Shown here: one piece after another, positions 1 to 64,000 of the stretch
Position numbering within the stretch: the first letter of the stretch is position 1
Layout of the letters: every line of letters begins with the position of its first letter
The notes under the pieces: generated by a model
Database searches by the model: none
What the model saw: the letters and a program-made list of their open reading frames with translations, nothing else
Told to the model about the DNA's origin: nothing
Source: Macrostomum lignano
Lineage: Eukaryota
Length of the DNA stretch: 64,000 bases
Direction of reading: 5' to 3'
NCBI GenBank assembly: GCA_002269645.1
Contig: NIVC01001671.1
Location: 62,001-126,000 of the forward strand
Program-made: the position numbers and the translations under genes

Positions 1-435
1 CGCTCAATTTTTGTTGAACTTATTCGAATCACAATATTCATCGCGCGCCATAGAAGGTGCTCTGTGTACTTTTTGTCATACGTTGCTGCAAAGTAAAAAT
101 TGTTTAAAACGATTATTTAAAAATTACATATTTATTCTGTATATACCCTATCTGCACTATAAATACAACATATTCAATAAACTACATATTTTATCTCTTA
201 ATTAAAGCATTATGAAAATTTGTTGACTTTTCTGATTTTAGTTACATGTGTAATGTACATCGAAACCAACAAGTCAAGAGTTGATTGATGCATTACACCT
301 GCCCAATTGGGCCAAATGTGCAACCGACAGCTCAGCCGCAGCTATTGCACGGCGCATCTGAAGGCTGCGTACGGCTGTTCAGTCCAAGGACTGGGGGGGG
401 GGGGTTGCCACACACCCTTAATCACCCCAGCTAAT

Positions 436-575
436 GCTGGCACCCATTTTACAGATGGGTGAACTGAAGCCCATGCAGAGTTAAGTGTCTTGCTCAAGGA
501 CACAAATTGCATGTTCCAGTGAGATCGGGAATCAAGCCTCCGACTTTCAAGTCGTGCAAGTCCGACGCTCTAACC
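436..575 (+). mobile_element. CORE/MIR-like SINE fragment
   Basis: cccattttacagatgggtgaactgaagc...gttaagtgtcttgctcaaggacac...ctctaacc resembles, from recall, the MIR/CORE consensus cccattttacagatgaggaaactgagg...gttaagtaacttgcccaaggtcac; no head or TSD seen. Confidence 0.5.
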
Positions 576-1330
576 CCCTTTGAACAAATAAGGTTTTCAT
601 ATTATTGACATACATGTATATATATATCCGTATATTCATGCACATGTATGAAAACGGGGGTGCAAATTTCCAGTATGGATTTTATTGTGGGAGGCCGGGG
701 GCCAAAGCCGAGAATTCTACATGTACATAACCAATTATTTCCTATATTATTTTGGGAATCGCGGTGTTGATCATTTTGGCGCCGCAGACACTCATTTTGG
801 CTACAATGGTAAAACTGCAAAACTATTTAATTGACTGCATGCTGAGCAAAACTTAACGTTATAACAATTTTAATCATGCATAATTAATTGGCTTACGATT
901 TGGAAGCTTTTACCATAGACAACTTGCTGATTGAATATCAGGGGAAAATGATGAGGAAGAAGTCGGTGAATGCAGTGCATGCGAGGCAGAGCCAACCCTC
1001 AAGGCAACAGTGAAGTGTACATGCCAAACCATAATACAGTTAGGGCCGCTGTACACTCCTGTGTGAGTGTGTGCCTGTGCGTATGACTGCGTACGTATCC
1101 GCGCGCTTGTGCCTGCTCAGGGGAGTCGGCTGAATGGACAGCAGTGCCTCTCGCCGGTTGTGTGACAATGTGACAATAACAGGTGACAAAACTACATGGT
1201 AAAAAACTGCAATTTAAATTAAACTGTCTGCAAGGACTAAAAAAAGCTTGAAACTGGAGAGATAGAAGCAACAAAAAATTGCTTGTCCACATTAAACGGA
1301 TGTGGACAAGCCTTCACATTTTTCCGTTTG

Positions 1331-1336
1331 TTTATT
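1331..1336 (-). promoter_or_regulatory. Candidate polyadenylation signal of SLC6 copy A
   Basis: AATAAA on the minus strand ~210 nt after the stop; copy B has AATAAA at 16392-16397, ~217 nt after its stop. Confidence 0.35.
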
Positions 1337-1544
1337 TTTAGAGTTTTCAATGAAAATTTCACAAACCGATTTGGACGGCTGTGGCTTACGTAAAAATTCA
1401 TGTGTGGAACCCATCAAAGCCGGACAAAGCGCCTACCCGCGTGCTTGTCAAATGTTTTCAGTGGGGGAATATTACTGGGATTCAATGTTTATTTTTCAAA
1501 GTTGATTCTGCGGCTTCTTGCCGAAACGCATCTGAGCTCTGTTG

Positions 1545-4500
1545 TTACGTTTTGGTTTCCTTCGTGTTCGAGGGCTGGCTGAAATCGTCAACACCCGGCC
1601 GGTTTTCATGTCCTGTCACGGGATCTGTAGCTGGCCTGACAGTTAGTTAAATATAGTTTAGAAGATTGACGTGAATGTAAATTATGCACAGAAAATAACT
1701 AAAGAGGGTTTGCTGGTACATGTACATTTTAACATTCCTTGAATTTATATATCATTTTAATTTTGAAGTGGTTCCTTGCATTGGTGTGTATCTATAGATC
1801 TAACATACGCTTTCTTGAGGCCTATAAATCCAAACGTTGATCACGTGTTAGAATTTGTTAAAATGGTTGACCTTTGAATCACGCCGTTGATAGCATGAGA
1901 GAATTTCAAGTACATCCAAGCGTGTTACGTAGAAATCACGCGTATGTGGTGTCAATTAAATGTGTGCCGCACAGTGTAGGCTGGTGACCTTGAAATCACG
2001 CGTTGATCGCGTGTTAAAATTAGATTCAAGCGCTGTGACCTTGAAATCAAGCGTACGCCCTTGATGTTAATCGTGCTTGGAATAAATGTACACTGTGTAG
2101 GTTTGCAAACCTTGAGATCACGCGTTGATCGCGTGAATGTCAGAAAGCAATGTACGCTATCTTAAAACAAAAAAATCAATGCCCGTACAGCTTCAAAGGC
2201 TTTGTTTTACTTACGTGTTCATCTGATTCAGCTTTTCTCGATACTTGTCGCTTTCCAGCCAGAAGGCCTCCACAGGCGGGCCCCAGTCGGGCGTCTCCTT
2301 GAGAGCGGCCGTCAGTCCACCCCGACGCCAGACCTCGCAGATTCCGCAGCAGGGGATGAAGAGCACAGAGCCAACCATCATCAGCCAGCACATCGCTTCG
2401 CCCCAAATGGTGAACGGCTCCGAGTTGTAGCTTGGCGATTGGTACTTGACCAGCGAGAAGATCGCAATGAACTGCGGGTTGGTTAACATCGATTTTGAGA
2501 TGCGCTACCGTAAAAATCTTATGTAGACAACTATAGTAAGCCAGAGACAGAAAAGTATGAAGCTACATGTACTCTTTAATTTATCCGGTGCGCGAGAAGA
2601 CTGCTTCTAACGTGTGCGCACGCGATTGATGAGGTCCTTAGTTAAGCTGACTAAGGCTACATTTGAATTTTTGCTTATTGCATGTTCCGACATACGAGCG
2701 TACATGTTCAATCATCATAACTGGGTCGTGACATACCTGCGGAAGTTGCCAAAAAGTTACAGCCTTAAAACTACTTTCACTCAGGCTTCTTGAACGTAAG
2801 ATTAGTCACGTGTCAACAGCTTTCAACTATAACGACAGCAACTTCAAGTGACCTTGAAATGATTTTGAATCCACCCCACGTCTGCTTTCAACTCTAGTTT
2901 GAGGAAATCTTACCAAAATGAGAGCCGGAGTGATCCCAAGCCAACAGGCGATCCAGTAAGGCCCCGGACGGAATCCCAGCATCATCTGAATGTCGTTCAG
3001 AAAGTTTTTAATCCCGTACAGGTATGAGATTCCGAGCATCTCTACGATAGCCACGACGAACAGGTTATAGTAAGCGCAGTAGTCGTTAAGCATTGAGAAA
3101 TAGTAAATTCCTCCTGGACAGCACATTGGAATGCCAAGCAGAAACATGACAAGGCACACGACTGACTTGAATATTGCCTGCTTAGTGAAGTTCTCCTGCA
3201 ACCAGGGCCACTCGTCCATGCAAGTCGTGAGCACATTCTCAACGAAAGCAAATTGCGAATCGACGCCCAGCGTTATGATCATGATGAAGAACAGCACGCT
3301 CCAGAGCGGAGCGACGGGCATGGCGGCGAGGCCCTCGGGATAGGCGACGAACGCCAAACCCGGACCGCTCTTGGTCACCTCGGCCACCGGCAGGCCGGTC
3401 TTGTGCGCCATGAAACCGATCACCGAGAAGATGGCGAAACCGGCGAATATTGACGTGCCGCTGTTGATGCCCGCTACGATGAGGACATCTCTGCAGTGAC
3501 GATCGTTGGGTTTGTTGAGGATGAAAAGTTATGCTCATTCAAGGTGTACAGAGACTCTGAGTTTCTCATTGACAGGCATGTAAGCACTCGGTTTCTCGAG
3601 AGTCACATGACGTAACATGAGGTCAATTTTGTGCGCAAGGGCACTCCGCCCCCCCCCAGTTTTAGAACTGCATCCATCACTGGTGGCGAGATTACGTAGC
3701 AATAAACGTTACTTTATTGATCGATAAAAGAAGCAGACTCATTGAGCTAAGCGACTCACTTGTAGCAATTGTTCCGAAACTTGTTATAACTGGACATGGT
3801 CGTCAGGCAGCCGAAGGCGACGCCAAGCGAGTAGAAAATCTGCACCGCCGCCGCAGACCAGATCTTGAAAACAAATTTCCAGGAATTGCGGCTTCTAAAT
3901 AAACACTTAACACCTGCTGTTTAGCAAAGCCAAAACAGATTACCTCAGATGTAAGAAGCAAGCTGAAATCGGGTTTCAAGTAAAAAAGGATGCCGTCCTT
4001 GGCGCCCTCCAGCGTGACGCCGCGGATGAGGAGAATCACCAGCACGAGATAGGGAAATGTGGCGGTGAAGTACACCACCTGGGGAGGTGAAGGCAGCGTC
4101 CGTTCATCCGTCAGATACATCTGGCATTATCAATACCAAATGTCATCTGTAATGTCACCTTTTTAGACACGTGTTTTCAAACACGTCTAGCTGTCAGACG
4201 CGTTTATTTACATGTCAGAGTCGCGACCTCACAGACCTGTAAACACAATATCAGGTGCATCACAAACACACAAACCTTGACCTGACTACTTTAAACACAA
4301 TTTCAGATGCATTGCTAAAGTACAAACCTTGACCTGACCACTGTAAACACAATTTCAGATGCATTTCTAAAGTACAAACCTTGACCTGACCACTGTAAAC
4401 ACAATTTCAGATAGATTGCTAAAGTACAAACCTAGACCTGACCACTGTAAACAAAAATTCAGATAGATTGCTAAAGTACAAACCTTGACCTGACCACTGT

Positions 4501-7500
4501 AAACACAATTTCAGATGCATCTCAAAAGCACAAACCTTCCCAGAAGTCTTGACTCCCTTGAGCAGGCACGCGTAGATGATGATCCAGGCCAACAGCAGGC
4601 ACAAGGTCACGTGCCATTGCGGCGGTCCGATGGGGTCGGACATTTTCTTGATTGCTCCGTTTAAACTGGTGTAGCCCAGCATCACTCGTCTGCGCAAAGT
4701 TAAAAAGTTGAAAGGTTAAACATCAAGTTTCAGGAATGTCAGACAAGAAATTAAAACAAAAATACTGAATCAGTTTAATTGCACCTTCACTTACTCAAAG
4801 TACTGCTCGCTCGGAGTTTGATATTGAGTACAGTTGGTCTTTAAATCCTGGGAGCAGGCCTCCGGATTAGCTGTTATGGTTTAATCAAGAGTTTGGCTTA
4901 GTTTAGCTTGGAAAAGTTATTTAGAAGCACTGAACCGTAGTTTGTGAGTAGCATCAGCTGCATATTGCCTTGGAAAGTAATTTTTCGTTGAAAATGGCGT
5001 CATTATCTTTAATGTTCATACCTGAGTCGTTTCGCTAGGAAATTCTAAGGACGCCTCAAGATTGATCTTGGCGCTACCTTGATCTGATCTTGGTGCTACC
5101 CTCACCTGATCTTGGCGCTACCTTGATCTGATCTTGGCGCTAGCCTCACCCTGATCTCGGCGCTACCCTCACCTGATCTTGGCGCTAGCCTCACCTGATC
5201 TTGGCGCTAGCCTCACCCTGATCTTGGCGCTACCCTCACCTGATCTTGGCGCTAGCCTCACCTGATCTTGGCGCTACCCTGACCTGATCTTGGCGCTAGC
5301 CTCACCTGATCTCGGCGCTAGCCTCACCTGATCTTGGCGCTAGCCTCAACTGGTCTTGGCGCTAGCCTCACCTGATCTTTGCGCTAGCCTCATCTGATCT
5401 CGGCGCTACCCTCACCTGATCTCGGCGCTACCCTCACCTGATCTCGGCGCTACCCTCACCTGATCTCGGCGCTACCCTCACCTGATCTCGGCGCTACCCT
5501 CACCTGATCTCGGCGCTACCCTCAATTGATCTCGGCGCTACCCTCAATTGATCTCGGCGCTACCCTCACCAGATCTTGGCGCTACCCTCACCTGATCTTG
5601 GCGCTAGCCTGACCTGATCTTGGCGCTACCCTGACCTTATCTTGGCGCTACTTTGACCTGATCTAGGCGCTACCCTCACCTGATCTTGGCGCTACTTTGA
5701 CCTGAACTTGGCGCTACCTTGATCTGATCTTGGCGCTAGTCTGACATCCCAAATATCCAAAATCCAAGACGCTTACGATTGAAACCGGCTCTGAGATTCC
5801 CGGGCACATTGTGAGTGGCGTTGGTGGTGCTGACGCTGAGGTCCCGGCAGTGAAAATCGTTCCAATAGTTGTTGCAATCCGCCCAGGGCACCTTGGAGTT
5901 GAATGAGGCGAACAGGTAGAACAGGGCCCAGGCTATGATCACGTTGTAGTAGATGGAGACCAGCGCTGAGATGCTGACCATCGCCCAGCCCGTACCTGCG
6001 GGGTGGCGGTTGTTGAGCAGTGAAAATGAGTTTGGCTGAGAAATTGACTGAGCTTCGGGATTCTTGGACAGCCGGAGAAGCACTTCGGTTCGCAACTTCC
6101 GGAGCAGGGACTTCAGGACTTCAGGATAGTTGGAACTTCAGGAACAGGAGTGACCCAGATGAATAACCTCAGACTCAGTCAAACAGAACTTCAGGAACAG
6201 GTGTGACCCAGGTGAATAACCTCAGCCTCAGTCCAACAGAACTTCAGGAACCGGTGGGACCCAGGTGAATAACCTCAGCCTCAGTCCAACAGAACTTCAG
6301 GAACAGGTGTGACCCAGGTGAATAACCTCAGCCTCAGTCCAACAGAACTTCAGGAACAGGTGTGACCCAGGTGAATAACCTCAGCCTCAGTCCAACAGAA
6401 CTTCAGGAACAGGTGTGACCCAGGTGAATAACCTCAGCCGCAGTCCAACAGAACTTCAGGAACAGGTGTAACCCAGGTGAATAACCTCAGCCACAGTCAA
6501 ACAGAACTTCAGGAACAGGTGTGACCCAGGTGAATAACCTCAGCCACAGTCAAACAGAACTTCAGGAACAGGTTTGACCCAGGTGAATAACCTCAGCCTC
6601 AGTCCAAAAGAACTTCAGGAACAGGTGTAACCCAGGTGAATAACCTCAGCCTCAGTCCAACTGAACTTCAGGAACAGGTGGGACCCAGGTGAATAACCTC
6701 AGCCTCAGTCAAACAGAACTTCAGGAACAGGTGTGACTCAGGTGAATAACCTCAGACGCAGTCCAACAGATACCTTTCAGCAGCGGGCACGCCTTCCAGA
6801 TGGTGACGGGGCCCAGGTTGCCGAACTGACCAAACGCCACCTCCATGTAGAACAGCGGCAGGGCGGCGACACCCAGCATGATCAGGTAGGGGATCAGAAA
6901 GGCACCTCCGCCGTTCTTATAGCACAGGTAGGGGAAGCGCCACACGTTGCCGAGGCCCACGGCGTAGCCGATGCAGGACAGCAGGAAGTCGAACTGGCCG
7001 GTCCAGTTTCCGCGAGCCTCGTTCTCGTCAGCTGCCTCGCCTTCGCCCGCCTGCGGGGCCTCCGCGCTGTTGGATGCGTTCTGCCGGGTGGGGATAGTGT
7101 GGGGAGTGACTTGTAGAGTGACTTGAGGAGTGACATGTAGAGTGACTTGTGGGTGACTTGTAGAGTGAATTGTAGAGTGACTTGTGGAGTGACTTGTAGA
7201 GTGACTTGTGGGTGACTTGTAGAGAGACTTGTGGAGTGACTTGTGGAGTGACTTTTGGAGTGACTTTTGACTTGTGGAGTGACTTGTGGAGTGAATTTTG
7301 ACTTGTGGAGTGACTTGTAGAGTGACTTGTGGAGTGACTTGTGGAGTGACTTGTGGAGTGACTTGTGGAGTGACTTGTGGAGTGACTTGTGGAGTGACTT
7401 TTGGAGTGACTTTTGACTTGTGGAGTGACTTGTGGAGTGACTTGTTGGGTGACTTGTGGAGTGACTTGTGGAGTGACTTTTGGAGTGACTTTTGACTTGT

Positions 7501-7910
7501 GGAGTGACTTGTGGAGTGACTTTTGGAGTGACTTTTGACTTGTGGAGTGACTTGTGGAGTGAATTTTGACTTGTGGAGTGACTTGTAGAGTGACTTGTGG
7601 AGTGACTTGTGGAGTGAATTTTGACTTGTGGAGTGACTTTTGAAGTGATTTGTGGGTGACTTGTGGAGGGAAACCTGTGGAATAAGTGACACTTTTACTC
7701 GTAGATAACAGTGACTGTCTCTAGAGTGACAGTTGTAAAGTACAGTTGTAAAGTATCCGCTGTATTGATTGACCGATTTGGAGTGACCGTTATTAAAGAG
7801 TGACAACTGTTTCGCAAAAACCATAGGTGTGGTAAATTTACTGACCGTCTCTCACACTTGGTGAAGTGACAGGTAAATCATGTGCTATAGTATAAGTGGT
7901 GACTCACCAT
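1545..7910 (-). CDS. SLC6 sodium:neurotransmitter symporter, amino-acid (proline/glycine-like) type, copy A, ~640 aa
   Basis: Exons with GT-AG and compatible phases: 7908-7910 (ATG only), 6774-7080, 5777-5995, 4795-4870, 4536-4689, 3944-4078, 3760-3863, 2914-3490, 2215-2471, 1545-1635; total 1923 nt. Motifs [67 protein letters not shown]1 has G, not the monoamine-transporter D. First and last exons are inferred from homology with copy B. Confidence 0.93.
4240..4535. repeat. 52-bp minisatellite, SLC6-A intron 5 (~5-6 copies)
   Basis: Unit aaacacaatttcagatgcattgctaaagtacaaaccttgacctgaccactgt. Confidence 0.9.
5060..5735. repeat. 22-bp minisatellite, SLC6-A intron 3 (~30 copies)
   Basis: Unit ccctcacctgatct(t/c)ggcgcta. 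Confidence 0.9.
6130..6770. repeat. 53-bp minisatellite, SLC6-A intron 2 (~12 copies)
   Basis: Unit aacttcaggaacaggtgtgacccaggtgaataacctcagcctcagtccaacag. Confidence 0.9.
7105..7700. repeat. 12-bp satellite (gtgacttgtgga)n, SLC6-A intron 1
   Basis: Tandem gtgacttgtgga with degenerate edge; source of the QVTP/KSLH ORF artefacts. Confidence 0.92.
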
Positions 7911-7969
7911 ATGCATTTGGACTTGACAATGAGTTCTGAAACCTTGCACGCAGCCGAAGACCCCCGTAA

Positions 7970-9092
7970 CAGAATCTGCAACTTGCTTCTTCTTTATTTT
8001 GTTAAAGAAAACATAGAACACAAACAACTTATTAAATGCGGATTTTTTAACTTAAATTTTCAGAATCTGAAAAACAGAATTGAACGAGATGTTTTAACCG
8101 AGTTCATATTTGTACTTTTGAAAAACAAAATAAATAAATAAATTAGAGCAAAATTTAAAAGAAGTTTCGCCCTAGACATTTAGCAGCAAACCAGTTTAAA
8201 TATCGTTCATAATTTTATATCATATCATTCGGAAGATATGGAATACAGATAGCTTTAGCCACCGAGTTTTGTCAATGACTGCAAGAGCCAGCATATCTCA
8301 AGAAGATTAGTTTTAATGAATCTGTCAAATGCTTTCGCCAGGGCTAACTTGAACCTTAACGACACTCTGAGCCATTAAAAAGACCAGCTGGGCCACAGAA
8401 TAAATAAATAAGAAAAATGCTAAACTAGCCGACTAAGAGTAAGTGAGAAGGAGATGAAAACTCGCTTGTTAATGTAAAATTTAGTTTACTTGCATAAACT
8501 ATTGAGTAAAGTAGACTAATAAATATTTTAATGGCAAAACCTCTATTAAAGATAATTAAGGTCAGGTGTAGACGGAAAGTGTTGTGGAGAAACGATGTGG
8601 GGCTATGGCTGACCGACACAGACCCGGTCTTGGTCTGCTTGCGTGAAGTCAACCAAATTTCCGACGCATAAATATGTAAATTCGGTAACAAACATTCATA
8701 ATTTATGATCTTTTTTAATAGAATCGTCAAGGTGAAATAATTATTAAGAATGCACAGAATGCAAATTGAAAGCAATGTATGAAAAGGTATAAATATAAAG
8801 AAGTCAACACTCGAAGATAATTCGAATTTTTCATTCCATTAGCCGATGTACGAATAGTCTATGGTAAAACCCGGCATTCAGAGTGTATCTTAATTTTTAG
8901 TTCTGTTGCTCTTTGATTTTCTTTTGCAAAAGTGCAACTGAGTATAACAAAAAATTTATAAAAAATTTCCACTCTGCTTGAGATCCGGAAATTTCCGGTT
9001 CAGAAAAAGAGCCGCTCAAAAACTGGTTCAAAAATGATTTAAGAAAAAATTGATTTCAGTTTTTGTTAAAATGGAACGAGTCGCACAGACTT
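7970..9092. promoter_or_regulatory. Unique AT-rich spacer of the SLC6 palindrome; probable shared bidirectional promoter region
   Basis: Lies between the two divergent ATG exons and is not mirrored; promoter role is inferred from position. Confidence 0.5.
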
Positions 9093-9148
9093 TTACGGGT
9101 CTGTTGAGCTGCGGGCAACGTTTCAGAACTCAGCAGATCGACATTCAG

Positions 9149-12100
9149 ATGGTGAGTTCCCATTTGACCTTGAAAAGTCTTTCCTTCCTAATTCGATACA
9201 TTCACTCCAGACACTGATACGGTGCCTGCAACTTGCTGATCTATAAAAAAATCTTTCAAAATAGGTTTACTATATTAACGAAATGGTCAGTCTCATTTAG
9301 CATTATCCCTCTAAGGAAGTGGCACTTGAAAAACGGTCACTCTCATCTTTCAGTCACTCTATCTGCCGCTTTCACACTACAAGTCACTCCACAAGTCACT
9401 AAAAAAGTCACTCTACAAGTCACTCCACATGTCACTCTAAAAGTCACTTCACAATTCACTCCACATGTCACTCGACAAGTTTACAGCCCAAGTCACTCTA
9501 CAAGTCACTCCCCAGTTCACTCCACAAGTCTCTCCGCAATTCACTCCAAAAGTTACTCCACAAGTCACTTCACATGTCACTCAGCATGTCACTCTGAAAA
9601 TCAATCCACAAGTCACTGCACAAGTCACTCTACAAGTCACTCCACAAGTCATTCCACAAGTCACTCCCCAAGTCACTCCACAAGTCACTCCACAAGTCAC
9701 TCAACAATTCACTCCACAAGTCACTCCACAAGTCACTCTACAATTCACTCCACAAGTCATTCCACAAGTCACTCTACAAGTCACCCACAAGTCACTCCAC
9801 AAGTCACTCTACAAGTCACTCCACAAGTCACTCACAAGTCACTCCACAAGTCATTTCACAAGTCACTCCACAAGTCACTCTGCAATTCACTCCACAAGTC
9901 ACTCTACAATTCACTCCACAAGTCACTCCACAAAGTCACTCTACAAGTCACCCACAAGTAACTCCACAAGTCACTCTACAAGTCACTCCACAAGTCACTC
10001 CACAAGTCAAAAGTCACTCAACAAGTCACTCCACAAGTTAAAAGTCACTCCACAAGTCACTCCACAAGTCACTCCACAAGTCACTCCACAAGTCACTCCA
10101 CAAGTCACTCCACAAGTCACTCCACAAGTCACTCCACAAGTCACTCCACAAGTCACTCCACAAGTTAAAAGTCACTCAACAAGTCACTCCACAAGTTAAA
10201 AGTCACTCCTCAAGTCACTCTAAAAGTCACTCCTCAAGTCACTCTAAAAGTCACTCCCCACAATATCCCCACCCGCCAGAACGCATCCAACAGCGCGGAG
10301 GCCCCGCAGGCGGGCGAAGGCGAGGCATCTGACGAGAACGAGGCTCGCGGAAACTGGACCGGCCAGTTCGACTTCCTGCTGTCCTGCATCGGCTACGCCG
10401 TGGGCCTCGGCAACGTGTGGCGCTTCCCCTACCTGTGCTATAAGAACGGCGGAGGTGCCTTCCTGATCCCCTACCTGATCATGCTGGGTGTCGCCGCCCT
10501 GCCGCTGTTCTACATGGAGGTGGCGTTTGGTCAGTTCGGCAACCTGGGCCCCGTCACCATCTGGAAGGCGTGCCCGCTGCTGAAAGGTATCTGTTGGACT
10601 GAGGCTGAGGTTATTCACCTGGGTTACACCTGTTCCTGAAGTTCTTTTGGACTGAGGCTGAGGTTATTCACCTGGGTCACACCTGTTCCTGAAGTTCTTT
10701 TGGACTGAGGCTGAGGTTATTCACCTGGGTCACACCTGTTCCTGAAGTTCTGTTGGACTGAGGCTGAGGTTATTCACATGGGTCACACCTGTTCCTGAAG
10801 TTCTGTTGGACTGAGGCTGAGGTTATTCACCTGGGTCACACCTGTTCCTGAAGTTCTGTTGGACTGAGGCTGAGGTTATTCACCTGGGTCACACCTGTTC
10901 CTGAAGTTCTGTTTGACTGAGGCTGAGGTTATTCACCTGGGTCACACCTGTTCCTGAAGTTCTGTTGGACTGAGGCTGAGGTTATTCACCTGGGTCACAC
11001 CTGTTCCTGAAGTTCTGTTGGACTGCGGCTGAGGTTATTCACCTGGGTCACACCTGTTCCTGAAGTTCTGTTGGACTGAGGCTGAGGTTATTCACCTGGG
11101 TCACACCTGTTCCTGAAGTTCTGTTGGACTGCGGCTGAGGTTATTCACCTGGGTCACACCTGTTCCTGAAGTTCTGTTGGACTGAGGCTGAGGTTATTCA
11201 CCTGGGTCACACCTGTTCCTGAAGCTCCAACTACCCAGTTCCTGAAGCTCCAACTACCCTTTTCCTGAAGCTCCAACTACCCTGTTTCTGAAGCTCTAAC
11301 TACCCTGTTCCTGAAGCTCCAACTACCCTGTTCCCGTAGCGCCAACTACCCTGTTCCTGAAGCTCCAACTACCCTGTTCCTGAAGCTCTAACTATCTGTT
11401 CCTGAAGTTGCAACTATCCAGCTATCCAGCTATCAGCAGAAGTCCCTGCTCCGGAAGTTGCGAACCGAAGTGCTTCTCCGGCTGTCCAAGAATCCCGAAG
11501 CCTCAGTCAATTTCTCAGCTAAACTCAGTTTCACTGCTCAACAACCGCCACCCCGCAGGTACGGGCTGGGCGATGGTCAGCATCTCAGCGCTGGTCTCCA
11601 TCTACTACAACGTGATCATAGCCTGGGCCCTGTTCTACCTGTTCGCCTCATTCAACTCCAAGGTGCCCTGGGCGGATTGCAACAACTATTGGAACGATTT
11701 TCACTGCCGGGACCTCAGCGTCAACACCACCAACGCCACTCACAATGTGCCCGGGAATCTCAGAGCCGGTTTCAATCGTAAGCGTCTTGGATTTTGGATA
11801 TTTGGGATGTCAGACTAGCGCCAAGATCAGATCAAGGTAGCGCCAAGAACAGGTGAGGCTAGCGCCAAGATCAGGTGAGGGTAGCGCCAAGATCAGGTGA
11901 GGGTAGCGCCGAGATCAGGTGAGGCTAGCGCCAAGATCAGGTGAGGCTAGCGGCAAGATCAGGTGAGGGTAGCGCCAAGATCAGGTGAGGCTAGCGGCAA
12001 GATTAGGTGAGGGTGGCGCCAAGATCAGGTCAGGGTAGCGCCGAGATCAGGTGAGGCTAGCGCCAAGATTAGGTCAGACTAGCGCCAAGATCAGATCAAG

Positions 12101-15100
12101 GTAGCGCCAAGATCAGGGTAAGGCTAGCGCCAAGATCAGTCAGGGAAGTGCAACGATGTTGTCAAGCAAGCACCGAAATCTTGAGGCGTCCTTAGAATTT
12201 CCCAGCGAAGCGCTTTAGGTATGAACATTAAAGATAATGACGCCATTTTCAACGAAAAATTACTTTCTAAGGCAATATGCAGCTGATGCTACTCACAAAC
12301 TACTGTTCAGTGCCTGTAAATAACTTTTCCAAGCTAAACTAAGCCAAACTCTTGATTAAACCATAACAGCTAATCCGGAGGCCTGCTCCCAGGATTTAAA
12401 GACCAACTGTACTCAATATCAAACTCCGAGCGAGCAGTACTTTGAGTAAGTGAAGGTGCAATTAAACTGATTCAGTATTTTTGTTTTAATTTCTTGTCTG
12501 ACATTCTTGAAACTTGATGTTTAACCTTTCAACTTTTTAAATTTGCGCAGACGAGTGATGCTGGGCTACACCAGTTTAAACGGAGCAATCAAGAAAATGT
12601 CCGACCCCATCGGACGGCCGCAATGGCACGTGACCTTGTGCCTGCTGTTGGCCTGGATCATCATCTACGCGTGCCTGCTCAAGGGAGTCAAGACTTCTGG
12701 GAAGGTTTGTGCTTTTGAGATGCATCTGAAATTGTGTTTACAGTAGTCAGGTCAAGGTTTGTACTTTAGCAATGCATCTGAAATTGTGTTTACAGTGGTC
12801 AGGTCAAGGTTTGTAGTTTAGCAATGCATTTGAAATTGTGTTTACAGTGGTCAGGTCAAGGTTTGTAGTTTAGCAATGCATCTGAAATTGTGTTTACAGT
12901 TGTCAGGTCAAGGTTTGTACTTTAGCAATGCATCTGAAATTGTGTTTACAGTGGTCAGGTCAAGGTTTGTACTTTAGCAATGCATCTGAAATTGTGTTTA
13001 CAGGTGTCAAGTCAAGGTTTGTACTTTAGCAATGCATTTGAAATTGTGTTTACAGTGGTCAGGTCAAGGTTTGTACTTTAGCTATGCATCTGAAATTGTG
13101 TTTACATTGGTCAGGTCATAGTCTTGAAGTCACGACTCTGACAGGCGAAATAATTACGTATCCAACCGATAGAAGAGTTATATACGAGCGTAACAGGTAG
13201 TGGGTTTATCTTACAGGTAGAAAGTGTGTCTAACAGGTAGACAGTGTGTTAAGAAAAACTTTTTACCTATTAGATACATCTTCTGAAAGTTTATCTAACA
13301 ACTAAAATGTATATATATAACTATATAGATAGAGGAGACGATACTGACACATTAATCTAACAGGATGAATGCGTGATTAATAGCTGGATTGACAGAACCT
13401 GTCAGGCTGAATCACATGTGAAGCTCATGGAACACCGATCTTATAGTCGTGAAAGTTTCTGTAAATACCCTACTGAGCTGACGGACTCGTTAATGCATAC
13501 CGCTGCATATAGCGCTGCCTTCACCTCCCCAGGTGGTGTACTTCACCGCCACGTTTCCCTATCTCGTGCTGGTGATTCTCCTCATCCGCGGCGCAACGCT
13601 GGAGGGCGCCAAGGAGGGCATCATATTCTACTTGAAACCGGACTTCAGCCTGCTACTTACATCTGAGGTAATTAATCTGTTTTGGCTCTGCTTAACAGCA
13701 GGTGTTAAGTGTTTATTTAGAAGCCGCAATTCCTGGAAATTTGTTTTCAAGATCTGGTCTGCGGCGGCGGTGCAGATTTTCTACTCGCTTGGCGTCGCCT
13801 TTGGCTGCCTGACGACCATGTCCAGTTATAACAAGTTTCGGAACAATTGCTACAAGTGAGTCGCTTATTTCAACAAATACGAGTAGTCATTGCTACTATT
13901 AAAATGACGGCGCTTATAAAAACGACAATTAATAATGATGGCAACACCTTGATGTAATTTTACTGAATGCATTCTCTTTAAATATTTGATTAAAGATCCG
14001 AAGACAAAGGCAGATGAGTTCAGTGGTAAATGCGTCACTCATCAGTCTCTTTCGCGCTAAAATATCCCTGGGTTAAATCTCCACGTGTGTGTTGGGACTT
14101 GTGCATGAAATCGGCCCGGGCTTACAAGCTAAACCCCAAGCCACAGAGAGTACATGTTGGACAACGAGAAATTAAGGCAACAATCTCACCTGACGCTACA
14201 CTAATACCTCTAAAACCGGTCTGAACTTTGTGGAAGTTTTGGGCACACAACGCAATAGCGTTGACAGCACAAATTGTGTTGAAAAAAGGGGCACACAGTT
14301 CGAACTGCACTATAAAACCAAGGAAACTTACCAATTGCAGAGACGCCCTCATCGTAGCGGGCATCAACAGCGGCACGTCAATATTCGCCGGTTTCGCCAT
14401 CTTCTCGGTGATCGGTTTCATGGCGCACAAGACCGGCCTGCCGGTGGCCGAGGTGACCAAAAGCGGTCCGGGCCTGGCGTTCGTCGCCTATCCCGAGGGC
14501 CTCGCCGCCATGCCCATCGCTCCGCTTTGGAGCGTGCTGTTCTTCATCATGATCCTAACGCTGGGCGTCGATTCGCAATTTGCCATGGTTGAAACTGTGC
14601 TCACCGCTTGCATGGACGAGTGGCCCTGGTTGCAGGAGAACTTCACTAAGCAGGCAATATTCAAGTCAGTCGTGTGCCTTGTCATGTTTCTGCTTGGCAT
14701 TCCAATGTGCTGTCCTGGGGGGATTTACTATTTCTCAATGCTGAACGACTACTGCGCTTACTATAACCTGTTCGTCGTTGCTCTCGTAGAGATGCTCGGA
14801 ATCTCATACCTGTACGGGATTAAAAACTTTCTGAACGACATTCAGATGATGCTGGGATTCCGTCCGGGGCCTTACTGGATCGCCTGTTGGCTTGGGATCA
14901 CTCCGGCTCTCATTTTGGTAAGTTTTTAATAAATTTTTGTCAAAGCACGCGTTGACTGCGTGATCCAAGGTCGCTGCAAGGTTGCTTAAAGATTCTCTCG
15001 ATGCTGATCTAATCTTTTGCCATGTGACTTTTCTCTCGTGCTTGCTAAAGACGTATTCTACGCGTGATTCTAGGTCACTTTAAAACCGCAACGTTTTTTG

Positions 15101-16175
15101 CAATCACTTCTACTTCAAACCGTTAAGGAACCGCTAAGTTGAGAACCTCATTCTGAATTTTTTAAAGTCCTAATCAGCTGGTTCAAAGTTCTATTTTCTA
15201 TTCTGGCTAAAAATGGGAGACAATCTCTTGTAGGGCCTAAGTAAACCACGAGACGTAGATTGTGGATGCGTTGCAAGCAGAAATCCCTTATCATCTTTTT
15301 GTCATGTGATCCTACACCGATGCGCCTACTAAAAAACGTCAACCAACCCGCAGTTCATTGCGATCTTCTCTCTGGTCAAGTACCAATCGCCAAGCTACAA
15401 CTCGGAGCCGTTCACCATTTGGGGCGAAGCGATGTGCTGGCTAATGATGGTTGGCTCTGTGCTCTTCATCCCCTGCTGCGGAATCTACGAGGTCTGGCGT
15501 CGGGGTGGACTGACGGCCGCTCTCAAGGAGACGCCCGACTGGGGCCCGCCTGTGGAGGCCTTCTGGCTGGAAAGCGACAAGTATCGAGAAAAGCTGAAAC
15601 AGATGAACACGTAAGTAAAACAAAGCCTTTGAAGCTGTACGGCCACGTCACGTGCTAGAACTGTCGCATTTTCTGTTTTCACGTTAACTCGAAAGGTCTC
15701 GCAATCAGCGCGTGATCTCAAGGTCAAGCGCTGGTAATTGAATTCTAGCACGCGGTCTACATGTGGTTTCAAGGTCACATGCTTACAGTGTACATTTAAG
15801 TCACACGCAATCAGCGCCTGATTTCAAGGTCACGCGCTTACACTTAAATTCACGCACGAGATCTACGCGTCTATGGTCATACCTTAGAGCCCCATTTCCC
15901 ACCTAATCAACGCGTGCCTACAAGGTCAATTGTAACATCACGACAGGATCCCAAGGTCACGCGCTGACGTTTATTATGTGACCTTTGTCACGTACAAGAG
16001 CTCCGACTGCCTTTGAAGGATTCCGAACTTTTTACCATTTAACCATTTTTTTCGAGCCAGTACATTCATTTTGATTTCCCCTAACATTGAAAAACTTTAA
16101 TCTAGGCCAGCTAAGGATGGCGTGACGGCTGGAGTTGAAAATCAAGTTGCCAGCACCGTCGATGTCAGTCAGTAG
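9149..16175 (+). CDS. SLC6 sodium:neurotransmitter symporter, amino-acid type, copy B, ~633 aa
   Basis: Exons: 9149-9151 (ATG only), 10280-10586, 11559-11777, 12370-12445, 12551-12704, 13533-13667, 13752-13855, 14341-14917, 15354-15610, 16106-16175; total 1902 nt. Internal exon lengths match copy A exactly (307, 219, 76, 154, 135, 104, 577, 257). Confidence 0.93.
9380..10260. repeat. 12-bp satellite (aagtcactccac)n, SLC6-B intron 1
   Basis: Reverse complement of the 7105-7700 array, longer here. Confidence 0.92.
10591..11410. repeat. 53-bp array (~12 copies) followed by 23-bp array (~8 copies), SLC6-B intron 2
   Basis: 53-mer to ~11222, then (ctccaactaccctgttcctgaag)n. Confidence 0.9.
11815..12140. 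repeat. 22-bp minisatellite, SLC6-B intron 3 (~15 copies)
   Basis: Unit tagcgccaagatcaggtgaggg, mirror of 5060-5735. Confidence 0.9.
12705..13115. repeat. 52-bp minisatellite, SLC6-B intron 5 (~8 copies)
   Basis: Mirror of 4240-4535; starts at the splice donor. Confidence 0.9.
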
Positions 16176-16818
16176 TCGGACGCGAAGAAACCCTGACTGT
16201 AGCGGCGGCTGGCTTCAAGAAGAAAATAATATTGCGATGAAGTTTTTCCTACTGAAACTGGATTTAAGAAAAGATTCTTTGGATTTAAAACTGAATGATT
16301 TTTTTGTTTTTTCCCCATTAATCCCCAGCCATACGTGACTGGGTAAATGAATAAGTAAAAAAGAAACCGTCTGCCTTTTTGCATGGAAATCAATAAAATA
16401 ATTTTTTTCTGTTTTACTTTAATAATTTTAACATTTTATTTCGAACTATATGCAGATATTTGTCTGATTCTGAGCTGATAGTTTTAAATAAGCAATTTTA
16501 CATTGTCAATTACATCAATGGAAGCCGTCATCTGAAAGGAAATACACCACAGCCCCTGTGATATGCATCGCAACTCGAGAATGGATTTTTCACAGGGAAA
16601 CCCTCGTATTCAAATTAAAAAAATCAGCGATCATTGAAATTAGATAAATACTGAATAAAGGCGGAATAACATAGGATCGATTGAATTTTTGGCGGTAATT
16701 CGAATCCAGCTAAAGATTTAATCGCATATAGCGCGCTGTTTGTGGCTTACTAAGAGCGAGACATCTGGTGATGGAGTTGCCACCAGAATTTTACTAGGCA
16801 CTGGATTGTGAAATCCAT

Positions 16819-17152
<334 letters not shown>

Positions 17153-17324
17153 TAGTGAGTCCGTCACCGTGACCTCAGCAATCCCCATGCAGCCGAGCCC
17201 CTATCACAGAATCCGGCATCCCCTATTATTATCTTCTCCTCCCATCCGCCTTTCAAACCCCTCTCCGACAGTCTCTAATTCGGTAATTGATGAGCTGACG
17301 GCATCCTTTATATCTTCAGCCGGG

Positions 17325-21749
<4,425 letters not shown>

Positions 21750-21789
21750 ATTTCAGAATATCTCAAATTTCAAATTCAGAAAGTTAAGA

Positions 21790-22515
21790 GTGGCGCCATT
21801 TCAGTTGAGAGTGGCGCCATTTAAGTCTTGGGTGGCGCCATGTCATTTAAGAGTGGCGCCATTTCAGTTGAGAGAAGCGCCATGTCAGTTGAGAGTGGCG
21901 CCATTTTAGTTGAGAGTGGCGCCATGTCAGTTGAGAGTGGCACCATGTCATTTAAGAGTGGCGCCATGTCAGTTGAGAGTGGCACCATGTCATTTAAGAG
22001 TGGCGCCATGTCAGTTGAAAGTGGCACCATGTCATTTAAGAGTGGCGCCATGTCAGTTGAGAGTGGCGCCATGTCAGTTGAGAGTGGCACCATGTCATTT
22101 AAGAGTGGCGCCATGTCAGTTGAGAGTGGCACCATGTCATTTAAGAGTGGCGCCATGTCAGTTGAGAGTGGCACCATGTCATTTAAGAGTGGCGCCATGT
22201 CAGTTGAGAGTGGCACCATGTCATTTAAGAGTGGCGCCATGTCAGTTGAGAGTGGCGCCATTTTAGTTGAGAGTGGCGCCATTTTAGTTGAGAGTGGCGC
22301 CATTTTAGTTGAGAGTAGCGCCATGTCAGTTGAGAGTGGCGCCATTTTAGTTGAGAGTGGCGCCATTTCAGTTGAGAGTAGCGCCATGTCAGTTGAGAGT
22401 GGCGCCATTTCAGTTTTGGATGGCGCCATTTTAGTTTAGAGTGGCGCTATTTTATTTGAGAGTGGCGCCATTTCAGTTAAGAGTGGCGCCATTTCAGTTG
22501 AGAGTGGCGCCATGA
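21790..22515. repeat. 21-bp minisatellite (~34 copies)
   Basis: Unit gagagtggcgccat(t/g)tcagtt. Confidence 0.93.
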
Positions 22516-22856
22516 CGCCAGTTGAGACGGTTGTTTAGACGCAATCTGCGGAAAATAACAGCAGAATTCGAACTTTAAATCCCAATTCGATATTTTTCAA
22601 AACAATTTTGTCTTTACAACGAAAATGATCGATTATGGTATATTGCTATGTGTCTGCAGAATGTAGGTTTGTGCATTTTATATAGAAATTTTTGTAAATA
22701 TTTTTAGCTTGTTGATCGAAAAAGATCGATGTTGTGGTGCAAAAAAAATTGGATAATCTTTTTGAAAAGTAAAATTTTTAAAAAAGATAACTTTTTTTTA
22801 ACTTCACAGATATTGATACAAAATTTTGAGTCAGACAAGATTTAAAACAAAATTGA

Positions 22857-24632
22857 GAATGAGTCATGAACATGTGATAAAGAGTCAGAAACAGGCGAGA
22901 ATGAGTCAGGAACACATCAGAATGAGTCAGGAACACACGAGAATGAGTCAGGAACACACGAGAATGAGTCAGGAACACACAAGAATGAGTCAGAAACAGG
23001 CGAGAATGAGTCAGGAACACATCAGAATGAGTCAGGAACACACGAGAATGAGTCAGGAACACATGAGAATGAGTCAGGAACACATCAGAATGAGTCAGGA
23101 ACACACGAGAATGAGTCAGGAACACATGAGAATGAGTCAGGAACACATCAGAATGAGTCAGGAACACATCAGAATGAGTCAGGAACACATGAGAATGAGT
23201 CAGGAACACACGAGAATGAGTCAGGAACACACGAGAATGAGTCAGGAACACACGAGAATGAGTCAGGAACACATGAGAATGAGTCAGGAACACATCAGAA
23301 TGAGTCAGGAACACACGAGAATGAGTCAGGAACACACGAGAATGAGTCAGGAACACACGAGAATGAGTCAGGAACACACGAGAATGAGTCAGGAACACAC
23401 GAGAATGAGTCAGGAACACACGAGAATGAGTCAGGAACACACGAGAATGAGTCAGGAACACACGAGAATGAGTCAGGAACACACGAGAATGAGTCAGGAA
23501 CACATGAGAATGAGTCAGGAACACATGAGAATGAGTCAGGAACACATGAGAATGAGTCAGGAACACATGAGAATGAGTCAGGAACACATGAGAATGAGTC
23601 AGGAACACACGAGAATGAGTCAGGAACACATGAGAATGAGTCAGGAACACATGAGAATGAGTCAGGAACACATGAGAATGAGTCAGGAACACACGAGAAT
23701 GAGTCAGGAACACACGAGAATGAGTCAGGAACACACGAGAATGAGTCAGGAACACACGAGAATGAGTCAGGAACACACGAGAATGAGTCAGGAACACACG
23801 AGAATGAGTCAGGAACACATCAGAATGAGTCAGGAACACATGAGAATGAGTCAGGAACACATGAGAATGAGTCAGGAACACACGAGAATGAGTCAGGAAC
23901 ACACGAGAATGAGTCAGGAACACACGAGAATGAGTCAGGAACACACGAGAATGAGTCAGGAACACACGAGAATGAGTCAGGAACACACATAGAATGAGTC
24001 AGGAACACACGAGAATGAGTCAGGAACACATGAGAATGAGTCAGGAACACATGAGAATGAGTCAGGAACACATGAGAATGAGTCAGGAACACACGAGAAT
24101 GAGTCAGGAACACACGAGAATGAGTCAGGAACACACGAGAATGAGTCAGGAACACACGAGAATGAGTCAGGAACACACGAGAATGAGTCAGGAACACACG
24201 AGAATGAGTCAGGAACACATCAGAATGAGTCAGGAACACATGAGAATGAGTCAGGAACACATGAGAATGAGTCAGGAACACACGAGAATGAGTCAGGAAC
24301 ACACGAGAATGAGTCAGGAACACATGAGAATGAGTCAGGAACACATGAGAATGAGTCAGGAACACATGAGAATGAGTCAGGAACACATGAGAATGAGTCA
24401 GGAACACATGAGAATGAGTCAGGAACACACGAGAATGAGTCAGGAACACATGAGAATGAGTCAGGAACACATGAGAATGAGTCAGGAACACATGAGAATG
24501 AGTCAGGAACACACGAGAATGAGTCAGGAACACACGAGAATGAGTCAGGAACACACGAGAATGAGTCAGGAACACACGAGAATGAGTCAGGAACACATTA
24601 GAATGAGTCAGGAACACATCAGAATGAGTCAT
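22857..24632. repeat. 21-bp minisatellite (~84 copies)
   Basis: Unit gagaatgagtcaggaacaca(c/t); one 1-bp phase slip near 23990. Confidence 0.96.
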
Positions 24633-24916
24633 TAGATAGGTGAGAATAAGTCAAAGATAGACTAAAATTAGTCAACTAAACATGATGATAAAATGAGTCA
24701 AGTTTAAAGACGACAGCAAGAAAAGTACAAGCAATTGACATATTTCGCGTGCAGGAAAACAAAGTAAAAAAGTTACATATTTCAGAGAATTTGTGCGATA
24801 CGAGACAACGGATTTCTTTGTCAATTGAAATCAAAATATTTTGTCTTGTTTTAAAAAAACTGTCTCAACAAGTTTGAGTACTTCTCAAGTAGAGCTCTGT
24901 TAGCAACTTTCTCCCT

Positions 24917-25734
24917 TAGTGGCTTACGCAGAAATTTTAACTGGAGGGGCCGCAACCCAAAGTGGTGCCAATATTTGATGTCTCAAATTGGGGTTGGCGC
25001 CCCTGTCTCATGAAGGCATCCCTGTCTCATGGAGGCGTCTCTGTCTCATGGAGGCATCCCTGTCTCATGGAGGCATCCCTGTCTCATGGAGGCGTCTCTG
25101 TCTCTTGGAGGCATCCCTGTCTCATGAAGGCATCCCTGTCTCTTGGTGGGCATCCCTGTCTCATGGAGGCATCCCTGTCTCATGGAGGCATCCCTGTCTC
25201 ATGGAGGCATCCCTGTCTCATGGAGGCATCCCTGTCTCATGGAGGCATCCCTGTCTCATGGAGGCATCCCTGTCTCATGGAGGCGTCTCTGTCTCTTGGA
25301 GGCATCCCTGTCTCATGAAGGCATCCCTGTCTCTTGGTGGGCATCCCTGTCTCATGGAGGCATCCCTGTCTCATGGAGGCATCCCTGTCTCATGGAGGCA
25401 TCCCTGTCTCATGGAGGCATCCCTGTCTCTTGGAGGCATCCCTGTCTCATGGAGGCATCCCTGTCTTCTCGAGGCATCCCTGTCTCATGGAGGCATCCCT
25501 GTCTCATGGAGGTATCCCTGTCTCATGGAGGCATCCCTGTCTCATGGAGGTATCCCTGTCTCATGGAGCATCCCTGTCTCATGGAGGCCAGGCCCAAGAG
25601 ATGGTCGAAGTTGACCTACGACTGTTAGTCGTTCAGTTTGGTTGCCTTTTTCATTAATGGTAGTTTCGGGGGAGTGAGTTTTTATGGGGGGAGGGCCGCG
25701 GACCGCTGACCCTCCCCTGCTGCGTACGCCACTG
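24917..25734. mobile_element. MITE-like element with CAGTGGCGTA-type terminal inverted repeats enclosing a 19-bp minisatellite
   Basis: Left end tagtggcttacgcag, right end ctgcgtacgccactg; flanks ttctccct/atctgctt match 5 of 8 (possible decayed TSD). Confidence 0.5.
25010..25590. repeat. 19-bp minisatellite (~30 copies)
   Basis: Unit ggcatccctgtctcatgga. Confidence 0.92.
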
Positions 25735-25740
25735 ATCTGC

Positions 25741-27096
25741 TTAACTACTTTTCCCAGCCAGGCTAAACGAGGCTGTCGCCGTGGCCTGAGCAGCCGTCAC
25801 CACCTCGATGCCTCGCAGGCCGCCCCGAGCCAGTCGGCGGATGGTCTGATAGGCTCTGCGCTGCCTTCGCAGCACCAGCGTCTTGAACGCTCGCCGGTAA
25901 TCCGCCGAGAACAGCGCGTAGATAAACGGATTCAGCGCGCTATTGACGTAGCCCAACCAGAAGCAGACATCGAAGGTCAGGGGAGCAACGCAGTCCTGGC
26001 AGAAGGCGCCGAACAAGTACACCGAGAAGAACGGGGCCCAGCAGCCAATGAACGTGACGCAGATGATTGCCAGCATTCGAGCCGCTTTCAGTTCGCGTCC
26101 GTAGCGACCGGAGAACGGGGCGTACTTTGTGGCCACGTTGATCAGGGTGTTCCATGAAGCCTTGCGGCTGGTGTTGGCGGCCGGAGGCACCTGCAGATTC
26201 TGCTGCTGCTGCTGCTGCTGCTGCGAGTTCTTTACCAAGCGGACCCGTCGACTGACGATGGAGACTCCAGCGCCTCCGCTGTAGTTCGCTGCTCCGGACG
26301 AGGTGCCTCCGCCGCCGCCGCCTCGGTGGATTCGCAGCTCTCCGTGTTGAGCGGCGCTCTCTCGGCTGGCCAAGACGCCCCTGCGTCCGGCTTTGAGAGT
26401 CCGGTGCACTGAGGCGAAGATGTGCAAGTAGAAGTAGATCATGACCAGCAGGGGAAGGAAGAAGGAGCCCAGGGCGGAGTAGACGATGTACAGAGGCGTG
26501 CTGTGCGCGATGGTGCACTGCTGGCCCAGGTCTAGGCACAGCAAGCTTTCATTGCTGCTGCTGCTGCTGTTGCTGCTGGAATCGGAGCTGTCATCAGTCA
26601 GTGAGGAGTTCTGCAGGAACAGTTTGAACAGAGTTGGCAGGCTGATGGCGAAGGCCAGAATCCAGACGCTAGCAACTAGAAGTCGTGCTCGACGCCGGTT
26701 CATCAGCTTCGGATACTTCAGCGGGTGACGCAGGCTCAGGTAGCGGTCCAGGCTGATGACAACCAGGTTCAGGATCGAGGCAGTGCAGGTCCACACGTCT
26801 ACGGCCAACCAGATTTGACACCACCATCTGCTGAAGATCCAATGCTTCAGAAGCACCTGGTAGGCGATGGAGAACGGCAGTACCAGGAGGCCCAGCAGGA
26901 GGTCGCTGGTGGCCAAACTCACCACGAACGTGCTGGTCAGAGCGGTCTGCAGCTTCGCCGATGTGCAGGCGGCCAGCACAACCAGGATGTTCCCGAATAT
27001 GATGATGATGTTGACAATGCCGAGACTGCAGGTCTGAGCGATGAAGTGAGGTGAGGTGAGGTACACCTTGGTGATGCAGCCAGTCTCGTTGCTCAT
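25741..27096 (-). CDS. Oamb: Class A amine GPCR, alpha-adrenergic-like octopamine receptor (OAMB-like), intronless, 451 aa
   Basis: GN in TM1, SLATSD, TM3 WLAVDVWTCTASILNL with the amine-binding Asp, DRY, TM5 YSALGSFFLP, TM6 CWAPFF, TM7 FWLGYVNSALNPFIYALFS; subtype assigned from motif recall. Confidence 0.88.
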   Translation of the reverse strand: MSNETGCITKVYLTSPHFIAQTCSLGIVNIIIIFGNILVVLAACTSAKLQTALTSTFVVSLATSDLLLGLLVLPFSIAYQVLLKHWIFSRWWCQIWLAVDVWTCTASILNLVVISLDRYLSLRHPLKYPKLMNRRRARLLVASVWILAFAISLPTLFKLFLQNSSLTDDSSDSSSNSSSSSNESLLCLDLGQQCTIAHSTPLYIVYSALGSFFLPLLVMIYFYLHIFASVHRTLKAGRRGVLASRESAAQHGELRIHRGGGGGGTSSGAANYSGGAGVSIVSRRVRLVKNSQQQQQQQQNLQVPPAANTSRKASWNTLINVATKYAPFSGRYGRELKAARMLAIICVTFIGCWAPFFSVYLFGAFCQDCVAPLTFDVCFWLGYVNSALNPFIYALFSADYRRAFKTLVLRRQRRAYQTIRRLARGGLRGIEVVTAAQATATASFSLAGKSS

Positions 27097-27756
27097 TGTG
27101 TTTTACTAGCTGTGAATGCGGTCGAAATGCTTGGACTGACAAGTCTCCTTTGTTGCCGAGTTCGTTAAAGAGTCGAGCTTGTGTGTCTTTAAACAGAAAA
27201 CTGCTTGCGTGCTGCATACAGAAAAGATATTGAAGGGGAGCGGAGGGGCAAAGGCCTCCTGACCAATGAAACGTCTTCGGCCTTCAAAGCTAGAAGGAGA
27301 TTGAATCGCAAAAGGAAAAATAAGAGGGAAGAGAGATGATGACAGGGGATAACTGAGTGAGACGTGAGAAGGCACCTAGAAGGGCTAGTTTGAGTCAGGG
27401 GGGGGAGGATTCTGCGACAGACGACCCGCCTGATGAGTCTTGTTAGGAAGGGATGCAGAGTGGAGAGCTGTGAGGCTGGAAACACTCGATGCAGCGGTGC
27501 AATATGGCAGAGCAAATATTCCCGGGGGAGAATTTGGACAGCTGCGCGGTGCACCTGCTTTGCAGCTACTTTTTAACTGCTTTCCTCCGCTTGTTGCCAC
27601 CGGGCTGGCTAAAATGCTACATGTACAGCTTCTAGCAACTGAGATGGCGTGGGTTTAATCTGCTTGCGAGCCGTGCGTTCTCTGCGCTAAGTAGATGGAG
27701 AGAAGCCAGAGTAAAAAGGTATAAGTTCTTCTCTGATTGTTATGAGCTAATTTTTG

Positions 27757-28685
<929 letters not shown>

Positions 28686-29214
28686 AAACAGATCTATTAA
28701 CCAATCCATGTTTCGTTCACATTTAAGCGGCCGCGACAATCAATTGAAGTGTTTATATTGCTGAAAATAATGTTTTACAAGTGCTTTAGTAGTCATTTAA
28801 CAGCAGAATAGTATTAATGGAAAATTTATATGCATTATTAGGTTCGATTTTTTTGTTCTTTGATTGGCACAATATTTAGTCTAGTTAGGTTGCAGTCAAT
28901 ACATCCAGAGTTGGAATGGTAACTCGAAACAACAAAGAAAAGTACATGGCTTTCCAAAGCGTTCGGAAACTAGGGCAAAAGCTGCAGTTTGATTGCAGAA
29001 CTTCAAGTTGTGTAGTGAAATATCATCAAAGACTTTGAATACAGTTATAAAATGTGCTTTGCCAGACTTATCGGATACATTTAGGGTAATTATCGTGTAG
29101 CATATCGGCTTTTAGTAATAGCTATTACTTAATAAACGAGTTTCAAAAGTAGCACATGGACAAAAGAATTGGGCATAAACCCCCTCGAGCACACTTAAAA
29201 AACCTACTCCCATA

Positions 29215-29690
29215 TTACCCCTCCCCCACGAACAACCACCCCACTTCCCTGGCTGTAAAACCTCCTCTGGACGTTACAAACACCCCACTCCCGTGACTAT
29301 AAAACTCCCTGCGCACGCACAGCCACCTCACTCCCGTGACTATAAAACTCTCGCGCACGCACAACCACCCCACTCCCCTGGCTATAAAACCCTCGCGCAC
29401 GCACAACCACCCCACTCCCTGGCTATAAAACCCTCGCGCACGCACAACCACCCCACTCCCTGGCTATAAAACCCTCGCGCACGCACAACCACCCCACTCC
29501 CTGGCTATAAAACTCTCGCGCACGCACAACCACCCCACTCCCTGGCTATAAAACCCTCGCGCACGCACAGCCACCTCACTCCCGTGACTATAAAACCACT
29601 CGCGCACCCAAAACCATCCCACTCCCCTGGCTATAAAAACCCTCGCGCACGCACAACCACCCCACTCCATTTGCAATAAAACTCCAACCC
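29215..29690. repeat. 41-42-bp minisatellite (~11 copies)
   Basis: Unit gcgcacgcacaaccaccccactcccctggctataaaaccctc. Confidence 0.9.
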
Positions 29691-29738
29691 AATTGTGAAG
29701 TCGGTGTTAGGTTGTTCAAATAATATCAATCTAGACAG

Positions 29739-32700
29739 TTAGAGCGACTCAAACATGCTATACTTCTCCGAGAAGGTGCCGCTATTCATCTTCACTTGGT
29801 TGCGCTTGTTTTGACCGATTCGGCTGCGAACTTCTTCAAGGCTAACGTTGCCAACTGGATCGCCGCCGTTGCTCTTCTGCTTCTGTTGTTGCTGCTGCTC
29901 CTTCGGCGGTGGCTGCGACTTCGGTTGTTGCTGCTGCTGCTGCTGAGGGGTCGGGTAAGCGGGTGGACTGGCCGAAGAAGTTGGAGCAGAGGCAGCGGCA
30001 GGGGCGGCGACGGCCGCGGCAGCAGCGACTGGAGCCGCAGCAGCGGAGAACGAAGGCGGCGGAGTAGCCGTTTTTGAGCTCCGGTCGGATTCGCGCTGAA
30101 TGAAATTTAATTGAGAGGGGAGAAGCGGTAGCCAGAAACTGCTGCTGAACGTTGTACGTTTTACGAATACACAACATTGATGATTAATAGTTATTGCTTT
30201 TAATTTCAAACAGGTGCCAACCTTTGCATCTATGGGGTATCACCTTTGATGTGTAGCAGATGCCACCCGCAAAGTCGAACAGGTATCACCCTGGATGTCT
30301 AACAGGTATCACCCTGGATGTCTGGCAGGTATCACCCTGGATGTCTGACAGGTATCATCCAGGATGTCTAACAGGTATCACCCTGGGTGTCTGACAGGTA
30401 TCATCCAGGATGTCTAACAGGTATCACCCTGGGTGTCTGACAGGTATCATCCAGGATGTCTAACAGGTATCACCCTGGATGTCTGACAGGTATCATCCAG
30501 GATGTCTAACAGGTATCACCCAGGATGTCTGGGTCACATTAGTTATTTAACAGTTAATATTCATGTTGCTGTCTACCATGCATGGAATGATGTAATGTTC
30601 TAATTTATGCAAACTCGTAATAATATACATTATCAATTATTCCGTCTCTAATCAAAATATCCTACTCATAAACGTTTATAAGTAGCAAATTTAACAATTT
30701 ATACCTAAAATACATGTAGGTATATGCTTATAATCAAGCTTATCTTAGCCATGGCAACAACTTCTTTTTGCAAAAAGTCGAACACTTAACAAAGGAGAAT
30801 GGACAACGGTTGACTCTTGGTAAAAATTATGTCATTTGACTGCGTCTTCAACAAGAGGGCATTAAGCTTATATGGCATTGCACAGAGGCAGAGTATAGCT
30901 GTGTCTTCCGTTATCTTTCGTTGTTGCCAGTGCTGTGTTGAACTCAAAAGTTTTTCAAGCTTTTCACGACAATATGCGACAGCCTTTGAAAATTTGAAGA
31001 GATTTGAAATTGAAATAAACTACCAACACAATCAATGGCTACACAGCCTGTGGTTGCTGACCCCCTCCCTACACAATCTGTGGTTGCTGACCTCCCCTCC
31101 CTACACAATCTGTGGTTGCTGACCCCCTCCCTACACAATCTGTGGTTGCTGACCTCCCCTCCCTACACAATCTGTGGTTGCTGACCCCCTCTCCCTTCAC
31201 AATCTGTGGTTGCTGACCCCCTCCCTACACAATCTGTGGTTGCTGACCCCCTCCCTACACAATCTGTGGTTGCTGAGCCCCTCCCTACACAATCTGTGGT
31301 TGCTGACCCCCTCCCTACACAATCTGTGGTTGCTGACCCCCTCCCTACACAATCTGTGGTTGCTGACCCCCTCCCTACACAATCTGTGGTTGCTGACCCC
31401 CTCCCTACACAATCTGTGGTTGCTGACCCCCTCCCTACACAATCTGTGGTTGCTGACCCCCTCCCTACACAATCTGTGGTTGCTGACCCCCTCCCTACAC
31501 AATCTGTGGTTGCTGACCCCCTCCCTACACAATCTGTGGTTGCTGAGCCCCTCCCTACACAATCTGTGGTTGCTGACCCCCTCCCTACACAATCTGTGGT
31601 TGCTGACCCCCTCCCTACACAATCTGTGGTTGCTGACCCCCTCCCTACACAATCTGTGCTTGGCCGGCCCCCAACAGTTTAAAGGCAGTCAATAATTAAT
31701 AATTCCAATGACGTTAGGGCCCGAAAAGTTTCAGAATGCCCGCATTTCAAGCTAGAGAAAATTGCTCGTATAAGCGATGGGGGAGAGTTTATACTTCGAT
31801 AAGATAAGAAAGAAGCAGAGCCTTGGCTACAGAAAGAGCAATCCGATTGCCGACCAGGTCGAAGAAGAAAAAGAAGAAGGCTGAGAAGCGGCATAACTTC
31901 TTACTGGAACAAATTCAAATAGAACCGATAAGCCTGTTTGGTTTTTGCTCGGAGCGCATCGAACACAAACTTATTGGCTGCCAGTTAGTTGGCCCTGCTG
32001 TCCTCACTGATTTCACTTGGGCGTAGTCGTTGTCTGCGATAGCGAATTACATGCATAGTTTAACTGCATGAGCTCGGCGAATGCTGTCGGTGGACAGAGG
32101 TTGAATTGAACTTGCAAGTATAGCAAGTGAACTGAGATAAAATTAGTGTAGCTATTTAGCGTGTCGTTAGTTGGGTGCCTACATTGGCTTTGCGGTGGTT
32201 GGAGGTGTCGGCCGAGATGGGGGCGCCAAGAGAGATCGCCGAGAAAGGGGCACAGCGAAGTAGGCGCCAAGAAGTAGGCGCCAAGAAGGGGGCGCCGAGA
32301 AGGGGGCGCCGAGAAGGGGGCGCCGAGAAGGGGGCGTCAAGAAGGGGCCGCCTAGAGAGATCGTCGAGAAAGGGGCACAGAGAAGTAGGCGCCAAGAAGG
32401 GGGCGCCGAGAAGGGGGCGCCAAGAAGGGAGCGCCAAGAAGGGGCCTCGAGAAGGGGGCGCCAAGAAAGGGGCGCCAAGAAGGGGGCGCCAAGAAGGGGG
32501 CGCCAAGAAGGGGGCGCCAAGAAGGGGGCGCCGAAAAGGGGGCGCTGAGAAGGGGGCACCAAAAAAAGCCCAAGAGATGCAAAGAAGAGGTGTCCATAAA
32601 AATCTGTTTGAAAGTTAAGGCTGCCAATTCTGACAAAAACAGAACTATTCGAACAGCATGCTATTTGTGATGATGGCTCAGTGCATGCGTCAGTGCTGAA

Positions 32701-33453
32701 TCGCTGCAGTACCTGTCCATTCGGCTCTTCAGACCGAAACCGCTGGGGCAGGTCGCTCGGTTTCACTTCTTCGTACATATAGTCGACTCCGCCTGACTGT
32801 TCGACGGCCGCTCGCAGCGAAGCAGCCGCGTCAACTGATGTCGATGATGCAGCCTCTGGCGACGAGGACTTCTTCTTGAGAGTTGTGTTGAGTGAACTGT
32901 ACTGAACTTATACTGGCATGGGACTTAAATACAAAGCAAGCACTGTTCTAATGCAAGCTTAGTAATAGGATGTGTTACATGTACGCACCCGTTCCTCAAC
33001 TGGCGGTTGCCTGGCGGGCGTGCTGTGCTCGTCGATATTATGCATAGCCGAGCTCAGCTTGATATCGTTCTCCTTGCAGTACGAATAGGTCTCCTTGTCG
33101 CAGACAAATAGATCGACTCGGTCAGGAATCGATTTGACCCGGCCAACCACAATATTGTGCGACGCGTCCTCTAAAAAACGGAGCATTGATCGTAATTTTA
33201 AAACTCCACAGTCTCATTTAAAACATCCTCACAAACGTGTAGCTTTCTTACCGACATTGATGCCGTTAACCTCGATTAGCACATCGTAAATATTTAGTCC
33301 GCCCAAATCTGCAGGCGAGTTAGGATCTACTTTGCCGATAAATTGGCCTTTTTTGCCTTTCTCGGAATGCAGATTAAAGCCGTAGCCGGCGTAGTTTTCC
33401 CATTTCCTTAACGAGCACAGCTTCGGCTTTTTAATATGCGACAGTAGGTCCAT
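29739..33453 (-). CDS. NHERF1: NHERF/EBP50/Sip1-like scaffold with one PDZ domain and an ERM-binding C-terminus, ~300 aa
   Basis: Exons 33252-33453, 32989-33170, 32713-32874, 29739-30095 join in frame (903 nt). [46 protein letters not shown]; C-terminal EKYSMFESL* resembles the EBP50 C-terminus. Family-level call; orthology to NHERF1 not established. Confidence 0.82.
30281..30530. repeat. 23-bp minisatellite (~11 copies), NHERF intron
   Basis: Unit aacaggtatcaccctggatgtct. Confidence 0.9.
31045..31660. repeat. 30-bp minisatellite (~20 copies), NHERF intron
   Basis: Unit acacaatctgtggttgctgaccccctccct. Confidence 0.94.
32218..32560. repeat. 14-bp GC-rich minisatellite, NHERF intron
   Basis: Unit aagaagggggcgcc. 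Confidence 0.88.
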
Positions 33454-34387
33454 TTGATTAGAATATCTAAAATAGCTTCAGTAAAGGACAACTATAGTGA
33501 GGCGTTCTTTTTCCAAAATGAGAATTGAATCAGTTTATTACGCTTTTTAAATTAGCGCCAATTTATTTTTTCGCAGATGTCAGATAAACAATATATAAAC
33601 ATTTGATTTTTAGTTATAAATGAAAATATTTATGAACTCTGTTTTCATCTGTGAATCTTATTTTTATAAAGCCTAAGTACTTTTTAACTAGACGGAAAAT
33701 TAGATATGAAATGAGGCGCTTGCTTAGTTTGAACAAGTTCATATTATTATATTATTAATTTAATTTGCACTTGCAATGTAGCACCAGCCAAACACTATCT
33801 GCTGGGAATTCACTCAAACACATCTGCTTCTGTGAGTATTTAAAATCTGTAAAATCTATAATAAATCAGTAGCTAAACTATAAATTTCTTTATTTTCAAT
33901 CTCCTCGAGAATCACTCGAAAATTATGCTGCTATAACTTTCTCTGCCGGGCAGTATTTTATTTAGGCGATTTAAATTGATTACAATGTTTTTCCTAAGCA
34001 TTTTTCTAAATTATATGTAGACTGTTCTAATATACTACCCTCTTTTAATGCCTCAATTACTATAGTAAGAAGGGCCTTCAACATCTTGGGATCTTTTATC
34101 TAAGCAGTAGGCTTTCAGAGACTTTGACTAGGTGCAAAATGTGTCTTTGTTTTTTACATAAATGCTTTTTTTATTTGCTGCAGCTACTTTTCCAAATATT
34201 GACATCTGCTTGGATAGTTTTTGTTTTTTACAATCTTAACAAGTTAATTTAGATAGTTGGTAATAATATCATAATATAAAATATTATATTAGTAAACTTG
34301 AAACATTTTATATTTAACAAACTAAAATTGTATTTTATCTGAATGGCAAAAAATCGTATTAAAAATTTTTCTTTCCAGTTTAACTCA

Positions 34388-35616
34388 ATGTCATCAGGCC
34401 AATTATCCACACCATCAATAGTGGCCAAGTGGGAGATTCCACTTAGCGATGGAGTGTACACAGTTGAGTTTGAGCATGGCACTGCCTCGGGAACGCGCGC
34501 CATTTTCATTAATGGAAAGGTAGGTTGGCTAGGTACAGACTGTTTTTTTTTCTACAGTGACGCCATTTTAGTTGAAGTGGCGCTATTTTAATTAAAGGGG
34601 CGCTGTTTAAAATGGCGAGGCGCCATTTCAGTTAAGGAGCGCCATTTCAGTTAAGGGGCGCCATTTCAGTTAAGGGGCGCCATTTCAGTTAAGGGGCGCC
34701 ATTTCAGTTAAGGGGCGCCATTTCAGTCGAGAGGGGCGCATTTCAGTCGAAAGGGACGCCATTTCAGTTGAGGGGCGCCATTTTAGTTGAGTGGGGCGCC
34801 ATTTCTCTCGAGAAGGCGCCATTTCAGTTGAAGGGCGCCATTTCAGTCGAGAGGGACGCCATTTCAGCTGAGGGGGCGCCATTTTAGTTAAGGTTGTGCG
34901 ACATTATCTCTGACTATGCCTCTGCCCCTGATTTTCTCAGCTATAATCAGGTTAAATTTTGACTAGACTTTGCATTTAAGAGTAAAAATTTCCATCTAAA
35001 TGATTTATTTATTTATTTGTTTAAAATCACTAGTGCATTCGTCGGCAAGAATTCAAATTCGCGCTAATTGGCGAGGAACATTTCAAAGTTGGCAGCGAGG
35101 CCCACTGCACAGTTCAAATTAAGACTGTGAGCTCTATGGATTATGGATATTTTCTTCTGGTGAACGGTCTGCCATTTGAACAGTTCCTGGCGAATCAGGC
35201 GAAACAGTTGAAATGCTGGATTCTGCCTGTGGATGGAGAGTCTCTTCGCGTGGTGCTGCGGCTTGACAGCATGGAAGTTTACTCGAATGGGGAGCAGTTG
35301 GATAGCATGGTGAGCTCTTGTTTTGGATTCTGCTTTAACCTATTATCATACTGCATGTTTACAAACATTATGTTTGAGAATACTTCAATGAACAATGATT
35401 AAGTTGATTCACAGTCCAACTCTCGTACGTTACGTTTCCTTTCAGGGTGAATTCACAGATGAAGGATCTGAGACCCACTTTGAGCTTCGAGGAACGCCCT
35501 GTATGATTCGAGTGACCAACAGCGCAACCTCTGCTGCTGGTCGTCGAAAGCTATTAAAGTACACCATGTACTATGGGAACAATGAAGTACCTGAGGCTGC
35601 CGTGGATCAGATGTGA
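34388..35616 (+). CDS. FAIM: Fas apoptotic inhibitory molecule, ~192 aa
   Basis: Exons 34388-34519, 35034-35309, 35446-35616, all phase 0. VAKWEIPLSDGVYTVEFEHGTASGTR..NGK, FALIGEEHF, RVVL..DSMEVYSNG, GEFTDEGSETHF match FAIM1 motifs. Confidence 0.93.
34600..34890. repeat. 19-bp minisatellite, FAIM intron 1
   Basis: Unit aaggggcgccatttcagtt. Confidence 0.88.
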
Positions 35617-35626
35617 GTCGAAGTTT

Positions 35627-36577
35627 TTGGGCCAGCCTCCAAGAGTGTCAGTTGCTCGGCCAACCTTCCAGATCCCCAGTTGCTGGGCCAGCCTCCCAGA
35701 TCCTCAGTTGCTGGGGAACCAGCCTCCCAGATCCTCAGTTGCTGGGGAACCAGCCTCCCAGATCCCCAGTTGCTGGGCCAGCCTCCCAGATCTTTAGTTG
35801 CTGGGCAACCAGCCTCCCAGATCCTCAGTTGCTGATAAACCAGCCTCCCAGATCCCCAGTTGCTGGGCCAGCCTCCCAGATCTTTAGTTGCTGGGCAACC
35901 AGCCTCCCAGATCCTCAGTTGCTGATAAACCAGCCTCCCAGATCCTCAGTTGCTGGGCAACCAGCCTCCCAGATCCTCAGTTGCTGGGCCAGCCTCCCAG
36001 ATCCTCAGTTGCTGGACCAGCCTCCCAGATCCTCAGTTGCTGGGCCAGGCCTCCCAGATCCCCAGTTGCCGGGCCAGCCTCCCAGATCCTCAGTTGCTGG
36101 GCCAGCCTCCCAGATCCTCAGTTGCTGGGCCGGCCTCCCAGAGTGTCAGTTGCTGGGCCAGCCTTCCAGATCCTCAGTTGCTGGGCCAGCCTCCCAGATC
36201 CTCAGTTGCTGGGCCAGCCTCCCAGATCTTCAGTTGCTGGGCCGGCCTCCCAGAGTGTCAGTTGCTGGGCCAGCCTCCCAGATCCTCAGTTGCTGGGCCA
36301 GCCTCCCAGATCTTTAGTTGCTGGGCAACCAGCCTCCCAAATCCTCAGTTGCTGATAAACCAGCCTCCCAGATCCCCAGTTGCTGGGCCAGCCTCCCAGA
36401 TCTTTAGTTGCTGGGCAACCAGCCTCCCAGATCCTCAGTTGCTGATAAACCAGCCTCCCAGATCCTCAGTTGCTGGGCAACCAGCCTCCCAGATCCTCAG
36501 TTGCTGGGCCAGCCTCCCAGATCCTCAGTTGCTTGGCCAGCCTCCCAGAACCTCAGTTGCTGGGCCAACCTCCCAGA
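35627..36577. repeat. 28-31-bp minisatellite with a ~90-bp higher-order unit, directly after the FAIM stop
   Basis: Core ccagcctcccagatcctcagttgct with variants ggg-, gggcaa-, gataaa-. Confidence 0.9.
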
Positions 36578-37621
36578 TCCTGCTACGAGTATTTGATCAC
36601 AGTCCTATCCTATTGATAAAGGATATTTTTCACCGCATCGAACCGGCACAGGAACATCTGGGACGCTCACTGGTGAAGCGAGTGGCAATTTTAAGCTTAA
36701 TTTGATTCGTTGTCGACACTTTTTTAGTTGTCAGGTAAGTTATATTTTCTAAAAAACCTAAACAAAGTATTCTTTTATTTAAAAGCATGACTTGCTACAT
36801 AAAAATGTTCTCCTCAATTCGGCCAAAGTACAGTGCCCTCTTTAAATTTGCAGGTTGCCTTTCACTATTTGACAGACTTCAAAGACGCTGACTTTAGCTA
36901 ATTGGAATGAATTTAATAATTGAAATCGTTTACATGATTCTTTGTTTAAAATGATGATTTATTAAATTCCATCCTGTTGCACACAAAAGATATTTTACCA
37001 TTTTAATAGATACAATTATGAACAAAACAGTTTTGTATAGTCATGATTTTTGTTTTAATTAAACTGAATAATTAATATAGCTAATTTAAACAAAAGCGAT
37101 TTGTGTTTTATGAGCAGTACAATTTGGAAAATAAAGTTTCGTGTTTTACTTAAATTGTTTACGGCACTGCAAGTTTGCTATAAATTATTTTACAATAAAG
37201 TAACTCCATATAATCAACTAAAAGGAATTTACATTAAACTTTTAATTTCAGAAAATCAGCTATCGCCATACAAAGCGAAGAAAACCAATGGAAACTAGTA
37301 AACTACTCAATATTGGATACCGACCGATTATAATTCGAAAATGCATTTTTCAAATGACCATATAATGGCATGCATGTACGTTAGAATTAAAAAAACACAT
37401 TTTATTATTTTTTACTTGAATTTTTCATCAGCGGCAGGTCAAGTTAGTCTTATTATTTTTTTATTCAATTCAGAAAAACACTTACTTGATCGATGCATTT
37501 TATCTAATTTATAAATCTTAATTAGATGCGTCTTTGAATTCTGTCGTCGGTTTCCTGGAAAGCTGTTTTCTTCCATAATCCTTTTAAAGATTTTAGTACA
37601 TTAGGCCCCAATCTCTGCTAA

Positions 37622-38110
37622 CAAAAAATGTTATTGCTTTTGATAGGAGGCAGATCCAGTGTTCATCTTTTGATATGTTAATTGTGCCTTTCTTATTGCT
37701 CTATTGATATTCATAAAGCTTTTTGTTCAAAGAGTTAGGATTCTATGTGAATTTTTTATTCTACGTACATTTCCTGTACCTAAAAATCATAAAAATGCAT
37801 GCTACAGCTCGAATCTTTGGTTTTATAAATCTATTTTATCATCTCTGTTACAAATATTTGTTATACAGTCAGCTAAGAATGATAAAATAGACTCATGAAA
37901 CCAAAGAGCTGAGCCGTGTCATTTTAATGGTTTTTTAGGCACAAGATACATGTACATGCAAATGTACGTAGAATAAAAAATTCACATAAAGTCCTAACTC
38001 TTTGAACGAAAAGCTTGATGAATATCAATAGAGCCATAAAAAAGGCACAACATATCAAAAGATGAACACTGGATCTGCCTCCTATCAAAAGCAATAACAA
38101 TTTTTGTGCT
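37622..38110. repeat. Foldback pair of a ~210-bp AT-rich dispersed repeat
   Basis: 37622-37837 is the imperfect reverse complement of 37900-38110 (gcttttgataggaggcagatccagtgttcatcttttgatatg / catatcaaaagatgaacactggatctgcctcctatcaaaagc). Confidence 0.85.
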
Positions 38111-38229
38111 GAAAAAATGAAAACTTCCTATCTCCGTAGTGTATTTTTTCGGAGAAAAAAAACCTTTCTTCAATTTTCTAAGAAACAAGGTTTCCCGTCC
38201 TTCAACGGAAAGCTTGAGTCGTCCTTGAT

Positions 38230-38690
38230 CTCAACCCCAAGCTAAAAAAACAGAAAGGTGTTATTAGCCTTGGGACTGCTCCTATCCTCGCCAGCAGCAG
38301 AAATCCCGGAAGAATCCGCGCAGGCAGACCGCAGAGTCGTTTAACCTTAGCGTGACAGCCGAGGTGACGTGGTGCGTTGGATTTTCCTTCTCTAAGCCAC
38401 AATAGGGGCAAATAGGAGAAAAAACAGCTTTGTAGTGAGATACATGTACGAGTATGTCCTCTGAGGTCAATATTACTTAAAGAGACAGCTTACAGCTTGA
38501 TAGAGAACAAGGCCTTAATAGCGGTCTGGCTGTCAGAGTATAAATTTATGCTCAGCACATTGGCTGATGGCTATGAATTCGGATAGAAAAACCAAGCCAT
38601 TTACACTAAGATGAAGACTCTTGCAGGATCCCCACACCCTTGCCTTCGCACATAGACAGACTGTCAGTGAAGCAGTGGATGCCCTGACTT
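38230..38690 (-). pseudogene. Decayed LINE remnant (RNase H and C-terminal zinc finger), related to the 56505-62409 element
   Basis: Across frameshifts reads GIHCFTDS..GKGVGI, EFIAISQCAE, YSDSQTAIKAL and SPICPYCGLEKENPTHH, paralleling LHCYTDGS..GFGVGI, EVLAISSCTAE, HSDSQAALHAI and CSFC..ETAEH. Confidence 0.7.
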
Positions 38691-38700
38691 CTCCGATGAT

Positions 38701-39489
<789 letters not shown>

Positions 39490-40150
39490 TACACGGACGA
39501 CCTCACGCTGCTGTCCGATCGACAGCCGAAGGCGCCCAACGGCTGCTGGTTGGCCTGACGGTGACAGCGGCGCGGTTCGGACTCACGCCGATTGCGCAGA
39601 AGACCAAAGTATTCACGGTCCCTTCGGACTTGCCGGCCGAGATCATCTACTCATGAGGAACCGCTGCCCAGTGACTTCGCTACCCCGCAGCAGGCACTTC
39701 GTGTTCCTCGACGGCCTCGTTCCAGATGACGCCGGCGACCTGGCGAGACGGCGCAGACTGGCCTGGGCTGCTCTCCGCACTGTGCGCTGTGCTGCACTCT
39801 GGGGCCCTGGATGACAGGCTCAGATCTGCTGTTCCAGGCAGCCGTTGAGACTGTCCTGTTCTACAACGCAGAGACCTGGAACCTGACGGACGACCTGGAG
39901 GGGCAGCTGGACGCTGCGCATGCGGCCATGCTGTGTGCTGCTTTTAGAGTTCGTTGCGGCCCAGGCACCGAGACGAACGCCGCGCTCTATGAGAGGGCAA
40001 GCCTGACGCGGCCTTCTGACCTGCTGCGCGGGCGACGGCTTCGACTGGCTGGCCACGTCATCCTGTCGGAAGCTCGCTGCCGGGAGCCGCTGCATGACGT
40101 GCTGCTGCTTCAGCTGCAAGGACCGCGCAGGCGAGGCCAAGGGCGAACGA
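39490..40150 (+). mobile_element. 5'-truncated, frameshifted RTE-like non-LTR retrotransposon remnant
   Basis: YTDDLTLLS (YADD-like), LFQAAVETVLFYNAETWNLT, RRLRLAGHV, GPRRRGQGR resemble the RTE RT C-terminus. Confidence 0.75.
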
Positions 40151-40380
40151 CCCCTGACCAGGTGGGCGGGTGTGACTTTGAGGGACCTGGCCCATCGGAG
40201 TGCCATCTGACTCCTCCTCCTTCTGGCCACTTCGTGTGGTCGTCGGTGGGAGGAGTTCTTTGTTGTTGTTTTTTATCGCTGAGACGTTCATTCACTCCCA
40301 ACAAATAGTTTCTTCAGAATAAATGTACCCTCCTTCCACACTGACACATTTCTTTGAGCCTGGCACTCGTTCATCCCTGA

Positions 40381-40382
40381 CA

Positions 40383-40429
<47 letters not shown>

Positions 40430-40432
40430 GCG
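40381..40432. repeat. (CA)n microsatellite
   Basis: Direct reading. Confidence 0.9.
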
Positions 40433-40910
40433 TCTTCAAATACTACATGTACACATCAAAAGCAAAATTGTACAAAGAAAAAGCTTCTAAAGTTTTCAGC
40501 TTCGATTGCTATTACTGTAGATAGTTTCTTGCAATCGGTTCTGTCCTGACTTCGATTTCTGTGCCAATAACGGCACGCCGTCAATTTTAACAGAATTCGT
40601 GGTTGACTACAAGTTTAGATCTGTAATGTTCTACGTCGTAGACTTGATTTAACTTGAGGATGGACTTGCGCCGTGATATGGGCCTATATTCGTATAGAGA
40701 CTTCCGGACTTCTAAATGTTATGTCGATTTTTCACTCCCATACCTACTCCCTCCCGCCTTCAATAGCCAAAAAGAAACACGGAGAAACAGTGGAATACTA
40801 TAGTTAAGGCTGGTACAACAGTCATTTATTATTCATTTATTTACTGAGACCAGAAAGCTTTAGTTGAATCTCGCAGTCCCCAACAGGAGCCGGTCTTGCA
40901 GACGTTTGTC

Positions 40911-42267
40911 TCAGCTGCAGCTGAAGGACAGCTTCGTACTCTTAATGCAAATGTCTATTTTGTTTACATCAACTGCTGAGCACCAATTCCAGCAGAAACT
41001 CGGAGAAGTGGTGATCCAACTATTTGGATTTAAGCGATGACAGTCTTTATACCACCAGCCAGCATTGTGTCCTTGCTCCTTTGTGCATTCTCCTTTATAT
41101 TTATCATTATCCGCATCAAAGGTGCTGAACTGCATTGCGTTGAAATACTCGGCGGTACCTTTCCAGAGGTCACCACCCGGCTCCTGATCTTCGAGCACCA
41201 GCTTGTAGTTCTCGTCCGCTCCGTGCAGCCCAAAGCGCTTGAAAGTCCCACGCATAAGTTTACCGTTATCGATCCGAACTCCCTCATAGATGAGCTGGCA
41301 ATGACGGTCTTTTGTCATGGCTAAAAGCTGCTCTAAACCTGTCGGATTGAGGAGTTCAAATAAAAACTGTTTGTAACTTTTTTGATTTGATTTTTACCCC
41401 TGTAGTATACAGATTTTTCAGCTAAAGATACCCATGCATCACTTGTTAGCCAATACAAGTGACACTCTAAATCGAATACCCTTCTCTCTCTGGTGGCCGA
41501 ATGCTATTGGTTATCATTGTTACTTGATTCCCAGTCTGATTCATTCATTGGTTGCTTAGGGACCACATTCGAGTATTGAGCTTGAGCTGAGATGCCAAAG
41601 TCTGGGAGCGATACGCGACTTATAGCTAAGTTTTCAGCTATTATTGACGTACAGATTTATAGTGAGCCGATGTAAACATAATTAACTACTCACCCATCCA
41701 GTAATTGCCGCTGGGATCTCCGAATCCTTTCACGTAGCCGTGCCAGTTCTGGGCGAACGAGAGGCTGTTGTCCAGGTGCCTCTGGAAGACCACCTCAGCA
41801 GGGACGGGTGCAGGGCCGGATGCAGAGCGGACGGCACCAAACTGAGTCGGAATGGGGCCCTGCGTACCGAAGGGCGCGAACTGCACAGCCTGCTGGATGA
41901 AGAGAGGATGATCAGAGATTTTTTTCCTAATACTCATGCACCTGTGCAAGGTTCTGCACACGAAGACAAGTTTGCCCGAAGTTCCATCGCTGGACACTCG
42001 AGCCAGCACGGTGGCACCGAAGTCCTGCTTTTGCATTCCATTTTCAGGTATCACTTTTAGTCCGGTGACTTTCCGCTTCCCGTCAGGACTCTGCGAGGCG
42101 ACCTCAGTGATTTGGAGGTCCAGATCGAGCTCGTACTTCTCATAGAACAGGTTGTACATGATGCTAGGAGGCTTCTTCAAGAAGTTCACCTGAAACTCTG
42201 CAGCAGAGGCGTACGGAACCAGCGACACGCAGAGGACAAGGAAGAGAAGCACGCAGCGCTTTTGCAT
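40911..42267 (-). CDS. Secreted fibrinogen-related domain (FReD) protein, ~333 aa
   Basis: Exons 41694-42267 and 40911-41338 (phase 1). Signal-like MQKRCVLLFLVLCVSLVPYASA; VFQRH..SF.QNW..Y..GFG...NYWMG|LEQL, FSTFDADND, GWWYKDC. An upstream in-frame ATG exists at 42354. Confidence 0.88.
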
Positions 42268-42776
42268 GGCTTGAATACCGGAGTTAATAATCTTATAATC
42301 GCTTCGGTCCTCGGAGAATGAATTCGGAGTATAAATCCTTCTTATGTTGAACATTCAAGTACGAGTAGAAAGAGACTTGCAGCTTTAAGTACAAAAAAGT
42401 TTTTTGCCACGTGTAAATTTGCATTTTTAAATAGTTTAAATTTTTGTTGCAGAACTTCAAACCTACAGGGAAAGTATAAAGTTTTTCTGGGTTTCTGAAT
42501 ATGGCGTAGACCCACAAAAATAGTTGAAGATCATTTCTTCTGATCAAATATTTTAAAGTTATTTCAATAATTCATGCTACTTTCCAAGAAGGCTTGCATG
42601 GATGCCTTACAGTGACTGGCAACACCAAAAAACGACTTTACGGCTGCGCAACTTTCTTTTCTTTTTTAAAAAAATATTTTTCACGGAGCCACGCAGACAC
42701 ACGAAAATCCAGAACACGGGCTGACTTTTTGTCAATACTAAAATTATATTATGGACAAGAAGTAGCTCCGTGTTAA

Positions 42777-43474
42777 CAGTAGAAAGACCACGCTATTTTC
42801 CCCATGGGGAAAGACCACGGGGTGTATTACAAAAACACACGACCCATTTCACGATAGCTCGCAAACCGATTTACCGATTTTCGTAAAAGTTCACCATGTG
42901 GATCAAAATTTTCCGCCCTTTCCGACGAACTAACTTTCAAAGTCATCCGACGTCAGCAGCGTCGAGATATTCAACGATTCTTGTTGAAGACACTGGTGGT
43001 AAGGACAACCAACACTACACTTAATAAATCTTTATGGTGAATCGGAATTGGCTCAATAATCTGGGTCCATCTGTCGTAGAGGCCTTTGTTCTCAGCATCC
43101 CAGGCAAAAGGGTCCCTTTCATCACCGTCTGGAGCATCGGCGGCGACCGTCAGGACCTTCAACAAAAGCACCCGATCGGCATCTCAGAGACGGCTGCGTT
43201 CCCAAAACTGAAATGGAAGAATCCTCTTCTGCATGCAGCATTCAGTCAGTAGACATAATCGGTGAATGAAATGGACGATGGCGACTCTCTAGGCTGACCT
43301 GTAGACATACAGGCGACCTTCGGGACCTTCAACCGAGTGCCACCACGCGGCCCCGACGAGCTGACACCGCCAACATCGTGATTTTTCTATCGAGGCACCA
43401 AACCAGGCATGTCTGCATATTATGGGGAAAAATGTTTCCCCATATTGGGGAAGAATAGCGTGGTCTTTCTACTG
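42777..43474. mobile_element. Non-autonomous DNA transposon (MITE-like), 698 bp, TTAA (or TA) target duplication
   Basis: ttaa|cagtagaaagaccacgctattttcccca ... tggggaagaatagcgtggtctttctactg|ttaa. Confidence 0.85.
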
Positions 43475-44049
43475 TTAATAGTTTGTTGCTTTGTTGAACT
43501 TTCAGTCACTGTTTTCATAATTTAAGCGGAACCATATCTAAACAAAACTTCATCTCGAATCAACTAAAATAAGAGTATAGATGCTGCGTAAGGAGCTATA
43601 TAGTTGTCTACCTAATATGACTTTGGCTTTTTGCATGTACAGACGAAGTAAAATGTTAAATAGACACATTTACATCCAGCGACATGTTAAAGTTTCCATC
43701 CCGAAAATATCACAGCCCCAGGTGACGCAATTCATCTCAACTGTAGATGATGCAATTTTCTTCACAACACAATACTTTAGCTTAGGCTGGTGAGGAGAGA
43801 GTGGAGAGTTATGGCTAGAGCTGGATTCGCTAAAACTGCCACTTATTTACCACTGGTTTCGGAACGGAAATTATTAATATTGTGGCCAAGTTTAAAACAA
43901 CAATGGAGTCTAGACTCTGGGTGCAAGCCGAGAATCAGCCGGTAGGGCCACAAACTATCTGTCTGGTACAGTAGAAAGTGTTTATGGTCAGCGTGGCTGG
44001 GCATCGGAGTTCATAGGGTTTTATAAGAACTGTCTGTGCCCTTACAGGC

Positions 44050-44930
44050 TTACTTGACTTTGTTTCAGGAGACATCGACCGGTGGATGCATCGACCATGC
44101 ACCCATTCCGCATTCCACCAATACAGTAGTTTTCATCGAAGTGATGTCGCTCAAGGGGGACCCGTCGGCCTCGCCTCCTCCTTACCGACGGAACTAAATA
44201 CGGCGGAGTCTGCGGCCCAGCAAGTCAACGCACTCGTTGCCAGGGAAACCATGCAGAGTAGCTCCACACCGCTTCTCCTTTGATAAGTACGCATGCACCG
44301 AAGCCAGAAATACCATGCCTCATTGAGCCGTCACCGCAACACTGGACTTTGGAATCGCTCCAGCTGTCACTCGCCTCATGTCGAGGCTGAATGGTGACCT
44401 TTTGTACCTCCGTGAGGACTTTGAGCCCCGCCACACTCCCCGAGTTTTAAGGCAGAGCTGTCAGAGTTCGGGGCAGCGAATGCTTCTTTAAAGGCCCGCA
44501 TTTTTAATGCCACCCCAACATCTAGGAGACGTCGGGTGCTCTTTGCAGCCTCTCCTTTGATCTAAAATGTCCAGAGGAGGGGCACTGACGATCAGGCATT
44601 CTTGCATAGTCATGCGCCAAGCTCTGCCCTGGACTCAATAGAGAGCGTCGACGTCACCCTTGACACTCAGGCCGCTGGCCCACACGAGTCTGACGTAACT
44701 GATCGGATATGAATAACTACAGTGTAAATCCACCACAGCTTTCAAGGGGTGAGCCCCCAGGTAGTTCCCACCGGAGCGCTTGATCTGAGCCAGGACGGCC
44801 ACTTAGTTTATGGCTTTTTGGCTTTAGGGCATGTGGGGAGTCCAGTGAAGCTTGTGGTCCGGAGTGAAGCCCAGCTAGGCGTCAGATCTGCTTCTTCATA
44901 GAAATGTCCCTTCCATAGAGGGTGAGCGGC
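44050..44930 (-). pseudogene. Decayed LINE remnant (RT thumb to RNase H), related to the 56505-62409 element
   Basis: Across frameshifts reads LG.T.DHKLHW.PH, VLAQIKR, WGL.P..LWWIYTVV and DGSMRHGISGFG, paralleling LGVTLDHRLNWSFH, ILAQLRR, WGLSPKRLWWIYTSV and DGSK..TGFG. Confidence 0.72.
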
Positions 44931-45879
44931 TTCATAGTTTAGCGTCAGCGTAACGGCTTCAGTTTATAGAATTGCAATTTCTGTTGGAAAAGGGACATAC
45001 GTATCCCTACATTCTTTCATGATTTGTACTGCCGTTTATTAGCTTTTAAGCCTAAGCTTTGCAGAGCGGTTCCTGTTGAGCATGATCAGCAATGCTGATG
45101 AATAACGCAGGCCACTATCCCTAAAGTTTTGCTCTTCTCTATTGGTCAGTGCGCAAAGCTTTATTCAGGCTCATTTTATGGGCTTCAGCTCCTGTATTCA
45201 TGCAGTGCTCGGCTGTGTACAGATAAGATTATACAGATAGCGTATCAGGATCAGGACTTAGAGTCAATTAAATAAAACTAAGGGCTTTTGGGACACGGAT
45301 CCGGATGAACTTCTACGAACGTATCCTAGAAGAACTGTGCAGGGCGCCTGAAAATAGAGTTAGGGATTGAGATGATAGAGCATGCGGATATGGGGAAACA
45401 AATACACCGTGTGTCACATTTAGTCACTAGCGACTTTCAGAGTGAGCTGCTTCACAATGATTCATGCATGAGCAGAAGCGCTGTACCCGCGAATATGAAG
45501 GATAGAGTAGAGGGCAACTGTAGGAGGGGATAGAAAAGCTGCGAGACTAGATGCACGCACATTGCCTTCAGCGTACCACAGAGCTCACAGTATACTGTAC
45601 TCAGCTCGGCCTCCTCCCCCAGACTGTTTGGTTTTCCTTTCTCCCCACACGACCTCGGCAACGAGTGCCGCCAAGCATTCTTCCCAATCCGCTTCTTCCT
45701 CTCCGCTCTCCTCTACCGTTCGATCCGCTCGCCCTCAAACTGCCGGCGGGCACCATGAGTGCGGTCTGTCAGCAGCATCTTATAGCCGTATATATTGAGT
45801 CCCTTTAACACACCTTTAACTGCATAATAGTTTAAGTTAAGGTAATATCGCAGGCATTGACGCAGAGGACATACATGCA

Positions 45880-47050
<1,171 letters not shown>

Positions 47051-47789
47051 CGTCTTTGGTAAAGCATAAGGCTATCTTAGAGACTTTTCATGGACATAAA
47101 CGATCACCTAAATACAGTATTTAAATGCAGGCTTTGTTAATTTGAAATTATATGAGGTTCTCTTGATAAAAGTATTTATAATTAGCTTCAATTGGAACGT
47201 CAGTAGCTAAGCTAAGATTGTAAATGCTTTTTTGTAGTTCCAATGCTGGAATAATGGTACTGTACTAGAATTAGTTTCCTAGTCCATAGTTGTATAGTCT
47301 TTACAACTCTGGGTGTACTTATAATTTTCTATCTCTGCGTCACAGCTAAAACAGAATTCTATTCAGATATACATGTAAAAGAGCTTGATCGTAAACTAAC
47401 TTGATCGACCTTTGAATGCACACAGAAACATGTAGCTACCTTGCAGTAACTTGCAGAAAATTATCATTATCACGTGATAAACTATTTAAAGCGCTTGTTC
47501 AATCTCTATAAATCTAGTTCGAAGTTTGTATTGAATTCTGGTACCTGTGCAAATTTAAAACTTGCTGAAAATAGAACTTGTGATACGTGGTTTGAGCACT
47601 GAGCACCTGAGTACTTATTATATGGATTGCTCCTAGTAATACAGAAAAATTCTGTACTGTTCTTTACTTAAAAAAAGTCAGAAATATGATTCAATTTTTA
47701 AATTTTATTACAGAATAAAGTTTTAATGTATGATTAAAAAACTGAAATAATAACAAAAATCTTGAAAAATTTTAGTAGACAGGATTTTC

Positions 47790-48037
47790 CAAAAATACAC
47801 TAGCTACGGAGATTGGAAGTTTTCATTTTTCAACACAAAAATGTTATTGCTTTCGATGGGAGGCAGACCCAATGTTCATATTTTGATATGTTGTGCCTTT
47901 CTTATAGCTCCTTTGATATTCATAAAGCTTTTCCTTCAAAAAATTAGGATTATATGTTAATTTTTTATTCTACGTACATTTCCTGTACCTTAAAATCATA
48001 AAAATGCATGCTACAGCTCAAGTCTTTGGTTTTATGA
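47790..48037 (+). repeat. Third copy of the dispersed repeat seen at 37622-38110
   Basis: gttattgctttcgatgggaggcagacccaatgttcat...ctacgtacatttcctgtacc..aaaatcataaaaatgcatgctacagctc. Confidence 0.85.
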
Positions 48038-48319
48038 ACTCGAAGATTAGGAAAGAAGTTGGGTACCTAAAATTATAAAAATATGAGGCGTACATGACCG
48101 TAAATAATAACTATGTCAGGCTCAAATAGTCGGAAATTATAGTTCACCCTATAACTAAGCAAAGTTAACGATTATCATGGAATTTAGCCAAAATATTCAT
48201 GTAGCCTGAAGTTACAGAACACTTTCATTTTAGAAAAGCAATGGCTGGAATATGCTTCATGAATTTCTACGGAAAAGAAGTTGTACATCCATAAATATTT
48301 TAGATCGAATATCCGCCCG

Positions 48320-48890
48320 ATCAAATGTCCCACACACATCAAAGATCCCCCAGATCAAATGTCCCACACACATCAAGTATCCCCCATATCAAATGTCCCA
48401 CACACATCAAGTATCCCCTATATCAAATGTCCCACACACATCAAGTATCCCCCATATCAAATGTCCCACACACATCAAGTATCCCCCAGATCAAATGTCC
48501 CACACACATCAAGTATCCCCATATCAAATGTCCCACACACATCAAAGATCCCCTATATCAAATGTCCCACACACATCAAAGATCCCCCATATCAAATGTC
48601 CCACACACATCAAATATCCCCTATATCAAATGTCCCACACACATCAAGTATCCCCATATCAAATGTCCCACACATATCAAAGATCCCCCATATCAAATGT
48701 CCCACACACATCAAATATCCCCTATATCAAATGTCCCACACACATCAAGTACTCCCAGATCAAATGTCCCACACATATCAAAGATCCCCCATATCAAATG
48801 TCCCACACACATCAAATATCCCCTATATCAAATGTCCCACACACATCAAATATCCCCTATATCAAATGTCCCACATACATCAAGTATCCT
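48320..48890. repeat. 33-34-bp minisatellite (~17 copies)
   Basis: Unit atcaaatgtcccacacacatcaagtatcccccat. Confidence 0.92.
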
Positions 48891-49098
48891 ACTGGGGAAT
48901 TTTTAGAAACTAGATCGAAGGGCGTTGCCTCTCAGCCTCTTCTGCCTCTCCTTTACTTCACGGCTCACTACAAAAGCAGAATCCCATCACAATGGTAAGC
49001 CAATCTCAGAGCGTCTGCAAGCCCTACTTAAGATCCCCCCGGATCTCTGAGCATCCATCCAGCTCAGACCAGAAGTCCGACTTGCTCAAAGGCTCGCC

Positions 49099-50262
49099 AT
49101 GTGCGACTGCGAGAACCTCGATCTGCTTCGCGAAGTCTTCGCTCGCTTCGACACCAACGGCAGCGGCGCCATCGACGTGAAGGAGCTCGTCGGACTGATG
49201 CGAGCGGCGGGACAAACAGTCACCCGGCCGGAGGCTGAAGCGCTGATTCACGAGTTCGACAAGAATTCCAATGGTACCTTGGATTTCCAGGTGCGATTTG
49301 AGTTGCTTGTCTGGGTGTTCTTGTTGTGTTCTTGTTGACTTTGTTCTTGTTGTGGTTTCTTAAATGTGGTGTTGTGTTCTTGCTGACTTTGTCTGGGTTG
49401 TCGAATGTGGTGTTGTGTTCTTGTTGAGTTCGTCTAGGTTGTCGTTTCTTGACCGTGATGTTGTGTCTGTTTCTTTAGACAATGGTTTGTGTCATTAGAC
49501 AGTGGCCTGTGTCTTTAGAGAATGGTCTGTACAGACTACAGACGTCTTTAGACAATGGTTTGTGTCATTAGACAGTGGCCTGTGTCTTTAGAGAATGGTC
49601 TGTACAGACTACAGACGTCTTTAGACAATGGTTTGTGTCATTGAAAACGTTTTGAGTCTTTAGACAATTTTTTGTCTGTGCAAAATTGTTTGTGTCGATG
49701 AAAAACAGTTTTAGTGGTGGTTTTGAGTTTGCGACAACGGCTTTTCATCTTTACTGTGGGGTTGCTGAATTGACGATCGACTGTCGTTATGATGAAGTTA
49801 TGAGTTGTCTTAGACCTTAGAGGTTGTTTGCGTTCAAGAATGTCCCTTAGACATGAGGCTGCTTCTTGGACAATATAGGATTTTTGTGAGGTAGTCTTAA
49901 CTTCTCGACAAGAAAGAAGCACAGCACGCAGCATTCCGCATCCTCAGTCTGCACATCCACCCGACTCCACATCGCAGGAGTTCTCCGCCATGATGTCCGC
50001 CTTCGCAGCCAAAGGCGGTCACCAGCCGCACTCCGAGAGGCAGCGAATCTTTGAGCTGCTCGACCAGAACCAGGACGGCGTGATCTCCCGCACAGAGTTG
50101 CGCTTTGTCATGAATGACATCCTGCAGGAGGGCATGTCGGAGGCTGAGCTAGAGGAGATGATGCTGGCTGCCGACAGCAACCGCGATGGCGTCATCAGCT
50201 TTGAAGAGTTCAGCATCCTGGCTGCCAGTATGAAGGTGTTCGACTGTACCCAATGCGAGTGA
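49099..50262 (+). CDS. Calmodulin-like protein with 4 EF hands, ~158 aa
   Basis: Exons 49099-49290 and 49978-50262 (phase 0). Loops DTNGSGAIDVKE, DKNSNGTLDFQE, DQNQDGVISRTE, DSNRDGVISFEE. The true start may lie in an upstream exon. Confidence 0.9.
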
Positions 50263-50284
50263 CGGGACTCTTTAATTTGCATCT

Positions 50285-50715
50285 GTCTGTGTCTGTGCTG
50301 ATCTAGTCACTCTGTGTCTATGCTGATCTAGTCACTCTGTGTCTATGCTGATCTAGTCACTCTGTGTCTATGCTGATCTAGTCACTCTGTGTCTGTGCTG
50401 ATCTAGTCACTCTGTGTCTATGCTGATCTAGTCACTCTGTCTTTTTATACTGATCTAGTCACTCTGTGTCTGTGCTGATCTAGTCACTCTGTGTCTATGC
50501 TGATCTAGTCACTCTGTCTTTTTATACTGATTTAGTCACTCTGTCTTTTTATGCTGATCTAGTCACTCTGTGTCTATGCTGATCTAGTCACTCTGTCTTT
50601 TTATGCTGATCTAGTCACTCTGTGTCTATGCTGATCTAGTCACTCTGTCTTTTTATGCTGATCTAGTCACTCTGTGTCTATGCTGATCTAGTCACTCTGT
50701 GTCTATGCTGATCTT
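50285..50715. repeat. 25-bp minisatellite (~17 copies) just after the calmodulin-like stop
   Basis: Unit ctctgtgtctatgctgatctagtca. Confidence 0.92.
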
Positions 50716-51434
50716 AGAAGTTCGTGTAACAAATATTTACATTCACAAATCCCTGTCTGTTGACAGCTGTGTTGGAGAGGCCGAGAATAAAAAAGGTCAA
50801 TCGGAAAGAGTGACGCTGGTTCAAACTAAAAAAATCAATATTTTGAAGCCATTTTATAACAAAGTCAATTTTAGCATACACGTGTAGGATCTGTTGTTAT
50901 TCATTCACTCTAAGAAAGAGCCCTTGAGCCTCATGACTATAGTACAACAATGGCAGCTAAAAATCCCGGCCAAGGACTTCTGGGGAGGGCTCTGATCTGG
51001 ATTAACATAAACGGCAGTCTTAATTAATTAATTGCTTCCAGTCCAGATGACTGCTAATTTTAGAAGTCCCTGCTGACCTTCCGGCTATGCTCTATTAATC
51101 GGAAAATGATGATGCTGAAGTTTTCATAACTATATTGTTATTGTGAAACTAGCTAATAATACACTGACTCACACGCTAGATTCAAGTTGGCAGTTGCTCA
51201 TGAGCTGGAGAAGTTTCCGCTCTGCTTGTTGTCAGCCTGAGAGCTTTGAATAGATGTAAAAAACATCGTATTTAGGCGTACATGAGTAAATTTAGAAAAT
51301 TGTTATACTACTGAATCTGTGGTTAATAATAAGTAGCTTAAAAGAATATTTCTTTGAATTCTCTGATTTCGTAGGCAAGTTGGTCAGACTCTGGAGGGTG
51401 TCCATGGGCTCGCGGAGCCTTTTGTAGGTGACAT

Positions 51435-52500
51435 TTTACCTGATTTGACACCTATATTACACCTGATTTGGCGCCTATATTACACTTGATTTGGCGCTTA
51501 CATTACACCTGATTTGGCGCCTATATTACACCTGATTTGGCACCTATATTACAACTGATTTGGCGCCTATATTACACCTAATTTGGCGCCTGTATTACAC
51601 CAAATTTGGCGCCAGTATTACACCAAATTTGGCGCCTATATTACACCTGATTTGGCGCCCATATTACACCAAATTTGGCGCCTATATTACACCTTGATTT
51701 GGCGCCTATATTACACCTGATTTGGCGCCTATATTACACCTGATTTAGCGCCTATATTACACCTGATTTGACACCTATATTACACCTGATTTGACACCTA
51801 CTGGTATATTACACCTGATTTGACACCTATATTACACCTGATTTGACACCTATATTACACCTGATTTAGCGCCTATTTACACCTGATTTGGCGCCATCCT
51901 GATAACTTGACTTGGCGCCATCCTGAAAACTCGATTTGACGCCATCCTGAGACTCAATTTGGCGCCATCCTGACAACTCGATTTGACGCCATCCTGAGAC
52001 TCAATTTGGCGCTATCTTGGCCACTCGATTTGGCGCCATCCTGACAACTCGATTTGACGCCATCCTGAGACTCAATTTGGCGCCATCCTGACAACTCGAT
52101 TTGACGCCATCCTGAGACTCAATTTGGCGCTATCTTGGCCACTCGATTTGGCGCCATCCTGACAACTCGATTTGACGCCATCCTGAGACTCAATTTGGCG
52201 CTATCTTGGCCACTCGATTTGGCGCCATCCTGACAACTCGATTTCGCGCCATCCTGACAACTCGATTTGGCGCCATCCTGACAACTCGATTTGGCGCCAT
52301 CCTGACAACTCGATTTGGCGCCATCCTGACAACTCTACTTGACGCCCTCTTGACAACTCGATTTGGCGCCATTCTGACAACTTGATTCGGCGCCATCCTG
52401 ACAACTTGATTCGGCGCCATCCTGACAACTCGATTTGGCGCCATACTGTCACAACTCGATCTGGCGCCATCCTGACAACTTGATTTGGCGCCATCCTGAC
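51435..52500. repeat. Abutting 23-bp and 24-bp minisatellites
   Basis: (attacacctgatttggcgcctat)n to ~51890, then (tggcgccatcctgacaactcgatt)n. Confidence 0.92.
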
Positions 52501-53014
52501 ACCTTTGATCTGAAAGCTAGCCCACAGCTTCCAAACTTTATCGATAACGCCACACCCCAAAAGTGTGAATTGCATTTTACTGACTCGCTGCAACTTTGAG
52601 CAAACAAAGCATTTTGAATGAAAAAAGAACTAATTTTCATTTACGAGAATTAACGTCAAAAGCCGTGAGAAAGTTCAGAAAGTTTTTCACACGCCCTGAA
52701 ATATTTTCGACTAAAGAGTTGAACTTAGTACTCGTATATGGATGTGTGTGTGTGTGTTCATATTGTAGTTTAGAATCGAAATAGTACATAAAATTTGAGA
52801 AATGAAACAATTTAAATCGATAATTAGCCTGCTAATTAGTTTATCATTGATTTTTGGGCAGAATAAGAATGTTTGCACCGCTACTTGTGGTTGCACCTCT
52901 GCTGCGTCTGACACAGTAAGTCTCTGACATTGCTGGCAGGGTATTCAGTCTCATCTGACAGAGTTTTATAATCAGATACTGTTTGACACGCTTCTAACAC
53001 TTTCATCGACAGTC

Positions 53015-53655
53015 CTGACACATTTATTAACGCTACTGACACATTTATTTATACTACTGACACATTTATTTGTACTACTGACACATTTATTAATACAACT
53101 GACACATTTATTAATACAACTGACACATTCATTAACGCTACTGACACATTTATTAATACAACTGACTCATTTATTAATACAACTGACACATTTATTAATT
53201 TAACTGACACATTTATTAATACAACTGACACATTTATTAATACAACTGACACATTTATTAATACAACTGACACATTCATTAACGCTACTGACACATTTAT
53301 TAATACAACTGACACATTTATTAATACAACTAACACATTTATTAATACAACTGACACATTTATTAATACAACTGACACATTCATTAACGCTACTGACACA
53401 TTTATTAATACAACTCACAGATTTATTAACGCAACTGACACATTTATTAATACAACTGACACATTTATTAACGCAACTGACACATTTATTAATACAACTG
53501 ACACATTTATTAATACAACTGACACATTTATTGACGCTACTGACACATTTTTTGACACTACTGACACATTTATTGACACTGCTGACACACATATTGATAC
53601 TACTGGCACAATTATTGACACTACTGACACATTTATTGACACTACTGACACATCC
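53015..53655. repeat. 21-bp minisatellite upstream of the main astacin exon
   Basis: Unit actgacacatttattaataca. Confidence 0.92.
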
Positions 53656-53754
53656 GTTAAAAAATATACTGTTAGATCATTTCACTAATTTTTGAAAACT
53701 TCTTCAAAACTGCTGACCTTAGTATTTAGTAAACTAAGGTCATTTAAACTGCAG

Positions 53755-55721
53755 ATGCAGGCCCAAGCCAGCGCCATAGCAACGACCGCAACAGATCCGA
53801 CTATGGCCACGAGCCGCCAAGCCGAAGACAACATAAAAATAATTGAAGGCGACATCATGATCTCCCAGACTCACCAATCGCAGATGTTGAATGGCCAAGC
53901 AGCAGCAGCCTCTGCCGCATCAATCTACTGGCCGAATGGTACAGTCTACTACAGTCTGTCAGTAGATTACACAGCATCCGAGGCCGATTACATCGAATCG
54001 AGCCTGCAAGAGCTTCAACTGTACGTGGGAAGTGCCGTCCAGTTCAAGCGGGTGTCGCCGGGAGAGGCTGCCGACTATATTGAAGTGTACAGCGGCTCCG
54101 GCTGCAGTTCCTTTGTTGGCAGACAGACCGGGCCTCAATGGTTGAGTCTTCAGAGAGGCGTCTGCCTGCAGAAGTACATCATCCAGCATGAGTTCATGCA
54201 CGCGCTGGGCTTCTGGCATGAGCAGAGCCGAGCTGACAGGGATCACAGTGTCGTTATCTGGTGGAGTAACATCGACTCTGGGTGAGATTCACCTGCGTGT
54301 GCTCTGCTCCCTGCCGGGTGACACACCTGACACAATTATTGACACTACCGACACAATTATTGACGCTCCTAAAGCATTTATTGAGATAACTGACACAATT
54401 ATTGACATAACTGACACAGTTATTGACATAACTGACACAATTATTGACACTACTGACACAATTATTGACATAACTGACACAATTATTGACACTACTGACA
54501 CAATTATTGACATAACTGACACAATTATTGACATGACTGACACAATTATTGACATGACTGACACAATTATTGACATAACTGACACAATTATTGACATAAC
54601 TGACACAATTATTGACATAACTGACACAATTATTGACATAACTGACACAATTATTGACATAACTGACACAATTATTGACATAACTGACACAATTATTGAC
54701 ATAACTGACACAATTATTGACATAACTGACACAATTATTGACATAACTGACACAATTATTGACATAATTGACACAATTATTGACATAACTGACACAATTA
54801 TTGACATAACTGACACAATTATTGACATAACTGACACAATTATTGACATAACTGACACAATTATTGACATAACTGACACAATTATTGACATAACTGACAC
54901 AATTATTGACATAACTGACACAATTATTGACACTACTGACACAATTATTGACATAACTGACACAATTATTGACACTACTGACACAATTATTGACACTACC
55001 GACAACTATTGACACTACTGACAACTAATGACACTCCTGACATTTACTGACACTCCTGACAATTACTGACACTCCTGACACAATTTTGACACCTGACACA
55101 AATATTGACACTCCTGACAATTATTGAAACTGACGACACAACTATTGTCACTCCTAACACAATTTTGACACTACTGACACATTTATGAGAATTCTGACAC
55201 AGCAGGGGGCATCATGAGTCTAGTATCTGATTATTCGCATCAGAATTAATGGCACAGCGGTCAAGCAGAAGTCCCGGGTTCGAATCCGCCTCCGGGTTCC
55301 TAAGTTGGGATTCACTTGAACTGAAATTTGTAACTGGGAGAATTTCGCTGAAAGTGTAAGACAGCACTCGCCAATTTTGCAGAAGTGCAGCAACTTCGGC
55401 ATATTCTGGTCACCCCCGGCTCGGGGCTACCCAGCCTACGACACCAGCTCCATCATGCACTACGACTCCATGGCCTTCTCCTGCAACAGCCGGTCGGCCA
55501 CAATCACAACAAAGTCATCGGCAATCATTCCCTATCCGGTGCTGCTGACCAAATCCGATATGTTGCGTATTCAATATTACTACGGCACGGGTGATAACAC
55601 TACAATTATTCTGGGCACTACTAAAAGCAGCAATGCACTCTTGGTTGCTTCTCAAACTGTGATAATTGCAGTGGCAGTCTCTGCAAGCCTAGCCTTTGTA
55701 GTGCCGTGGTATTATCGCTGA
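53755..55721 (+). CDS. Astacin-family (M12A) zinc metalloprotease with a hydrophobic C-terminus; 5' end and one junction unresolved
   Basis: Exon 53755-54281: EGDI, WPNGTVYY, GCSSFVGR, HEFMHALGFWHEQSRADRD. Exon ~55383-55721: YDTSSIMHY (Met-turn) and hydrophobic tail VIIAVAVSASLAFVVPWYY. The two best splice sites differ in phase. Confidence 0.85.
54325..55190. repeat. 21-bp minisatellite in the astacin intron
   Basis: Unit actgacacaattattgacata. Confidence 0.93.
55250..55290 (+). mobile_element. tRNA-derived SINE-like head (A box and B box)
   Basis: tggcacagcgg (55250-55260) and ggttcgaatcc (55277-55287), only 16 nt apart. Confidence 0.4.
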
Positions 55722-55924
55722 ACTGGTATCGTGTTGAAAAAGTAGCCTTAGAAAGTTATTTACACAACATATCGGCCACTCAAGCTATTTTATATTATCT
55801 TTTGATATTTAATATTTATTAATATAATTTCAATAAGTAAAGAACTTTTGACTATTTATTAAATCAATAACAAGTAGTTCTTCCATAATTCAAATTCATT
55901 TTTCTAAGAAATCACTAAATCAGG

Positions 55925-58900
55925 TCAGTTTGGCGGCGCTGAGCATCTCTTCTGCTCCTGACGCCTACTCATAGTAGACTGACGCAGCGCGATTCCGTTT
56001 TTATAAATTCCCAACGAAGATGGCGGTCGAAGATTCGATTGCGCAGTTGCTGCGGCGCGGACGCTGCTAGATCTAGGGATGCCGGAAGCAGATCGAGATG
56101 GACTTTTCTGGCTACCGGATGGAGTGCCGCTAGAGGAGGATTTCACTGACAATTTAAAAATGGAGTGAAATTTTATTAGAAACTCGCAAACGGATGATGA
56201 GGCATGAGGAATAGATAGGAAATGTAGGGTATGGGAAATGTAGGGTATGGGAAATGTGGGGTTTGGGAAATGTGGGGTCTGGGAAATGTGGGATCTGTGG
56301 ACAATGGGAAATGTGGGATCTGTGGACAATGGGAAATGTGGGATCTGTGGACAATGGGAAATGTGGGGATTGGGAAATGTGGACAATGGAAATGTGGGGA
56401 TGGAAATGTGGGGATGGAAATGTGGGCAATGGGAAAAGTGGGCAATGGGAAATGTGGGCAATGGGAAATGTGGGGATTGGGAAATGGGATGGAAATGTGG
56501 GGATTTGCACGCGAAGGCGTATTCAGCATGCCAGTGAAGTATGAGACAGACTAGGCCCATGGGCTAAGGTCTGCGATGCTTCACGCCTGCCCCTATCTTC
56601 AGCAGGTCAAGGCTGGTGGGAGGTCTGCACCCTCTATTTGCCTCTGGCAGCCGCAGACCCCCCCCCACGCTGTCTCGCAAGTCGACCCAGGGTACTCGTC
56701 CCCGCGTGTGTTCAAGGCAGTCCCTAGGGCTGCTGGACAGACTGGGCTCCGGCGCTGGCGACCCTATCCAGTGGCTTCGGCCGAATTTGGGTATGCGGGT
56801 CTGGCTCGCCAACCTGCAGGCCGTGGTACTGCTCAACGTACTCTCTAATGCCTAAGGTGTTGACCGTGCCGATGGGCTGGAAGGCCGGGGAGTAGTCCGG
56901 TCGCAAGCGGTCCCCCTCCTGGTGTCGGGCCAGCCTTGAGGGTGCTATTGGCCTACTGCCCGGTCAGGTGGAGCGGCCGGGTGGGTACCGCGCCCCTTTG
57001 AGGGTAGCCCACCAACCTTTTATCATGGCCTTCGAGCCGACTATGGATAAACAAGCTATTTCTAGGGACGGGGACCCTTCTAAACCCCAACCTCAGTCTG
57101 AAGGACCGGCCGGCCCTGCTGGCAGATCCCAACCGACTGATTCAACTGTGGCAAAGGAAGGACCGGCTGGCTCTGCTGGCAGATCCGACCAGAGCTACCA
57201 AACTCAAAATACCCTAAGACCTGCCAGCTCCGCTGGTGGATCTAAGGGAACCGCGAGCTCTGAGCCTAAAGGACCGGCCAAACCTGGCAGATCCGATGAA
57301 GCTCAGCGGGCTCGGCTTGAGCGCAAACGCGCTAAACAACGCGCCAAAAGGCAGGCCAAGAAGGGAGCTGCGGGGGCCAAAGCGGCGGCGTCCACCATGG
57401 ATGCTGAAGCGACTGGAGTCCCAAGGCAACCAGGCGGGCCGGCCGGTGGAAGCTCCAGTAGTTCAGCGGCGGCGCTCCCTGGAGCTGCTGCCGCGGCTGC
57501 TGAGGCCGAAACCACGGCGCAACAAATGGCCACTGCCAACAAGGAGGTTCCTTCGGGAGCTACCTTTGCGGCGAAGGCCAAGGCCAAAATCCCGGGAGTG
57601 ATCATCCAAGGTCGCGACCAGGACTGGACCACTGATCAGCTTCAAAAAGTGTGGAGTGCTGTTGACTCCTATCTGATTGAGCTGACTGTCGAGGAGGGAA
57701 TCTCCATCGGCGTTGAGCGGATGGTGCTGCGAAGCACATTCGTTCTTATTGCTCCTAGCAGCGAGGAGGACGCTCGGCGGCTGCTCCAGCGGCTACCGAC
57801 GTTCTCCTTGGATGCTGACCTTGGCGGAGCTCTTTTTCTTCGCGAGGGCCAGCGTCCAAAGACGATACCCTATGTGGTTTTCGTCCCTGCTAAGAGCACC
57901 GCAGCTGGACCAGACGTTATTCGCCGGGTCCTACTGCGTCTGAACCCCGACCTCCCTGCTAGTGGACTGGTGTATCACCGTAAAGTCCGCAGGGGGGAGA
58001 CGGGCAACTCAATTGTCCTCGGCCTTTCCAGCACTTGGGCGAGTCGGTACCCTAATGGATCCTCTTTCCAGCTGGGTGCCCTCAAGCTCAAGTTGCGCCG
58101 AGGAAAGTCTGCCAAAGGGAAGGCTACTGCCAACCCCGGCATCTCCGGCAAGAGCGGGGCGCAGTCTAAGGCCCAAGGAAAGGCGCAAGCCGATCCCAAA
58201 GCCAAAGCTGCATCTCGCCCCTCTGCTAGCAGCAGTTCGGCGACCGCGGTAACGGCTCCGGCCGAGCCCCGGGAACCAAACCTGCCAGTCGGAGAAGGAG
58301 TTGAGGACGAGGCCGGGTCTTCGGAATCCGAGCTCTCCTCGGCCACCTTGGTGGGGTCTGAAGGTAAAGATGCAGGTGAGGAAGCTTCCTCCATCCTGTC
58401 ATCGGAGCCTGAGGACTCTGCTGGGGGGGCCGGTGGGGGTGAGGAGGCCATGGACGTCGACCAACTCCCATCTCCCAGTCAAGCCCCAGCGGCCTGGGAC
58501 GAGGACGATCTGTTGTCCAAGTCTCCTTGATGGCCCTGGGCTCTAGCCAGATATTGCATTTAATACAGTATGACTAAGCTCCACGCTGCCAAAGGAGCGA
58601 CATTCTGTCTGCAAATAAATTTACAGCATTGCGTATCTGCGTCAGTAAATCTGATGAAGATTGCTGAGCTGTACAGGCCAGGCCTCATCCTGATCCAGGA
58701 ACCCTGGATGCGCAACGGTAAGTTGCCCAACATTCCCTCTGGCTACTCTGATTTTTATGTGTGTGGCCCGGGGAACAGCCGCCCTAGAGCGGCTATCCTC
58801 GCTGCTAGCCATCTCCAGGCTTGGCTGAGGACTGATCTCTCTGATGGAGACCTTTGCGTCATCCAATCTAATCATTTCTCTCCGCGTACGTGTCTTGTTG

Positions 58901-61900
58901 CCTCGGTTTATATCCCAGGCGACAGAGACCCTGCTCCGAGAGTTTACTGCGCCTTGCGCAGTACTGCGAGTCCCAGAACGCTGAGCTGTGCTTAGGGGGC
59001 GACCTCAACGCGCACCACAAGCACTGGGGCAGCAAAGATACCAACACTAGAGGAGAGGAGCTTCTGGCCCTCATCTCTAACACAAACCTCATGCTCTGCA
59101 ACCGCGGCAGCACTCCTACCTTTAATAATGGCAGATGGACCGAGGTCCTCGACGCCACACTCGTTACCCCAAGACTCTTTGACAGAGTCAAGGAGTGGAG
59201 AGTCTGGTCTGAGGAGCCCTCCCTGTCTGACCACTGCTTTATCGCCTTTAATATCGCGGACACTAAAACCCAGTCTCCGATCACTTGGAGACGCAATATC
59301 CGCAACACTGATTGGGCGGCCTACAAGGCTGCCCTTGATCTGCACCTGCAGGAACTCACGGACTTACGTCCGATTGAGACCTGCGAGGATGTGGATCATA
59401 TGGCTGAGACGCTGACAGGTTGCATTATTGCAGCCTACGAAGCGGCTTGTCCTGCTCGCGCCTACAGAGGCAAGACCTCGGCGCCGTGGTGGAACCCGGA
59501 GCTGGGGAAACTCAGGCGGAAGGCCAAAAGCCTTCATCGCCGTGCCATGAAGACCGGAAACCCGGAGGACATGGAGCTTTTCCGGCAAGCCTCCCGCAAT
59601 TTCAAATCTGAAGTGCGCAAGGCCAAGGAATGTAAGTGGCGCCAATTCTGCAATGAATTGGATCAAGACAGACCTACTTCTAGGCTTGTCAAGGCCCTTA
59701 CAATGGACAAAATGTCCAAATTAGCCATGATAAAAAAGATGATGGCTCTCTTACTAAAGACCCTGAAGAAGTGCTTCAGCATATGCTTAGCACATTCTTC
59801 CCGAGGGTACCTACTGCTAGACCGGAGCCCAACCATTCGATGGATGGAGCCACCCTAGCGGCGGGCATTGTCACTGAAGACCTAATCGCTCGTGCGGTCA
59901 GAACCTTCAAACCCTTCAAATCTCCTGGACCTGATGGTATCTACCCTGTTCTCCTTCGTGAAGCAGCCAAGATACCCTCGTTCCTGAGACTCACCCGCAA
60001 TCTTATGCGGGCCTCTATCCAGCTGGGATACGTTCCCAAAAGCTGGACTGAAGCTCGAGTAGTCTTTATTCCCAAACCTGGGAAGGGTGACTACCAAAGC
60101 GTCAAGGCCTTCCGGCCAATTAGCTTAACGTCAGCAATGCTTAAGCTCACTGAGAGGCTTATTCTCTGGCGGCTGCTCTCCTGCGAGCTGACAGCGATGC
60201 CCCTCAGCAATAATCAGCACGCCTTCCGTACCGGGAGGTCGACTGACAGCGCCCTGCATGCGATTGTCGAAAAGATTGAACGGGCGGTACTGGGTGACGG
60301 TTACGCCCTGGCTCTCTTTCTTGACATTGTTGGCGCCTTCGACAACGTTATCTTTGAAGCGTTTCAGAGGGCCCTTCAAAATCGCAAAGCTCATGCTACC
60401 CTCATACGGTGGATCATGTACATGATCTCCAACCGTACGGTCACTGCCCAACTTCTTGGGCAAACTGCCTCCACCAGAGTCTGTAAGGGTGGACCCCAAG
60501 GCGGAGTCCTCACCCCGACGCTCTGGAACCTGGTCATGGACGCTCTTCTGAGTGACTCCCGACCTGACCCCGTCTTCAAAGTCGGGTATGCTGATGACGT
60601 CACGGCCATTGTGGCAGGACCGTCTCCCAGCACGCTCAGGGATCTGATGCAGAGCTTTATCCGCAAAGCAGAATCCTGGGCCAATGACAATGGTTTGGAA
60701 CTCTCTGAGCCCAAAACCGTTGCCATTATGTTTACCAGCAGACTACGCTGGAACATACGTCCTCTGCAGCTCTACGGCAGAGATATTGCCTTCGCGCACC
60801 AGACCAGATGTCTCGGGGTCACACTTGACCACCGGCTCAACTGGTCCTTCCACGTGAAAGCAAAAGCTAAGCGTGCCTCAGCCATCCTGGCCCAGCTCCG
60901 ACGAGCACTTGGCACTTCTTGGGGTCTATCCCCAAAGCGGCTTTGGTGGATCTATACTTCCGTAGTTAGACCTGCCATTACGTACGCCTCTGTTGTCTGG
61001 GTTAGCGCTACCCAGGTCAAAAGCCATGCAGACCTGCTCAACACGATCCAAGGCAGAGCGTGTAGGCTCATCTGCAACGCCACCAGGTCCACGCCCTTTG
61101 CTGGCATGGGGCCTTTCTTAATCTTCCGCCTCTTGACCTCTTCATCAGGGGTGAGGCGGCTAGAACGACGCGGCGTCTAATTGATGCCGGCGTCAAATTC
61201 ATTTACATGAGAGCACCTGCTAAGCGGAACCTTGTCCCGCATAGCGATCTGTGCCTCAACTTTCTCAACGAGTGTCAGGCCAATCGCGTCTTCACCGATG
61301 GCATTGCCTCAACGCTCAACCTGAGACAGCGCTACTCCGTAGCTATCGACTCGCGCGATAACATCAATGACCATTGGAACCCTGGTGAGCTTCATTGCTA
61401 CACCGACGGTTCTAAGCAGTCAGCCAACACCGGCTTTGGTGTTGGAATCTTTCTGAACGGGAGGGTCATCGCTACCCACGCTCAATACACTGGGGTCAAC
61501 TCCAGTGTTTTCCAAAATGAAGTTCTGGCCATCAGCTCCTGCACTGCAGAGCTTCTCGCCACTGGCGTTACTGGTAAGAACATCATTTTCCATTCGGACA
61601 GCCAAGCTGCCTTGCACGCCATCAGTGGCTGCAGCACCAACTCTGCTACAGTCCTTGACTGTATCAAACTCCTCAATGTGTTGGGTTCCGCCAACAAAAT
61701 TACCCTTAAGTGGGTTCCGGGGCATGTGGGGATCCGAGGAAATGAGTTGGCTGACACCCTTGCAAAAGTTGGTGCCTCCGGCTCCTCTCTCGGCCCCGAA
61801 CCTCTTGTCCCGATCCCTGGCTGTGTCATCGACTCGCGCATCAAAGCGTGGATCAGGACTCAGCACCGCTCGACTTGGGCGAACCGCACGAACTGCAGGC

Positions 61901-64000
61901 AATCCAGAGGCGCTGTCCCTCAGCCCTCTCACCAGCTCCGGAAGCTCCTCTTGCGCCTCTCGCGCAGAGACATCCGGGCTGCCACCATGACCCTCTCTGC
62001 ATGGTCACGGCTGCTTCTCCAGGCACCAGTACCTGCAGGGCAACGCCACCAACGCCACCTGTAGTTTCTGCAACTCAGGTGACGAAACCGCTGAGCATTT
62101 CGTCAGCATCTGTCCCGCCTTCACGCGGGCCAGACTCACTTACCTCGGGCCACACACATCTATTACTGAAGCGTGCAAACCCGAAAACTTTAATCAGCTC
62201 ATGCGCTACCTTCGGGCCACCCGCAGGGCTGAACTCTCCTTTCCAGAGAGCACCATAGCTGCTGGCGACACTGGGGGACCTCCCTGGGCGGCGCCAACCC
62301 TCCGTCCATAGCGACGCGTCGGCCGTTCAGGGACTAGCGGAATGGGCGCCCGCGCCTTCCCGCTGTGTCCCCTCCGGGACAGCCCTGCAGCTAAGTCAAG
62401 TAAGTCAAAGTGGGGATGGAAATGTGGGGATGGAAATGTGGGGATGGAAATGTGGGGATGGAAATGTGAGGATGGGACATGTGGGGATGGAAATGTGGGG
62501 ATGGAAATGTGAGGATGGGACATGTGGGGATGGAAATGAGGGGATGGGACATGTGGGGATGGAAATGAGGGGATGGGAAATGTGAGGATGGGACATGTGG
62601 GGATGGAAATGAGGGGATGGGACATGTGGGGATGGAAATGAGGGGATGGGAAATGTGAGGATGGAAATGTGGGCATGAAAATGTGGGGATGGAAATGTGG
62701 GGATGGAAATGTGGGGATGGGAAATGTGGGGATGGGAAATGTGGGGATGGAAATGTGGGGATGGGAAATGTGGGGATGGAAATGTGGGGATGGGAAATGT
62801 GGGGATGGGAAATGTGGGGATGGGAAATGTGGGGATGGGAAATGTGGGGATGTGAAATGTGGGGATGCGAAATGTGGGGATGGGAAATGTGGGGATGGGA
62901 AATGTGGGGATTGGGAAATGTGGGGATGCGAAATGTGGGGATGGGAAATGTGGGCAATGGGAAATGTGGACAATGGGCAATGTGAGGATGGTAAATGCGG
63001 TCCAGTAAGCCAGACGAACTGCACACCAAGGACTCACCCGGGATGCCAGTGGGTGCGGCAGTCGCACTGTGCGGCACCGCAAGGCCGGAAGTCGGCTGTC
63101 CCAGTTTCGTCTGTTGAAGTCGACTGGAATTCGACGCTGGAATCGGCAGATGTCTTGAAGCTGGCGACGGCTGTAGCGATTGAGACGGCGGCGACTGAGG
63201 TGACAAACTCGCGCTGATAGTTGAAGACACTTCATCAGCGTATCCGGAGTCCTTTGACAGAGAGGACAGTCGGAAGTGCTGCTGCTGTTGCTGCTGCTGC
63301 TGCTGCGGCTGCTTCTTCCGCTGCTGCTGCATCTGGTGCTGCTGCGTCTGGTGCTGCTGCGTCTGGTGCTGTTGCGTCTGGTGCTGCTGCGACTGGTGCT
63401 TCTGCGTCTGGTGCTGCTGCGGCTGGTGCTGTTGCGTCTGGTGCTGCTGCGACTGGTGCTTCTGCGGCTGGTGCTGCTGCGGCTGGTGCTGCTGCGGCTG
63501 GTGCTGGTGCTGCTCATGCTTCTGGTGTTGTTGCTGTTGCGCCTGCGGCGGCTGCTGCTTAGCCTTTGGCATCGGGGCAACGATTCCAAGAGGACGAGAC
63601 GCTGCAGCCACTGATCGAGTCGCCGACGGACGACTCAACAGAGAAGGAAGCAGCGACATTGGTTGCGGTGGAGGCTGCTGCAGATGGTCGCCAGCCTCTT
63701 TGGCGTCCTCGCCGACAAGCGGGTCCGAGTCCTCCTCAACCAGAGGCGACAATTCGCGGTCCGATGCAATCGACGACGATGGGCGCAGCAACATTGACGG
63801 AGTCGACGGCGACAGAGGCGCCGATGTGACGGAGGCTGCAGCTGCCTTCGCTCCTGACGAGGCCAGCAGGTTGCTCAGAGCCGTCCGGCAGTCCCCCCGT
63901 ACGCTGCGGTGCCGGCACAGGCGCTGAAGCCACCGGAGGCCGGGCTCGGCGCCCAGAGACAGCAGCAAACGTCGTTCGCGAGGCCGACCAGCGCCGCTGA
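55925..64000 (-). CDS. 3' part of an unidentified gene; Q/H/S-rich low-complexity protein, open to the window edge
   Basis: Exon from >64000 to 63038 (ccg g|gtgagt, phase 1) splices in frame to 56145-55925 (ttgtcag|TG AAA..TGA); QQHQ(P/T) pentapeptide repeats. Confidence 0.7.
56215..56504. repeat. G-rich 15-16-bp minisatellite, left part
   Basis: (gggaaatgtggggat)n variants. Confidence 0.9.
57025..58530 (+). CDS. LINE ORF1 protein (basic/low-complexity, cysteine-free)
   Basis: Open 501-aa frame from ATG 57025 directly upstream of ORF2; K/R-rich ERKRAKQRAKRQAKK. Confidence 0.85.
   Translation: MAFEPTMDKQAISRDGDPSKPQPQSEGPAGPAGRSQPTDSTVAKEGPAGSAGRSDQSYQTQNTLRPASSAGGSKGTASSEPKGPAKPGRSDEAQRARLERKRAKQRAKRQAKKGAAGAKAAASTMDAEATGVPRQPGGPAGGSSSSSAAALPGAAAAAAEAETTAQQMATANKEVPSGATFAAKAKAKIPGVIIQGRDQDWTTDQLQKVWSAVDSYLIELTVEEGISIGVERMVLRSTFVLIAPSSEEDARRLLQRLPTFSLDADLGGALFLREGQRPKTIPYVVFVPAKSTAAGPDVIRRVLLRLNPDLPASGLVYHRKVRRGETGNSIVLGLSSTWASRYPNGSSFQLGALKLKLRRGKSAKGKATANPGISGKSGAQSKAQGKAQADPKAKAASRPSASSSSATAVTAPAEPREPNLPVGEGVEDEAGSSESELSSATLVGSEGKDAGEEASSILSSEPEDSAGGAGGGEEAMDVDQLPSPSQAPAAWDEDDLLSKSP
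58570..62311 (+). pseudogene. LINE ORF2 (AP endonuclease, RT, RNase H, CCHC-like finger), broken by 4 frameshifts as assembled
   Basis: QINLQH, LIQEPW, GGDLNAHH, SDH; KSPGPDGI, FRPISL, QHAFR.GRST, GGPQGGVL.P.LW, GYADD (60587-60598); YTDGS, SDSQAA, WVPGH.GI.GNE.AD; CSFC..ETAEHFVSIC. Frameshifts near 58938, 59735, 61110, 62000. Confidence 0.92.
62410..62990. repeat. G-rich 15-16-bp minisatellite, right part
   Basis: (gggaaatgtggggat)n, same family as 56215-56504. Confidence 0.92.

What the first reader, a model, noticed from the sequence alone, without database searches (positions are those of the whole stretch)
1545..16175. Head-to-head inverted duplication of a complete SLC6 transporter (14.6-kb gene palindrome)
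Two intact 10-exon genes face away from a 1.1-kb unique spacer. Internal exon sizes are identical and the intronic satellites are mirrored. Both frames are open and differ at specific sites, so both may be functional and co-regulated. This architecture resembles gene-conversion-maintained palindromes.
Basis: seen in the sequence. Interest (0 to 1): 0.75.

Follow-up and report, generated by a model that had tools for sequence, protein, structure and literature searches.

The report
Inverted SLC6 transporter gene pair, flatworm
Two intact, head-to-head copies of an amino-acid/neurotransmitter-type (SLC6) transporter gene in the flatworm Macrostomum lignano are a real, already annotated, old inverted duplication whose inner half is kept nearly identical by copying between the two copies, which is a well-known kind of gene arrangement and not a new one.

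Summary
Window 1545-16175 holds two complete 10-exon SLC6 (Pfam SNF) genes, head-to-head around a 1,073-bp unique spacer. All splice sites are GT-AG. Exons 2-9 have identical sizes, and four intronic minisatellites are mirrored.

My gene models match GenBank proteins PAA65240.1 (Mlig012133.g1, 642 aa, - strand) and PAA65241.1 (Mlig012780.g1, 659 aa, + strand) exactly. Both lie on Macrostomum lignano contig NIVC01001671.1. The same pair, spacer and flanks occur on two other contigs, so this is not a mis-join.

It is not a continuous 14.6-kb palindrome. Only an inner block (intron 1 to intron 5) is 92-98% identical including introns. Exons 6-7, 8 and 9 are homology islands. Introns 5 (part), 7, 8 and 9 are unalignable, and exons 1 and 10 differ by 26-28%.

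In a six-copy comparison, exons 2-5 have no copy-type-fixed site, and L-R dS (0.006-0.017) does not exceed the dS between contigs. Exons 6-9 carry 20 clustered fixed differences (dS about 0.10).

Best reading: an old inverted duplication with continuing gene conversion between the two copies. The - strand copy has derived changes in TM8, including a substrate-pocket residue. It is a new example of a known kind, of modest interest.

The parts
1545..7916 (-). L gene = Mlig012133.g1 (PAA65240.1), 642-aa SLC6 transporter. CDS exons: 7908-7916, 6774-7080, 5777-5995, 4795-4870, 4536-4689, 3944-4078, 3760-3863, 2914-3490, 2215-2471, 1545-1635.
   Evidence: Exon model with GT-AG introns. The translation is an exact match to PAA65240.1. 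Pfam SNF family (on the R-copy concatenate, which is 97% identical).
9071..16175 (+). R gene = Mlig012780.g1 (PAA65241.1), 659-aa SLC6 transporter. CDS exons: 9071-9151, 10280-10586, 11559-11777, 12370-12445, 12551-12704, 13533-13667, 13752-13855, 14341-14917, 15354-15610, 16106-16175.
   Evidence: Exon model with GT-AG introns. Exact match to PAA65241.1. Pfam SNF E=1.7e-199. Aligns to GlyT2 structure 9wbr over residues 38-631.
7995..9067 (.). Unique AT-rich central spacer (1,073 bp) between the two diverged exon-1 homologues. It presumably holds the two divergent promoters.
   Evidence: Inverted homology stops at 7930-7994/9068-9132 (74%). There is no significant arm-to-arm similarity upstream of exon 1. 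The spacer is conserved at 95-96.5% on the two other contigs.
7894..7994 (-). L exon 1 (mostly 5'UTR; the only in-frame ATGs are the last three codons, ATG CAT ATG) plus its GTGAGT donor. It is the diverged homologue of R exon 1.
   Evidence: Sequence reading. Inverted repeats I1 and I2 at 74-75%.
4225..7685 (-). L side of the inner homogenised block, running from the intron-1 minisatellite through exons 2-5 to the intron-5 minisatellite. It is 92-98% identical to 9372-13118.
   Evidence: There are no type-fixed sites among 50 variable sites.
9372..13118 (+). R side of the inner homogenised block.
7103..7685 (.). 12-bp minisatellite (GGAGTGACTTGT, about 50 copies) in L intron 1. Its mirror is at 9372-10257 (about 75 copies). 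It forms the inner edge of the high-identity block.
   Evidence: TRF. The array has 31-75 copies across the six arms.
6133..6770 (.). 53-bp minisatellite (12 copies) in L intron 2. Its mirror is at 10590-11224 (12 copies), followed by a 23-bp array at 11212-11416.
5063..5738 (.). 22-bp minisatellite (30.6 copies) in L intron 3. Its mirror is at 11816-12139 (14.7 copies).
4237..4538 (.). 52-bp minisatellite (5.8 copies) in L intron 5. Its mirror is at 12702-13118 (8 copies). It forms the outer edge of the high-identity block.
2183..4098 (-). L 3' half. The homology islands are exon 6-intron 6-exon 7 (3748-4098), exon 8 (2905-3495) and exon 9 (2183-2487). They are separated by introns 7 and 8, which are unrelated to their R counterparts.
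14555..14607 (+). Densest cluster of L|R fixed differences, in exon 8 (TM8: L431I, M441F, T444N, A448T in R numbering). The L equivalent is about 3224-3276.
   Evidence: Site patterns. Scan statistic p=0.00035. Alignment to GlyT2 T582 and PMC4919009.

Best explanation
The locus is a real, old, head-to-head (divergently transcribed) inverted duplication of an SLC6/NSS amino-acid-type transporter gene in Macrostomum lignano. The two genes are Mlig012133.g1 on the - strand and Mlig012780.g1 on the + strand. Sequence that has not been exchanged (exon 1, exon 10, introns 5b and 7-9, promoters) has drifted to 26-28% difference or is unalignable. The rest is kept similar by non-allelic (arm-to-arm) gene conversion. 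A contiguous 3.5-kb inner block, bounded on both sides by minisatellite arrays, is fully homogenised, introns included. In the 3' half, conversion is confined to the exons, where enough homology survives. Twenty clustered differences stay fixed between the two gene types and are enriched for amino-acid changes in TM7/TM8. At most of these positions the - strand copy is derived, including a substrate-pocket position (M441F, equivalent to GlyT2 T582). I infer that both genes are functional, that they have separate, non-homologous promoters, and that the - strand copy has shifted in substrate or ion handling while selection resists conversion at those sites. Shown here: the structure, the intactness of both genes, the replication on three contigs and the mosaic divergence pattern. 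Inferred: conversion as the mechanism, minisatellites as tract boundaries or initiators, and functional divergence.
For: Structure and intact frames. Exact identity to the adjacent GenBank proteins PAA65240.1 and PAA65241.1. Window placed on NIVC01001671.1. The same pair, a 1.15-kb spacer, colinear flanks and the same cadherin neighbour occur on NIVC01001984.1 and NIVC01000702.1. Mosaic homology: control introns 3 and 6 give SW scores of 422 and 75, while introns 5b, 7 and 8 score 22, 14 and 27, near the shuffled maxima of 12, 13 and 16; intron 9 scores 60 (shuffled maximum 14), which I attribute, without inspecting the alignment, to the conserved flank next to exon 9. Per-segment divergences. 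Exon 1 is 74% identical and exon 10 differs by 28%. Concerted evolution: in exons 2-5, L-R dS within a contig is 0.006-0.017, against 0.006-0.035 between orthologous copies. In the inner block, 0 of 50 variable sites are type-fixed and many variants are shared between arms. All 20 type-fixed CDS sites lie in exons 6-9 (p=2e-5), and 8 of them fall within 52 bp (p=0.00035). In exons 6-9, L-R dS of 0.10 is only slightly above the between-contig dS (up to 0.08), although the neighbouring introns are unalignable yet 96-100% conserved between contigs. C2_L carries R-type alleles at CDS sites 864/867/874 and 1128/1129. Selection: dN/dS is 0.18. Fixed N:S is 11:9 against polymorphic 9:37, Fisher p=0.008. 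The R copy keeps the outgroup state at 361, 431, 441, 444 and 448. M441 aligns with GlyT2 T582, which PMC4919009 lists as a predicted glycine-site residue. The annotation is RNA-seq-guided (PMC5730564) and includes the copy-specific exons 1 and 10.
Against: No reads were examined. Consensus polishing of PacBio reads could in principle blur 97%-identical arms and mimic some shared variants. The three contigs are homeologues or haplotypes of one inbred line, not a population sample, so the MK-like test is only indicative, and two of its fixed sites share a codon. Relationships among the contigs are themselves mosaic (W_L is about equal to C3_L, and C2_R about equal to C3_R), so haplotype switching or allelic recombination contributes to the incompatible site patterns. 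Paralogue-specific expression was not seen directly, and no paper or supplement searched mentions either gene ID. The functional meaning of M441F is inferred from an alignment only.
Confidence: 0.75

Rival explanations
1. Assembly artefact: two haplotypes or homeologues of a single SLC6 gene were mis-joined in inverted orientation, or a palindromic chimeric long read was assembled.
For: Mlig_3_7 is a redundant PacBio/Canu assembly of a line with extra large chromosomes, and 180 Mb of it lies in blocks that are at least 95% identical (PMC5730564). Arm identity of 92-98% is in the range of haplotype or homeologue divergence.
Against: The same inverted pair, with the same unique spacer and flanks, is present on three independently assembled contigs. 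L and R have different, non-homologous introns 7-9 and diverged exons 1 and 10. Each of these is conserved at 96-100% among the three L copies and among the three R copies. Alleles of one gene would not look like this. A missed-adapter palindrome would have identical arms and no spacer.
Confidence: 0.03
2. A moderately young inverted duplication (age about dS 0.1) with no gene conversion. Exons are similar only through purifying selection and youth. The introns and terminal exons became unalignable through fast indel and repeat turnover, and the inner block is simply less mutated.
For: M. lignano introns are full of unstable minisatellites whose copy number differs in every arm. dN/dS is 0.18, as expected under purifying selection.
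Against: Introns 7-9 are 96-100% identical between contigs whose exon dS reaches 0.08, so they are not turning over fast. Homologous but unconverted exons 1 and 10 differ by 26-28%. Differences are distributed very unevenly (4 in 756 nt against 37 in 1073 nt, p=9e-6). In exons 2-5, L-R divergence within a contig does not exceed the orthologous divergence, and variants are shared between arms.
Confidence: 0.1
3. One copy, most likely the faster-evolving L copy with its 3-codon exon-1 ORF, is a decaying or non-functional duplicate. Its frame is kept open only by conversion from the functional copy.
For: L has most of the derived amino-acid changes. It lacks the upstream ATG of R exon 1. One R copy on another contig carries a 1-bp deletion in exon 8, so individual copies can be damaged, or mis-polished.
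Against: All three L copies keep complete 642-aa frames with canonical splice sites. L-specific changes are conservative and fixed in all three contigs. Within-type dN (0.001-0.004) is far below dS. The L-specific exon 10 is 100% conserved across contigs. The annotation model rests on RNA-seq.
Confidence: 0.07
4. The exon-only similarity in the 3' half arises from cDNA (RNA)-mediated conversion and not from DNA-DNA conversion.
For: Homology around exon 8 ends within 5-9 bp of the splice sites.
Against: Intron 6 is converted together with exons 6 and 7 (0-1.6% difference). Intronic flanks of 16-32 bp around exon 9 and 12-20 bp around exons 6-7 are conserved. The inner block includes whole introns.
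Confidence: 0.05

Closest known systems
Drosophila inverted duplicate gene pairs under concerted evolution (Hsp70Aa/Ab at 87A; Amy-p/Amy-d amylase genes), recalled from memory and not tested here
   Same: Two complete genes lie in divergent (head-to-head) orientation around a short unique spacer. The coding regions are homogenised by gene conversion while the flanking and non-coding sequence diverges.
   Different: Here the genes are long and have 10 exons. Conversion is mosaic: the inner block is converted with its introns, while the outer part is converted only in exons. A cluster of fixed, mostly non-synonymous differences persists. The edges of the converted block coincide with minisatellites.
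Gene-conversion-maintained ampliconic palindromes of mammalian sex chromosomes (human Y P1-P8, X-linked inverted repeats), from memory
   Same: Inverted arms flank a unique spacer and carry intact genes. Arm-to-arm conversion makes the arms more alike than their age predicts.
   Different: Those arms span 9 kb to 1.45 Mb and are >99.9% identical along their whole length. Here the arms are 6.5-7 kb, 92-98% identical over about 70-75% of their length, and unalignable elsewhere. No testis-specific or ampliconic context is known for this locus.
SLC6 amino-acid transporter branch (GlyT2/SLC6A5, PROT/SLC6A7, GlyT1/SLC6A9, ATB0,+/SLC6A14)
   Same: Full-length Pfam SNF match. About 50-55% identity to GlyT- and PROT-like proteins of many invertebrates and vertebrates. 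The best solved-structure matches are GlyT2, PROT and GlyT1. The TM1 [10 protein letters not shown]6 QIFYSLG and TM8 LGVDS motifs are conserved.
   Different: This is a lineage-specific flatworm paralogue pair and no 1:1 vertebrate orthologue has been shown. Pocket residues differ from GlyT2 (G in place of S479, F in place of W482, M/F in place of T582), so the substrate is unlikely to be glycine alone and remains unknown.
M. lignano paralogue Mlig024770 (P0002, 67% identical)
   Same: Same family and species. It is also present on three contigs (g1-g3).
   Different: No inverted partner lies within 10 kb upstream of g2, and the contig ends about 1 kb downstream. The gene span is compact, at 3.9 kb. 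The inverted duplication is therefore specific to the Mlig012133/012780 lineage.

Membership tests
SLC6 / neurotransmitter:sodium symporter (NSS) family | Full-length match to the Pfam SNF (PF00209) profile above the gathering threshold | tested here: met
   664 bits against a cut-off of 27; profile positions 1-522 of 524 are covered.
SLC6 / neurotransmitter:sodium symporter (NSS) family | Conserved Na+/substrate-site motifs in TM1 (GNVWRFPY), TM6 (QIFxSLG) and TM8 (LGxDS/T) | tested here: met
   Both copies carry [24 protein letters not shown] and LTLGVDSQF, aligned column for column with human GlyT2. Residue roles follow PMC4919009.
SLC6 / neurotransmitter:sodium symporter (NSS) family | Na+(/Cl-)-coupled transport activity | not testable with these tools
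   Needs heterologous expression and uptake or electrophysiology.
Glycine/proline transporter subgroup (SLC6A5/7/9) | Closest sequence and structure relatives are GlyT2, PROT and GlyT1 | tested here: met
   The top PDB matches are GlyT2 (E=1e-179), PROT (6e-176) and GlyT1 (1e-164). Database hits are named GlyT1/2-like or PROT-like at 47-57% identity.
Glycine/proline transporter subgroup (SLC6A5/7/9) | GlyT2-type glycine pocket residues (S479, W482, T578, T582) | tested here: not met
   The aligned residues are G, F, S and M (R copy) or F (L copy) (residue list from PMC4919009). The genes should not be named glycine transporters.
Conversion-maintained inverted-repeat palindrome | Two inverted arms around a unique spacer | tested here: met
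   The spacer is 7995-9067.
Conversion-maintained inverted-repeat palindrome | Near-identity (>99%) along the whole arm | tested here: not met
   Identity is 92-98% over about 70-75% of each arm. Introns 5b and 7-9 are unalignable, and exons 1 and 10 are 26-28% diverged.
Conversion-maintained inverted-repeat palindrome | Arm-to-arm divergence lower than or equal to divergence between orthologous arms (concerted evolution) | tested here: met
   Met for the inner block only. In exons 2-5, L-R dS is 0.006-0.017 against 0.006-0.035 between contigs, and no sites are type-fixed. Not met for exons 6-9 (dS 0.10 against 0.01-0.08).
Conversion-maintained inverted-repeat palindrome | Physical continuity confirmed by spanning reads or clones | not testable with these tools
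   There is only indirect support, from three independently assembled contigs with the same structure.

The most novel reading that the evidence does not exclude
This may be a conversion-versus-selection mosaic. Minisatellite arrays in introns 1 and 5 would act as initiators or boundaries of a 3.5-kb arm-to-arm conversion tract. In the 3' half, conversion would be limited to exons. A TM8 island of fixed, mostly non-synonymous differences, including the S1-pocket position M441F, would be actively protected from conversion because the - strand copy has gained a new substrate specificity. If so, the locus would be a compact natural example of neofunctionalisation persisting inside a converting palindrome.
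Probability: 0.3. Interest if true: 0.45.

Novelty: new member of a known kind. Interest (0 to 1): 0.3.

Why it matters
The locus gives a clean, small and triplicated example of how inverted paralogues evolve partly in concert. It shows where conversion tracts stop (at minisatellites and at exon edges), and how a few amino-acid differences in a transporter's substrate pocket can persist against homogenisation. For M. lignano genomics it is also a warning: near-identical inverted paralogues, on top of threefold assembly redundancy, make read mapping, RNAi or CRISPR targeting and expression estimates for these SLC6 genes ambiguous unless exons 1 and 10 or the 20 diagnostic sites are used. It does not reveal a new kind of system.

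Tried and rejected
1. The first tblastn used a multi-protein file and produced unusable bulk output. It was repeated with P0001 alone.
2. My first exon boundaries were off by one at three donors and gave frameshifts. They were corrected.
3. blastn did not find L exon 10 or L exon 1. Both were found by reading the sequence and confirmed by the exact protein match.
4. The idea that the 12-bp minisatellite ORF running into exon 2 (6721-7824) encodes an N-terminal repeat was rejected. It is intron 1, with an upstream exon 1 and a canonical acceptor.
5. An Rfam scan of the whole window found nothing at gathering thresholds.
6. Literature and supplement searches for the gene IDs found nothing, so there is no published expression or functional data for these genes in the held library.
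7. No closer orthologue from another Macrostomum species appeared in the protein search; the next hit is the 67% paralogue. The duplication could therefore not be dated against a speciation event.
8. cDNA-mediated conversion was considered and rejected, because intron 6 and the intron flanks are co-converted.
9. Bacterial-type promoter and terminator scans, structure prediction and the large representative-protein search were not run. They would not bear on the question.
Full report
**Observation.** The inverted duplication exists as described. The repeat finder and a self-BLAST give a colinear series of reverse-complement matches between about 2183-7685 and 9372-15642 at 92-98% identity. TRF shows four minisatellites (units of 12, 53, 22 and 52 bp) present in mirror order in both arms, with different copy numbers.

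ORFs in both arms carry obvious SLC6 motifs. A rough concatenate matches Pfam SNF over its full length (E=1.7e-199).

**Source and gene models.** The best database hit is a Macrostomum lignano protein at 95% identity. Using it as a guide, I built exon models.

- The right (R, + strand) gene has ten exons between 9071 and 16175. All introns are GT..AG and the product is 659 aa.
- The left (L, - strand) gene has exons 2-9 of exactly the same lengths (307, 219, 76, 154, 135, 104, 577, 257 nt).
- L has a diverged exon 10 at 1545-1635.
- L exon 1 contains only three in-frame coding codons (ATG CAT ATG, 7908-7916) before a GTGAGT donor. The product is 642 aa.

Both translations are exact matches to the adjacent GenBank entries PAA65240.1 (BOX15_Mlig012133g1) and PAA65241.1 (BOX15_Mlig012780g1). 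They lie on contig NIVC01001671.1 of assembly GCA_002269645.1, and the window starts at about position 62001 of that contig.

Residual exon-1 homology (65 nt, 74%) ends at 7994 and 9068, leaving a 1,073-bp unique spacer.

**Artefact or real?** The cluster look-up shows the same two gene types as adjacent genes on two further contigs. Fetching those contigs shows the same head-to-head arrangement, a 1.15-kb spacer and the same cadherin neighbour. The three contigs are colinear across both arms, the spacer and the outer flanks at 93-98% identity.

The assembly paper explains this threefold redundancy by the karyotype of the sequenced line. It also states that the GenBank annotation derives from a genome-guided RNA-seq transcriptome (PMC5730564).

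L and R also have different, non-homologous introns 7-9 and diverged terminal exons. These are conserved within each type across contigs. A mis-join of haplotypes or a palindromic chimeric read is therefore effectively excluded. No reads could be inspected directly.

**Anatomy of the homology.** The 'palindrome' is a mosaic.

- An inner block runs from the intron-1 minisatellite to the intron-5 minisatellite (4225-7685 vs 9372-13118). It is 92-98% identical including the introns.
- Further out, only exon 6-intron 6-exon 7, exon 8 and exon 9, each with 5-32 bp of flank, are similar.
- Local alignment of introns 5 (non-repeat part), 7 and 8 scores near the shuffled background. Intron 9 scores 60 against a shuffled maximum of 14; I attribute this to the conserved flank next to exon 9 but did not inspect the alignment. 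Control introns 3 and 6 score 422 and 75.
- Exon 10 differs at 28% of aligned positions, and exon 1 at 26%.

About 70-75% of each arm is homologous.

**Mode of evolution.** Between the window's two copies, exons 2-9 differ at 41 of 1829 sites (dS 0.062, dN 0.011, dN/dS 0.18). The differences are very unevenly spread: 4 in exons 2-5 against 37 in exons 6-9 (p=9e-6).

I then aligned all six copies (L and R on three contigs). The site patterns are as follows.

- Twenty sites are fixed between the L and R types. All lie in exons 6-9 (p=2e-5), and 8 fall within 52 bp of exon 8 (p=0.00035).
- In the inner block, none of 50 variable unique-sequence sites is type-fixed. Many variants are shared between an L and an R arm.
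- In exons 2-5, L-R dS within a contig (0.006-0.017) is no greater than dS between orthologous copies on different contigs (0.006-0.035).
- In exons 6-9, L-R dS is 0.10 against 0.01-0.08 between contigs. Yet the adjacent introns are unalignable between types and 96-100% conserved within types.
- One L copy (contig 2) carries R-type alleles in short stretches of exons 6 and 8.

Together this indicates an old duplication. Sequence that has not been exchanged is at least 26% diverged. Non-allelic gene conversion has continued on top of that. It is complete in the inner block, whose edges coincide with minisatellite arrays, and confined to exons further out.

There are caveats. The contigs are not a population sample. 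Their mutual relationships are themselves mosaic. Consensus polishing could blur very similar arms.

**Function.** The closest solved structures are human GlyT2, the proline transporter and GlyT1. Related proteins in other animals are named GlyT-like or PROT-like at about 50% identity.

The GlyT2 glycine-pocket residues S479, W482 and T582 are G, F and M/F here (residue list in PMC4919009). The substrate is therefore probably a different, likely larger, amino acid, and it is unknown.

Fixed differences are enriched for amino-acid changes: fixed N:S is 11:9 against 9:37 for within-type variation (p=0.008). Outgroup comparison shows that R keeps the ancestral residue at five positions (361, 431, 441, 444, 448), while L is derived there (A361V, L431I, M441F, T444N, A448T). 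The M. lignano paralogue P0002 also agrees with R at 300, 310 and 596, but the wider outgroups are split at those positions. Position 441 aligns with the S1-site residue GlyT2 T582.

I infer, at moderate confidence, that both copies are functional and that L has shifted in substrate or ion handling, with selection keeping this island from being converted.

**Regulation.** The two exon-1 and upstream regions share only 65 nt at 74%. The genes therefore have distinct proximal promoters in a shared 1.07-kb spacer. Co-regulation is possible but is not implied by the sequence.

**Comparison and novelty.** This works like the classical divergently oriented duplicates under concerted evolution, such as Drosophila Hsp70Aa/Ab and the Amy pair (from memory). 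On a small scale it also resembles conversion-maintained palindromes.

It fails the defining 'near-identical whole arms' criterion of the latter. The genes are already annotated as hypothetical proteins. No paper in the held library mentions them.

A 67%-identical paralogue (Mlig024770) has no inverted partner within 10 kb upstream, and the contig ends about 1 kb downstream of it.

**Verdict.** This is a new member of a known kind. It is of modest interest (0.3), mainly as a tidy case of mosaic conversion against selection and as a practical caution for mapping and gene targeting in this redundant genome.

Noticed in passing
L002 about position 2716 (NIVC01000702.1; R-type copy, exon 8, CDS alignment column 1147): The third contig's R copy has a 1-bp deletion in exon 8, which explains its truncated 428-aa annotation (PAA78200.1). 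It is either a real pseudogenising mutation in one of the three copies or a PacBio polishing error.
   Followed up: partly
window 6721-7824 (-) and 9233-10199 (+): The intron-1 minisatellite has a 12-bp unit (a multiple of 3), so long spurious ORFs (up to 367 aa) run from the repeat straight into exon 2. A naive ORF caller would add a repeat 'N-terminus' to the transporter.
   Followed up: yes
arms alignment of window, L001 and L002: The relationships among the three contigs are mosaic. L arms of the window and contig 3 are identical over introns 2-7. R arms of contigs 2 and 3 are identical over intron 6-exon 10. R arms of the window and contig 3 are identical upstream of exon 1. This suggests recombinant haplotypes or homeologues, or haplotype switching by the assembler.
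   Followed up: partly
window 25741-27096 (-): An intronless 451-aa rhodopsin-family GPCR (Pfam 7tm_1, E=2.5e-66) with DRY-like and NPxxY-like motifs and a long, Q-rich third intracellular loop. It looks aminergic-like.
   Followed up: partly
window 40911-42354 (-): Two exons of a fibrinogen-related-domain protein (Pfam Fibrinogen_C).
   Followed up: partly
window 45880-46341 (+): An exon encoding an Arf/Arl-like small GTPase domain (Pfam Arf, E=9e-16).
   Followed up: partly
window 53692-55012 (+): An astacin metalloprotease exon (HEFMHALGFWHEQSRADRD zinc motif; Pfam Astacin, E=1e-30). It is followed directly by an in-frame minisatellite encoding (TDTIIDI)n.
   Followed up: partly
window 56968-62064 (+): A GC-rich non-LTR (LINE-type) retrotransposon. 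A 520-aa ORF1-like protein with no Pfam hit is followed by endonuclease, reverse transcriptase and RNase H domains, split over three overlapping or adjacent ORFs. The pol region therefore appears frameshifted or degenerate.
   Followed up: partly
window 16820-17152, 18005-18546, 22778-24635, 27747-28467, 31174-31695, 38935-39450, 48252-48998, 62206-63968: The window is extremely dense in micro- and minisatellites, including (TGTC)n at three places, (CTAT)n and a 21-bp array of about 1.8 kb. This fits the 15% simple/tandem-repeat content reported for this genome (PMC5730564).
   Followed up: no
window 1636-2214 (-), L intron 9: L intron 9 contains several copies of a motif of about 18 bp (ACGCGTGATTTCAAGGTC-like) that is absent from R intron 9. 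It could be a degenerate local repeat or a small inserted element that contributed to the intron's non-homology.
   Followed up: no
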